Shown in pieces: positions 1-52,322 of a DNA stretch of 52,322 bases (position 1 is its first letter; each line of letters begins with the position of its first letter). Source of the DNA: Nanobdellati archaeon. GTDB lineage: Archaea; EX4484-52; WAPT01. Position numbers and translations under genes: made by a program. The notes beneath the pieces are model-generated. The model had not been told where the DNA came from, did not search any database, and was given only the letters and a program-made list of their open reading frames with translations. The stretch spans positions 1 to 52,322 of the forward strand of contig WAPT01000016.1 of assembly GCA_015520605.1 (NCBI GenBank), in the 5' to 3' direction.

Positions 1-155
1 CTCACCACACCGCCGTTAGAAAGCGCAGAGCGCACAACTGTATAGGCCTCTTCTTTTTCTCTTTCCGATGGTCTGCAGTAAAGCACTCCCTGCTTTGATT
101 TCCCAGAAAACTCATTCCTTACCACATACCTTAGTTCCAGCCATGTGTCCTCCAC
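1..155 (-). CDS. Partial hypothetical protein (5' end; runs off the window)
   Basis: Open minus-strand frame from GTG at 155: VEDTWLELRYVVRNEFSGKSKQGVLYCRPSEREKEEAYTVVRSALSNGGVV..., no stop before the window edge. Confidence 0.45.
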   Translation of the reverse strand, partial: MEDTWLELRYVVRNEFSGKSKQGVLYCRPSEREKEEAYTVVRSALSNGGVV

Positions 156-343
156 CAAGACGCCCGTCCTAAATTAGTACAGACTCAAATGAATTTTGTT
201 TCCCCTCCCCTCCAAAGGATGAACGTTCGATGTCGAAAATAGATATTTCCAACACGGAAATATGCAGGATAAATTTCGGGCCGTAACATTTATAAGGGAG
301 GGTATGTAATTCTTAATGGAGAAATTGAGGAGGTGTTGAAGAA

Positions 344-448
344 ATGATAAGAAGGGTTACGAAGGAGGAAGAGGAGTTCATTAAAGAGTGCATATGGAAC
401 TGGGATAAAGCACAGGAGCTCTGGGAAAAGAAGTTCGGGAAGAGGTAA
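344..448 (+). CDS. Small hypothetical protein (34 aa), not in the ORF track
   Basis: GGAGGTG SD upstream of ATG344; translates [34 protein letters not shown]. Confidence 0.55.
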
Positions 449-486
449 GCGGAAACTCTGAGCTGTTATTTTTGGTGGGTGATCTC

Positions 487-612
487 ATGCCAAGGGTTGA
501 AGAAGTTGGGCAAAAGTTCAGATGCAACATATGCGGTAATATTGTGGAGGTTGTTGAGGTAGGAGGTGGTGCTCTCGTCTGCTGCGGGGAGGAAATGGAA
601 CTCATTGAGTAA
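487..612 (+). CDS. Desulforedoxin-type Fe(Cys)4 protein (41 aa), not in the ORF track
   Basis: [41 protein letters not shown]; CxxCGN...GGG.LxCCG..M desulforedoxin signature; GGTGAT SD. Confidence 0.9.
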
Positions 613-819
613 TTACAAAAATTTCAGTAATTTGCACAATATTTGCTCTTTTTTCTGATCAAGTCAGAGAAAATTTTTATATAATTAACTCCATATAAAA
701 TTAGCTTGTTTATAACATGGAAATTTTTGAGTATAAAATAAAAATTTACAAAAAAGGTTACAAAAAAATTTGTTATTTTGTGAAAAAATATTGTTGGGTG
801 AAGGCCATGGGTGATAGCG

Positions 820-1215
820 ATGACGAAGGGTATGCATGTCATAATGGAATTGTATGGATGCCCTTCCGAAGCTATAGCTACGGTTCCTTCTGTGAAACAC
901 CTGATAGATATTGTGGTTGAGAGATCGGGAGTCAACCGTATAAGTGAGTTCTATCACCAGTTCAGACCCCACGGTGTTACAGGTGTTGTTTTGATTGCTG
1001 AATCACACATCTCCGTACATACCTGGCCGGAAAAGGGCTACGTCGCAATGGACATTTATACCTGTGGAAGTAAAGAGAAGGCCTTGAAAGCGGCCGAAGT
1101 CGCAATGGAGGTTTTCAGACCAAAGAAAATCGTTAGAAAAGATATGATGCGTGGGCTGGAGCATGAGACGGAAGTTGGCAGAGCTGTGGAAGTTACCGAA
1201 CACACGAAGTTATGA
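820..1215 (+). CDS. speD: S-adenosylmethionine decarboxylase proenzyme (pyruvoyl-dependent)
   Basis: HQFRPHGVTGVVLIAESHISVHTWPE...DIYTCG with E|SH self-cleavage site; GGTGAT SD before ATG820. Confidence 0.88.
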   Translation: MTKGMHVIMELYGCPSEAIATVPSVKHLIDIVVERSGVNRISEFYHQFRPHGVTGVVLIAESHISVHTWPEKGYVAMDIYTCGSKEKALKAAEVAMEVFRPKKIVRKDMMRGLEHETEVGRAVEVTEHTKL

Positions 1216-1335
1216 ATCTTAAGGTCGGGTCATTACTTTCGTTTCTTTGGCTCTGTTCTTATGAGGTCTGCTCATCGAGAAATAACGGGAACCTTTACAA
1301 ATACAAATTTAAAATCCCATTCGTCAGATTTCTGC

Positions 1336-2025
1336 ATGGCGGCACACTTTAAAACTCCAGAAGAAATATATGCCTCGGTTCTTTTCGAGTTAAAGAAAGA
1401 AAAAAACGAAATTAAAGATGTAATTGAAAAAGCGCCGATATATACTGATTATAGACTGCTGCGTAGTGAACCATATATTGTGGGCTACGTGCCCGACATT
1501 ATGCGGAATAAAGGCATAAATGAAGCTCGAACACCTCGCTCTAACTATGAGAGACCCGCATGTTATCCTCCTACATACCTAAATCCTCTTGCCCCCGCGC
1601 TTCTTAACAAATACGACCTTGCAGCATCCGTTTATCATGAAGTGGTGCACCGTGCGCAGATGGCCGCAGAATTCAGCGGCAGAAGAGACATAATAGGGAG
1701 GATTATAGAGAAGTATGTGCAATTTCGCAACAAGAAGGAGAAGGAGCTGTTCTACGAAGTCAGGGATGCTCTTTGCAGGGTTCCAGAGCTGAGGCGCATA
1801 ATCCTGGAAGGGGAGGCGCAGTACTTAATGAGTCAAGCTTACCCTTATGCGAGCAAGTTCATTAAACCCTACAGCACGGAGGAGCTTGTGTACAGGACAA
1901 TGTTAGCAGCGGTCAAAAGAGCGGCAGCCACAGGATATAATCCAAAGGCTGTTAAGAAACTTGTTACAGGATGTGCATACCTTCTTTGTGGAAGAGAGGG
2001 AAGCAGGAATATTTACGCTTCCTGA
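1336..2025 (+). CDS. Putative zinc metallopeptidase (HExxH...EG)
   Basis: YHEVVH motif plus downstream LEGEAQY; TATA-like TTTAAAA ~25 nt before ATG1336 (the track start at 1261 is also possible). Confidence 0.55.
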   Translation: MAAHFKTPEEIYASVLFELKKEKNEIKDVIEKAPIYTDYRLLRSEPYIVGYVPDIMRNKGINEARTPRSNYERPACYPPTYLNPLAPALLNKYDLAASVYHEVVHRAQMAAEFSGRRDIIGRIIEKYVQFRNKKEKELFYEVRDALCRVPELRRIILEGEAQYLMSQAYPYASKFIKPYSTEELVYRTMLAAVKRAAATGYNPKAVKKLVTGCAYLLCGREGSRNIYAS

Positions 2026-2082
2026 AGGTTTGTTACGATGGAATGATAAAAATTCGTGATGGATTTTTCCTATACCGATCGG

Positions 2083-2580
2083 TTAAGACTCCCCCTTCCA
2101 CCTCACCTTCAGGGTTCTAAACCCTTTCCCGTTCTTTCTGAACTTGAATACCATGAAATGCAGGTGGGGTTCGAGTGACCATCCTGTATTTCCGCTGTAA
2201 GCGATAATTTCGCCCGTGCTAACGTGCTGACCCTTTTTGACCAGAACACCTTTATACCTAAGATGGCTGTATTGAGAAAACTCTCCATTAGCGTGCCTGA
2301 TCACAACATAATTTCCATCCTGTTTTTCTTCCGGCAGTTCTTCTTCTGTCGGTGGTTCTATCCCGTCATAGTTCTCCATGACATCATCCCGAACAGCAAC
2401 AACCACCCCTTCCAAAGCTGCCATAACCGGTGTTCCCTCATCGCAGATAAAATCGACGGCATTCGTCAAATCCTCAATAACACCATTTTTCTTAAAAACT
2501 TTATGAGCAGGTGCCTTAGTAACAATTCTTTTTATGTATTTCTTATCAATCGGATACACATACAAGTTTTTTGTTTTCAT
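2083..2580 (-). CDS. M23 family metallopeptidase
   Basis: AVDF..EGTPVMAALEGVV, GNYVVIRH, YSHL, GEIIAYSGNTGWSLEPHLHF: typical M23/LytM motifs including HxH. Confidence 0.9.
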   Translation of the reverse strand: MKTKNLYVYPIDKKYIKRIVTKAPAHKVFKKNGVIEDLTNAVDFICDEGTPVMAALEGVVVAVRDDVMENYDGIEPPTEEELPEEKQDGNYVVIRHANGEFSQYSHLRYKGVLVKKGQHVSTGEIIAYSGNTGWSLEPHLHFMVFKFRKNGKGFRTLKVRWKGES

Positions 2581-2837
2581 GGATCGCAACCTCGTTCAGG
2601 AATATTCACCGTTTTTTATTTTTTCAATTTAGATTAAAAGTTTTTTCGGGACATTTTTAGAGATCCAGATAACTTCCAAAACTTCATTAGAGTATTCTTA
2701 ACTTTCTCACACTATATTCTTAACACATTGTAATTTTCATTGAATTGATGTCTTGCATGGATCATTTCATATATTCTGTTGACCGTTCAGGAAAATATAT
2801 TTTGTGCCGGACAGTCTTCCGCTCATTCTCAGTAATC

Positions 2838-2845
2838 TTTATATA
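2838..2845 (+). promoter_or_regulatory. TATA box of ppsA (probably leaderless transcript)
   Basis: TTTATATA ending 23 nt before ATG2869; no SD. Confidence 0.55.
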
Positions 2846-2868
2846 GATTAGACTACATTATTACCTCT

Positions 2869-5316
2869 ATGCCCGTGCTAAGAAGAAAAGGTAAGGATAA
2901 GAATAAGGCTTTCATTCTCTGGTTCGATGAAATAACTCACAAGGACGTTCCTTTTGTTGGTGGAAAGAACGCATCTCTTGGCGAGATGTACAACGAGCTT
3001 GCAAAGCAGGGTGTAAACGTACCGTACGGATTTGCGATAACTGCTTATGCTTATGATTATTTCATTGAAAAGACCGGTATAAAGAATAAGATTTATGAAA
3101 TTCTCCAAGGCCTTGATACGAGGAACGTGGAAGACCTAATGAGAAGGGGCAAGGAGATCAGGGAACTTTTCCTCCAGGCCGAGTTTCCTGAGGAACTTAA
3201 AAAAGAAATTGTGGATGCTTACAGAAAGCTCAGCCAGAAGTACTGTGTGGAAGCTGTTGATGTTGCGGTGAGAAGTTCCGCTACAGCTGAAGATATGCCA
3301 GATGCGAGCTTTGCAGGGCAGCAGGAAACCTATCTCAATGTGGTTGGTGTTAATGCTCTTCTCGATGCATGCAAGAAGTGTTTTGCCTCCCTCTTTACTG
3401 ATAGAGCCATATCCTACCGGGAGGACAAGGGCTTTGACCACTTTAAAGTGAAGCTTTCAATCGGAGTGCAGAAGATGGTTAGGAGTGATCTCGCCTCTTC
3501 AGGTGTTATGTTTACACTGGATACGGAGACAGGTTTCAGAAACGTTGTGCTCATCAATGGTAGCTACGGGCTCGGGGAGTATATAGTGCAAGGAAAGGTC
3601 ACACCCGATCAGTTCTATGTGTTTAAACCCACTCTGGAAAAGGGTTACAGACCCGTTATCTCAAAGAGGCTTGGGGACAAGAGAATTAAGCTCGTTTATG
3701 CTGAAGGGGGCGGTACAAGAGAGGTTGAGGTGAGCGAGGAAGAAAGAAACCGCTTCTGTTTGAGCGATGATGAAATCCTTCAACTGGCAAGGTGGGGGAT
3801 AATAATAGAGAAGCACTACTCCAAAAAGCTCGGGAAAGACCAGCCAATGGACATAGAGTGGGCGAAGGACGGAACAACAGGAGAGTTGTTCGTAGTGCAG
3901 GCTAGACCAGAGACAGTACACTCAACGAAGAAGGATGTTAATACGATAGAGTACTATCATCTTGAGGAGGCTGGGAAGGTTCTGGTCGAGGGGCTTGCTG
4001 TCGGATCGAAGATAGCAACGGGTAGGGTGAGAGTGATTGAAGATCCAAGTAAGATGCACGAATTTCGGGAGGGGGAGATACTTGTAACCGACATAACGGA
4101 TCCTGACTGGGAACCGATAATGAAGATCGCCTCCGCAATTGTTACCAATAGAGGCGGAAGGACGAGTCATGCCGCTATAGTGGCAAGAGAGCTTGGCATT
4201 CCTGCTGTTGTCGGTACAGGTATAGCGACGAAGGTTCTTAAGACGGGACAGAAGGTAACGGTCAGCACCGTTGAAGGAGAAAAGGGAAAGGTTTATGAGG
4301 GCAAGCTTAAGTATGAAATAAAGCGAATTCGCGTGGATAAGATTCCGAATACTCGAACGATGATAACTCTCAATGTTGGTGAACCGGAGAGAGCGTTTGC
4401 GTATTCCTTTTTACCAAATGACGGAGTTGGTTTGGCAAGGGAGGAGTTCATCATAAACGACTGGATAAAAATTCATCCGAACGCTCTCCTGGAATTTGAA
4501 AAACTGCGGGAACTGGGGGCTGATGAGGAAACCATAAGAAAGATTGAGGAGCTTACAGTGGGTTATGATGACAAAAAGCAGTACTTTATAGATAAGCTCG
4601 CTGAGGGTATAGCAATGATCGCCGCGGCTTTCTACCCCAAGAAAGTTATTGTACGTTTCTCTGATTTCAAGAGCAACGAGTATGCAAGGCTCATAGGAGG
4701 TAAGCTCTTCGAGCCGAAAGAAGAGAACCCAATGCTCGGATGGAGAGGTGCTTCGCGTTATTATTCAGAGGGGTTCAGGTTTGCTTTTGCCTTGGAGTGC
4801 AAGGCCATAAAGAAGGTCAGGGACGAGTTTGGCCTGAAGAATGTGAGTGTAATGATACCATTCTGTCGTACGGTTTATGAAGCGGAAAAGGTCGTGCACG
4901 AGCTCAAGCTCAACGGACTGAAGAGAGGTGAGGATGGCCTTAAAGTTTATATGATGTGTGAGATACCCTCGAACGTTGTTCTTGCCGAAAAGTTCCTCGA
5001 GTACTTTGATGGATTCTCCATAGGTACGAATGACCTCACACAGTTGACTCTCGGCATTGACAGGGATTCAGAACTTGTTTCTTACCTTTATGATGAGAGA
5101 AACGAAGCTGTAAGGAAAATGGTCGAACTTGCGATAAAGAAGGCTCACAAGGCAGGCAAGAAAATAGGAATATGCGGGGATGCTCCATCCACACACCCTG
5201 ATTTTGCGAGGTTCTTGGTAGATTGTGATATAGATTACATTTCAGTCAGCCCAGACGTTGCAATCAAGACAAGGATGATAGTGGCGGATGAGGAGAAAAA
5301 ACTAAGGAAAAAATGA
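2869..5316 (+). CDS. ppsA: Phosphoenolpyruvate synthase (pyruvate,water dikinase)
   Basis: VGGKNASLGEM, VAVRSSATAED..ASFAGQQETYL, GGRTSHAAIVARELG phospho-His site, ENPMLGWRGASRY, FSIGTNDLTQ. Confidence 0.97.
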   Translation: MPVLRRKGKDKNKAFILWFDEITHKDVPFVGGKNASLGEMYNELAKQGVNVPYGFAITAYAYDYFIEKTGIKNKIYEILQGLDTRNVEDLMRRGKEIRELFLQAEFPEELKKEIVDAYRKLSQKYCVEAVDVAVRSSATAEDMPDASFAGQQETYLNVVGVNALLDACKKCFASLFTDRAISYREDKGFDHFKVKLSIGVQKMVRSDLASSGVMFTLDTETGFRNVVLINGSYGLGEYIVQGKVTPDQFYVFKPTLEKGYRPVISKRLGDKRIKLVYAEGGGTREVEVSEEERNRFCLSDDEILQLARWGIIIEKHYSKKLGKDQPMDIEWAKDGTTGELFVVQARPETVHSTKKDVNTIEYYHLEEAGKVLVEGLAVGSKIATGRVRVIEDPSKMHEFREGEILVTDITDPDWEPIMKIASAIVTNRGGRTSHAAIVARELGIPAVVGTGIATKVLKTGQKVTVSTVEGEKGKVYEGKLKYEIKRIRVDKIPNTRTMITLNVGEPERAFAYSFLPNDGVGLAREEFIINDWIKIHPNALLEFEKLRELGADEETIRKIEELTVGYDDKKQYFIDKLAEGIAMIAAAFYPKKVIVRFSDFKSNEYARLIGGKLFEPKEENPMLGWRGASRYYSEGFRFAFALECKAIKKVRDEFGLKNVSVMIPFCRTVYEAEKVVHELKLNGLKRGEDGLKVYMMCEIPSNVVLAEKFLEYFDGFSIGTNDLTQLTLGIDRDSELVSYLYDERNEAVRKMVELAIKKAHKAGKKIGICGDAPSTHPDFARFLVDCDIDYISVSPDVAIKTRMIVADEEKKLRKK

Positions 5317-5343
5317 ACGGGATGTTGGTTTGTAAATTTTGTT

Positions 5344-5691
5344 TCAATCGATTAAGTGATGATCCTCTTCGCTCCAAGGAGGGACGGACACAACATATAT
5401 CTTGAGAGGAGTACCATCTCGGATTTTATGTGGTTTCCCCGGCGTGATATGTAAAACCATCCCTTCCTTAAGCTGGATTTCTTCGTCATCACCTACAATT
5501 AATTTTCCAGTACCTCCGACAACAATGTAGATTTCATGTGTTGTTTTATGAAAATGCTTTTTTGATTCTCGAACCTCTGCATAAGCCAAACCAACATTCA
5601 CGTTTTTCAAGTTAAACAACTCCCAAATCTTTTCAGTACCGAGATCTACAGCATTCGATACCTTCTCTTTTCTGTAAATTTTCAAATTCAT
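5344..5691 (-). CDS. Cupin domain protein
   Basis: HFHKTTHEIYIVVGGTG...EGMVLHITPGKPH cupin motifs. Confidence 0.85.
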   Translation of the reverse strand: MNLKIYRKEKVSNAVDLGTEKIWELFNLKNVNVGLAYAEVRESKKHFHKTTHEIYIVVGGTGKLIVGDDEEIQLKEGMVLHITPGKPHKIRDGTPLKIYVVSVPPWSEEDHHLID

Positions 5692-5776
5692 GAAGAAAAA
5701 CTGTATGACTATAAAAATTAAAAAATATTGAAGACAATCTAGAAAGTTAAGTACTGAGCATTGTGTAATTTTGGAC

Positions 5777-6046
5777 TCAGGCTTCCATCTCCGCTTCCAG
5801 TTCCTTTTTGCTTGGTTTGTAGCCGTACATCATGAGTATCTTGTTTATCCTCTCGACCTCCTTCCAGTTACCCCTAGCCATTGCGTCGAGTTTATTTTTG
5901 AGCCACTGCTGAATTATCCTATCCCTCTCAGTCTCAGGAATTTTAATTGGAATGACCTTCTTTCTACCCATAACCATCACCTCATAAACCCGAATTTTTT
6001 TAAAGTTTACGATTTTTTGTATTGAAGGTATGAACATGGAGTTCAC
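5777..6046 (-). CDS. Hypothetical protein
   Basis: 89-aa ORF overlapping the upstream RHH-like gene stop (ATGA-type overlap); an internal start (MGRKK) is also possible. Confidence 0.55.
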   Translation of the reverse strand: MNSMFIPSIQKIVNFKKIRVYEVMVMGRKKVIPIKIPETERDRIIQQWLKNKLDAMARGNWKEVERINKILMMYGYKPSKKELEAEMEA

Positions 6047-6237
6047 AGTAATTTGTCCATCGTGTCTTGGTATGCTCTCGCCATCTCAATTATGGCCTCG
6101 CTGATCGTCACTCTCCTACCGCTGTTTCGAAGCTGAATGTGAGACACAACCTTAAGCAATTCACAATAAGCTTCATCGGTAATTTTTAATGTACGATAAA
6201 CACTTGTGGTATTTTTATTATCCATTGTGTTCACCAC
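6043..6237 (-). CDS. Ribbon-helix-helix / antitoxin-like DNA-binding protein
   Basis: RTLKITDEAYCELL...VTISEAIIEM fits the beta-strand-helix-helix pattern of RHH/VapB-like proteins. Confidence 0.6.
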   Translation of the reverse strand: MVNTMDNKNTTSVYRTLKITDEAYCELLKVVSHIQLRNSGRRVTISEAIIEMARAYQDTMDKLL

Positions 6238-6312
6238 ACCCTAAGTTTATATGAATTTTAGTAACTTTCTCCTTTTTACTAATTTTAGTATTCAAAATTT
6301 TTAAAGTTTTCA

Positions 6313-6607
6313 TCATTTGCTGAATGTACGGATACTGTATGCAGGTGTTATCAAAGAGATTATTCTTATATTTGTAGAGTACAAGTTCACCTTCCAGATC
6401 GCATGCAACCCTGAGATTTCCTGTGCCCTGAAGGCTCTCCAGCTGCCAATCACCGTTCTGTGAATCACGTTGGTATCCTCTCTTTCCAAAAGATTCCCGA
6501 GTTCTACCAAGTTCATGATGGTTTTTGTTAGGGAGCGTTCTGTTCTCTTCCGACCACATGATAGTTATCGCGGCCAGCCTGTTAGTGAGCTCCTCACACC
6601 TCCTCAT
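6313..6607 (-). pseudogene. Hypothetical gene, possibly frameshifted
   Basis: TATA (TTTAAATA, minus strand ~6633-6640) ~26 nt before ATG6607; the N-terminus appears to continue in the 6313..6516 frame. Confidence 0.3.
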
Positions 6608-6616
6608 AATTTATTA

Positions 6617-6630
6617 TTACTAATTAGTAA
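6617..6630. promoter_or_regulatory. Perfect 14-bp palindrome TTACTAATTAGTAA, putative operator
   Basis: Lies between the TATA box and ATG6607; related TACTAA-TT-TTAGTA at 6277-6290. Confidence 0.45.
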
Positions 6631-6734
6631 CATATTTAAAAATTTATGTTTCCATTCCCATAAATCCCCGCTAATGTGAAACGGAACAGACAGAGAAGGA
6701 TTTCAATTTAAAGATTCCATCCGACTCTTCTTTT

Positions 6735-7316
6735 ATGAGCCTCAAAAAGGAAATAAGGGTTATAGGAATTGATGATGCTCCTTTTCAACTTAAAAGGGAT
6801 GAGAGCTGCCTTGTAGTAGGAGTTATAACGAGGGGGCGGGAGTATCTTGATGGTGTGCTATCCTGCAGGATAAAGGTCGATGGTATGGACGCAACACAGA
6901 AGTTTGCGGAAATGATAAACTACTCTCATTTCAGGGATCAGCTTCGCGCCATCTTTCTTGATGGCATCTCCTACGCTGGATTTAACATGGTGAACATAAA
7001 AGAGCTGCACGAGCTCACAGGAATCCCCGTTGTGGTGGTGATAAGAAAAAGGCCCGACAGAGAGGAGTTCATAAAAGCTATGAAGAGGCTGGATGACTGG
7101 AAGGAAAGGGTAAAGGCTGTTGAAGCTGCGGGAGAAGTAAAGGAAATGGTAAACAAAAAGGGCAGAATTTACTTTCAGTACTATGGGTGTGATGAAAGGA
7201 AGGCGAGAGCGTTCATAAACAAAAGCATAAAGAGAGCTGCTGTCCCCGAATGTCTGAGAATGGCTCACCTGATAGCAAAGGGCATTATCGACGGAGAAAG
7301 CGGGAGGGGAAGATGA
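6735..7316 (+). CDS. DUF99/UPF0215 family protein (endonuclease V-like fold)
   Basis: RVIGIDDAPF, VDGMDAT, FLDGISYAGFN, VPECLRMAHLIA. Confidence 0.9.
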   Translation: MSLKKEIRVIGIDDAPFQLKRDESCLVVGVITRGREYLDGVLSCRIKVDGMDATQKFAEMINYSHFRDQLRAIFLDGISYAGFNMVNIKELHELTGIPVVVVIRKRPDREEFIKAMKRLDDWKERVKAVEAAGEVKEMVNKKGRIYFQYYGCDERKARAFINKSIKRAAVPECLRMAHLIAKGIIDGESGRGR

Positions 7317-7333
7317 CATCTGTGTGTTGTGTC

Positions 7334-7474
7334 TTATAATTCTTCACAACAGAAAAACCGAGAAAGCTTCAGATCCTGGAATATCCTTGGGGATTTGCCG
7401 GCATAATCGATCATTATCAACCCGCGATTCTTTTCCAGATCCTGCAGAAGCTCCCTATACATTTCCCTTGCCAA
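7334..7474 (-). CDS. Possible small ORF or gene remnant (46 aa)
   Basis: (M)AREMYRELLQDLEKNRGLIMIDYAGKSPRIFQDLKLSRFFCCEEL*, open frame in the intergenic gap. Confidence 0.25.
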   Translation of the reverse strand: MAREMYRELLQDLEKNRGLIMIDYAGKSPRIFQDLKLSRFFCCEEL

Positions 7475-7516
7475 ACACCACGTGAAAAATGCTGGTAGGA
7501 AATAAAGATAGAAATT

Positions 7517-8287
7517 TTATCTCGCACAGAATAATTCGCTGATAATATTGTATTTTTCCAGATTTTCTATCGGAATTTTACACTTTCCTTCCTCCTGCAA
7601 TTTTTTCAGTTTTTTCATTAATTTTTCACCTACAGGTTTACGATCTTCTATACGGCACTGCGCTTCTGAAATTGTTTTGATTTCCCTCCTGGCGGTCTCC
7701 GTGAGCTTTCTGTTCCATTCCACACACGACTCTCTGATCGTTTTTTTGCATTCTTCGAGAGAGTCCATCAGCAGATTTCTGAATCCTTCAGATGCTTCAT
7801 TGTAAACGCACCTAACATATTCCATCACTCTTCCACATATCTCCTTTACTTCTCCTATTTCCTCGTACCTTTTTTCAACGCTTTTAACAAGTTCATACCA
7901 CTCCAGAAGCTCGTCCATCGGATCATTGCGAACGCCGAAACCCGTTATTCTTTTTGCTTCATCCAACACGCGTTTCGTCAGCTGTTGAGCTGAAAGGTCG
8001 AAAATTCCATCAAGGAATCGATATAACTTATGTGGAGCGTGAATGGTTGTGGTAATTGTGTTGGGATCCATTTTCACATAAGAAAGATTCCTATCATTGA
8101 TGCGTTCACACATCAAAACATTCCCCTTACCGTCTGTGAGAGATAGATATACCCTATATACACTATTATCATTATCGTAATTACACTTCAGCTCCACATT
8201 TAAACCTAATCGGATAGCCAGACTCTTTAGTTCCTCTATACTGCTTGGTGTGATTCTGGTGTTACCCGACGGATAAATTACTTCCAT
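7517..8287 (-). CDS. Hypothetical protein
   Basis: 256-aa ORF with GGAGG SD; helical C-terminal half; no recognised family. Confidence 0.75.
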   Translation of the reverse strand: MEVIYPSGNTRITPSSIEELKSLAIRLGLNVELKCNYDNDNSVYRVYLSLTDGKGNVLMCERINDRNLSYVKMDPNTITTTIHAPHKLYRFLDGIFDLSAQQLTKRVLDEAKRITGFGVRNDPMDELLEWYELVKSVEKRYEEIGEVKEICGRVMEYVRCVYNEASEGFRNLLMDSLEECKKTIRESCVEWNRKLTETARREIKTISEAQCRIEDRKPVGEKLMKKLKKLQEEGKCKIPIENLEKYNIISELFCAR

Positions 8288-8561
8288 ATCTCTTCCTCCG
8301 AGAGTTTGTTATATTACTACTCTTTCATTTCAACTTAATGAAAACTTAAATTTTTTATTACCATGAACTGGTGATGGTAAACTCTATCCACAAGTTTGGT
8401 CGTGAGTACACCAACCAAAACGAAATATTGAGTAAAATGCTAGTTAAGACGATTAATAAACGATTTGTGTAAATTTTTGGGCGGAACTCCGACCATTGCC
8501 CTTGATGACATTTCTTCATCTTCCACAACCAATTTAACCCTTTTTTCCCAACCTTGCTCCC

Positions 8562-9884
8562 ATGAAAGGGGATACTTGCAAAGTTTACATCGAAACTTAT
8601 GGATGTGCTGTAAACAGGAGTGACAGCGAGATAATGATGGGGCTGCTGAAGAAAGCCGGATACAGAATCGTCAAGGACTGGAGAGATGCCGATATAGTTA
8701 TTATAAACACATGTATTGTAAAGCACGCGACAGTTAACAGAATGCTTTATCGGATAAAGTTCTTTACCGAGAATTTCAATCCCCATCGTGTCATAGTCGC
8801 TGGCTGCATCTCCAAACCCTTCGGCAAAAAGGTGAAGGAAATAAACCCTCACGCCTCCCTGCTCGGCACTGATGTCATCAGCAGGGTGATTGATGCTGTC
8901 AAAGCTGTGCTATCCGGTAGGAGGGTTGAGCTAATTGAGGGCGAGGATGTAAAGACGGGAATGCCGAGAGAAAGGATCAACAAGAACATAGCAATAGTGC
9001 AGATAAGCTCTGGGTGCCTCGGTAACTGTGCTTTCTGCGCTACGAGATTTGCCAGAGGAAAGCTGAGAAGTTACCCGCCAGAAGATGTGGTGGAGGATGT
9101 AAGGGAAGCTGTAAACAGCGGTTGTAGAGAGATCTGGCTCACAAGTCAGGATAATGGATGCTACGGTCTGGATATTGGCACGAACCTTGCAGAACTTCTG
9201 GAAAAAATAACAAAAAAAGTAAAAGGCTACTACATGATACGAGTAGGAATGATGAATCCGCATTTTGCGAGACATATCCTCAATGATCTCCTCCGTGCCT
9301 ACCGTTCCAGAAAGATTTATAAGTTCATACATCTACCTGTGCAGTCCGGATCGAACAAGGTGCTCAGAATAATGAAGAGACAGCACACCGTTGAGGATTT
9401 TGTGGAGGTTGTTGAAGCTTTTAGGAAAGTTTTTCCTCGCGTTTCGGTCTGGACTGATGTAATTGTGGGCCATCCGGGAGAGGGGGAAGAAGACTTCATA
9501 CAAACTCTCGAACTGATGAAAAAGGTCAAGCCTGACTTCATAAATGTGTCAAGGTTTTCAAGTCACGGAATAACCGAAGCAAGTAAAATGCTCCAGCCGC
9601 CCAGTCAGATCAAGAAAGAAAGGAGCAGGAAGATGTCCAAACTCATGAAGCAACTCTCCTATATGAAAAACAGCGAATGGTTTGGATGGCGGGGTGTCGT
9701 GCTTGTAACGGATTACGACGAGAGCAAGAGGAACTGGATAGGGCACAATTATACTTATAAGCAGGTAATAATAAAGGATGAGAACAGAAGTCTTAAACTG
9801 GACGGAAAGTTCGTTAGAGTTAAGATTGTTGATTTCGGACACGCGCATCTGGAGGGAAAGGTACTGGAGGTGGATAGCAAATGA
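8562..9884 (+). CDS. mtaB: tRNA t6A37 methylthiotransferase (MiaB-like radical SAM, archaeal MtaB/CDKAL1 type)
   Basis: ETYGCAVN..DSE, INTCIVK, VAGC (UPF0004), CLGNCAFC radical-SAM motif, RVGMMNP, HLPVQSGS, C-terminal TRAM. Confidence 0.9.
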   Translation: MKGDTCKVYIETYGCAVNRSDSEIMMGLLKKAGYRIVKDWRDADIVIINTCIVKHATVNRMLYRIKFFTENFNPHRVIVAGCISKPFGKKVKEINPHASLLGTDVISRVIDAVKAVLSGRRVELIEGEDVKTGMPRERINKNIAIVQISSGCLGNCAFCATRFARGKLRSYPPEDVVEDVREAVNSGCREIWLTSQDNGCYGLDIGTNLAELLEKITKKVKGYYMIRVGMMNPHFARHILNDLLRAYRSRKIYKFIHLPVQSGSNKVLRIMKRQHTVEDFVEVVEAFRKVFPRVSVWTDVIVGHPGEGEEDFIQTLELMKKVKPDFINVSRFSSHGITEASKMLQPPSQIKKERSRKMSKLMKQLSYMKNSEWFGWRGVVLVTDYDESKRNWIGHNYTYKQVIIKDENRSLKLDGKFVRVKIVDFGHAHLEGKVLEVDSK

Positions 9885-10279
9885 GCACGAATTCATGTAT
9901 CTTCTGTAATATATTGAGGGAGAAAAGAGACAACATCGTTCTTTCCAACAAGCACTGTTTTGCTATGTTTGATGGATATCCAGTTTCTAAAGGACACATA
10001 CTAATAATACCAAAAAGGCATGTCTCTTCTTTTTTCCAGCTGGAGTTGGATGAGGTTGTGGACGCTTACTTACTTCTTCAAGAAGCCAAAAAACTTCTGG
10101 ATAAAAAGTTTAAGCCCGCTGGCTACAACATCGGAGTTAACATTGGAAGTGCTGCAGGTCAGACAGTTTGGCATGTACATATACATTTGATCCCTCGTTA
10201 CAAAGGGGATGTTGAGAACCCCACCGGCGGAATAAGGAACATCTTCCCTGATAAAGGCGATTACACTAAAATATTGTAA
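9881..10279 (+). CDS. HIT family hydrolase
   Basis: CIFC, YPVSKGHILIIPKRH, AAGQTVWHVHIHLIPR histidine triad. Confidence 0.93.
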   Translation: MSTNSCIFCNILREKRDNIVLSNKHCFAMFDGYPVSKGHILIIPKRHVSSFFQLELDEVVDAYLLLQEAKKLLDKKFKPAGYNIGVNIGSAAGQTVWHVHIHLIPRYKGDVENPTGGIRNIFPDKGDYTKIL

Positions 10280-10291
10280 GAGCGAGTCGGT

Positions 10292-11248
10292 TCATTCTCG
10301 CTCGAACTGAGGTAGATTAGATATCCACTCCTCAAGTCTCTCAAGCACATCCTTAACAGTCTGCTGTTGCAAATAGTTAGTAATACCCTCCTCCGCTAGC
10401 ATACTCTCAGAAAGGGGCAAAGCCACACCATCAACAGTCTTTGCGTCCTTCATGTGAAGGGAAAATGGGCACCTCGCAAGCTTTCCGCCTGGCGTCTGGC
10501 TCGGGTCTATCACTATTCTTCCTTCTCCTTTTTCGTGCCCTCCAATGATCGGCACGTCAGTCTCCTTTCTGACCCTTGCTATAAGCCTGTTCAGGATGTT
10601 AAACAGAGAAGGTGTGGTTCTTGAGTAGCTGAGGTATTTTTCATAAAAGGAGTGGTTAAGTCTCTTCTTCGGAAATATGTAAATGTGGAAGGATGAACCG
10701 GTCCACATAACAAACGTTGTAAAATCACCCACAAGGCCTCTGAAGTTTTCATCTTCCTTTATCGCAACCAGCAAAGCCTGAGTAACTCGCCTTGCCTGCT
10801 CTGTGGTGATTCCTTTACCTCTATCTATATCTATGAATATCCTCTCTATTGGTCTATCCTTCCCCTCTCCGTTTGTAGCATAAAAATAGTCGGCCAGCTT
10901 TCTTGGTGGAAAGTACTCCCATGCCTTGCGCTGCACATCATTAAGCCTGTGCTTTACCTCTCCGAGATGGTGTGCTCTAAGCCTGAAAAACCCCTCCCAG
11001 CTTTCAGCCAGAGAAGCGATCTCGCTAACAAAAAACTGCGGGAGCTTGCTCCCTCTCTTTATTATCATCGGGCCTCCAGGTATCCAGATCCTGGATGCGA
11101 GCTCCTTACCCTTCAGAAAACTGAACAGGTACGAGGATACCGCTGAATAGTATGGCAGCACATCGAGGAAATCAAAGGGTTTGAGCGGATCCTTACTACT
11201 TCTCAAAAAATTGAGAAGCTCAAAACTATTGGGGCTTTCACTTTCCAT
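10292..11248 (-). CDS. Archaeo-eukaryotic primase superfamily protein (LigD polymerase-domain-like)
   Basis: IFIDIDRG (DxD), WTGSSFHIY (SxH), IVIDPSQTPGGKLARCPFSL; TATA-like run upstream of ATG11248. Confidence 0.75.
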   Translation of the reverse strand: MESESPNSFELLNFLRSSKDPLKPFDFLDVLPYYSAVSSYLFSFLKGKELASRIWIPGGPMIIKRGSKLPQFFVSEIASLAESWEGFFRLRAHHLGEVKHRLNDVQRKAWEYFPPRKLADYFYATNGEGKDRPIERIFIDIDRGKGITTEQARRVTQALLVAIKEDENFRGLVGDFTTFVMWTGSSFHIYIFPKKRLNHSFYEKYLSYSRTTPSLFNILNRLIARVRKETDVPIIGGHEKGEGRIVIDPSQTPGGKLARCPFSLHMKDAKTVDGVALPLSESMLAEEGITNYLQQQTVKDVLERLEEWISNLPQFERE

Positions 11249-11529
11249 ACCATTCAAGCTGTGAACACACATATATATTTTAATTGTGCCAAGAGGAAAA
11301 GTAAGAATGATGGGGTAAGAAGCATACTTTAACTCTCTGCTGACATGCGGAGCGCTTCCCTTCTCGTTCCCTGCAGGAGTCAATTTCCAGATTTATTTTT
11401 CCCGCGAAGAGCACTGCAGAGCTCAGGCCTGTTGATGCTTTGAAGTATGAGCGATTTTCGAAAAGAGCAGGAATCAGCTCTTGAAGTTCTAACAATCCGC
11501 ATAAAAACTTTATCAGCCTAAATAGGAGT

Positions 11530-12477
11530 ATGGTATTATTCAAAAAGAAGAGGCGCAGTCTTCTGGAAATAAAGAAGCTTCGGTTTGGGTATAAGGAAAG
11601 ATCTGTGCTCAAAGGAGTTGACCTCTCCATAAAAGCCGGTAGGATCCTTGCTCTTGTTGGACCGAGTGGCTCTGGCAAAAGTACTCTGCTCAAGATCATG
11701 GCCGGAGAGCTCAGAAAATCCGAAGGGAGGATAATCAGAAAAAGAAAAGGTCTGATATCGCATGCAAAAATAGCATACGTTCCTCAAGAAATTGCTTTAC
11801 TACCAAACCTCACGCTGGAAGAAAACATAATCATTTTTGGAAACATTTTCGGTGTGAGCAGCAAGAAAGCGATAATGAAAGGTAGAAAGCTTGCTTCTTC
11901 ACTTGAAATGGAAGACAGACTGAACGGAAAGGTCAGCACGTTTTCCGGCGGGCAGAAGGTGAGAGCAAACATTATCTGCTCTCTTCTTCACGACCCAGAT
12001 ATCTTGCTGCTGGATGAGCCTTTCACCGGATTGGACTTCGGGAACAGAATGCTTCTCTGGAAGTTTTTAATGGGGTTAAAGCGGGCCAGAAAGGCTGTGT
12101 TGCTCACAACTCACAATCTGGAAGAAGCTGGAAAGTTCTGTGATGAAATTGCCATCCTTAAGGATGGGAAGATAATTGTGAGGGGTGATGAGGATAGAAT
12201 AAGGCGAGTTTTGAAAGCAAGGATATGGGTGGAAATGGAAATAAAGAATGTCTCTAACATGTCGAAACTGATACCCAAGATTAAGAAAATATGTGAGAAA
12301 AACGAAATATTTCTTGTGGAGTATCCAACGTTGAAGAGGCTTGCTTTCATGATGGAGAACGAAGAGAAGATAAGTTTGATTGAAGCTCTGCTAAGAAAAG
12401 ATGGTGTGAGGTTTAAGGTGGTCGAACTTAAGACACCAACGCTGGACGAAACGTTTCTTAAGGTGAGTGCTGCATGA
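11530..12477 (+). CDS. ABC transporter ATP-binding protein (ABC-2/multidrug type)
   Basis: GPSGSGKST, FSGGQ, LLLDEP, TTH. Confidence 0.95.
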   Translation: MVLFKKKRRSLLEIKKLRFGYKERSVLKGVDLSIKAGRILALVGPSGSGKSTLLKIMAGELRKSEGRIIRKRKGLISHAKIAYVPQEIALLPNLTLEENIIIFGNIFGVSSKKAIMKGRKLASSLEMEDRLNGKVSTFSGGQKVRANIICSLLHDPDILLLDEPFTGLDFGNRMLLWKFLMGLKRARKAVLLTTHNLEEAGKFCDEIAILKDGKIIVRGDEDRIRRVLKARIWVEMEIKNVSNMSKLIPKIKKICEKNEIFLVEYPTLKRLAFMMENEEKISLIEALLRKDGVRFKVVELKTPTLDETFLKVSAA

Positions 12478-13718
12478 TCATTCACAGAATTGCGGGACTT
12501 CTGAAAAAGGACTGGAAACTTTTGATGGCGAACAAAAGCTATTTCATACTTGCGATAATTTTACCAATGCTCGTCGGAGCAGTGTTTGTTCTGGCTCTAC
12601 ATTACTCCCCAAAAAATGTGAGAGTAGGAGTGTGCGGCAATGTGACCTTGCCCCTGAACGGGATGGGTGGTGATGTGATTCTCATCCCGCTAAATCCCGA
12701 AGGTTCGAACTGCACCGCCGTCATGCTGGAAAATGTCAGAAGCGGGAGGGTAAATGTTGGTATCGTGTTTCCGCAGGATTTTGAGGAGAAAATTAAGAGG
12801 TACAAGAGAGCCAAGATCGTGCTGGTTGTGGATAACACCAAGCCCGCCATGAGAAGTCTTGCAGAAAATCTTGCTGAAAAAATGGTGGAAGGATATGCAT
12901 ACCATCTGAGGTCTTCCCTGAAGGAGAATATGAAGCAGAAAATAAACCTGCTGAAAAGCGCGCTGATCATTCTGCAGTCCGTAACCACTTCCGCGCCATA
13001 CGGAAGCTTGCTTTCCCATACCATAGAGCTCGTGATGGAAAGGTTTGATGACCTGCAGAATCTGGACCTTGAGTTTTTTGTGAGACCGGCCAAGGTGGTT
13101 GTCCTTTACACTAATCCCGACCTTAACGAGCTGGGTTCTGTGTTCATCTACACATTCCCTGTGGTGGCGTTCTTTAGCATATCCATGCTTGCTGCGGTTG
13201 GTGTGATTTTCGAGAGAAAGAACGGTTTTTTCAGCAGGATGGCATCGGCATCCATACCTTACCCCCTCTATCTGCTCAGCAAGCTCGTGATTTTTGGCGT
13301 GCTGGCGCTTATCCAGTTCCTCACCCTCCTTTTTCTCTTCATCTCAGGAGGCGGGAGGTATCCGCTAAACCTGAGCTCCGTTCTCCCGACACTTGAAGCT
13401 CTCCTCATAATCTCCTCGCTTTATGCTTTGATTGGAGTTATTATTGGGAATCTCGCAAGGGAGAGTGGAGAAGCAATATTGATATGCCTTGTGCTCGCGC
13501 TCCCCATGACTTTCTTAACACAACTTTTCTATCCCGTCGACCTTCTGCCGGGAAAGATTGCAAACTTTATCAGCTTAATGCCGGTAAACTACGGTGGGAA
13601 GTTACTGAAAGCGGGAATGCTCAGCACAGAATCTGTGCTGACATGGTCGGGGCTCACCAATATCGCTGTGATGGCGCTCCTCGCACATATCTCTTATATG
13701 GTGAGTGGTAAAAAGTGA
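12474..13718 (+). CDS. ABC-2 type permease
   Basis: N-terminal TM helix, large extracytoplasmic loop, multiple C-terminal TMs, FERKNG and FYPVDLLP motifs; coupled to the ATPase. Confidence 0.9.
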   Translation: MIIHRIAGLLKKDWKLLMANKSYFILAIILPMLVGAVFVLALHYSPKNVRVGVCGNVTLPLNGMGGDVILIPLNPEGSNCTAVMLENVRSGRVNVGIVFPQDFEEKIKRYKRAKIVLVVDNTKPAMRSLAENLAEKMVEGYAYHLRSSLKENMKQKINLLKSALIILQSVTTSAPYGSLLSHTIELVMERFDDLQNLDLEFFVRPAKVVVLYTNPDLNELGSVFIYTFPVVAFFSISMLAAVGVIFERKNGFFSRMASASIPYPLYLLSKLVIFGVLALIQFLTLLFLFISGGGRYPLNLSSVLPTLEALLIISSLYALIGVIIGNLARESGEAILICLVLALPMTFLTQLFYPVDLLPGKIANFISLMPVNYGGKLLKAGMLSTESVLTWSGLTNIAVMALLAHISYMVSGKK

Positions 13719-13735
13719 GAACGTGAGGGTTTAAC

Positions 13736-14365
13736 ATGATAAGAACGGCTGTTCCACCAAAAAGAGATGTGACGCTGATCATAGAGCATCTGGAAGAAAA
13801 GTTAACGGAATGGCTTCTGCTCGAATACAGAAACGCGAGCAAGTGGTGGAACGGTAGAGTGATATATACCAATGTGAGGAGCGAGGAGGATGTCACCACC
13901 CTTAAACCTCTGGGTGAGGTCAGGAGGGAGAGATTCTTGGAGGTGGTGGGAAAGGACGATGCCACAATAATCCTCGACCCAATGGCGAAGGAGACATTAA
14001 GACCGGAGGACTTTAACGGTGTCAGATGGGTTGTTATCGGTGGGATATGTGGTGATGTCGAATTTGATGGGAGAACTTCGAGGCTGATAAGCTCAACCTC
14101 GATGGAAATGCTGAGAAATATAAGGCTCAGAAACCTCGGAAAAGTTCATTTCCCGATAGATCAAGCCGCAGTTGTTGCAAGGCTTATCATGGAGGGAAAG
14201 AGACTGGATGAAATAGATGTTAGAGTGGGTGTTGAAATTGTGCTTGAGGAGGGCACAAGCTTCAGGAGGGTTGTTGAGCTACCTTACGGTTACGTTGTTC
14301 TTGATGGCAAGATTCAGTTTGCCGATGGTTTTGTTGAGTTCCTTAAAAGAGGGTGGGATCTGTGA
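13736..14365 (+). CDS. SPOUT-class methyltransferase (DUF431/Sfm1-like)
   Basis: IIEHLEE...WLLLEY, ILDP.A..TL.PED, VIGGICGD...GRT, VELPYGY. Confidence 0.8.
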   Translation: MIRTAVPPKRDVTLIIEHLEEKLTEWLLLEYRNASKWWNGRVIYTNVRSEEDVTTLKPLGEVRRERFLEVVGKDDATIILDPMAKETLRPEDFNGVRWVVIGGICGDVEFDGRTSRLISSTSMEMLRNIRLRNLGKVHFPIDQAAVVARLIMEGKRLDEIDVRVGVEIVLEEGTSFRRVVELPYGYVVLDGKIQFADGFVEFLKRGWDL

Positions 14366-14916
14366 AGGATTTCAGGATTGCCATTACGGGAAGGCCGGGA
14401 GTTGGAAAAACAACCCTGGTTAAGCGGTGTGCTGAACTGCTGAGGGAAATGGGTGTGAGAGCTGCCGGCTTCTATACCGAAGAGGTCAGAAATAAGAATG
14501 GTGTGAGAGAGGGTTTCGTCGTTGTGGATGTAGTCTCTCGGTACACATTCGAGCTTGCTAGGAGCATGGAGAGCTTTCGTTACAGCCAGGCTCTTCCGCA
14601 TGTTGGAAGGTATGCGGTGTTTGTTCGAGAGTTTGAGAACTACATCGAAACTCTGGAACGAGAGATGCGGAATGCTGATGTAATGGTCATAGATGAAGTG
14701 GGGCCAATGGAGCTTCTCAGCCGCCGGTTCATTCAGGTTATGGAAAGAATTATTGCGAAGCCACGCTGGATTGTGACTCACCATATTAGGGTGAAGCACC
14801 CCGTCATAAAAAAGCTTGAAGCTCATTCAACCCTTAAGGTTAAGCTAACCACAACAAACAGAGACGCTGAAAGGGAACGTGTGCTCAAACTGCTCCGAGA
14901 AGCTTTAAAAGAATAG
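14362..14916 (+). CDS. Nucleoside-triphosphatase (THEP1/NTPase_1 family)
   Basis: ITGRPGVGKTT, GFYTEEVR, VIDEVGPME. Confidence 0.9.
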   Translation: MKDFRIAITGRPGVGKTTLVKRCAELLREMGVRAAGFYTEEVRNKNGVREGFVVVDVVSRYTFELARSMESFRYSQALPHVGRYAVFVREFENYIETLEREMRNADVMVIDEVGPMELLSRRFIQVMERIIAKPRWIVTHHIRVKHPVIKKLEAHSTLKVKLTTTNRDAERERVLKLLREALKE

Positions 14917-16228
14917 CTCCTATTCCGAGAAAGCTCAGGAATCCGAAAACGTCCGTAAAGGTTGTGAGTATAACCGTGGATGAGGATGCGGGGTCACTTC
15001 CCATTCTCTTCAGGAGGAGAGGTATCGTAGCTCCAGCAAACGCAGCGACCATCATGTTTATGAACATCGCCAGAACAAGCGCAATAGCTATGACCATGCT
15101 TCCTTTCCAGAGGACTGCAAACATGGCAGCTATGATTCCCACAATTAAACCGTTTATGGCAGCAACAATCACCTCCTTTTTTATTACCCTGAAAAAGTCA
15201 GATGGTGTGATCTCCCCCAAGGCGAGCGACCTCACCACTATGGCCATGGTTTGTGTGGTCGCATTACCACCTTCTCCAGCAACGATAGGCATGAAGATGG
15301 CAAGAAGCACAAAGGTCTTGAGCACATCCTCGAAGAGGTTTACAACACTCGCGGCAAGAAACGCTGTGAAAAGATTTATCATTAGCCAAGGTGTCCTGTT
15401 TCTAAGGGCTTTTATAATGGGATCGAACACCCTCTCTTCCCTTTCAAGAGAGAACATCTTGAAGAGGTCCTCAGCGTGCTCTTCCTCCATTATCTTGAGC
15501 GCTTCATCGATTGTTATAACACCAACAAGCTTGTTGTTCTCAATTACTGGGATTGACATGCATCTGTGTTTTCTAAAGAGATTTACCACCTCCTCCCTGT
15601 CTGTTGTCACACTCACCACAGGCTTTGCGTGAGTCATCACGTCCCTAATCCTCGCTGAGGGTTCGGCCGTGACGAGTTTTTCCAACTCAGCTCTTCCAAG
15701 CAGCCTTCCAGCTTCATCAATCACGAATACTTCCTTCGTGTAGGTTGCTGGAGACGCCTTCTTTATCCTGTCCAGCACGTTTTGAACACTCTCTTCCGGA
15801 CATGCTACAACTATCTCCTTCTGCATTATACCTCCAGCGACCTCCTTCGAATAGCGCAACTGCTTCACTATATGCCTCTTCTTTCTTTCGGGGAGGTAAG
15901 AGAGCACAGTATCTATGCGCCTCTCGGATTTCAGGGAGCGCAGAATTCTGCATGCATCATCTGAAGCGAGGTGCCTTACGATATCAGCAATATCTTTATC
16001 GGAGAGTGTTAAGAGCAGTTCCCTCCTCTCCTCCTCGCTGAGAAGCAGCAGCACATCCGCGCGGCTTTTGCTGTCAAGCAACTGAAAAATTTTAGCTTTT
16101 CTTTCCGGACCAACTCTTCTGAGTATGTGCACTATCTCGGACGGGCTCATCTTTGAAAGCAGGACTTCCGCTTCTTTTCTGAGACCTTTCTCCAACAGGT
16201 AAATTATTCTGGGTAGTATGGCACTCAT
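14885..16228 (-). CDS. mgtE: Magnesium transporter MgtE
   Basis: N-domain, CBS pair, RTPWLMINL, FMPIVAGEGGNATTQ, DPASSS..LTTFTDVFG. Confidence 0.93.
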   Translation of the reverse strand: MSAILPRIIYLLEKGLRKEAEVLLSKMSPSEIVHILRRVGPERKAKIFQLLDSKSRADVLLLLSEEERRELLLTLSDKDIADIVRHLASDDACRILRSLKSERRIDTVLSYLPERKKRHIVKQLRYSKEVAGGIMQKEIVVACPEESVQNVLDRIKKASPATYTKEVFVIDEAGRLLGRAELEKLVTAEPSARIRDVMTHAKPVVSVTTDREEVVNLFRKHRCMSIPVIENNKLVGVITIDEALKIMEEEHAEDLFKMFSLEREERVFDPIIKALRNRTPWLMINLFTAFLAASVVNLFEDVLKTFVLLAIFMPIVAGEGGNATTQTMAIVVRSLALGEITPSDFFRVIKKEVIVAAINGLIVGIIAAMFAVLWKGSMVIAIALVLAMFINMMVAAFAGATIPLLLKRMGSDPASSSTVILTTFTDVFGFLSFLGIGAILLKLLGAV

Positions 16229-16469
16229 CAAAAGTATTCTCTTCAAGCTTCCATATAATATTTTGGGTAGAAATGTTGGAAAAGGACGTTTTTCGATCGG
16301 AACATAAGGAACCATAAGGAATGTCTTCGGACAGCTTAGATCAACACGCGTAAATTCCTGAATTGAATCGACATTCTACAAAAAATTCGACAAAAAACGA
16401 TAGAAAATTTTTTAAATTTTTATACAGGATGTTTTAAAAAATATCGAAAGTTTTAAAAAGTTTTCCCGG

Positions 16470-17474
16470 GTGGTGCTCGTGGTCGAAAAGCTCAGATGCC
16501 CCGAATGTGGCGGGGAGGAATTCATAGAGGATGAGAGCAGAGGAGAGCTCGTCTGTAAGAAGTGTGGATACGTTCTGGAAGAGGAGTATATAGACACAAG
16601 TCCTGAGTGGAGGGCTTTTGATTCCGAGCAGCAGGCAACAAGAACAAGAACGGGAGCTCCAATAACCTTTACAAAGCATGATAAGGGAATAAGCACCGAA
16701 ATAGGGATAAGCTCTGCTGAACTTTACAAAGTACCCGCAAGAAAGAGAGCCCAATATTATAGAATGATAAAATGGAATAAGAGACTTACCAAATCCAAGG
16801 ATAGAAACCTTTCCTACTCGCTCTCTGAGCTGGCAAGACAGATAAGCTACCTCGGCCTGCCAAAGTCTGTGCACGAAGAGGTAGCAAGGCTTTACGAGAA
16901 AGCTGTAGATATGGGACTCGTGAGAGGCAGGAGCATGGAGAGCATAATCACAGCTCTCATATATGCTGTTGCGAGGGAAAAAGGCACTCCAAGAACCCTC
17001 TCTGAGCTGAGTGCAGCTTCCGGAATCGAGAAAAGGGAGATAGGGAGAGCCTACAGGTACATAGCGAGGGCCCTCGGAATAAAGATCCTGCCTGCGAAAC
17101 CCGAAGACTACATACCCCGATTCGCATCACTTCTTGGTCTCAGCGGTAGGGTACAGGCGAGAGCGAGAGAGATCCTGAAAAAGGCTCTTGACGAGGATAT
17201 AGTATCCGGTAAGGGTCCAACCGGCATTGCGGCTGCGGCTCTTTACATAGCCGCAGTACTCGAAGGAGAAAAGAGAACCCAGAGGGATATTGCTGACATA
17301 GTCGGCGTTACGGAAGTTACGATCAGAAACAGGTACAAAGACCTTGTGGAGAAGCTGGGTATAGAAGAGGAAGTTGAGAAGAAAGCACAGGAAGCCGCGA
17401 AGTCCGAGGAGGAAAAGGAGACAAAGAAAGCACAGGAAAAGGAGGGAGAGAAAAAAAAGATCGTGCTGGAGTGA
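16470..17474 (+). CDS. tfb: Transcription initiation factor IIB
   Basis: CPECG Zn ribbon, PEWRAF B-reader, two cyclin repeats (RGRSME; GKGPTG..AA; VTEVTIRNRY). Confidence 0.97.
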   Translation: MVLVVEKLRCPECGGEEFIEDESRGELVCKKCGYVLEEEYIDTSPEWRAFDSEQQATRTRTGAPITFTKHDKGISTEIGISSAELYKVPARKRAQYYRMIKWNKRLTKSKDRNLSYSLSELARQISYLGLPKSVHEEVARLYEKAVDMGLVRGRSMESIITALIYAVAREKGTPRTLSELSAASGIEKREIGRAYRYIARALGIKILPAKPEDYIPRFASLLGLSGRVQARAREILKKALDEDIVSGKGPTGIAAAALYIAAVLEGEKRTQRDIADIVGVTEVTIRNRYKDLVEKLGIEEEVEKKAQEAAKSEEEKETKKAQEKEGEKKKIVLE

Positions 17475-17479
17475 AGAAA

Positions 17480-18670
17480 CTAGCCCTTTTTCTTTACATT
17501 TTCATTTTTCCTGCTCACCTCTACTATCTCATCAATCCTTGCAGTGGTTCTTATCGCTGTGGGCTTCAAATGGGTTCTTGACGCATCATGACCGTGGTCT
17601 TTAAGTGCCTCAATTAACCACTCTACCCGAGGAGGAAATTTCAACTTCCACTTCTTGCACACAAAATGGATATCGTAAATGAGGCCCTTCTTAACCCTTG
17701 CTTCCTCCTGCAGGAGATTGATGACCTTTACGCTTTTATCACTCAACCATCCAACCTCTTTCTCAATCTTTCTAGCCATACTTTTACAAAACCCCTCATT
17801 CAAGAGTTCTCCTGTCCAGAGAGGGCCGACATTCTTAACTTTTTCACTTCCGCAGACCTCGCACCTCGAGGTCTTTTCCTCAGCGAGCTCCCTATGGCCG
17901 CAATTCTCGCAGACGGAAAGATATCCAAGACGGTTCAGGAGAATCCTATCAACCTCTCTCAGGTTTCTTTTCACGACACCCTGCACCCTTAAGAAATGTT
18001 CCTTACCGAAACAGACAACAGGCAGGAAAGCTTTCTCGTGTTTAGCGAATATTCTGATTATGTAGGCCGCGAGTATTCTAAGGCCTGCTTCGTACATACC
18101 ATCGTATCTGTAAGATGTTGCAAGGTATTTCCTGTAGCATACAATGGGATAGGTACCGCATAGCGGTGCTGTGTCCGTTGCGGTGACGCCCAGCATGGAG
18201 AGCTTTGCCATCGCTTCTGCTGCGCAGTCTATATACTTAGAGGGAGAACCGAAAGGGTCTATGTCCACAACATCACACTTGTTTCTCAGCCGGATCATGG
18301 CCACTCTCGCGTCTTCCATCATCAGCTCAACTCTGCTTTCGGCTATACCATTCAGCCCGAGATTGTGCCTTACACAATCCAAGGCTTTGGGATTCAGATC
18401 GTTGAACACAACTCTGCCGACATGAGATCCGCACTCAAGAAGATAGCGCAGTCCTCTTATCCCGGAAGCTGCAAAGGCATCGAGCACAAACCCCCCCTTT
18501 ATGTTGTAATTCTCCAGAAAGACAAGCGCGGATAACACACTTAGATCCCTACAGACCCGCATGCGAGGATTGTAAAACACATCATCGCTCTTGCACACCC
18601 TCCCGGCCGGAACCTCGATCTTTGCAAGTCCCTCCACTACTGAAACTCCATCCCCGGGTGATTCCGACAT
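17480..18670 (-). CDS. trm1: tRNA (guanine26-N2)-dimethyltransferase
   Basis: VFYNPRM..CRD, DAFAASGIRGLRY, DIDPFGSP, TATDTAPLCG, GPLWTG, ASRTH. Confidence 0.95.
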   Translation of the reverse strand: MSESPGDGVSVVEGLAKIEVPAGRVCKSDDVFYNPRMRVCRDLSVLSALVFLENYNIKGGFVLDAFAASGIRGLRYLLECGSHVGRVVFNDLNPKALDCVRHNLGLNGIAESRVELMMEDARVAMIRLRNKCDVVDIDPFGSPSKYIDCAAEAMAKLSMLGVTATDTAPLCGTYPIVCYRKYLATSYRYDGMYEAGLRILAAYIIRIFAKHEKAFLPVVCFGKEHFLRVQGVVKRNLREVDRILLNRLGYLSVCENCGHRELAEEKTSRCEVCGSEKVKNVGPLWTGELLNEGFCKSMARKIEKEVGWLSDKSVKVINLLQEEARVKKGLIYDIHFVCKKWKLKFPPRVEWLIEALKDHGHDASRTHLKPTAIRTTARIDEIVEVSRKNENVKKKG

Positions 18671-18714
18671 AGATCGAAGTATCATTCAAAAATTTTTTAA
18701 TTTACCATATCGAA

Positions 18715-19107
18715 ATGAACCGTATCATGAAAAAAGAATATGTGGAGAGGATTTTGTTTATTCTGAATAAGCTCAGAAATGATGAAAGACTGATAGTAGT
18801 TGAGGGATCAACTGATAGAGCGAGTCTGGAAAGACTTGGTATCAGTTCAGACAGAATAGTTGAGGTTAGCAAGAAAGCTGTATTTGAGCTGGAGGAAATA
18901 TTTGAGAAGAGAAAAGCCTCGAGCGTGATAAGCTTCCTTGATGGTGATAGAGCCGGCAGGGCTCTGCTCAAAAAGATGAAAAGTCTGTTCCAGCACATTG
19001 AGTTTGACGAGAGCTACTCATCCTACCTTTATGCAACACTTCGAGTCAGTTTCGCCGCCGACTTGGCAGGGATAATTGAAAGAATGATCACCTCTCACCA
19101 CTATTGA
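18715..19107 (+). CDS. Small TOPRIM domain protein (UPF0292-like)
   Basis: IVVEGSTD..SL and FLDGDRAG TOPRIM motifs. Confidence 0.85.
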   Translation: MNRIMKKEYVERILFILNKLRNDERLIVVEGSTDRASLERLGISSDRIVEVSKKAVFELEEIFEKRKASSVISFLDGDRAGRALLKKMKSLFQHIEFDESYSSYLYATLRVSFAADLAGIIERMITSHHY

Positions 19108-20875
19108 TCCCCCTTCCGAGATAGGAAATATCGGGTCTGGATGATTCGCTAGTTTCCCGCTCCTGTTTCTTCCCGCCTTTAAGAGTATCATGTCCTGATG
19201 GAGCATTCCCCTTCGTTTCCTTCAGTCTTTTCTCCAGCACCCTCTGCAGTTGCTCAACGAACTCCCTAGTCTTTTCCCTTATCTCGTAGATCTTTTCTTC
19301 GGGGATCTCCTCTTCCTTACCCTCCTTAACCATCTCAAGGTATTTCATCATTGTATTGAAAAGGGTCTCGTGTTGTTCCTTGACCTCCGGAAAAGTCCTG
19401 TGCATCACAGTGGGCAGATCTTTCAACTCCTCAGGTGGCTCTATGCCGAGCCTTCTTAAAGCGACAACATCAGCTTTGAGGAACATCTTGTAGGTTTCTA
19501 TAAGAATATTGCCCTTCTGTCTCATTCCCATACTGTCAATCAGATTCTTTATAGCTTCGATTACTCTCTTCGCTTTTTCCACATACTCATCAACCATCCT
19601 GCCTATATCCTTTGCTTCCTCAGGAGACATATACTCAACATCCTTAGCAAAACGGTGCACAGATCTTATATCCTCAGCAACACTTTTATCGAGCATTCCT
19701 CTCGCCACAAGGGTTGCCTCGAGGGCATCAGCGACTTCCTCCTTGTTGACAGGCAATCTCCCAATCATCATCAGTGCAGCGTTACCTGCTGACGCAACAG
19801 CCTGTTCTAAATAGTGTGCTGCCGATTTCACCCTAGAGATGGCATACTCCACGAACCGCGGAGCCGCGGATATCTTCTTATCCACGGCCTCTTTGGTTGT
19901 TGGAACCATGCCCCTCTGCACCATGCGCTTTGCAGGCATGAAGACGCCAACATCATAAACGGGAACCCCATACCTCAGAATGGAAATGAGAACCGGCTCC
20001 GCTACTCTCAGGTTTTCCCAGAACTCCGTAAGAAACATGAACGCCTGAATCGTTATACGCTCATCCAAATCCCTCGCTATTCTCACGAGTTCATCCCATA
20101 TCTGGTCCTTCACATGATCCGGAATTTCCTCCTCCACTTCCGTATCATCCATTATAACAAAAATATCAAGATCGCTTTTTTCATGGTAAGTTCCCTTTAC
20201 TGTTGAGCCATAAACCACGACGGATTTTATTCTCTTTCTGTACTTCTGGATAAGCTTTGCAGCGTATCTTCTCGCTATCTCCATTCTTTTATCAAATTCC
20301 TTTTTTCTTTTTTCCTCCTGCAGGCTTTTTATTCTCTCTTCTATTCTCTTCTCTTCCTCTCTCGCCAGCCCCACTATCTCTTCTGCCCTTTCCTTCGGAA
20401 TACCCGCCTCCACAAGCTCCTTTTTACTCGAGGACGCAAGAACATTCACTGTAGTGATGCCGACATTTCTTAACCTTCTCTTTTCCTCCTCGGTAAGGAA
20501 CGCCACCTTGTCTATCTTCCTTCCCTCCGATGCGAGATGCTGAAGTTCCTTATCAACTTTGCTTGTGGTGTAGCGCTCCACGATCCGTTTCCTTTTTTTA
20601 TCAACGCTGGAAAGAATTGATCCGTCAGCCCCACTACTCCCTGATGCACTCCCGCTTCCTCCACGTTTAACATCATTTTTTTGATTTGTAACTTCTTTTT
20701 TCATATTTTCATTCTTTCCTGCGCCCGTATCTCCTCCCTTCATCGATTCTGCAGATTTCATATCAATAATCACCTCTTTAGAATGCTGTTTGCGTTCTTC
20801 ATTCACAGGAGCATCTCCAACTACCGCCTCCCTTATTTTTGCGATTTCATCTTTTGATGTTGACTGGTCATCCAT
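19088..20875 (-). CDS. Pol-beta-like nucleotidyltransferase domain protein with HhH-like and helical (HEPN-like) domains
   Basis: VYGSTVKG....SDLDIFVIMDD (GS-x10-DxD); RLRNVGITT...AGIPKERA HhH-like segment; low-complexity N-terminus. Confidence 0.8.
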   Translation of the reverse strand: MDDQSTSKDEIAKIREAVVGDAPVNEERKQHSKEVIIDMKSAESMKGGDTGAGKNENMKKEVTNQKNDVKRGGSGSASGSSGADGSILSSVDKKRKRIVERYTTSKVDKELQHLASEGRKIDKVAFLTEEEKRRLRNVGITTVNVLASSSKKELVEAGIPKERAEEIVGLAREEEKRIEERIKSLQEEKRKKEFDKRMEIARRYAAKLIQKYRKRIKSVVVYGSTVKGTYHEKSDLDIFVIMDDTEVEEEIPDHVKDQIWDELVRIARDLDERITIQAFMFLTEFWENLRVAEPVLISILRYGVPVYDVGVFMPAKRMVQRGMVPTTKEAVDKKISAAPRFVEYAISRVKSAAHYLEQAVASAGNAALMMIGRLPVNKEEVADALEATLVARGMLDKSVAEDIRSVHRFAKDVEYMSPEEAKDIGRMVDEYVEKAKRVIEAIKNLIDSMGMRQKGNILIETYKMFLKADVVALRRLGIEPPEELKDLPTVMHRTFPEVKEQHETLFNTMMKYLEMVKEGKEEEIPEEKIYEIREKTREFVEQLQRVLEKRLKETKGNAPSGHDTLKGGKKQERETSESSRPDISYLGRGINSGER

Positions 20876-20939
20876 ACACGGACACCATAGTTAGGGAGTT
20901 GTGGCATCATCTTTATATATGTGACATTAACCCGAGGCA

Positions 20940-23561
20940 TCACCACTTGAACCTGTTTCTCAACCAGTTCGCAAGCTTGTTGAGTTCTCTCGCTCTGTCA
21001 CCGAAAAACGAGTACGAATGCTCGGGAAGTGTGAGCAACCCCTCTATAGGATCCATCGCATGCATTCTCACCGCTTCATACTGTGCGGCTTCAAATTCCG
21101 GACCCAGACCGTAGAACTCAGGAGGTAGTTTGTCCGGGGGTGTGTCGTTTTCCAGATGTTTTATCATCAGCCTCAAGGCTACAGCGCTATCCTCTGGTGG
21201 ACCGGCTGCACCCCACTCCCATATTAGATACGCGCTCTTCATACCCTTCTTTCTCAATAACCACAGCCATTTATAAAGTATGTACATATCAAGGCTGAAA
21301 AGTTGTATCTGACCGTGTAAACCGCCGTAGGGGCGTGGTGCGTTTATATGCACCATCCTAACATATTTCGCATCACCGTCTATGATATTTTCCTCCACAT
21401 CCTTAATTGGATCTATGAGATTGGTTGTCAGATGCTCGAAATCTATGGTGTAGGATATGTGTTCTCCGTTCTCTATGCTTTTAACTAAAGCTATGTGGTG
21501 GTGAGCATGCATCACCCGAAGCTGTCCTTCAAGACCTGGAGCTGGTTGTTCTGTCTCCACAAAAATATGGATTCTGTTCTTCTTGCAGAACTCATAGATC
21601 GACAAGTTTATTTCATCATTATCAAGGTCTCTTGCAAGTTTGCTGTTCAGCATCTCATTTCTCCTGCTCCCTTCTGTTGAGTCATCTATCTTCCACTCCA
21701 CCACCTGCTCAGGAATTCCACCCATGTTCCATGGTGGAGTCTTAACCAGCAGGTGGCCCTGGATGTATTTGCATGCTACAGCTGTGATTATCAGCTCTAT
21801 TATCTTCTGCACTGGTATCCTTGCCCTGTTACCCATAGGATCGACATATCTCTCTATTCCCTTGTTAGCAAGATCTATAGCAACATCAGGCATGATGGGA
21901 CAGCCAGCTTCATTCTCAACGATCTCCTTCCATAAAGGGTCTCCCACAACGGACATGTACTTTGCTACCACCTCATAGCTCACCTTTTCAGGAGCCTCGC
22001 TCCCCTGCTGTTTCCAGAGTTCGTAGAGCTGATCAAAGTTCATCCTCGTGACAGTCTCAACAACATGCTCGCACAGGATGTAGAACTGGTAGGCCGGAGT
22101 TAGTCCACGCACGTTGCTACTCTTGCTACCATTGACGCCAACAGCCTCCTCTGGATCAGCGCCGCCGTTGAGAGTTCTGATAAACATCCTGTACACGAGA
22201 GAATAAGACAGCAGCTCCTTTATCTCCTCGAGTCTTTTATCATCATCGGGTATCGTGCTCTTATCGCACCTCTCCACCTTGTACCTGAGGATTTTGAGGG
22301 TCTCCAGTTCCCTTTCCAGCGCTTCGTAGTATCCAGCCTCCCCGGCTGCTCTCTGCCTTTCCCTGGCACGAGCATCTATATTCTGGATTTCCGATTGCAC
22401 CGCTGCCTGAGTTTGCTGCAGCTCCAGAATCTTTTCCTGAGTTGCATGTACCTGAGTAAGCAGGTTCTCAGCCTCCTTCTTTTCCTCATCGGTCAGTTCG
22501 CGCTTCATCTTGAGCGTCTCGAGCCTGTATTTAAGCCGTTCAGCAAGCTGTTGAAGATTGAGAATCATCGCGCTTATCTCGGTGAGCTTTGATTGCAGAT
22601 CAGCTCGTTTTTTCCTCTCCTCCGGAGTGTAGAGCTTCTCCTGAATTTCCCTCTGCTTGACCTCCAGCTCCTTTATTCTCCTGTCCAGCTCTTTCAGGAG
22701 GTGTGGTCTTGTTTTCTCCCAGTATTCCAGCTTCATCCTTCTCAACTGCTGGGCCGCAAACATCACCCTCTCACTGAAAGTCCCATACTCCCACCACGGT
22801 TTCAACATCCCCTTATCGGTTTCAATCTCATCCGTGGTGCTCAGAAAGTTGACTACTTCCGCGTTGGGCACCACACCGAGCAAGCGGTAGAGAATATCGA
22901 TAAACCTCGCCTTGAACCAATCCTTTAACCACGGTATGTTTTTCCTCTTGCCGTCTACAGGATCTGTAAATTCACCGCTTGTCACCTTCTCAATCCATAC
23001 CGCGAGGTTCTCACCGGTGAAGGAGTACTGTGGTAACGGGTATTCGTGTGTTGCAAGATAATACGTGAGGCCCGGCCTCGGCCTATGTGAGGTGTGGAAC
23101 AGGATGAATTTTGCGCCCGTTTTCTTGGCTATTATGGCTGTTCTCTGCAAATTGCGGTGGTGTCTCTCCCATTCGTGAGCGTTGGCAACTCCGAGGTCTA
23201 TCGCTATCTCTCCAGTTACGGGCGCGTGAATCCCGAAGCCGAAGGAAGGTCCCTGCGCATCAATAACACGCCTCACTTCCTCCTCAACACCGTGCTCGTA
23301 AGCCTCAGCTATGCTCTCGAAGTCAACCTCCACGAAATCGAAGCCCTGTCTTGCACCAAATGCTATCTTTTTCGCTACTCCGGAGAGCGCCATCCTTTCG
23401 GCTCCCTGCCTGAACTGAGCGAAGCCGGGAGTAACGCCTATGATATAATCCACAGGTCTGTTGTACTTATCCCACCTGCCCTGTGGTTTCTTTTCTGCGG
23501 AACCCATTGCTGGTCGTTGTTCCTCCTTTCTTCCCCCTGAAAGAAACCTGTTAAGCACCAT
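20940..23561 (-). CDS. Xylose-isomerase/endonuclease-IV-like TIM-barrel protein with large coiled-coil insertion
   Basis: GIHAP, ILFHTS, FVETE, IDFEH, MVHIN, LHG, IWEWG metal-ligand pattern; central heptad-rich region. Confidence 0.65.
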   Translation of the reverse strand: MVLNRFLSGGRKEEQRPAMGSAEKKPQGRWDKYNRPVDYIIGVTPGFAQFRQGAERMALSGVAKKIAFGARQGFDFVEVDFESIAEAYEHGVEEEVRRVIDAQGPSFGFGIHAPVTGEIAIDLGVANAHEWERHHRNLQRTAIIAKKTGAKFILFHTSHRPRPGLTYYLATHEYPLPQYSFTGENLAVWIEKVTSGEFTDPVDGKRKNIPWLKDWFKARFIDILYRLLGVVPNAEVVNFLSTTDEIETDKGMLKPWWEYGTFSERVMFAAQQLRRMKLEYWEKTRPHLLKELDRRIKELEVKQREIQEKLYTPEERKKRADLQSKLTEISAMILNLQQLAERLKYRLETLKMKRELTDEEKKEAENLLTQVHATQEKILELQQTQAAVQSEIQNIDARARERQRAAGEAGYYEALERELETLKILRYKVERCDKSTIPDDDKRLEEIKELLSYSLVYRMFIRTLNGGADPEEAVGVNGSKSSNVRGLTPAYQFYILCEHVVETVTRMNFDQLYELWKQQGSEAPEKVSYEVVAKYMSVVGDPLWKEIVENEAGCPIMPDVAIDLANKGIERYVDPMGNRARIPVQKIIELIITAVACKYIQGHLLVKTPPWNMGGIPEQVVEWKIDDSTEGSRRNEMLNSKLARDLDNDEINLSIYEFCKKNRIHIFVETEQPAPGLEGQLRVMHAHHHIALVKSIENGEHISYTIDFEHLTTNLIDPIKDVEENIIDGDAKYVRMVHINAPRPYGGLHGQIQLFSLDMYILYKWLWLLRKKGMKSAYLIWEWGAAGPPEDSAVALRLMIKHLENDTPPDKLPPEFYGLGPEFEAAQYEAVRMHAMDPIEGLLTLPEHSYSFFGDRARELNKLANWLRNRFKW

Positions 23562-23622
23562 GGAGCCTCACAATTAATTTATATAGGTACGGACTCAAAA
23601 TAAAAGTTTAGGGTGCTCAGAA

Positions 23623-24234
23623 ATGGGCTTGGGGGATAAACTGAGTGAATTGACATCTAAATTCAAGCGGAAATCCATCGATGATAAAATAGAGGAAGTT
23701 CTTGGCTCCGCGAATAAAGAGCATAGGACACAAGAGAGCTTTTCATCGACCTTCTCTCAGCTGAACGCTCAGGCCGCAGACAGGTTTAGAAACGAGGTGA
23801 GTGGAATAGGAAGATCTCTGTTTACAAGGGCTGAAGAGAGGTTCGATGTAAACTATCCAGCAATAGAGAGAGCTCCATTCGGTGATGCGAGCGAAGAAGG
23901 TCCGCTCACAAGAAATTTCGATGAGGCGCATTTTCATAACAACGCACTTCTGAACTCTGCGACCACAGTCCCTGACCCCCGCGGGAATGAAAAAGCTCAG
24001 CCCCCGTCAATCACGGAGGTCGGTTTTTCTCACGCCTCTGCTTCCTTTGAGAACAACACATTTTCTGCAAGGACATCGGGAAATTATCACGCTTCGTCCA
24101 AAAATTCAACACAATATCTCAGCAGTCCTGATTTAAACACAATAATAAACGAACTCCACGCCATAAGGGAGCAGAATGCTGTTATTCTTGAAAGACTTAA
24201 AAGAATAGAGGAAATGCTCAGCAAGCCTTACTGA
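23623..24234 (+). CDS. Hypothetical protein (disordered middle, C-terminal coiled coil)
   Basis: 203-aa ORF; C-terminal LNTIINELHAIREQNAVILERLKRIEEML. Confidence 0.75.
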   Translation: MGLGDKLSELTSKFKRKSIDDKIEEVLGSANKEHRTQESFSSTFSQLNAQAADRFRNEVSGIGRSLFTRAEERFDVNYPAIERAPFGDASEEGPLTRNFDEAHFHNNALLNSATTVPDPRGNEKAQPPSITEVGFSHASASFENNTFSARTSGNYHASSKNSTQYLSSPDLNTIINELHAIREQNAVILERLKRIEEMLSKPY

Positions 24235-24279
24235 AAAGGTCCTCGCCAAAGATAGGCAAGAATAATTCCCGCTATTTAT

Positions 24280-24813
24280 CTAATAGTTAAAGCCAGCGCC
24301 CTTCGGAACGGTGACGCGTTCAACCTTCTGAGGAGGTATCCCGAGTATTTCCCTTATGGCATTTTCTATAGTTAGGAGCATTCTTTTTGAAATCTCAAAA
24401 TACTTCTGGCGCTGCCTGTTGTAAAACAAGTAGCTGTAAGTCCACCAGAAACTCTTATGAAGGCTGTGGGAGTACGGTACTATGGTTCTGAGCACACCCC
24501 CATACTTCAACGTCATGCTGCCCATCTTTTTTGGGTCATCGCCCTGAGAGCCCCAAGCACGCATTCTGAATATGAGAGTTGTCCATCTATCGAACGGTTT
24601 TGTGGCCTCCACCTCGTAATAGAAGGAACCATCGGTTGTGTCCCATCTGAGATCCTTTTCCCATACCCTTGGACTTCTTATTTCCAGCACACGTTTCAGC
24701 ACATTAACCATCTTGTCCTTGAAACCAAAAGGATTCGGTCCGCTGTATACTATTTTCTTCAGTTCATGCGGTGCGAAGATCATATCATCATAAACGAGTT
24801 TCTTGCTAGCCAT
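24280..24813 (-). CDS. Conserved hypothetical protein (paralog of 24806..25321)
   Basis: YDDMIFAPH...YSGPNP; similarity to its neighbour. Confidence 0.8.
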   Translation of the reverse strand: MASKKLVYDDMIFAPHELKKIVYSGPNPFGFKDKMVNVLKRVLEIRSPRVWEKDLRWDTTDGSFYYEVEATKPFDRWTTLIFRMRAWGSQGDDPKKMGSMTLKYGGVLRTIVPYSHSLHKSFWWTYSYLFYNRQRQKYFEISKRMLLTIENAIREILGIPPQKVERVTVPKGAGFNY

Positions 24814-25321
24814 GCGCTCTCAGCTCCTCCAAGTATTTTTTAATTTCTTCTTCCAGTTTCTTTACGATGCGCCTCCCCATCTGGATGTATTCCATTCTTT
24901 TCTTATGGTAAAAAATCGTGTGCCAGAATCGTCTCGCCATCTCGTAAAAGATGGATTGCTGAAGTAAAGTGTCCTGTGGATACTCGGTGACAAGGGCGGG
25001 GTCTATCGAAATTGTAGCTGGTCCCCTTCCATTCTTGGAGTAACCCTTCAGCTTTATGTCAACCCTTATGTGGGAATAAACATCCATCTGTTTTATGACG
25101 CGCCACCATATGTTGAACTTTATCTCATCATCGCTCGGTGTTTCCCATGTGAAGGCTATTTCCTGTATGTGACTCGGTGGGATGTTAAATATCGCTGGCA
25201 TTAATTCCTGAAGCTTATTGTAAAGCTTTTCTGGATACGGTCCGGAATAGTTGATGAATATTTCTTTGTGTGGTTCGAAAAGATTATCATAGATGGTCAG
25301 TTTGATTCTCGCCCATACCAT
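24806..25321 (-). CDS. Conserved hypothetical protein (paralog of 24280..24813)
   Basis: YDNLFEPH...YSGPYP; overlaps the next start. Confidence 0.8.
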   Translation of the reverse strand: MVWARIKLTIYDNLFEPHKEIFINYSGPYPEKLYNKLQELMPAIFNIPPSHIQEIAFTWETPSDDEIKFNIWWRVIKQMDVYSHIRVDIKLKGYSKNGRGPATISIDPALVTEYPQDTLLQQSIFYEMARRFWHTIFYHKKRMEYIQMGRRIVKKLEEEIKKYLEELRAHG

Positions 25322-25375
25322 GAATATGAATTTCTGACCAACTTATATATATAAGTTAGGATACAAAAAACAATT

Positions 25376-25762
25376 ATGAAATTTGAAATCATTCAGCTCG
25401 TCCTCGGGCTTATTATGGTCTTTTTTGGGGTTTATCTGCTTTACTTCATGGATGTCATAACTTTTTTCGTCAAGGCATTGAGAATAAGGGGGAGGGTTCT
25501 AAACGCGGATGTGCACCTCACACTGCTCATGATGTTTGGCGTTCTTTTCATTGTGGGTGGATCATGGCTCGTGATTGATGTTGTGGGTTTGAGAAGACTT
25601 CTCCTTAAACTTGTGGGTGTTCTTTTTTTCTTCACGGGGTGCTTTTTTGTTTTCCACTTTCCGGACTCAACCAGATATCAACCTCCGGGATTCGCGACTA
25701 TAAGTATATTCCTCGGGATTGTTTGCTACGCTCTTAGCATATACTTTCTGCTCTTTACCTGA
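25376..25762 (+). CDS. Four-TM membrane protein
   Basis: Four hydrophobic segments; shares the divergent TATA run (TTATATATATAA) at ~25343-25354. Confidence 0.75.
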   Translation: MKFEIIQLVLGLIMVFFGVYLLYFMDVITFFVKALRIRGRVLNADVHLTLLMMFGVLFIVGGSWLVIDVVGLRRLLLKLVGVLFFFTGCFFVFHFPDSTRYQPPGFATISIFLGIVCYALSIYFLLFT

Positions 25763-25829
25763 AAAGCTCGTTCCACACACCATACACAGTATAAAAAATA
25801 ATTAAGAATTAAAGAATTGGAATGCAGTA

Positions 25830-26417
25830 TTACTCTTCCAGATTGTATACTTCTTTTACCTCCACCTTTCTAATATCCAGGGAATTTATTGGGTGTATGT
25901 TGATGACCTTGTTAAACATGAGTTTTTGGAGCATGCCATCGAATATTTCCTTAACGAGTTCTGGTAGTTTTCTGTTGCCCACATGCTCCTCGAGGAAGTT
26001 CTCGATTTCCTTTCTTATGGCTTTCTGAACGGAATAGTTAGTCCTGCCACCAGTTATCACAATGGGTTTTATTCTGAGTTTGACTCCGTCCAATGTGGTG
26101 ACATCTTTGATGACATCTATTCGGGATGTTCTTTTTCTCACCATTCTAGTTATTCTATCCCTGGAAAGTTCGTGCCCCCAGTAAATTGTCCCGGCAATAT
26201 TGTTATCTACCTCAACTATCCTGAGAAATATGTTTATGAAGACATGTCTTATATTGTTGGTAACCATGTTGAGAGGTATTACAAGAACTCTATCAATCGG
26301 GCTCCCATGTTTTGTTACGGGCGTCTCGCCAACTATATCTCCCCCGAGATGCTCTGGCGCCTTTATCTGATACCATGTGAGCTTGACCTTCCTCCTACTC
26401 TGTGTCCTTGCTGCCAG
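25830..26417 (-). CDS. rps3ae: 30S ribosomal protein S3Ae (eS1), CTG start
   Basis: KLTWYQIKAP..GET..RV...RMVRKRTSRID...KAIRK..IHPINSLDIRKVEV; the frame extends 50 codons above the track start to CTG26417, preceded by SD GAGGTGAT. Confidence 0.92.
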   Translation of the reverse strand: MAARTQSRRKVKLTWYQIKAPEHLGGDIVGETPVTKHGSPIDRVLVIPLNMVTNNIRHVFINIFLRIVEVDNNIAGTIYWGHELSRDRITRMVRKRTSRIDVIKDVTTLDGVKLRIKPIVITGGRTNYSVQKAIRKEIENFLEEHVGNRKLPELVKEIFDGMLQKLMFNKVINIHPINSLDIRKVEVKEVYNLEE

Positions 26418-26578
26418 ATTGCATCACCTCATGGAAAACACAAGTTAGTTTGATAGAAACTTTTATTAATCTTTCTGAAAAGTGAGGCACCGACACAAAA
26501 GCGATAGAAGTTATAGATTAGAAGGACTAAAATTTAAAAATCTCTTAAGAAAATAAGGAATTGAAATTCCCCTTCATG

Positions 26579-26641
26579 CTCGCCCCCTAAACGGCTGGGG
26601 CGAGAGGGAGCGGTGTACACCGCGGCGCACCGCTCCCACCA
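26579..26641. ncRNA. Unidentified GC-rich twin-hairpin element
   Basis: CTCGCCCC/GGGGCGAG (26579-26604) and GGGAGCGGTG/CACCGCTCCC (26606-26637) followed by ACCA, in AT-rich intergenic DNA. Confidence 0.45.
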
Positions 26642-26710
26642 AAGCCCCATTTTCTTTGAAAGGTATTGGAGACTCCCGCCTCTACTAAAAAATTCTGTAT
26701 TTTGAGAAGG

Positions 26711-28072
26711 CTATATTAGAGTCTCCACCGCATCTATAAATTTCATCTCACTTCCGAAAGGTATTTTGGCACCGGCTGCAGTTCTGTGGCCTCCACCTTC
26801 TCCTCCCACAACCTCACAAGCTTTCCTTATGATCAGTCCTAAGTTTATGCTGCCATCATCTTTTTTAGCGCGTGCTGATACTTTAACCCCATTACAAGAA
26901 TTTGCGAAGGAAAAGCCTATATCTGTTGAGATCTTAGATTTCATGCAAATGGAAAGGACTGTGCCTATGATAGTATCGCTTATGTTGTCCCCTGCCAGAA
27001 TATAGGTCGCCTTATCCGTAACTATGAAGCTCTTTCTGTTTCTTGAAATCCATGATAGAGCCGAGGATATCATCCTCCGGTAGTTGGAGTACAGTTCTTC
27101 CACATCATTTCTTATACCTAAACAGAATTTTACACCCTCCATCGGCTTTCCTATTCTCCCGCATGCGTTTAAAAACGTTGCAAACTCCCTCACCTCATAT
27201 TTGTCCCGGATTTTATAGATGTCGCTGATGAGTGTTGTTATCTTTTCCAGTGGGAGACCACTTGCCGCGCTTTCAATTACCAGTGCCGTTGCGAGCTTCC
27301 TTTCTTCCTTCCTTGTGAGATCACATAATCTCCTGAAGTTTCCTTCCTCATCCCTTATGGGGATCCCGAGCTCAGCAAGAAGCTGCACCGCCCCGGATTC
27401 ATTGCCGCTTATCCCGTCGATATAAGGATCCATGGATTGGCTCAGAGCTTTGTGTATCGGCTTGAAGTACCTGCCGAAAAGGTTGAGGCCCTTCTCCTTT
27501 TTAACGACTCCGAACAACTCCGCGTCCTGATAAAGAAGTTTGTTGATCCCCACGAGCTCGTTGTTATGTGTCTGTACATCCGCGAATGCTCCCACCACAG
27601 CCAGATCCACATTGTTTCTCACGTTCTCGCTTAAACATCTTGCAACAAGATATGCCATTCCCGCACCACTTATCTCTATGCTTCCGTCCACCCCATAAAA
27701 ATACGGGTTGAAGTGAGCAAGCCCCCTCCACTTAATCTGCTGTGGTTGATGATGGTCCACCACAACAACATCTTTACCGTTGGGTATGTGGTTCTTTATG
27801 GTTGAAAGCTGCCCGCTACCGAGATCAAGAAAAATATAGTGGTCTATGCTCTCCTCCACAACATCATCCATCACATCACTTTCCAGCTGTTTTAAAAAGA
27901 CAATATCAAAGTCCTTCTTCCTGTCCCTCAGAGCTTTGAAGAGGAGTGCTGCCGAAGTTATTCCATCTGCATCATGATGACTCACGACCCTTATCCTTCC
28001 ATTCCATCTGGCGATAATTGCTGCCACCTCCGCAGCTCCGTCAGCAAGCCTTACCACTCTGGAGAACGACAT
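26711..28072 (-). CDS. RecJ-like DHH phosphoesterase (GAN/Cdc45-related)
   Basis: SHHDADGI, FLDLGSGQ, VDHHQ, ISGAG, GGGHRTAAGA (DHHA1); next to rps3ae as is typical in archaea. Confidence 0.92.
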   Translation of the reverse strand: MSFSRVVRLADGAAEVAAIIARWNGRIRVVSHHDADGITSAALLFKALRDRKKDFDIVFLKQLESDVMDDVVEESIDHYIFLDLGSGQLSTIKNHIPNGKDVVVVDHHQPQQIKWRGLAHFNPYFYGVDGSIEISGAGMAYLVARCLSENVRNNVDLAVVGAFADVQTHNNELVGINKLLYQDAELFGVVKKEKGLNLFGRYFKPIHKALSQSMDPYIDGISGNESGAVQLLAELGIPIRDEEGNFRRLCDLTRKEERKLATALVIESAASGLPLEKITTLISDIYKIRDKYEVREFATFLNACGRIGKPMEGVKFCLGIRNDVEELYSNYRRMISSALSWISRNRKSFIVTDKATYILAGDNISDTIIGTVLSICMKSKISTDIGFSFANSCNGVKVSARAKKDDGSINLGLIIRKACEVVGGEGGGHRTAAGAKIPFGSEMKFIDAVETLI

Positions 28073-28163
28073 AAATAATATAGATATGTCGATAGAGTAT
28101 ATAATGATTTCTCGTTTGTAGAACCGTCTAAGTTCAATTTTCAATTGTGGGAGGAATTTTTGT

Positions 28164-28802
28164 TCATCTCCCCGCGATCTTTCTTAGAGCATTTCTGCTT
28201 TTCTCATCCGCGTCCTTTAACGGAATGATGTTGTCCTCTTCATCAATGCAGAGTTCTATAACTCTCCTCGCCTCCTCTATATCGATTTTGTGTCCGGGAG
28301 AAACGTAATATTTCCTGCCGTTTTTGATCATCACAACCCCTACGGCTTCACCATTTAACTCCACATAACCGTTTCTGACCTCCCCGCATAAAAGCGATTT
28401 GGCCACACCAACTGTGGGAATTTCAAGCTCCACTCCGACATAACATGCAAGTCCAGCTCTTCTCGGATGAAGAATACCGTTACCATCCACGAGCAACACA
28501 TCAGGTTTAAACGGAATGTGTGACACACACCTGATCATCACATCTCCTTCCCTGAAGGACAGGAACCCGGGCACGTAGGGCATTAAGTTTCGGATGCTCG
28601 AGAAGAGAAACACCCTCATAACCATCTTATGTTTTTTAAGGTCAAATAATGAGGCGCAGCAGCACAGAAGTTCTGCTTTTTTTCTGTAAGACACATCCAC
28701 CCCGCACACGAACCGCAATTTCTCAAAATTTACATAACCCTGCGCAATCACTATCTTTTCGCGCAACTTTCTCTGAAGATTTATAAGGTTTTCGAAATTC
28801 AT
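28164..28802 (-). CDS. nfi: Endonuclease V
   Basis: GVDVSY, PYVPGFLSFRE, LVDGNGILHPRRAGLA, GVAKS, YVSPGH. Confidence 0.95.
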   Translation of the reverse strand: MNFENLINLQRKLREKIVIAQGYVNFEKLRFVCGVDVSYRKKAELLCCCASLFDLKKHKMVMRVFLFSSIRNLMPYVPGFLSFREGDVMIRCVSHIPFKPDVLLVDGNGILHPRRAGLACYVGVELEIPTVGVAKSLLCGEVRNGYVELNGEAVGVVMIKNGRKYYVSPGHKIDIEEARRVIELCIDEEDNIIPLKDADEKSRNALRKIAGR

Positions 28803-28824
28803 TTAGAGTTAATCTCTCCAAATC

Positions 28825-29121
28825 TTGTTAAATATTTTCCATTTTGTGCGGTGGGGCAAAGTGGGGAGGAAATTCAAAATATGTGATGTGTGTAAAAGAA
28901 GGTTTCACAGAGAGCAGGAAAACAGGTTGCAAATAATAAAGAGGCTTAAAAAGGGTAAGGTAGAGTTCTGGGTGTGTAATAAGTGTTCGCCTGCCGTCGC
29001 AAAGGCGCTGAGAGAGCAGTTCAACATTCAGATTTACATACCCGAAAAAGATGAGGAAGAGGATAAGGATAAAGAAAATGCAGGCATGACTTCCGATAAA
29101 AAGGAAGAAGAAAGCTCATGA
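28825..29121 (+). CDS. Small zinc-finger protein (CxxC...CxxC) with acidic tail
   Basis: ICDVC...VCNKC; the true start may be GTG28861. Confidence 0.6.
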   Translation: MLNIFHFVRWGKVGRKFKICDVCKRRFHREQENRLQIIKRLKKGKVEFWVCNKCSPAVAKALREQFNIQIYIPEKDEEEDKDKENAGMTSDKKEEESS

Positions 29122-29127
29122 TGTTTT

Positions 29128-29709
29128 TTAGGAGAGTCTTTTGCCATCCAGATTCTTGAAATACCGCGAAAGTATCGCATACCTAAGATGTTTTATGAAT
29201 TCTTGTTCATACTTTCTTCGAAAGCGCATGACAAAGGAAGGATGGTATGTAATCATGATCTTTCTTCCATTACAGGTCATCAGCATCCCTGCTGCCTCCC
29301 TTAGCCTGATCTCCCTTCCAAGCAGGCTGTAAGCCGCAGAACTTCCAAGGCAAATTATAACCTGCGGTTTAATTATCTCTATCTGTTTTAGCAAATACGG
29401 TCTGCACGCCTCAATTTCTTTCTTTGTTGGCTTCCTGTTCTGGGGAGGTCTGCACTTTACGGCATTTGTTATGTATACTTCAACCCTATCAATACCTAAC
29501 TCCCACAGGGCGTTTGTGAGATATTTACCGGCAGCGCCCACAAACGGTCTGCCGGTTTCGTCCTCTTTTTTTCCCGGAGCCTCACCCACAAGCATGATTG
29601 AAGCCGTATCGTTCCCTTCCCCAAAAACGGGGCTTCTGCGGTATTTATGGAGGGGACACCGCTCACAGCGCTTTACTTCCCTCATCACTTCAAAAAGTTC
29701 GAGTGTCAT
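29128..29709 (-). CDS. udg: Uracil-DNA glycosylase family 4 (Fe-S)
   Basis: CERCPL, VGEAPG..ED..GRPFVGAAG, ITNAVKCRPP, TYHPS. Confidence 0.95.
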   Translation of the reverse strand: MTLELFEVMREVKRCERCPLHKYRRSPVFGEGNDTASIMLVGEAPGKKEDETGRPFVGAAGKYLTNALWELGIDRVEVYITNAVKCRPPQNRKPTKKEIEACRPYLLKQIEIIKPQVIICLGSSAAYSLLGREIRLREAAGMLMTCNGRKIMITYHPSFVMRFRRKYEQEFIKHLRYAILSRYFKNLDGKRLS

Positions 29710-29787
29710 GATTTAAGATAGATTGTGACCACCATAAAAAGATTTCTACAGGCATGAATGTGCAAGGTAGATCTTACTTCTACTTTC

Positions 29788-30693
29788 TTATCCCCCTTTC
29801 CCCTGCATAAGAGTGCAAAAGAAGCACACATCTCTTCCCTTGATTGTGGGCATACCGCAGATCCTGCAAGGTACTAGACTTGCTTCCTCAATATTCTTCT
29901 GGAACGCTTTTTTACCCCTTCTCAGAAACCCAAAATAGAATTGTTGCTTTACTGACGGTATCCTTTTCTCAAGCTGGTTAAATATGTTCTTGAGCTGAAT
30001 TGAAAGAGCACCCCTTGAATACGGGCACTTCTCATCGACAAAAGGAATGTTGTTGATCATGACATACAGCCTGCATTCCTCATCAGTCAGCCTGTAAAGG
30101 GGTTTTGCCTTTCTCACCAGGCCTTCTCCTGCATCAAGCAGCACGTCCTGTCGAGATATCTGCTCGAGATCCCAGCTCAACAGGGATGCGGGTAAGAAAG
30201 CACAGCAGTCATCAAGGGTATGCGCCGTCACAACACAATCCATCTCATGCTCCAAGGCCACCCGGTTCATCACGTACCTCTTTACAGTACCGCAGATCCT
30301 GCACGGCACAAGCTTTTTCCTTTCCTTAATGAGAGTCGGGAGGCTTTTTCCGTGCCTTTCCTTTAAATCATAGACTATAAGTTCCGCGCCTTTCTCCTTT
30401 GCAAACTTTTCAACAACCTCTCTGGAACTGCGTGAGTACTGTCCTATGCCCAAATCTATGTGAAGCGCGATAACCCTGTATCCTTTTTCCAAAAGCACAT
30501 TCCAGAGAGACATGCTGTCCTTGCCTCCCGAAATCGCAACCAGAACATTTTCATCTTTCCGGAAGATATCAAACTCTTCGATGGCGCGTTCCACCTGTCT
30601 CTCAAAATAGAGAGTATAGCATTTCTCACAAAAGCTCGTTCTGTGCCTCCTGAGCCTCACAGAAGCTCCCACTCCACACCTCACACACTTCAT
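29788..30693 (-). CDS. ttuA: TtuA/Ncs6-family tRNA 2-thiolation protein
   Basis: N- and C-terminal Zn fingers, AISGGKDS PP-loop, PCRICG, HTLDD, CPYS. Confidence 0.82.
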   Translation of the reverse strand: MKCVRCGVGASVRLRRHRTSFCEKCYTLYFERQVERAIEEFDIFRKDENVLVAISGGKDSMSLWNVLLEKGYRVIALHIDLGIGQYSRSSREVVEKFAKEKGAELIVYDLKERHGKSLPTLIKERKKLVPCRICGTVKRYVMNRVALEHEMDCVVTAHTLDDCCAFLPASLLSWDLEQISRQDVLLDAGEGLVRKAKPLYRLTDEECRLYVMINNIPFVDEKCPYSRGALSIQLKNIFNQLEKRIPSVKQQFYFGFLRRGKKAFQKNIEEASLVPCRICGMPTIKGRDVCFFCTLMQGKGG

Positions 30694-31481
30694 GCCACTC
30701 GCCTTGACACCATTATAAAGCCTGTATGGGCCACCATTCTCTCCTTAGGACGAGCACGTTTTTCATCCATTATCCACTCCCTAACGAGAACTTCCATGCA
30801 CTTTATATCCGTGTACTTGCCGCTCCTCTTCATTGCCTCGTAAGTCTTTTGGAGCTGCGGCACGTTGGTCATGTAACATACCAGAACCCCTCCGGGAACG
30901 AGAGCCTCGGTAATGTTATCTATTACGTTCCACGGATCCAAGAGGTCAAGAACAGCTCTATCAAACTTCTGCCTCAGAGAGACCTCCTTCATATCACCCG
31001 CAACAAGAGCAAGATTAGACGGCATACCTGAAAAAAATCCCTCTATGTTCCGCTTCGCTATGCGCAGGAAATCCTTCCTTTTCTCCAGCGAGAGGACAAA
31101 ACCTTTCTTGTTCACTGCCTCGACCAGAAAGCATGTCATGGCTCCCGAGCCCGTTCCCGCCTCAAGCACTCGCATCCCACTCCTTATGTCCCCGTAAGTT
31201 ATTATAGCGGAAGCGTCTTTTGGATATATTATCTGTGCCCCCCTCTTCATTTTTTTAAGGATGTACTCATGCAGAGCCGGCCTGAAAATGAACAGCTCAT
31301 CCCCCCCGGAAGTCTCAACCCTCTCTCCATAACGCTTCTTTCCAACGATATCGGTAAAATTCACAACCCCCAGGTGCGTGGCAAGGGCGTCATGTTCCCT
31401 CACTCTCGCTATCCAGTATTTGCCTTTTCTGGAAACAAATGTAACCAGATCGCCATTCTGTACTACGATTTTTTCCTCCAT
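30690..31481 (-). CDS. trmI: tRNA (adenine57/58-N1)-methyltransferase
   Basis: MKRGAQIIYPKD, VLEAGTGSGA, LDLLDPW, RMVAHTGF. Confidence 0.95.
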   Translation of the reverse strand: MEEKIVVQNGDLVTFVSRKGKYWIARVREHDALATHLGVVNFTDIVGKKRYGERVETSGGDELFIFRPALHEYILKKMKRGAQIIYPKDASAIITYGDIRSGMRVLEAGTGSGAMTCFLVEAVNKKGFVLSLEKRKDFLRIAKRNIEGFFSGMPSNLALVAGDMKEVSLRQKFDRAVLDLLDPWNVIDNITEALVPGGVLVCYMTNVPQLQKTYEAMKRSGKYTDIKCMEVLVREWIMDEKRARPKERMVAHTGFIMVSRRVA

Positions 31482-31514
31482 ATAGAGGGAATATTTCAGA
31501 AACATTAAATGATT

Positions 31515-32555
31515 TTAGCGATCCGCTCTTGTGGGAACAGCGGAAATGACGGAACCCAAGAGCATGCACAAAAAAATATTGGTCAGTGTGATTCCCGGCA
31601 TCGCGCTTGCTGAACCTCCGGTGGGCGGGTTTTTCACATGAACCACAACCTCCCCCCGATACGTAACCCCGCTACCGAGAACTGTTGCGGTGACGTTGAA
31701 ATTATAATAGCCGGCGTATGGCACATCCATATCTATGGGTACGAACTTCTTCTCTCCACCCCCCAGATAAATTTCTATGGATCTTCTATCGGTCTCGTTT
31801 CGAAACTGTTTTCTCTCGGTAAAATAAATGTTACCCTGAAGTTGTATGTTGGTAAACGTTATTTTCAGTAAAACTCGGGTGGGTGCCTGCCCGAGGTTTT
31901 TTACCCCCACCACCATCCTGTAGGGTGTGTGCGCGGTTATAGTTATCATGTTTGATTCCGGAGTAAATAACATCACCTTAGAAGGAGTAGACGGCGGACT
32001 CCATGCAGAAGAAAGCACTTCACAGCATAACCTGTAAGCGATGGTGTTGTTGTATGCCGAACAGTTTCCGGCATGAGCGTTTACATCGGAGGACAAGGTT
32101 AGAAGGCATGCTTCATTTCCACCACAGCTATTCACGGCGGAGATGAGATGGCATGAGAAGAGCGCCTGTCTCACATCAATACAGAGAGCATAGGGATAAA
32201 AGGTGTAGGAACAGTTAGCGACGTGGGCGTTGATTGGTCCGCTTAGTCTTATCACGCACTCGTGGTTTTGCGAACAGTTTCCGCTGGAAAGCTGCACATC
32301 CGCACGATATGGTGTGAAATCGCAGCAAAGAACATAGGGGTAGAGGGAAGGATCAGCACTGATATTGGCCACATGAGCATTGGTGGTGCTGCTCAACCTT
32401 AAAAGAGCTTGACCTGAAGGACAGTTTATAGCATGATAAATCCCGCATGAAAAAGCGAAGGAAAGCGAAGAAAAAAACAACATGATGCTTGTGAACGCAA
32501 AAAAGAGTATTATGAAGACAACTACAAGAGTTTCGGTCGTAACGGGGTATTTCAT
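31515..32555 (-). CDS. Secreted/surface protein with three Cys-rich 'NAH' repeats, an Ig-like domain and a C-terminal TM anchor
   Basis: Hydrophobic N-terminal signal; LS..NAH at aa 59, 109, 159; C-terminal MPG + hydrophobic helix. Confidence 0.8.
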   Translation of the reverse strand: MKYPVTTETLVVVFIILFFAFTSIMLFFSSLSFAFSCGIYHAINCPSGQALLRLSSTTNAHVANISADPSLYPYVLCCDFTPYRADVQLSSGNCSQNHECVIRLSGPINAHVANCSYTFYPYALCIDVRQALFSCHLISAVNSCGGNEACLLTLSSDVNAHAGNCSAYNNTIAYRLCCEVLSSAWSPPSTPSKVMLFTPESNMITITAHTPYRMVVGVKNLGQAPTRVLLKITFTNIQLQGNIYFTERKQFRNETDRRSIEIYLGGGEKKFVPIDMDVPYAGYYNFNVTATVLGSGVTYRGEVVVHVKNPPTGGSASAMPGITLTNIFLCMLLGSVISAVPTRADR

Positions 32556-32641
32556 GGTTCATATTTCATCGTCTCAAAAATATATAGATTTGGCTTTACG
32601 ACTTCGCTGTTTTTCTTTTAAAAATTTACCAGATTAGAAAG

Positions 32642-34006
32642 ATGGGTATGGTGTCCGTGCTGGAGCTCGGAAAGAAGATAATGTGTATGGGATATATCTG
32701 CGATCGCTGCCTCGGAAGACAGTTCGCGGAGCTTCTGACCGGAATGGACAATGCAGAGAGAGGCAGGATAGTAAGGCTAAGTGTGGCGATGGAGATAGAT
32801 AGGATTGCTGCAGATCCTGAAGAATTGAAGAAGTTTGAAGAAGATGAAAGCGAGAAAATACGGGTGGAGAATTTTGTGGGCATCACATTCCATAACAATA
32901 AGCATCTCAATATCCAGCTGAAGGAAGTTGATAAGGAGAATCTTGAATGCTTCCTGTGCGGGAACATTATGGAAAGGTTGGATGAGATGGCCAGAAACGT
33001 CGTGAAGGAACTTGAAGGCTACGAGTTTGAGACCTTCCTTGTTGGTGTGAAGCTACCAGAACACATAGAAAGTGCTGAAGCAAAACTATGGGAGGAAATC
33101 GGCGGCATTTATGCTGAAAGCATAAGAAATGAGATAACAAGGGAAGTTGGCAAGAGGGTGCAGCAACTAACGGGAAAAAAGGTGGAGTTCAAAAAACCAG
33201 ACGTAACCGTCATTTTAAACCTCCAGAGGAATGTAATAGAACTTATAGTGTCTTCCCTCTACATTTACGGCAGATACAACAAATACAAGGAAATGCCTCA
33301 AGCGAGATGGGTGTGCAGACACTGTAACGGAGTGGGGTGTAAAAGGTGCGAGTGGAAGGGTAGGCTTTACGATGACAGCGTTCAGGATAGAATAGGGGAA
33401 ATCCTGCTGGAGATGACAAAAGGTGTGGATACTAAAATTCATGGGGCTGGTAGGGAGGATATTGATGCACTCTGCACTGGATGGAGGGAATTCGTTATCG
33501 AGATCCTCGAACCGAGAAAAAGGAAGATAGATCTCAAAAAGGCAGAGAAGGAAATCAATAAGAGAAACAAGGGAGTTGTTGAGGTTAAGGATCTGAAGAT
33601 TGTGGATAAGGACATGGTCAGGATAATCAAAGAGAAGCGTTCCAAAAAGATTTACGAAGCCATCGTGAGGTTCGAAAAGGAGATAGATGAGGAGGAGTTG
33701 AAAAAACTGAAGGGCTTTCAGGCTGTGATCTCGCAAAAAACCCCGACCAGGGTGCTGCACAGAAGGAGTGATAAGGTCAGGAAAAGAAGGGTAAAGATAG
33801 TTGATGTGGAGAGGATTGACGAAAGAAGGGCAAAGATGATAATAGAAGCTGATGCCGGCACATATATAAAGGAATTTGTTAATGGAGATGGCGGTAGAAC
33901 AAGGCCTTCCGTAGCAGAACTTCTCAACTCTGAATGTGAAGTGGAAAAGCTGATCGTTGCGGGTTTCATAGACAATGAGAACAGCTCCGGAGGAAAACAA
34001 AAGTAA
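32642..34006 (+). CDS. pus10: tRNA pseudouridine(54/55) synthase Pus10
   Basis: CDRCLGRQF, YIYGRYNK, HGAGREDID, SQKTPTRVLHRR, GTYIKEFV.GD.GRT.PS. Confidence 0.95.
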   Translation: MGMVSVLELGKKIMCMGYICDRCLGRQFAELLTGMDNAERGRIVRLSVAMEIDRIAADPEELKKFEEDESEKIRVENFVGITFHNNKHLNIQLKEVDKENLECFLCGNIMERLDEMARNVVKELEGYEFETFLVGVKLPEHIESAEAKLWEEIGGIYAESIRNEITREVGKRVQQLTGKKVEFKKPDVTVILNLQRNVIELIVSSLYIYGRYNKYKEMPQARWVCRHCNGVGCKRCEWKGRLYDDSVQDRIGEILLEMTKGVDTKIHGAGREDIDALCTGWREFVIEILEPRKRKIDLKKAEKEINKRNKGVVEVKDLKIVDKDMVRIIKEKRSKKIYEAIVRFEKEIDEEELKKLKGFQAVISQKTPTRVLHRRSDKVRKRRVKIVDVERIDERRAKMIIEADAGTYIKEFVNGDGGRTRPSVAELLNSECEVEKLIVAGFIDNENSSGGKQK

Positions 34007-34078
34007 GCCCTCATCTTCGATCCGGGCAATTTTAAAAATTTATTGTTCTATATTTTGTGGTGTTACAGGTGATAGCCA

Positions 34079-34381
34079 ATGGTCAGAAAGGCCAAGGGTC
34101 CCCGTGCCGGTACAAGGAGGCTTCTAAGAAAAAAGGAGAAAAGGAGACTAACTGTAAATGATGTTATGAAGAGTTTCAACATTGGAGATTACGTAGCCAT
34201 CAAAATCAATCCCTCAGTACACAAAGGTATGCCTCACCCAAGATTCCATGGAAGAACAGGCAGAGTTATTGAGAAGAGATGTATGAGCTATGTCGTTGAA
34301 ATAAGGGACGGTGGTAAGCTTAAGAAAGTGATTACCAGGCCGGAACACCTCAAACCCGTTCAAGTGGTGCGTTCTGAATGA
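34079..34381 (+). CDS. rpl21e: 50S ribosomal protein L21e
   Basis: KGMPHPRFHGRTG, RPEHLKP. Confidence 0.97.
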   Translation: MVRKAKGPRAGTRRLLRKKEKRRLTVNDVMKSFNIGDYVAIKINPSVHKGMPHPRFHGRTGRVIEKRCMSYVVEIRDGGKLKKVITRPEHLKPVQVVRSE

Positions 34382-34396
34382 CGGAGGTGGATGCTC

Positions 34397-34837
34397 ATGA
34401 AGATCCTTGAGGAAGAAGCGATAAGCTACGCTGAGGCAAAGGAGATTATGGAATCCGTTGAAAAAGAAACGCAGGAAATGGGTTACGAGCAGAAAATCAC
34501 GCTGGATTTTCTGAGGAGCTGTGTTATTCTTGATGCTGAAAGTGCCAGAGAAGCCAAAGAAGAGCTGAAGAAGGAAATTCCCGAGCTGAAGGATACACAC
34601 ATAGCCATGATCCTTAATATCCTTCCAGAAGAGGAAGAGGATGTCAAGATAATCTTCGCTAAGGAGAGGATAGAGCTGGACGAAACTAAAATGAAGGAGA
34701 TTTTGGAAATTGTAGCAAAGATAAGACCAGAGGAGAGAATAACCTACAAACCTTTCGGTGCAGCAGTAAGAAAGGATGAAACTGCTTCTGAGGGAGAACT
34801 TTCCGAAGGCGAGACAAAGGAAAATGAAACGACCTAG
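34397..34837 (+). CDS. rpoF: RNA polymerase subunit Rpo4 (F)
   Basis: EEAISYAEAKEI, YEQKITLDFL, ILNILPE; conserved pus10-rpl21e-rpoF-DUF655-ksgA order; GGAGGTG SD. Confidence 0.9.
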   Translation: MKILEEEAISYAEAKEIMESVEKETQEMGYEQKITLDFLRSCVILDAESAREAKEELKKEIPELKDTHIAMILNILPEEEEDVKIIFAKERIELDETKMKEILEIVAKIRPEERITYKPFGAAVRKDETASEGELSEGETKENETT

Positions 34838-34899
34838 TTCTGGTTAGGAAGAAGATATCATTTATAAAATTTCTTTGCAGAATTAAAGTTAAAAAGCAG

Positions 34900-35484
34900 G
34901 TGTTGCTCATGATAACTCCGAGGAAACCCAAGGAAGAATGGGCGTATGTTCTGGACTTTCTACCGGTAGGACACCCCGCAAACAGAGAGCGGAGGCCCAT
35001 AGCTCAAGTAATAGGCACGGAATACTTCACCCTTCTGGAGATTGCGCCAAAACCAGGAGTGAAGCTGGAAGTTATGGAAAAGGTGTACATCGGGGAGGGA
35101 AAAAGGGATAAGATAGCGAGCATAATAAGGAAAATCCCACCCTCAAGACTTACTGCTGCTGCTTACGGAGAGCTCGAATACGCAATAGAGAAAATCGTGG
35201 AGGAGAATGAAAAGAAGTTCGTGGAATTTTTTAACACAGCATCACCCATAACCACCAAACTTCATCAGCTTGAGCTTTTACCCGGAATAGGTAAAAAACA
35301 TATGTGGGAGATAATCGAGGAAAGGAAGAAAAAACCCTTTGAGAGCTTCGAAAACATAAAGAAAAGAGTACCTACCCTTCCGGATCCAAAGAAAGCAATA
35401 ATAAAAAGAATTATGGAAGAGTTGGAAGGTGAGGAAGAGAAGTGGTATCTCTTCGTTCCAAGAAGATCCCGAGAGTTGTTCTGA
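34900..35484 (+). CDS. DUF655 RNA-binding protein
   Basis: EEWAYVLDFL, AQVIG..YFTLLE, LHQLELLPGIGKK. Confidence 0.93.
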   Translation: MLLMITPRKPKEEWAYVLDFLPVGHPANRERRPIAQVIGTEYFTLLEIAPKPGVKLEVMEKVYIGEGKRDKIASIIRKIPPSRLTAAAYGELEYAIEKIVEENEKKFVEFFNTASPITTKLHQLELLPGIGKKHMWEIIEERKKKPFESFENIKKRVPTLPDPKKAIIKRIMEELEGEEEKWYLFVPRRSRELF

Positions 35485-35555
35485 TTTAAAAAACTTAAAG
35501 TTTGACGGGCATTCTTCATCCCTGATTGTCACATTTTTCTGGAGAGCTGGAGACC

Positions 35556-36404
35556 ATGAGAGCCTCCGAAATTTTCCGGAAATATGACATAATGCCAAAC
35601 AAAAAGCTGGGGCAGCACTTTCTCATAGACAAGAATATAATACGAAAGGAGGTTGAACTTGCAGAGGTTAGGAAGGATGATGTCATTCTCGAGATAGGTG
35701 CTGGCTTCGGCATGCTCACAGAAGAGCTGCTTGAGCACGCCAAAAAAGTGATTGCCATTGAAAAGGATCCCAAACTTGTTGAAGTTCTCGGAGAAGAATT
35801 CGAGAGTCAGATCGAGGAAGGCAGGCTAGAGGTGATAGAAGGCGATGTTTTGGAAATTGAGTTTCCATTCTTCACCAAATGTGTGTCTAACATACCTTAC
35901 AGTATATCCTCTCCTATTGTTGAAAAGCTTTGTAATTATGGGAAGGATTCCACTTTGTGTGTACAGAAGGATTTTGGAGAGAGACTGGTGGCTCATCCCG
36001 GTGATAGGAATTACTCAAGGATAACGGTGCTTGTGAGGTTTTACTTTGAGCCCTACTATATTTACACCGTGTCGCGCTCCTGCTTCTTACCAACTCCAAA
36101 GGTAGATTCCTGTATTGTCAGGCTCATTCCACGAAAGGAACATCCCGTAAGCATGAGAGATAGAGAGTGTTTTTTCGGAATGGTGAGAGCGCTTTTCACT
36201 CACAAAAAGAAGAGCGTTAAAAACGCTTTCTTCAGCTCGAGGGTGTTCCTCGGCCTTGAAAAAGAGGATGCCAAGAAAGTTTTTGAGCACGTTCCTTATG
36301 CGGACAGAAAAGTCTTCCAGTTGAGCATGGAGGAACTTGTGGGCATCTTTGAGTGGTGTAAAGACCAAAAATTAAAATTCGGAAAAACTAAAAATGTGTC
36401 ATGA
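35556..36404 (+). CDS. rsmA: 16S rRNA (adenine-N6,N6)-dimethyltransferase KsgA/Dim1
   Basis: KKLGQHFL, LEIGAGFG, SNIPYSISSP, PKVDS. Confidence 0.95.
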   Translation: MRASEIFRKYDIMPNKKLGQHFLIDKNIIRKEVELAEVRKDDVILEIGAGFGMLTEELLEHAKKVIAIEKDPKLVEVLGEEFESQIEEGRLEVIEGDVLEIEFPFFTKCVSNIPYSISSPIVEKLCNYGKDSTLCVQKDFGERLVAHPGDRNYSRITVLVRFYFEPYYIYTVSRSCFLPTPKVDSCIVRLIPRKEHPVSMRDRECFFGMVRALFTHKKKSVKNAFFSSRVFLGLEKEDAKKVFEHVPYADRKVFQLSMEELVGIFEWCKDQKLKFGKTKNVS

Positions 36405-37063
36405 AGCTTATAGAGTATCTGAAAATGAGACACCCATCAGCGTCGGAAGATCTTATTCTTGCATACATAAAGGAGGGGTTCGTAAAGATTGACGGTAACG
36501 AAATAACAAACCCTTTCTACAATGTGGAAGGTAGAACCGAAAAACTGGAACTCGTAGGGGAGTATATTCTGGAGAAGGACACAGATTGGTTGTGTATGCG
36601 GAAGATAGACAGGGAGCTTCTCAACCTCAACCCCACGAACAGGATTCTGGGATTCGAATTGAGACAGGGGTATGTAGATTACATTCTGGAAAGAAAGGCC
36701 GACGTTGTGGTGTTGAACTTTTTTGACCATGACCTTAAAAATTATGTGGAGGTTCATGTAGGCAACCTGTTTCAGGAGGATTTCTCCCCCATTCTCAAGG
36801 GGAAGTTCGACGTTATACTTAGCTTTGTGCGCTCGAACCCCGTTAGGATATTCGGACTTGTGGAAAACTACAAAAGCTTTCTGATGCATGATTCCAGAGT
36901 TGTTGTGTTGGTAAACCTAAGTGAGTACGAGTCTCTGAAAGATATCAAGAGGGCTTTCAATGAAGCTGCCAGCTTTGTTGGTTTCCAGCTCGTCAAGCAT
37001 GCAACAATTCTTTCCGGCTCTCTTGTTGGAATGCTCTTTACAAAAAAGGAGGTGAGACTGTGA
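36401..37063 (+). CDS. S4-domain protein with degenerate Rossmann/methyltransferase-like C-terminus (TlyA-like architecture)
   Basis: IKEGFVKIDG.EITNPFYNV S4-like segment; GKFDVILS; no glycine-rich SAM motif. Confidence 0.5.
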   Translation: MKLIEYLKMRHPSASEDLILAYIKEGFVKIDGNEITNPFYNVEGRTEKLELVGEYILEKDTDWLCMRKIDRELLNLNPTNRILGFELRQGYVDYILERKADVVVLNFFDHDLKNYVEVHVGNLFQEDFSPILKGKFDVILSFVRSNPVRIFGLVENYKSFLMHDSRVVVLVNLSEYESLKDIKRAFNEAASFVGFQLVKHATILSGSLVGMLFTKKEVRL

Positions 37064-37413
37064 TTCTGAACTCACCAATCTTAATTATTCTGTTATCCGC
37101 CGCGGTTTTCTTTCTCACCATGCTTGCTGTGGAACAGAGAAAAAGAATCAAGAAGATTGAGAGCGAACTGCTCAGCAGGAGCGTTGTAAGCGGGAAGGTC
37201 GCCGAACAGCTTGCTCCCTTCCTTCAGGAGTTTCGCGACAACCTGAGGAACTTCAGGTTCATAGGAAGCCCCATCGATGGCATAATTTTCGGGGATGATG
37301 AAATAACCTTTGTGGAGGTGAAAACAGGGAACTCGAACCTCACGGAAAGGCAGAAAAGAATAAAAAAACTCATTCAGGAAAAGAAGGTAAGCTGGAAGGA
37401 GGTAAGGTTGTGA
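37060..37413 (+). CDS. Membrane-anchored PD-(D/E)xK Holliday-junction-resolvase-like protein
   Basis: N-terminal TM; SRSVVSGKVAEQLAPF, FIGSPIDGIIF, FVEVKTG, LTERQ. Confidence 0.85.
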   Translation: MILNSPILIILLSAAVFFLTMLAVEQRKRIKKIESELLSRSVVSGKVAEQLAPFLQEFRDNLRNFRFIGSPIDGIIFGDDEITFVEVKTGNSNLTERQKRIKKLIQEKKVSWKEVRL

Positions 37414-37985
37414 TGCTACGCTATTTTGATGCGCGGGAGATAAAAGAACTCCTCATCTCGGCAATGGTCGCCTGTTTTGTTTTCAGCTTCGATGAGATCA
37501 TCAGCGGTCATTTCATGGAGGTTCTGGGGTTAAGTATAGCCATTTTCCTTGGTTTTGTTCTGCATGAAAGTGCTCACAAGATCGCTGCAATAAAGCTGGG
37601 GAATTATGCCCGCTTCGTAATGTGGAGAGAAGGTTTGTTGTTTGCGATTTTTCTCGCATTCATAACGATGGGTCATTTTGTTTTCATAGCTCCCGGCGCG
37701 GTTTACATCGGGAGCCTGGGAATGAGAAGAATCGGCTCAAGGGAAAATGCCATAATCTCGGCTGCCGGTCCCATCACCAATATAATTCTTGCAGCGGTCT
37801 TTGCCGTTCTCTTCATCCTTTTCAAAAACCCTGTTTTTGCGATGGTCACACTGGTTAACGGTTATCTCGCCTTTTTCAACCTCCTGCCGATTCCGCCCCT
37901 TGACGGCTCAAAAATCATATGGTACAGCATACCGATGTGGATTGCGCTCATGCTGCCTGCGGTGTACTTCGCATTTATCTTTTAG
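37410..37985 (+). CDS. Site-2 protease (M50) family membrane metalloprotease
   Basis: LHESAH, AGPITN, FNLLPIPPLDG. Confidence 0.93.
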   Translation: MMLRYFDAREIKELLISAMVACFVFSFDEIISGHFMEVLGLSIAIFLGFVLHESAHKIAAIKLGNYARFVMWREGLLFAIFLAFITMGHFVFIAPGAVYIGSLGMRRIGSRENAIISAAGPITNIILAAVFAVLFILFKNPVFAMVTLVNGYLAFFNLLPIPPLDGSKIIWYSIPMWIALMLPAVYFAFIF

Positions 37986-38041
37986 TGGAAATATACCGGG
38001 TTCTAAAAATTTATATTGGGGTTGAGCGCAACAATTAAAGC

Positions 38042-38335
38042 ATGCTGATAGAGATTCTCAATGTTTTCAAGGAGATGCTTCTAACCATGGGGAGTAGTGC
38101 TGTCGGTACGGGCAACAAGATAATATCCATGTTCTTCCAGATACTCTGCATAATAAAGTCTCAACTTCCCTACGCATCTCCATTCGAGATTGTACTCACA
38201 CTGTTATTCTTCGGTATGATACTGCTTATAGTGCTGAACACCGTCGTTGGGTCAATAAGGACGCTCACAATGATCGGTATTATAGTTATAGGGATGCTGA
38301 TCTTCATTAGTATTCTAAACGGTACACTTTTTTAA
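38042..38335 (+). CDS. Small membrane protein
   Basis: Two or three hydrophobic helices; TTTATA box upstream. Confidence 0.65.
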   Translation: MLIEILNVFKEMLLTMGSSAVGTGNKIISMFFQILCIIKSQLPYASPFEIVLTLLFFGMILLIVLNTVVGSIRTLTMIGIIVIGMLIFISILNGTLF

Positions 38336-38679
38336 CTGCGCGAGAATATTTGCTTAAGGCTTTGTGGTGAGAATTTCAACCTGAAGCCTTTCCCTTCACC
38401 ATCCGCTAGCCTGAGCGCCCTCCTCAACCTAAATAGAAGCCTCACAAGATTTATGTTGGTGAGCAATCTTATCATATTCGCTTCAAGCAACGTAATCTCT
38501 TTCGATGTGGGATCTACTCTGAATCGCCCTACCACACGTCTGTCTCTTCTTTTTGATCCACGTCTCCTGCTTTTCAAATAGACGGTTGCCTCAATTTCCA
38601 CTCCACTCTTTTCAGCGAGTCTTAAAATTTCCCTTATTTCAGAGGGGTTGAGGTTTTCCGATTTATTTTTTTTTCTCAT
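38332..38679 (-). CDS. Basic hypothetical protein
   Basis: 115-aa Arg/Lys-rich ORF divergent from the ATPase. Confidence 0.6.
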   Translation of the reverse strand: MRKKNKSENLNPSEIREILRLAEKSGVEIEATVYLKSRRRGSKRRDRRVVGRFRVDPTSKEITLLEANMIRLLTNINLVRLLFRLRRALRLADGEGKGFRLKFSPQSLKQIFSRS

Positions 38680-38749
38680 ATGGGAAGGTTGTAAGTCAAT
38701 CTTTAAATTTTGAAAAATTTAATATTACGCCCTTACCAAATTAAAAACC

Positions 38750-40021
38750 ATGCACAAGATCATTGTTGGCAGGGATTCTTGGGATCTCGAGAAGTATGGA
38801 GATGCTGGGACGGGATACGTAGGAAAGAACTACGCCGGAGAGAAGAAGGAAGCCAGGCTGACCATCCCGATTTATATGGATCTCGCGAGACCTCATGTTG
38901 TAGGGATTTTTGGAAAAAGAGGTATGGGTAAATCCTATACCATGGGTACCATAGCGGAAGAGATAATGCTCCTGCCCGAGAGTATAAGGAAAAATATGAG
39001 TGCGATCATTATAGACACCATGGGAATCTTCTGGAGCATGAAGTATCCGAACGACAGGGATTTCAAGGCACTGTTGTCTTGGAATCTTCATCCTCGTGGC
39101 TTTCCCGTTGAGATCCTCGTGCCCAAAGGATTGGAGGACGAGTACAAAAGTGAAGAGATACCGTATGACGGTACATTTTCCTTTTCTGCCAGCGAACTGA
39201 CAGCTGAAGATTGGGGATATACTTTCGAGATAGATCTGATGAGTGAGGTCGGGGTTTTTCTCGAGAGGTTCATAAAGGAGCTCAGGGAAAATGAAAAGAC
39301 TTACACTATGGAAACGCTGATGTATGCCCTTGAAGACATGCCGTCCAGCCATATAAGAGATGCTCTGATCAACAGGTTCAGCGTCGCAGAGGAATGGGGT
39401 ATATTTTCGCCTGCTGGAAGCGGTATGAGTGAAATTGTGAAACCGGGCATGGTTACCGTTCTTGATATCTCGCTCCTCGGCTCTTTCTCTCTTGGATGGA
39501 ACGTTAAAACGCTGGTCGTGGGACTTCTCGCAAGAAAGCTTCTGCACGAAAGAATGAAAGCGAGGAGAAAGGAAGAAATCGATAGCATGAGCGGAATTGA
39601 GAGATCGCATATGCCGATAGTGTGGATGTTTCTGGATGAAGCGCACCAGTTCCTCCCAGAAACTGGAAAGACAGCAGCAACAGATCCGCTCATACAGTGG
39701 GTCAAGGTTGGAAGAGAGCCCGGCGTTTCCCTTGTGCTTGCAACCCAGCAACCAAACAAATTGCATGAAGCCGCAATAAGCCAGATGGATGTTGTTATAT
39801 CACACAGACTCACCGCAAGCTCAGACCTGAACGCTCTTAGAAACATAATGCAGACATATCTTAGGTATGACCTCGCATCCTACATAGACGCGCTCCCAAG
39901 AGTTAAGGGTGCGGCCATTATTCTGGATGACAACTCGGAAAGAATTTACGCTGCCCAGATGAGGCCGCGCATTTCTTGGCATGCGGGAGGAACACCCATA
40001 GCGATAAAAGAAACAGAATAG
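38750..40021 (+). CDS. HerA/FtsK-like ATPase (DUF87)
   Basis: HVVGIFGKRGMGKSYT Walker A, FLDEAHQF Walker B, GREPGVSLVLATQQP. Confidence 0.9.
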   Translation: MHKIIVGRDSWDLEKYGDAGTGYVGKNYAGEKKEARLTIPIYMDLARPHVVGIFGKRGMGKSYTMGTIAEEIMLLPESIRKNMSAIIIDTMGIFWSMKYPNDRDFKALLSWNLHPRGFPVEILVPKGLEDEYKSEEIPYDGTFSFSASELTAEDWGYTFEIDLMSEVGVFLERFIKELRENEKTYTMETLMYALEDMPSSHIRDALINRFSVAEEWGIFSPAGSGMSEIVKPGMVTVLDISLLGSFSLGWNVKTLVVGLLARKLLHERMKARRKEEIDSMSGIERSHMPIVWMFLDEAHQFLPETGKTAATDPLIQWVKVGREPGVSLVLATQQPNKLHEAAISQMDVVISHRLTASSDLNALRNIMQTYLRYDLASYIDALPRVKGAAIILDDNSERIYAAQMRPRISWHAGGTPIAIKETE

Positions 40022-40024
40022 ACT

Positions 40025-41170
40025 TCACTTTTTATTGTTGCCACTGCTTTTATCGTCACTTCTGGAAGCCTGCATTTTCTCATTTTCACTTTCCTCGCGG
40101 TTCTCAAACCTAACATCAGTGGGAAGATTGTTGCCAAAGTAAATTTTTCTGACGGGCCAGGAAATTTCTATTCCTTCTTCATCGAACCTTTTCTTTATGG
40201 CTTTTATCAACTCATGGGTTATGGTGTAACGGTAAGCATAATCTTTGGCCCTCACTATTATTGAAAAATCTATGTTCGAATCCCCGAAATTTTTGTATCT
40301 CACTAATGGGTTCCAGGAAGTGTCGCAGAATTCACTCAGTCTTTTTTGCACTTCCTTGGCGACCTCAACGACTATTTTCTCCACCCGTTCAAGATCTGAG
40401 TCATAGGACACACCACAGCTAACAACAACGTTGGTGGGCTTTACCGGCATGGCATAGTTAATTATCTTGCTTTGGGCGATTTTGGAATTCGGCAAAATTA
40501 CGGAGTAATCAGCGAGGGTTCTTATTTTTGTAGATCTCCACCCCACATCCTCAACGTAACCCACAGTTCCGTCTTCCAATTCCACAAAGTCACCAACTCT
40601 GATGGGTTTGTCTGAGAGAAGGTGTAGCCCAGCGAAAAAATCCGATAGCGTTCCCTGTAACGCGAGACCGATGGCAAGCGAACCCACACCCAGAGTTGTT
40701 AGGAGCGGTGCAAGCGCCACATTAAAATAGTCGAGAATGGTTAAAACACCTATAAGGAACACAAAAAGATAGATGACTTTTGAAACAACCCCCGGAAGCT
40801 TCACTTTCTTTTCCCTCTCGAACCAGTAAGTAGCGAAAAACACGAAAATCTCAGCCATCATCCATGATGCTGCAAGCGCCCCGGCTATCACAAAGAATTT
40901 CTCAATTGTGGTAAAAAATTCTATCCTCATACTAAGAATGTTTGCTGAAGTGTACAGGCCTATGAGAACCACAACAAGTATCAGTGGACGAGAGATTATA
41001 TCAAGAAGCAGATCGTCGAGCTCACTTTCCGTTTTTCTCGCCTTTCTTCTGAAATACGGAATTATGATTTTGATTAAGACACATATACCCACAAGGAAAA
41101 TGAGGAAGTTAAGGATAGCTAATCCTACATCGGTGTGGAGGAAAAACCTCATTATCTGTTCAAACACCAT
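40025..41170 (-). CDS. mscS: Small-conductance mechanosensitive channel
   Basis: LGVGSLAIGLALQGTLSDFFAG, PIRVGDFV, GWRSTKIRT, PNSK, VSYDSD. Confidence 0.93.
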   Translation of the reverse strand: MVFEQIMRFFLHTDVGLAILNFLIFLVGICVLIKIIIPYFRRKARKTESELDDLLLDIISRPLILVVVLIGLYTSANILSMRIEFFTTIEKFFVIAGALAASWMMAEIFVFFATYWFEREKKVKLPGVVSKVIYLFVFLIGVLTILDYFNVALAPLLTTLGVGSLAIGLALQGTLSDFFAGLHLLSDKPIRVGDFVELEDGTVGYVEDVGWRSTKIRTLADYSVILPNSKIAQSKIINYAMPVKPTNVVVSCGVSYDSDLERVEKIVVEVAKEVQKRLSEFCDTSWNPLVRYKNFGDSNIDFSIIVRAKDYAYRYTITHELIKAIKKRFDEEGIEISWPVRKIYFGNNLPTDVRFENREESENEKMQASRSDDKSSGNNKK

Positions 41171-41274
41171 GCTGATAAGTTTACGGAGAAGAGATAAAAA
41201 GGTTTTTCATATTCTCCGGTGAAAAAAGAAGGAGAGGATGTGTCGGGCTCGGCGGAGGGGGTTCAGCAACAGTA

Positions 41275-41541
41275 TCAGCTTATTACACCTCTGTGGTTGA
41301 TACCTGCACTCCACAACAAATCCTGAAGTGTTGTCTCTCTTTTCCCATACTTTCCAAAAGCGTGAGGGAACATATCCGCCAATTCCTCTATTCTTTTCCT
41401 TGCTTCCTCCTTTGCCTTCTGGAACTTTTTCTCGTGCTCTATGGAAAGGTTCCTGAACTCATAAAATAACATATCCTTTGGATTTAGGCCCATCTCTTTG
41501 AGCTTGTTTTTGAGCAGGATCATCTCATCCTGTAACACCAC
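41275..41541 (-). CDS. Hypothetical protein (88 aa)
   Basis: GGAGGTG SD before the GTG start. Confidence 0.65.
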   Translation of the reverse strand: MVLQDEMILLKNKLKEMGLNPKDMLFYEFRNLSIEHEKKFQKAKEEARKRIEELADMFPHAFGKYGKRETTLQDLLWSAGINHRGVIS

Positions 41542-41574
41542 ACACCACCTCCGCGAAAGAGTTTTAAGGTATCA

Positions 41575-41751
41575 TTACTGAGTTGCATAGCTAAGGATGG
41601 TCTGCTGAATAACCTGCTCATGAAGCTGGTGGAGAGGTTTGCCGTTCACATAAACTGGGTAAATCTTGCTGAGCTCTATTATCATTCTCCTTATCCTTTT
41701 CACTTCTTCTGGGTTTGGTCTGCCAGTACGTTTGATCATCTCCCGTGCCAT
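41575..41751 (-). CDS. Small hypothetical protein (58 aa), not in the ORF track
   Basis: GGGGTGAT SD; MAREMIKRTGRPNPEEVKRIRRMIIELSKIYPVYVNGKPLHQLHEQVIQQTILSYATQ*. Confidence 0.65.
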   Translation of the reverse strand: MAREMIKRTGRPNPEEVKRIRRMIIELSKIYPVYVNGKPLHQLHEQVIQQTILSYATQ

Positions 41752-41900
41752 CAGGTATCACCCCCGTGAAAAGAAATAGTTCGGTCGGGGTATTTAAGGT
41801 CCCACATACACCCTTGCCGAAAGATAGAGAATATTGCCGATAAAATTGAGAGTCAGCTTGAGAAATACACAACCCGTCTCCATTTGAAAAGAGGACGTTG

Positions 41901-42467
41901 TTAGAACATCCCCTCATTCTGGATAAAGATCGCTAGAGCTTCTATAGCCTTCCTTCTGTGTGATACCTTCTTTTTATATTCATAGTCCTCCGCAAAGGTC
42001 CTACCATGACCCTTCGGAATAAAAATTGGATCAAAACCAAAACCCGCGGTACCTTTCGCCTCTTCAGCTATTCTACCAAGACATTCTCCTGTGAAGAGCC
42101 TAATGTCATTCTCATTCAGAGCCAGAGCAATGACAGCCCTAAATTTCGCGCTTCTGTCTTCAACACCCTCCATTAGTTTAAGGATTCCACGAATCCCTAT
42201 GGTTCTGTAAACGTAGGAGGAGTACACACCAGGAAAACCCTTAAGGGCGTTTATAAGCAGACCGGTATCCTCCACCATGACCGCATGGCCGATCAGCTTG
42301 TAAGCTTCCCTGGCTTTAAATTCCGCCACGCTTTCCAGCCCATCGCTTTGAATTTCCGGCAGGTTGAGTTCGATGTGCCTCACATCAATACCGTGAGGTA
42401 AAAGAGCTTCCTTAATTTCCTTCACTTTATTTACGTTGGAAGTTACAAAATATATGGTTTGATGCAT
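41901..42467 (-). CDS. rdgB: Non-canonical purine NTP pyrophosphatase (RdgB/HAM1)
   Basis: FVTSNVNKVKE, VEDTGL..NAL.GFPG, GFGFDPIF, SHRRKA. Confidence 0.95.
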   Translation of the reverse strand: MHQTIYFVTSNVNKVKEIKEALLPHGIDVRHIELNLPEIQSDGLESVAEFKAREAYKLIGHAVMVEDTGLLINALKGFPGVYSSYVYRTIGIRGILKLMEGVEDRSAKFRAVIALALNENDIRLFTGECLGRIAEEAKGTAGFGFDPIFIPKGHGRTFAEDYEYKKKVSHRRKAIEALAIFIQNEGMF

Positions 42468-42550
42468 GCACAATGCACCGTTGAACGGTTGGTGGGAAAA
42501 AATTTTTAAATGTGATTCACGATACTGCTTGGGTTGTTGGTGGCTTACCC

Positions 42551-43099
42551 ATGGAGACAGAGGACGACCCCCATCCTCAGCACGGTTTTTATATATGGGG
42601 CGGAGATAGGGACAGAGTTTTTGCTCACTACAGTTGTAACGGTTTCTCTAAATTAGAGGATAATGGTGAAGAAGGAAACGACGATGTTGACATTCAGAAA
42701 TTCTTGGATGAAATCTTCGGCGATGATGAAACAATAAATATCGTAGTACTGGGAAAACACAAACGGGGATCTCCCGAATACGGTGTCTGCGTATATACAA
42801 GAAATGAGCCCTATTTGGTTATGAAAGGTGAAGAGATATACAGGGCAATCAAAAACAACATTAACGGTAAAAGTGAGAGCGGTTTACTTACCACCAGAGA
42901 GGATATTCGCAAACCGAATGGTGGTGAAAATAATTCTTGGGTGAAAGTGGGCGAGATTTGCGGGAAGTGTCTGCCGCTTGAAGTTGCGAAAGAAGATATT
43001 GCTTTAGAAATGATGAAAGCATGTCTTATGAAATCCTACAGAAATAATTATCCTGACGCGGGAGAGATCCAACCATATGCCATGTGCAGAAAAACCTGA
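42551..43099 (+). CDS. Hypothetical protein
   Basis: Long open frame ending just before the tRNA-Gly 3' end; no family recognised. Confidence 0.65.
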   Translation: METEDDPHPQHGFYIWGGDRDRVFAHYSCNGFSKLEDNGEEGNDDVDIQKFLDEIFGDDETINIVVLGKHKRGSPEYGVCVYTRNEPYLVMKGEEIYRAIKNNINGKSESGLLTTREDIRKPNGGENNSWVKVGEICGKCLPLEVAKEDIALEMMKACLMKSYRNNYPDAGEIQPYAMCRKT

Positions 43100-43115
43100 A
43101 CTGATTCTGATGTGA

Positions 43116-43189
43116 TGGTGCGCCGGCCGGGATTCGAACCCGGGCCATCGGCTTGGAAGGCCGATGTCATACCCCTAGACTACCGGCGC
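43116..43189 (-). tRNA. tRNA-Gly(TCC)
   Basis: GCGCCGG acceptor stem, TCGGC-CTTCCAA-GCCGA anticodon arm, GGTTCGAATCC T-arm, encoded CCA. Confidence 0.97.
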
Positions 43190-43415
43190 GCGATTTGAGG
43201 GAATTTGAGGGAGTATTGATTTCTGAATAAATTTTAGTAAAAATTATTTAAAGCTTCATAGTTCGCTAAAGTCTCCAACACTTTCTTTGTTGTGCTAAAT
43301 AATATCTACGCTGGTTGGTATCCTCCCTAAAACTTGTGGAACTCTCAGTACTCAACTCTAGTTATGGCTTTCCAGAGATCATCGCTCGTCGTTGTAAAAG
43401 GAACAGTGTGTACAA

Positions 43416-43691
43416 TTATACCTTAAGAATTTCGTGTATCAGTCTGTATTTCTCGACTTCTGCCGGCCATGCAACGAGGGCTCTGTCTATCCTTTTCACC
43501 TTTATTAAGTCTTCCCTTGCCAGTTGGTCAAAGTGATACTTGATTTTCGAAATCACACCTTTCTGTTTTTTCGGATCTTCCGTCCAAATTCCAAGTTCCT
43601 TGGCAACTTCAGTTACATGTGTGGGCCATTTCTGATTTATTATCTCAAGAATTCTATCTCTGAGTTGCTTTCCACTCAAATTATCCCCCAT
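43416..43691 (-). CDS. Winged helix-turn-helix protein
   Basis: RILEII...PTHVTEVAKELG...IKYHFDQLAREDLIKVKR ArsR-like wHTH pattern. Confidence 0.75.
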   Translation of the reverse strand: MGDNLSGKQLRDRILEIINQKWPTHVTEVAKELGIWTEDPKKQKGVISKIKYHFDQLAREDLIKVKRIDRALVAWPAEVEKYRLIHEILKV

Positions 43692-43981
43692 AGTTTTAGA
43701 TTTTGAATACAAAAATTTTAATTATGTGAAGGGCTGTGTTGAAGGTGTGTGAACTATATTGTCATTTGGCTCGATCGCTCTTCGTTTTTATAGCAGTATT
43801 CATTTCTGTAAAAGTTGCTTACAAGATTGTTGTTTGAACCATCGGATTTTAAATGTGGTAACAAATTACTCGACGTGTTTTTTACACATATGGTTCTCTT
43901 TGCTTTTTTCTTGCTTCCTAATAAATTCCCAGTATGTGCGTTCGGAAAATTATATATAGTTACACTTCATTTTAACTCTAT

Positions 43982-44413
43982 ATGAAAATAAAGCACTCGT
44001 TTGTATCGCTGCTGGATCTTCCTGAAGTTCTGCCATTTGCAGTTTTTCCAGGAGAAAAAGAACCAAAAGACAAAGAGCTCTTTGATTTTGTTGACGCGAT
44101 TGCCGAACAATTTGGAGAGGAGATATACTATATAGGAAACGACATAATTGAAGATAAATTTTATGAGAGGTTTTTGTTTGAAAAAGGCGGATTCCTTGAG
44201 GTGATGGTGCAGGCGCCTGCTGCCATAATAGCACATTTTGTGGAGCGTTCCAGAGCTTTTAAGTTTGCAAGAGCATTGAAGCGGGTGATACTTTCAATTG
44301 ACAGGCCGGAAGCTAAACTGCTTGCAGATGGAATAGAGGTTTCAAGTGAGAATGAGGAAGCACTGGATTACCAGACGTGGTCGAAGCTTAAAAAAGTGAG
44401 GGAAGTTTTGTGA
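43982..44413 (+). CDS. Hypothetical protein
   Basis: 143-aa ORF preceded by TTATATATA box; 7 nt upstream of the V4R gene. Confidence 0.75.
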   Translation: MKIKHSFVSLLDLPEVLPFAVFPGEKEPKDKELFDFVDAIAEQFGEEIYYIGNDIIEDKFYERFLFEKGGFLEVMVQAPAAIIAHFVERSRAFKFARALKRVILSIDRPEAKLLADGIEVSSENEEALDYQTWSKLKKVREVL

Positions 44414-44420
44414 TGTTCCT

Positions 44421-44903
44421 ATGCACCCACTAGCCAAAAAGCTCCTGGTTTCAAGACAGCTGCAGATGGAAGAAGGCGATCTCAGAGTGCTTGGTGATAA
44501 TATGATCATACTTCCCGCAGATGTTCTTCTCGAATTTAATGAGCTTTTAGATGAAAAAATCGTGTACAGAATTGGCGAGATAATTGGGGACAGAATGGCT
44601 TCTACCCTGAAGAAATACGGTATAAGTGGAATGAAGCTCGTGGATTTTTGTCTGAATTTGATGTCAATGTATGGATGGGGTAAGCCATCCATAGTAAGAG
44701 TGGGCGAAAAAACGTTTTTAATGGTTGAGCATTCTGTTATCGCTCTGAAAGCCATAGAAAAACAGAAAAAATATAGATGCTGTGGCTTGCTTGCAGGAAT
44801 ATTTGCCGGATTGTTTTCAAACGCTATGGGCAAAAAAATGACTGCCAGAGAAGTTAAGTGCTTCGCCCTTGGAGAGAAGTTCTGTGAGTTTGAAATTTTT
44901 TAG
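44421..44903 (+). CDS. V4R (vinyl-4-reductase) domain protein
   Basis: YRIGEIIG, MYGWGK, CCGLLAGIFAG, REVKCFALGEKFCEF. Confidence 0.88.
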   Translation: MHPLAKKLLVSRQLQMEEGDLRVLGDNMIILPADVLLEFNELLDEKIVYRIGEIIGDRMASTLKKYGISGMKLVDFCLNLMSMYGWGKPSIVRVGEKTFLMVEHSVIALKAIEKQKKYRCCGLLAGIFAGLFSNAMGKKMTAREVKCFALGEKFCEFEIF

Positions 44904-45001
44904 TTTTTGGTATGGTTTAAAACTTTAAAATTCGCTTTTTGTCGAGCATCTTGAACTTGTTTTGTGTAACTTTTATTAATGGACGGTGTTTAATTCTGAA
45001 A

Positions 45002-45033
45002 TGAGTTTGATTTTGACTCAAATCGTATTTGAG
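45002..45033. promoter_or_regulatory. Overlapping inverted repeats (putative operator) upstream of FIST-luxE-luxC
   Basis: TGAGT-N9-ACTCA (45002-45020) and CTCAAAT-CGT-ATTTGAG (45017-45033), downstream of TTTTATTAA at 44971. Confidence 0.45.
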
Positions 45034-45047
45034 AGTAGATTTAAACT

Positions 45048-46460
45048 ATGGTGAAAAAGATGGGCAAATACATCCATGCCGGCACAGGCATAAGCAGTGC
45101 TGAGGATCCCACTCAGGCGGGGAAAGAAGCTGTTGAGATGGCTCTGGAAAAGCTTAAGGAAGATGGTGGTAAAAAACCTGATTTTGCGGTTGTTTTCTGT
45201 TCAGGCGGAAAATATGGAAAAAACGACAAGACCATCAAAAAGTTCGTTGATGCTGTGCATGAAGCACTGACGTCAGCAAACAAAGATGTTAAATGGATAG
45301 GATGCACAACTGCTGGCGAGATCAGTAATTATGGTATCAATTTCGGTAGCGCTGTTGTAGGGGTTATTGAATCGGATTATATACGCTGGGGGGTGGGTTA
45401 CGCCGAAGGTGCAAAGGAAAAACCATATGAAGCTGGAAAGAAAGCTGCGAAGAGAGCTCTTGATGATTTGAAAGTTGACAAATATTTAGATGCATACATT
45501 TCATTCCAAATGTTGAAAAAGAAACATCCTGGTGAGTTAGTGAAGAACAAACAGTTCGTTATGCTTACTTTAAACCCAGGATTTACTCTAAAGGAGAGCG
45601 GTTGGGAAAATGATATTCTAGATGGAATTAAGGATGTTGTGGGAGTATTCACCCCAATTGTAGGTGGATCTGCCACGGACGATATGCGTTTTCTTGAAAA
45701 TTTCCAATTTGTTAACGGAATAGTCTCTAATAATTTGTGTATATGTGCTGCATTGTACAGCAATCTGAAGCTAGGTTTTGGACTAGCACATGGATTCAAA
45801 CCTACTGAGAAGACAGGCATTGTTACGGATGCAGAAGGAAACGTTCTAAAGAGAATTAACAATAAGCCAGCACTTGACGTGTATTCTAGTTTTGTTGGAA
45901 TGAAAAAAGAGTATTTAATAGATGGGTTCAAATCGCTCGAGCGACTTAAAAGCATGCCTCTCGCATTAATTTCATTTACATCTAAAATGAAGCTTACAGA
46001 AACCTTATTGAAAAAATCAAAGTTTATGCAACTAATAGCCAAAAATCCTTTAGGTGTCCCTGATATAAATGGAATATATTGGCTAAAAGTGGTAAACAAT
46101 TGCTTAGCTAATGATGCACTTTTATTAAATTCTAAAATTGAAAAAAATCTACCCATAGTTCTCATGAAATTTGACAAAAAGTCGGTGTTTTCTGCAACAC
46201 TTGATTCAATTGAAAGTAGTTGTAAGGATATGAAATCTCCAAAATTTGCGATAATTTTTGAATGTGCTGGAAGATTACTACTAATTGGGAAAGAAAACAT
46301 TTTTAAGTGTTACGAATTAGTTAATAAAAAGTATGGAAATATGATGTATGTAGGGTTTTATAGTGGTGGTGAAATTGGACTCACCAGAAAAACCTCAAGT
46401 GGGATACATGCTTATACGTGTACTTCATTAACAATTGATGATGAGCTAATACTTGAATAA
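45048..46460 (+). CDS. FIST domain (FIST_N + FIST_C) sensory protein
   Basis: PDFAVVFCS, IGCTTAGEI, PIVGGSATD, HGFKP, RINNKPALDVY, FECAGR, GFYSGGEI. Confidence 0.9.
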   Translation: MVKKMGKYIHAGTGISSAEDPTQAGKEAVEMALEKLKEDGGKKPDFAVVFCSGGKYGKNDKTIKKFVDAVHEALTSANKDVKWIGCTTAGEISNYGINFGSAVVGVIESDYIRWGVGYAEGAKEKPYEAGKKAAKRALDDLKVDKYLDAYISFQMLKKKHPGELVKNKQFVMLTLNPGFTLKESGWENDILDGIKDVVGVFTPIVGGSATDDMRFLENFQFVNGIVSNNLCICAALYSNLKLGFGLAHGFKPTEKTGIVTDAEGNVLKRINNKPALDVYSSFVGMKKEYLIDGFKSLERLKSMPLALISFTSKMKLTETLLKKSKFMQLIAKNPLGVPDINGIYWLKVVNNCLANDALLLNSKIEKNLPIVLMKFDKKSVFSATLDSIESSCKDMKSPKFAIIFECAGRLLLIGKENIFKCYELVNKKYGNMMYVGFYSGGEIGLTRKTSSGIHAYTCTSLTIDDELILE

Positions 46461-46480
46461 AACCACATGAGGTGTGTTTT

Positions 46481-47659
46481 ATGGACAAACTGGAGGCGTA
46501 TAGGCAGCTTGTTGATAGAATGAATGATTTAATTTCCAATGAACATCCTTTCAAAAATAATCATAAAAAAATAAAACTTCTTAGAGATGTTATAAACTTC
46601 CATTTTGATCACAATGAATTTTATAGGAAAGTGTTGAGTATAATACCCAGTGACGGGGATGTGGAAAATATAAAAGAACCTTCTGATGTACCTCCTTTAC
46701 CCACTCATGTTTTTAAGCGGAGTGTAGGGAAGTATGCTGACTTTGTTACGGTTAGAGAGATACCCTTCAAGTATTATACGTCAAGTGCTACTGGTGGGGA
46801 TCCAAGTCTGGTCGCAAGAACTGATGATGATAAGGAGATAATGAAATCCGTATATTATGACCGATACGTAGATTTTTTGGGAGATAATGGTTTTGGAGAA
46901 AAATTATTCGCTTTTGCACCGCCTCATCCAAAACTAGGCACAGCACAGATCGCTCAGATCTACGCAAAGATAAATGAAAATGTTCCTGTGGAGTACTTGG
47001 TAGAGTTAGATGAAAAGGGTGCGAGAGTGGTTCCAGAACTTTTATTGAAAGAGTTACCTAAGCTAGAGAAATCTGATGTGGTGTTTACGGTGGGCGGTTC
47101 TGTTCCTCTTACATACCACACCCTTTTAAAGTTCAAGGAAAAGGGTCTAAGTTGGGATTTTAACGGACGATGTAAAATTGCCGTTGGCGCTGGAGGTTGG
47201 GATGGTGTTAAAGGAAGTATCAATTTACCGCCCATTTCCAAAAAAGATTTCATAGACCTTATGTATCAACTGTTTAGGACACCTTCCGATAAAATTGTGG
47301 ATGGATATGCAACATCAGAAATATCAGTGTTATTTCCAGGTCACTGGTCTGAGGAGCACCAAGATTTTCTATATCATACCCCTGTTGCTTATGGTAATGT
47401 ACTTATTAGAGATTCTAGAAACTATGAGATTCTAGAAGGAGAAGGATCAAGAGGACTCATTAATATAATCAGCCCACTTGCACCGACTACAGCAGGTACA
47501 AATTCCCTCGTTGTTTCTGATATAGTCGAGCTTGTAGCGGAGGATAAATGTGATGAATGCGGGAGAAGAGGTCCTGTATTCAGGTACATATCAAGAGATA
47601 AATCCTCTTACAAGACAGGATGTGGTGCGATGGTTCTGAAATATCTCAAGGAACTATGA
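46481..47659 (+). CDS. luxE: LuxE-like acyl-protein synthetase
   Basis: FHFDHNEFYR, VPPLPTHVFK, TSSATGG loop, GGWDG, DGYATSE, SDIV...CDECGR, C-terminal RD...KTGCG; GAGGTG SD. Confidence 0.8.
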   Translation: MDKLEAYRQLVDRMNDLISNEHPFKNNHKKIKLLRDVINFHFDHNEFYRKVLSIIPSDGDVENIKEPSDVPPLPTHVFKRSVGKYADFVTVREIPFKYYTSSATGGDPSLVARTDDDKEIMKSVYYDRYVDFLGDNGFGEKLFAFAPPHPKLGTAQIAQIYAKINENVPVEYLVELDEKGARVVPELLLKELPKLEKSDVVFTVGGSVPLTYHTLLKFKEKGLSWDFNGRCKIAVGAGGWDGVKGSINLPPISKKDFIDLMYQLFRTPSDKIVDGYATSEISVLFPGHWSEEHQDFLYHTPVAYGNVLIRDSRNYEILEGEGSRGLINIISPLAPTTAGTNSLVVSDIVELVAEDKCDECGRRGPVFRYISRDKSSYKTGCGAMVLKYLKEL

Positions 47660-47681
47660 TATTTCTTTAGCGGGGGGTTTT

Positions 47682-49166
47682 ATGATGAAAGAAGAATACA
47701 AATTACCTATTTATCTGCAAGGAAAATTGGAGGAAAGCGATACCACCCATCTTATCGCGGAGCTGGATGGAAGAAAAGTTATTTCATGTATACCCTCTCC
47801 AGAAGATGTTTATAATGCAGTTCTTCGTTTAAAAGATGTGTCAAGAACTCTGGAAGACAGATACACTATACGTGAACTTGCAGAGATATTAGATGGTGCG
47901 AGAGATGCTTTCTTTGGCACCGACAGGTATGCAGATACAGTTTCGATACTCGAGATAACAACAGGCAGATCTCGAGAAGTTGTTAAAGAAGATCTTAACA
48001 AACTAGAGGAGTTTATGGATAAACACTACCTCCAGGCAATGATTAAAGATGCTGAGGGAGGATACAGAGGTATATTTGATAGACCTGTCTCCAAAATAAT
48101 GGATCTTGTCTATAAACGACGAAAACCATTAGGGGTTGTGTTTCATCATCTTGCAGGGAACTCGCCCATGGTCACAACTAGTGTGGTCATTGGAGTTTTA
48201 ACCAAAAATGCCAACCTCGTAAAGACAGGTAGCGGGGATCCTGCGACTAGTGTTTATTTGGCCGATGCGATAAATGATGTGGATGAAAAAGTAGGCGAAA
48301 CGATTGCTGTGTTTTATTGGCCTGCAACGATCGATGGTGAATTAAATGAGATATATTACAGAATATTTCCAGAAACTCCAGCAGAGGTTTTGATAGACGG
48401 CGTTGCCTGTTGGGGTGGTGAAACTTCAATAAACACAATAAAGAAATTAGCAAACGCATCCGGAGTCAAGATAATAGAGCACGGGCCAAAATACAGTATT
48501 GACATAATGTTTGATGTTCCAGCTGAAGATTCTATTTACAGAAATTTACTTAGAGATTCTATCGTGTCCCATGACCAAAACGCATGTATAAGCACCAGAG
48601 TCATCTTCGTCAAGGGTGATGGTAAAAAGGTGGCTGAGAATATAGCCCGTTATTTTGAGAAGATAAAAGAGGAGTACCCAAACACCTCCTCAACAGTAGG
48701 AGAAGTCATAGGGAAAAGGATAGTTTATTTGAAAAGAGAAGGTGCAAAAATATACACACCTCCAAAGAACAGTCCAGATTGGACAGTGGTCTATTTACCT
48801 AAAAATACAGAATTAACCCTAAATGATATTGACGCTTGTATGAACAGGTTTCTTGTAGTTAAGGAAATAGAGTCTTTGGATGATATAAGTGAGTTTATAA
48901 GAAGAAATAATCTGGAAAGATATATGCAAGTAGCAGGGATTTATCCAGATACCTATCTTTCAAATCCTGAGGTTACCGAAAGACTCTGGAATTTGGGTTT
49001 TTCGAAACTATCTAAGATAGGCGAGCATCAGATTTTCTATCCAGGGGCATCCCATGACGATGTTGTTCCTTTGCTGGAATTCACACGATATGTAACCGCA
49101 GATAAACATAACCTAGTAACGAAAACGCTTAAGAGACTATATGGATTGGTATCAAGAAACAGATAA
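47682..49166 (+). CDS. luxC: LuxC-like acyl-CoA/acyl-protein reductase
   Basis: PLGVVFHHLAGNSP, TKNANLVK, FYWP, CWGG, EHGPKYS, HDQNACISTR (catalytic Cys), GASHD..PL..FTRYV. Confidence 0.85.
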   Translation: MMKEEYKLPIYLQGKLEESDTTHLIAELDGRKVISCIPSPEDVYNAVLRLKDVSRTLEDRYTIRELAEILDGARDAFFGTDRYADTVSILEITTGRSREVVKEDLNKLEEFMDKHYLQAMIKDAEGGYRGIFDRPVSKIMDLVYKRRKPLGVVFHHLAGNSPMVTTSVVIGVLTKNANLVKTGSGDPATSVYLADAINDVDEKVGETIAVFYWPATIDGELNEIYYRIFPETPAEVLIDGVACWGGETSINTIKKLANASGVKIIEHGPKYSIDIMFDVPAEDSIYRNLLRDSIVSHDQNACISTRVIFVKGDGKKVAENIARYFEKIKEEYPNTSSTVGEVIGKRIVYLKREGAKIYTPPKNSPDWTVVYLPKNTELTLNDIDACMNRFLVVKEIESLDDISEFIRRNNLERYMQVAGIYPDTYLSNPEVTERLWNLGFSKLSKIGEHQIFYPGASHDDVVPLLEFTRYVTADKHNLVTKTLKRLYGLVSRNR

Positions 49167-49580
49167 AATCAGGATTATAGTACATGATTGATACCACAAC
49201 CAACAAAACTTCTCAACAATCCCGATTTTCTGTTCTAATCACATGTGTTGAGTAAATAACCACCTCCATAACGGCATAAATCTTATTCTCCTACCATCCA
49301 TTCTCTACCTGTTCTCACAACCTCAAGTTAACATCATCAAATCTCTCCATTTCAAAACATGTAATCCATAAAATCACACAAGATCTATCTATTCAAAAAA
49401 CAAAACCCGGCAATCATAAAAGCAACTTATCAGCGCTTCCGAATGAAAAATACTTGGCATTCTTAGGATAGCTATATTCTGTTAAAAAAGACGAATATCA
49501 CGTCTGAGCTTTTAGAAGCTTCTTCTTTTACTTTCGCGATTACCTCTCCAAGTAAACAGTTACAAAATTACTTGAAGGGA

Positions 49581-49714
49581 TGGTGGGGGCGCAGGGAATC
49601 GAACCCTGGTCAGTGGGTGTCCCCTCAAAAGCACACCCACGTGCTAATCATCCTTGCGTCATCGCTCCAGACTCCGATCTGGAGCCCACCGTGATACCAC
49701 TACACCACGCCCCC
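49581..49714 (-). tRNA. tRNA-Trp(CCA) with 60-nt intron at 37/38 (intron 49619..49678)
   Basis: GGGGGCG/CGCCCCC-ACCA acceptor stem; GTGGG-CTCCAG|intron|A-CCCAC; bulge-helix-bulge (AGA / CTCC:GGGG / ACA); GGTTCGATTCC T-arm. Confidence 0.95.
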
Positions 49715-49809
49715 ACCAGAACAACGATTTTATTTATTCTGATGGAGGTTTTTAAAGTTTAGCGAAAGTTGTAGAAACACGTTTAAAAGTTAAGTCCACT
49801 TTTTCTTTC

Positions 49810-50145
49810 ATGCCACTGACCTTTAATGAGTACCAGAAAGAGAGTAGAAAGACGGCAGTTTACCCAAACGCTGGCAGTAACTTCATTTATCCTGCTCTCG
49901 GGCTTGGAGGAGAAGCAGGAGAAGTTCTGGAAAAAATAAAGAGGATAATAAGGGATAAAAACGGTGTTGTTGATGATGAGATGAAGGAGAAAATAGCTAA
50001 GGAGCTGGGAGATGTGCTCTGGTATGTTGCTCAGCTCTGTACAGAGCTCAATCTGAGCATGGAGGATGTTGCAAGGAAAAATCTCGAAAAACTCTTCTCC
50101 AGAAAGGAGCGGGGAGTTCTGCAAGGAGAAGGGGATGATAGATAG
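49810..50145 (+). CDS. MazG-like nucleotide pyrophosphohydrolase
   Basis: FNEYQ, YPALGLGGEAGEV.EKIK, KELGDVLWY, NLEKL..R. Confidence 0.92.
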   Translation: MPLTFNEYQKESRKTAVYPNAGSNFIYPALGLGGEAGEVLEKIKRIIRDKNGVVDDEMKEKIAKELGDVLWYVAQLCTELNLSMEDVARKNLEKLFSRKERGVLQGEGDDR

Positions 50146-50289
50146 CTAGCAAAATATTTATAAAATTATAACACCGTTATTGAAGAGCATGGAGGTAAAG
50201 GGTGGCGCTGTTTGTCCCTGATTCTGAGAATTATAAATTAGAAGTTACCGCTCTCCTTTCTGGGAAATTGTGCATAGAAGGTGATAATT

Positions 50290-51219
50290 ATGAGGATTGC
50301 TAACAATACCCTTGAACTGATAGGAAATACACCTATGGTCAAGCTGAGGGTTGAAAACGTAAAGGGAGAGATATGGGCTAAGCTTGAAGGTATGAATCCT
50401 GGAGGCTCGGTTAAGGACAGAGCAGCGCTTTATATGATAAAGGATGCTGAAAGAAAGGGCCTCATATCTAAAGATAAGATAATCGTTGAATCCACCTCGG
50501 GGAACACTGGCATAGGGTTGGCTGTGGTCGCGGCCATAAAGGGATACAGAGTTCTCGTTGCCATGCCAGAATCCGTCTCGATAGAAAGAAGAAAGATTCT
50601 TATGGCGCTTGGATGTGAGATTGTGTTAACCCCTGCAGAGAAAGGAACAGATGGTGCTTTCGAGTACGTAAAAAAGCTTGTTGAGAAAATGCCCGACAAG
50701 TTTGTGTGGCTTGATCAGTATTCAAATGAAGCCAACGTCAGAGCGCATTATGAGACCACCGCTCCAGAAATCTGGGAGCAAATGAACGGTAGCATAACCC
50801 ACCTCGTTGCCGGGATAGGGACTGGAGGCACGATAACAGGAATAGGGAGATTTCTAAAAGAAAAAAACCCGAGCATTAGGATCATAGGGGTTGAGCCCGA
50901 TGAAAATTCCGATATACAGGGGTTGAGGAATCTCAAGAAACGTTTCAAGCCATCCATTTTGGATAAAAGAATAATGGATGAGATTGTATATGTTAATGAA
51001 GAGGAAGCCCTTAAGGCAGCGAGATATCTGGCAAGAACAAACGGACTTCTTGTTGGAATGTCGAGCGGTGCGGCTTTTCATGTTGCAAGAAGAATAGCCC
51101 AAAAGGAGATTTGCAGAATAGCTGTTATATTTCCCGACATGGGATTCAAATATCTGAGCACTAGAATGTTTGATATGAAAGCTTTGCTTGGGTGTGCAAA
51201 GTATTTGGAGGAAGCTTAA
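50290..51219 (+). CDS. PLP-dependent cysteine synthase family protein (CysK/CysM)
   Basis: IGNTPMV, KLEGMNPGGSVKDR, STSGNTG, GIGTGGT, GMSSGA, FPD.G.KYLS. Confidence 0.92.
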   Translation: MRIANNTLELIGNTPMVKLRVENVKGEIWAKLEGMNPGGSVKDRAALYMIKDAERKGLISKDKIIVESTSGNTGIGLAVVAAIKGYRVLVAMPESVSIERRKILMALGCEIVLTPAEKGTDGAFEYVKKLVEKMPDKFVWLDQYSNEANVRAHYETTAPEIWEQMNGSITHLVAGIGTGGTITGIGRFLKEKNPSIRIIGVEPDENSDIQGLRNLKKRFKPSILDKRIMDEIVYVNEEEALKAARYLARTNGLLVGMSSGAAFHVARRIAQKEICRIAVIFPDMGFKYLSTRMFDMKALLGCAKYLEEA

Positions 51220-51252
51220 AAATATATAGGTTTGCTGCCATCATTCAGATGT

Positions 51253-51768
51253 ATGGAAGTTAAGGATGCCATTTTTGGAAGGAGGAGCATAAGAAAGTAC
51301 CAGCCAAAAGATGTTGAAGATGAAAAGATACGTGAAATTCTGGAAGCTGCGATATGGGCTCCTTCCGCAGGCAATACCCAAACATGGCGTTTCTATGTTG
51401 TTAAAAACCCCGAGATAAGAGAAAAGCTCATGCGGGCTTCCTACATGCAGAAGCAAATAACCGAAGCTCCGGTTTCCATAGTTGTTACCTTTGATATGGA
51501 CGAAATGGATAAGTTTTACGGGAGAAGGGGCGTTGAGCTTTACGGTATTCAGGATACCGCGGCTGCCATTCAGAACATGCTTCTGAGGGCTTACGATCTT
51601 GGACTTGGCACCTGCTGGATAGGTGCTTTTGATGACGGGGAAGTTTCGTCCATCCTGAAAATCCCCGCTACGGAAAGGCCGGTTGCCATAATAACCGCGG
51701 GTTATCCGGCAGAAAATCCCAGCTCAACAAGAAAGCCCCTGAAAGATGTTGTCAGATTTGTTGAATGA
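51253..51768 (+). CDS. Nitroreductase family protein
   Basis: RRSIRKY, APSAGNTQTWRF, AIQNMLL.A..LGLGTCWIG, GYP. Confidence 0.93.
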   Translation: MEVKDAIFGRRSIRKYQPKDVEDEKIREILEAAIWAPSAGNTQTWRFYVVKNPEIREKLMRASYMQKQITEAPVSIVVTFDMDEMDKFYGRRGVELYGIQDTAAAIQNMLLRAYDLGLGTCWIGAFDDGEVSSILKIPATERPVAIITAGYPAENPSSTRKPLKDVVRFVE

Positions 51769-51875
51769 ATCACATGGAGAAAATGTTTAGTTTTGTTCTC
51801 AAGATACCGAGATGACAAGGTTTAAATATTTTGTCACAGCAATCTCTACTGGGACGGTCCCCGCGGTTGATAGAG

Positions 51876-52322
51876 ATGGCCCCGAAGAAACTTGGATTTA
51901 GGTTTAATGCTAAGCATATCATACTATTCTCGTTGTCCACTCTCGTTTTCAGCCTTCTCTTTTTTCTGTCACTTGCTTCAACAGCTTGGTGGAATCCCTC
52001 CTGGGAGTACGTCAGGAAAATTACCGTGACGGAAAGAAGCGGAACAGACCTGTATGAATACCAGATAAAGGTCGTGCTGGACACGGCAAGCCTCATCTCT
52101 GCAGGGAAGATGAGGAGTGATTGTGGGGACATAAGATTCATATGGCATAATCAGACTTCTGGCGAAGATTTGGAACTCCCCTATTACATGGAGGAGGGGA
52201 CGTGCAACACCACCAACACGACGGTGTGGGTGAAGGTGCCGTATATCCCTGCTGGAGGGACGACGACCGTTTACATGTATTATGGCAACCCCGCTGCAAC
52301 GAGCGAGAGCAGCATGGAAAAA
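51876..52322 (+). CDS. DUF2341 domain secreted/surface protein (partial; runs off the window)
   Basis: Signal peptide, then AWWNPSWEYVRKITV...GKMRSDCGDIRF...LPYYME..TVWVKVP.IP...VYMYYGNP.A.SES; not in the ORF track because it has no stop codon. Confidence 0.88.
   Translation, partial: MAPKKLGFRFNAKHIILFSLSTLVFSLLFFLSLASTAWWNPSWEYVRKITVTERSGTDLYEYQIKVVLDTASLISAGKMRSDCGDIRFIWHNQTSGEDLELPYYMEEGTCNTTNTTVWVKVPYIPAGGTTTVYMYYGNPAATSESSMEK

What the first reader, a model, noticed from the sequence alone, without database searches (positions are those of the whole stretch)
45048..49166. FIST-LuxE-LuxC operon in an archaeon: candidate aldehyde-producing signalling or lipid system without luciferase
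Seen: three tightly spaced co-oriented genes (gaps ~20 nt): a stand-alone FIST protein, a LuxE-like synthetase with its ATP-binding loop and C-terminal acyl-accepting Cys (KTGCG), and a LuxC-like reductase with its catalytic Cys (DQNAC). No luxA, luxB or luxD is in the window. Known: LuxE activates fatty acids and LuxC reduces them to aldehydes; FIST domains are small-ligand sensors, some (NosP) binding heme/NO; archaeal lipids are isoprenoid-based. Inference: a module that reduces a carboxylic acid (host-derived fatty acid, or an isoprenoid/aromatic acid) to an aldehyde and couples it to FIST/V4R sensing, e.g. a synthase-receptor pair for host or cell-cell signalling. This is the best candidate for an undescribed system here.
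Basis: partly seen in the sequence, partly recalled or inferred. Interest (0 to 1): 0.85.

Follow-up and report, generated by a model that had tools for sequence, protein, structure and literature searches.

The report
Archaeal aldehyde-making enzymes with FIST partner
A tiny symbiont-type archaeon carries a conserved gene set that pairs an acid-to-aldehyde enzyme couple with a FIST protein whose two best-kept residues match the aldehyde-binding site of the human protein FBXO22, so the cell may make and capture its own aldehyde.

Summary
Window 45048-49166 encodes, co-oriented and 11-22 nt apart, a FIST_N+FIST_C protein, a LuxE-like synthetase and a LuxC-like reductase. Both LuxCE acyl-carrying cysteines are in place. 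A small unknown protein (P5) and a V4R protein lie just upstream.

The contig is archaeal, in an 863-kb, 90.7%-complete genome, so a bacterial mis-assembly is unlikely. No luciferase, LuxD or ACP gene was found in that genome.

FIST next to an adenylating enzyme and an ALDH-type reductase recurs in DPANN-type and Asgard archaea. The P5+V4R pair recurs with it in a sister species and in two genomes of another phylum.

In the sister species the flanks are 88-95% identical in DNA. The stretch from FIST codon ~97 to 27 nt past the LuxC stop is replaced there by a very divergent FIST / AMP-ligase / ALDH set.

The two best-conserved FIST_C residues, C406 and E442, align with human FBXO22 C326 and E362. 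That site binds aldehydes as a hemithioacetal.

Best reading: an acid-to-aldehyde reductase whose product is captured or sensed by FIST. The substrate is unknown and nothing has been tested biochemically. I found no paper describing the module. The scan has noted it before in eight other genomes.

The parts
43116..43189 (-). tRNA-Gly(TCC), left neighbour of the locus
   Evidence: ARAGORN; Rfam tRNA, 73 bits.
43982..44413 (+). P5: 143-aa protein of no known family, always paired with the V4R gene
   Evidence: No Pfam, NCBIfam or PADLOC hit. It is 94% identical in sister species G002 and 49-52% identical in two genomes of another phylum, where it again sits beside V4R and the module. The AF2 model has pLDDT 76. 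The weak best fold match is prokaryotic AdoMetDC (E 1.5e-4, TM 0.45-0.5).
44421..44903 (+). Stand-alone V4R-domain protein (160 aa)
   Evidence: PF02830, 5.1e-11, 42.9 bits against a cut-off of 31. 149 of 160 residues are identical in G002.
45048..46460 (+). FIST protein (FIST_N + FIST_C) with a conserved C406/E442 dyad
   Evidence: Pfam. AF2 pLDDT 94, pTM 0.92. The top fold matches are FBXO22, then Toblerone-fold hydrolases. C406 and E442 are 2 of only 5 invariant columns in a 47-sequence alignment. They align with FBXO22 C326 and E362.
46472..47659 (+). LuxE-like acyl-protein synthetase (likely start ATG 46481), with acyl-accepting C384 on the C-terminal tail
   Evidence: PF04443, 8.4e-20. 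Match to 7xc6_E LuxE at 9.1e-9, with C384 aligned to chain residue 364. TSSATGGDP aligns with the LuxE nucleotide loop.
47682..49166 (+). LuxC-like acyl-thioester reductase, catalytic C302 in DQNAC
   Evidence: PF05893, 5.7e-50. Match to 7xc6_A LuxC at 9.6e-21, cysteine aligned. The cysteine is invariant in 21 aligned relatives.
45335..49192 (.). Swapped cassette: no DNA similarity to sister species G002, although both flanks are 88-95% identical
   Evidence: blastn and the genome search. GC is 0.378 against 0.44 in the flanks and the genome. FIST residues 1-96 are 94% identical to G002; residues 97-300 are 40% identical.
49581..49714 (-). tRNA-Trp(CCA) with a 60-nt intron, right neighbour of the locus
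   Evidence: Rfam tRNA-like hit; ARAGORN run with the intron option.

Best explanation
The locus is one copy of a mobile archaeal module. It makes an aldehyde from a carboxylic acid and hands it to a dedicated FIST protein.

Step 1 (inferred from homology, about 0.8): the LuxE-like enzyme adenylates a free acid with ATP and acylates its own C-terminal C384.

Step 2 (about 0.8): the tail passes the acyl group to C302 of the LuxC-like reductase, which reduces the thioester with NAD(P)H to an aldehyde. No CoA or ACP is needed.

Step 3 (inferred, about 0.45): the FIST protein binds that aldehyde reversibly as a hemithioacetal on C406, activated by E442, as human FBXO22 does at C326/E362. FIST then acts as the receptor or carrier of the product.

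Step 4 (speculative, about 0.3): the ligand state of FIST is read out through small partner proteins. Here these are V4R and P5. In Asgard archaea they are Roadblock and gelsolin-like proteins.

The acid substrate is unknown. It probably differs between cassette types.
For: Enzyme pair:
- Pfam hits above cut-off.
- The best PDB sequence matches are the LuxC and LuxE chains of 7XC6, with both acyl-carrying cysteines aligned. The mechanism is as described in PMC12041015 (passages read).
- The LuxC-type cysteine is kept in 20 of 20 FIST-linked reductases. The LuxE tail cysteine, in a G-C context, is kept in 16 of 20.

Linkage:
- FIST-LuxE-LuxC occurs in the same order in 5 of 5 archaeal loci and 0 of 3 bacterial loci from genome contigs.
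- It occurs in 1 of 80 metagenome loci.
- In a 201-genome sample of the phylum of L004, 31 genomes have a FIST hit.
- Of the 20 FIST loci I fetched there, 15 have a LuxC/ALDH-type gene within two genes of FIST. In 11 of these the order is FIST, then a ~350-440-aa gene, then the reductase; that middle gene is labelled LuxE/AMP-ligase-like in 10 and has no Pfam hit in L149. In 2 more the order is LuxE-LuxC-transaminase-FIST.
- 11 of the 14 genomes with a strong PF05893 hit also have FIST.
- 5 of 201 Asgard genomes carry the trio, all with FIST adjacent.
- FIST adjacency is clustered on the LuxC tree: 7 label changes against 22 in shuffles, and 0 of 500 shuffles as low.

FIST chemistry:
- C406 and E442 are invariant in 47 sequences. 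They align with FBXO22 C326 and E362 (the residue numbers are my count from the alignment start).
- C326 forms a hemithioacetal with alkyl and aryl aldehydes. C326A abolishes this and E362A weakens it (bioRxiv 10.1101/2025.08.29.673087 and 10.1101/2023.11.01.564830, passages read).
- The AF2 model of FIST matches FBXO22 best.

Co-inheritance: between sister species, the part of FIST carrying the dyad (residues 97-470) was exchanged together with the enzyme pair. FIST residues 1-96, V4R and P5 stayed 93-94% identical.
Against: - No biochemical data exist for any member.
- The Cys-Glu dyad is family-wide. It is present in 34 of the 37 FIST sequences that cover that region, including FISTs with no reductase nearby. 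It does not single out the LuxEC-linked ones.
- 5 of the 20 fetched FIST loci have no reductase within two genes.
- The authors of the FBXO22 structure saw no obvious ligand pocket in its FIST domain (PMC11185555, passages read). The known FBXO22 aldehyde ligands are synthetic.
- The FBXO22 sequence match is weak (E 0.005, FIST_C only).
- All three proteins score far below the NCBIfam equivalog cut-offs. Substrate and cofactor cannot be transferred from Lux.
- The G002-type ligases lack the tail cysteine, so they may use another thiol.
Confidence: 0.5

Rival explanations
1. FIST is an allosteric sensor of an unrelated ligand (an amino acid, heme/NO or a redox signal). It switches the LuxE-LuxC reductase on or off by protein contact. 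The aldehyde goes elsewhere, for example to an alcohol, an amine or a lipid.
For: FIST is described as a sensory domain, and stand-alone FIST proteins such as NosP act on partner proteins (recalled from Borziak & Zhulin 2007 and the NosP work; neither paper could be read). P0001 hits the NosP model over its N-domain at 3.2e-18. The conserved adjacency fits a regulator as well as it fits a receptor.
Against: The NosP score is 65.9 against a cut-off of 450. This reading does not explain why the dyad-bearing part of FIST is exchanged together with the enzymes. It also does not explain why the most conserved FIST residues are a reactive Cys-Glu pair.
Confidence: 0.2
2. FIST is a third catalytic subunit. 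It would use its Cys-Glu dyad on a YjgF/Toblerone-type fold to process the acyl thioester or the aldehyde (transfer, hydration, deamination or cyclisation), or to supply the acid as LuxD does in luminous bacteria.
Against: TM-scores to the hydrolases are low (0.26-0.41). Whether their catalytic residues are kept in FIST was not examined. No FIST protein is a known enzyme, and FBXO22 shows no pocket.
Confidence: 0.15
3. The locus is an ordinary lipid or surface-glycan modification pathway (fatty aldehyde or alcohol formation, as in the LuxCE homologs of flagellin glycosylation islands). FIST, V4R and P5 are merely neighbours.
For: LuxC/LuxE homologs occur in glycosylation islands (PMC7874193 and PMC4875605, search listing only). 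The same archaeal phylum has FIST-less LuxE-LuxC clusters; in L163 they lie with ACP, a fatty-acyl-CoA ligase and an Fe-alcohol dehydrogenase. The locus is low in GC and variable between species, as surface-modification islands often are.
Against: No ACP, LuxD or glycosyltransferase lies at this locus or, for ACP and LuxD, in the genome. The FIST adjacency is conserved across two or more DPANN-type phyla and Asgard archaea, and across two unrelated ligase types. Chance neighbours would not do that.
Confidence: 0.1
4. The segment is a bacterial contaminant or a chimeric assembly.
For: GC is lower (0.378) than in the rest of the contig. The LuxC gene was found with this query in only 1 of 60 searched relatives (G034, a distant 30%-identical LuxE-LuxC fusion).
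Against: Archaeal genes lie on both sides of the same 52-kb contig, including an intron-containing tRNA-Trp. The same proteins are recorded on a 148-kb contig. Both junctions are colinear with the sister species. The closest relatives of all three proteins are archaeal.
Confidence: 0.02

Closest known systems
LuxC-LuxE fatty acid reductase of luminous bacteria (Photobacterium phosphoreum, PDB 7XC6)
   Same: It has the same two-protein design. An adenylating enzyme with an acyl-accepting cysteine on a C-terminal tail is encoded next to an ALDH-superfamily reductase with a single catalytic cysteine. Both cysteines align.
   Different: Sequence similarity is distant: phmmer E-values are 9.6e-21 and 9.1e-9, and NCBIfam scores are 102 against 750 and 37 against 550. 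There is no luxA/B or luxD and no ACP in the genome. The host is an archaeon. A FIST protein is encoded directly upstream. The substrate is unknown.
Human FBXO22 FIST domain (PDB 8UA3, 8UA6, 8S7D)
   Same: The fold is the same; FBXO22 is the top Foldseek hit at 1.4e-8. The FIST_C Cys-Glu dyad is the same: C406/E442 correspond to C326/E362. In FBXO22 this dyad forms hemithioacetals with aldehydes.
   Different: Identity is about 10%. The archaeal protein has no F-box and does not belong to a ubiquitin ligase. No natural aldehyde ligand is known for FBXO22. Here an aldehyde-making enzyme pair is encoded next door.
NosP, the FIST-type NO/heme sensor of bacteria
   Same: It is also a stand-alone FIST_N+FIST_C protein encoded beside the protein it is thought to act on.
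   Different: It fails the NosP equivalog test (65.9 against 450 bits, N-domain only). The partner here is a reductase, not a histidine kinase. Heme binding was not testable.
Carboxylic acid reductases (CAR) and PaaK-type ligase plus CoA-acylating ALDH pairs
   Same: The net chemistry is the same: acid to aldehyde through an adenylate and a thioester. The sister species carries such an AMP-ligase/ALDH pair in the same slot.
   Different: There is no phosphopantetheine carrier domain, and probably no CoA in the window's version. The acyl group is carried on the enzyme's own cysteine tail.

Membership tests
LuxC (acyl-protein thioester reductase, PF05893) | Pfam model above the gathering score | tested here: met
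   170.8 bits against a cut-off of 21, E 5.7e-50.
LuxC (acyl-protein thioester reductase, PF05893) | Catalytic cysteine in the DQxAC motif | tested here: met
   C302 aligns with the DQQAC cysteine of 7xc6_A. It is invariant in alignment A5.
LuxC (acyl-protein thioester reductase, PF05893) | NCBIfam LuxC equivalog score (true long-chain fatty-acyl reductase of lux operons) | tested here: not met
   102.2 bits against a cut-off of 750.
LuxC (acyl-protein thioester reductase, PF05893) | Part of a lux operon with luciferase luxAB and transferase luxD | tested here: not met
   PF00296 and PF02273 have no match in the 90.7%-complete genome.
LuxE (acyl-protein synthetase, PF04443) | Pfam model above the gathering score | tested here: met
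   71.4 bits against a cut-off of 24.9.
LuxE (acyl-protein synthetase, PF04443) | Acyl-accepting cysteine near the C-terminus | tested here: met
   C384 aligns with residue 364 of the 7xc6_E chain. Cys364 is named as the acylation site in PMC12041015.
LuxE (acyl-protein synthetase, PF04443) | NCBIfam LuxE equivalog score | tested here: not met
   36.9 bits against a cut-off of 550.
LuxE-LuxC reductase | ATP- and NADPH-dependent reduction of a fatty acid to an aldehyde | not testable with these tools
   This needs an enzyme assay.
FIST domain proteins (PF08495 + PF10442) | Both Pfam models above the gathering score | tested here: met
   123.3 bits against 23.2, and 58.6 against 28.5.
FIST domain proteins (PF08495 + PF10442) | Three-repeat FIST fold as in FBXO22 | tested here: met
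   AF2 pLDDT 94. Foldseek top hits are 8ua6_C, 8ua3_C, 8s7d_D and 8s7e_B at 1.4e-8 to 3.1e-7.
FIST domain proteins (PF08495 + PF10442) | Aldehyde-reactive Cys with a neighbouring Glu (FBXO22 C326/E362) | tested here: met
   Met by sequence alignment only. Reactivity was not tested.
NosP (NO-sensing FIST protein) | NCBIfam NosP equivalog score; heme binding | tested here: not met
   65.9 bits against a cut-off of 450, N-domain only. Heme binding is not testable here.
V4R domain proteins (PF02830) | Pfam model above the gathering score | tested here: met
   42.9 bits against a cut-off of 31. The MsvR equivalog is not met (38.8 against 220).
Known anti-phage defence systems (PADLOC) | Any component matching a PADLOC model | tested here: not met
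   0 families for the 5 window proteins and the 2 G002 proteins.

The most novel reading that the evidence does not exclude
FIST_C is an ancient aldehyde receptor domain. In archaea it is wired to its own aldehyde generator (LuxE-LuxC or another aldehyde-forming enzyme), giving a self-contained producer-receptor signalling cassette that is swapped between lineages as a unit. The drug-exploited C326/E362 site of human FBXO22 would then be the surviving ligand site, which implies an undiscovered natural aldehyde ligand for FBXO22. The Asgard copies, embedded among Roadblock and gelsolin-type genes, would mark the route by which this sensor entered eukaryotes.
Probability: 0.25. Interest if true: 0.85.

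Novelty: new variant of a known kind. Interest (0 to 1): 0.68.

Why it matters
The chemistry of the enzyme pair is known from bacterial bioluminescence. Its fixed partnership with a FIST protein in DPANN-type and Asgard archaea is not described in any paper I could search.

If FIST captures the aldehyde, three things would follow:
- It would give the first natural ligand class for a 20-year-old 'sensory' domain of unknown ligand.
- It would explain why the only human FIST protein, FBXO22, has a cysteine that aldehyde degraders can hijack.
- It would reveal a small-molecule signalling or handling system in genome-reduced symbiotic archaea, which have very few regulators.

The sister-species comparison also gives a clean natural experiment. 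Enzyme pair and FIST ligand half are exchanged as one block, while V4R, P5 and the FIST N-terminus stay fixed.

Tried and rejected
- Complex prediction of LuxC-like (A5) with FIST (A4) returned 'no answer' (score 0.00, mark 0.32). This is no evidence either way.
- The first related-loci run with a 15-sequence alignment failed for lack of a conserved stretch. I repeated it with 4 sequences.
- P5 and V4R show no similarity to the Asgard Roadblock proteins. hhalign probability is at most 0.15% and BLASTP gives E 3.5. The idea that the upstream small proteins are homologous across phyla is dropped.
- The ESM Atlas gave nothing above 0.86 for P5.
- PADLOC gave no defence family.
- The KaiC linkage reported in earlier scan notes does not hold here. 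Of the 9 KaiC-family matches in the genome, none is on this contig.
- The 'amine oxidase' next to FIST in L162 (PF01593, 7.7e-15) looked like a third aldehyde source. NCBIfam places it nearest to protoporphyrinogen oxidase, and only weakly, so I do not count it.
- Borziak & Zhulin 2007 (PMC5067152) is not held. What I say about it is recalled.
- Supplementary files were not consulted.

Full report
**1. What is in the window**

Three co-oriented ORFs occupy 45048-46460, 46472-47659 and 47682-49166.

| Gene | Pfam result |
|---|---|
| 45048-46460 | FIST_N 1.4e-35 and FIST_C 9.4e-16 |
| 46472-47659 | LuxE PF04443, 8.4e-20 |
| 47682-49166 | LuxC PF05893, 5.7e-50 |

- The gaps are 11 nt and 22 nt. 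The first gap is 20 nt if LuxE starts at ATG 46481, which follows a GAGGTG.
- Directly upstream lie a 143-aa protein with no family, which I call P5 (43982-44413), and a 160-aa V4R protein (44421-44903; PF02830, 5.1e-11). They are 7 nt apart, and a 144-nt spacer separates V4R from FIST.
- All three core proteins fall far below NCBI's equivalog cut-offs: LuxC 102 against 750, LuxE 37 against 550, NosP 66 against 450. They belong to these superfamilies but are not orthologs of the named proteins.

**2. The host is an archaeon and the segment is not a mis-assembly**

- The window is a whole contig of an 863-kb, 27-contig genome that is 90.7% complete.
- The contig carries archaeal Pus10 with its archaeal THUMP domain, Trm1 and DUF655.
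- The locus sits between tRNA-Gly (43116-43189) and a tRNA-Trp with a 60-nt intron (49581-49714).
- The same proteins are on record on a 148-kb contig.
- The genome has no match to the luciferase family, LuxD or ACP.

**3. The enzyme pair**

- The only PDB sequence matches are the two chains of the LuxC-LuxE complex 7XC6: E 9.6e-21 for LuxC and 9.1e-9 for LuxE.
- The DQNAC cysteine (C302) aligns with the DQQAC cysteine of LuxC. The tail cysteine C384 aligns with residue 364 of the LuxE chain.
- The review PMC12041015 (passages read) gives the mechanism. LuxE adenylates the acid and acylates Cys364 on a mobile C-terminal loop. The loop transfers the acyl group to the LuxC cysteine, and NADPH reduces it to the aldehyde.
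- The same chemistry is therefore the most likely activity here. The substrate cannot be inferred.

**4. The module recurs**

The LuxC-like protein is rare and divergent.
- A full HMMER scan of 1.84 billion representatives gave 729 hits. Only 12 were below 1e-30 and only one was at 64% identity.
- Its nearest genomic relatives are archaeal: an Aenigmatarchaeota MAG, two Promethearchaeota (Asgard) MAGs and two 'uncultured archaeon' MAGs.

Surveys for the trio:
- Genome-contig loci: all 5 archaeal loci have FIST-LuxE-LuxC in the same order, and none of the 3 bacterial loci has a FIST.
- Metagenome loci: LuxE next to LuxC, or fused to it, is the rule. FIST precedes them in only 1 of 80 loci, L020.
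- 201 genomes of the phylum of L004: FIST is found in 31.
- The 20 FIST loci I fetched there:
  - 15 have a LuxC/ALDH-type gene within two genes of FIST.
  - In 11 of these the order is FIST, then a ~350-440-aa gene, then the reductase. That middle gene is labelled LuxE/AMP-ligase-like in 10 (only weakly in L154) and has no Pfam hit in L149.
  - In 2 more (L150, L151) the order is LuxE-LuxC-class I transaminase-FIST.
  - 1 locus has three tandem FIST genes.
  - 3 loci have no recognisable partner.
  - 1 locus has a Roadblock-like gene and a flavoprotein of unclear type.
- 14 of the 201 genomes have a strong PF05893 hit (E ≤ 1e-20), and 11 of these also have FIST. The other 3 carry LuxE-LuxC without FIST. 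In L163 the neighbours are an ACP, a fatty-acyl-CoA ligase and an Fe-alcohol dehydrogenase; L164 looks the same by gene sizes and labels, and L165 differs. This appears to be a separate, lipid-type kind of cluster.
- 201 Asgard genomes: the trio occurs in 5, always with FIST adjacent. In the 3 such loci where I held upstream sequence, it is preceded by Roadblock/LC7 genes and a gelsolin-like gene.
- FastTree of 112 LuxC-type sequences: the 24 FIST-adjacent ones need 7 label changes, against 22 in shuffles (0 of 500 as low). The window's protein joins those of L004 and L143 with support 98. Long branches were flagged, so the topology is only indicative.

P5 and V4R recur with the module:
- In sister species G002 they are 94% and 93% identical.
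- In two genomes of the other phylum the order is FIST-LuxE-LuxC-P5-V4R (L147, L148).
- Homologs at 66% (V4R), 71% (FIST) and 64% (LuxC) all sit on a contig of 74,064 bp.

**5. A swapped cassette**

- Sister species G002 is colinear with window 37392-45334 at 88-90% DNA identity, and with 49193-51877 at 90-95%.
- Nothing in between aligns.
- FIST residues 1-96 are 94% identical. Residues 97-300 are 40% identical and residues 301-370 are 26% identical.
- In place of the window's genes, G002 has the following:
  - a truncated FIST of 362 aa that lacks the dyad;
  - a CGI-121-like ORF;
  - a contig break;
  - the C-terminus of a second FIST;
  - a 385-aa AMP-binding ligase (PaaK/DVU_1553-like);
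  - a 487-aa ALDH.
- The LuxE and LuxC Pfam models do not detect these genes. They show only marginal similarity to the window's pair.
- The second same-genus species, G001, has unrelated ATPase_2/DUF234 genes at the site and no FIST, LuxE or LuxC.
- The swapped block has GC 0.378, against 0.44 for the flanks and the genome.
- Within its phylum sample, the window's LuxC type was found in 2 of 42 genomes. The other hit is a distant fusion.
- So the architecture is kept: FIST, an adenylating enzyme and a thioester reductase. The actual genes, together with the ligand-site half of FIST, are exchanged as a block.

**6. What FIST may be doing**

- An alignment of 47 archaeal homologs has five invariant columns: G25, P44, G85, C406 and E442.
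- Its profile hits only human FBXO22 in the PDB (E 0.005). The match covers FIST_C, with C406 on C326 and E442 on E362 (the numbering is my count from the alignment start).
- The AF2 model (pLDDT 94) matches FBXO22 best, and then the Toblerone-fold cyclic amide hydrolases. The authors of the FBXO22 structure reported the same relation (PMC11185555).
- FBXO22 C326 forms a reversible hemithioacetal with alkyl and aryl aldehydes. C326A abolishes binding, and E362 is proposed to keep the cysteine reactive (10.1101/2025.08.29.673087 and 10.1101/2023.11.01.564830, passages read).
- A protein with this dyad, encoded immediately before an aldehyde-forming enzyme pair and co-inherited with it, is most simply the receptor or carrier of that aldehyde.

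Caveats:
- The dyad is present in 34 of the 37 FIST sequences that cover that region, including ones without a reductase nearby. It is a family trait.
- The FBXO22 authors saw no obvious pocket.
- Nothing here is biochemical.

**7. Novelty**

- Full-text searches found no paper joining FIST with LuxE, with LuxC or with DPANN. The single FIST+LuxC hit is a plant ALDH survey.
- 'FIST domain' with 'aldehyde' returned only FBXO22 degrader papers.
- The scan's own notes list the same module in eight other genomes. One of them has the FBXO22 cysteine idea, and several report KaiC-like neighbours. I read these after reaching the same reading.
- KaiC genes are not on this contig.
- This window adds several things: the sister-species cassette swap with a breakpoint inside FIST, the two interchangeable enzyme types, and the constant P5-V4R pair.

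**8. Verdict**

The enzyme function is likely (about 0.8), the FIST-aldehyde coupling is plausible (about 0.45), and the read-out and the substrate are unknown.

Noticed in passing
window 49581-49714 (-): tRNA-Trp(CCA) with a 60-nt intron. The default tRNA scan missed it. The surrounding non-coding stretches 49193-49398 and 49476-49763 are 94-95% identical to the sister species, more than the coding flanks (about 90%).
   Followed up: partly
G000:C14:31509-32696 (L097, L098, L100): A second FIST gene in the same genome, 38% identical, with one TAG reported inside the match. It keeps the Cys-Glu dyad. No reductase lies next to it: a malic enzyme is upstream and a 392-aa protein with no Pfam hit is downstream.
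   Followed up: partly
L099 7936-9484 and L108 3720-6686 (sister species G002): G002 has a truncated FIST (362 aa, no dyad) followed by a CGI-121-like ORF and a contig end. On another contig end it has a second FIST C-terminus plus an AMP-ligase and an ALDH. The assembly break falls between two FIST copies.
   Followed up: partly
L109 6911-9789 (G001, same genus): At the equivalent site, the third species of the genus has two ATPase_2/DUF234 genes and a methyltransferase instead of any FIST module.
   Followed up: no
L005 2029-4040; L007 513-2377; L008 2294-4193: In Asgard genomes the module is preceded by a single Roadblock/LC7 protein, a longer Roadblock-like protein of 256-323 aa and a gelsolin-like protein, all co-oriented.
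   Followed up: partly
L163 4443-9606, L164, L165: These are FIST-less LuxE-LuxC clusters in the same archaeal phylum. In L163 the neighbours are an ACP, a long-chain fatty-acyl-CoA ligase and an Fe-alcohol dehydrogenase. L164 looks alike by gene sizes; L165 differs. This appears to be a separate, lipid-type use of the enzyme pair.
   Followed up: partly
L144 1-6846; L156 6384-10405: One genome has two FIST-LuxE(-LuxC) sets in tandem; the second set is cut by the contig end after LuxE. Another genome has three FIST genes in tandem.
   Followed up: no
window 43982-44413: The P5 model (pLDDT 76) weakly resembles the small prokaryotic S-adenosylmethionine decarboxylase fold (2iii, 1tlu; E 1.5e-4, TM 0.45-0.5). 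Whether the self-processing serine motif is present was not examined.
   Followed up: partly
window 20940-23561 (-): An 873-aa protein has only a weak partial hit to the xylose-isomerase-like TIM barrel (4.7e-9). It is otherwise unassigned.
   Followed up: no
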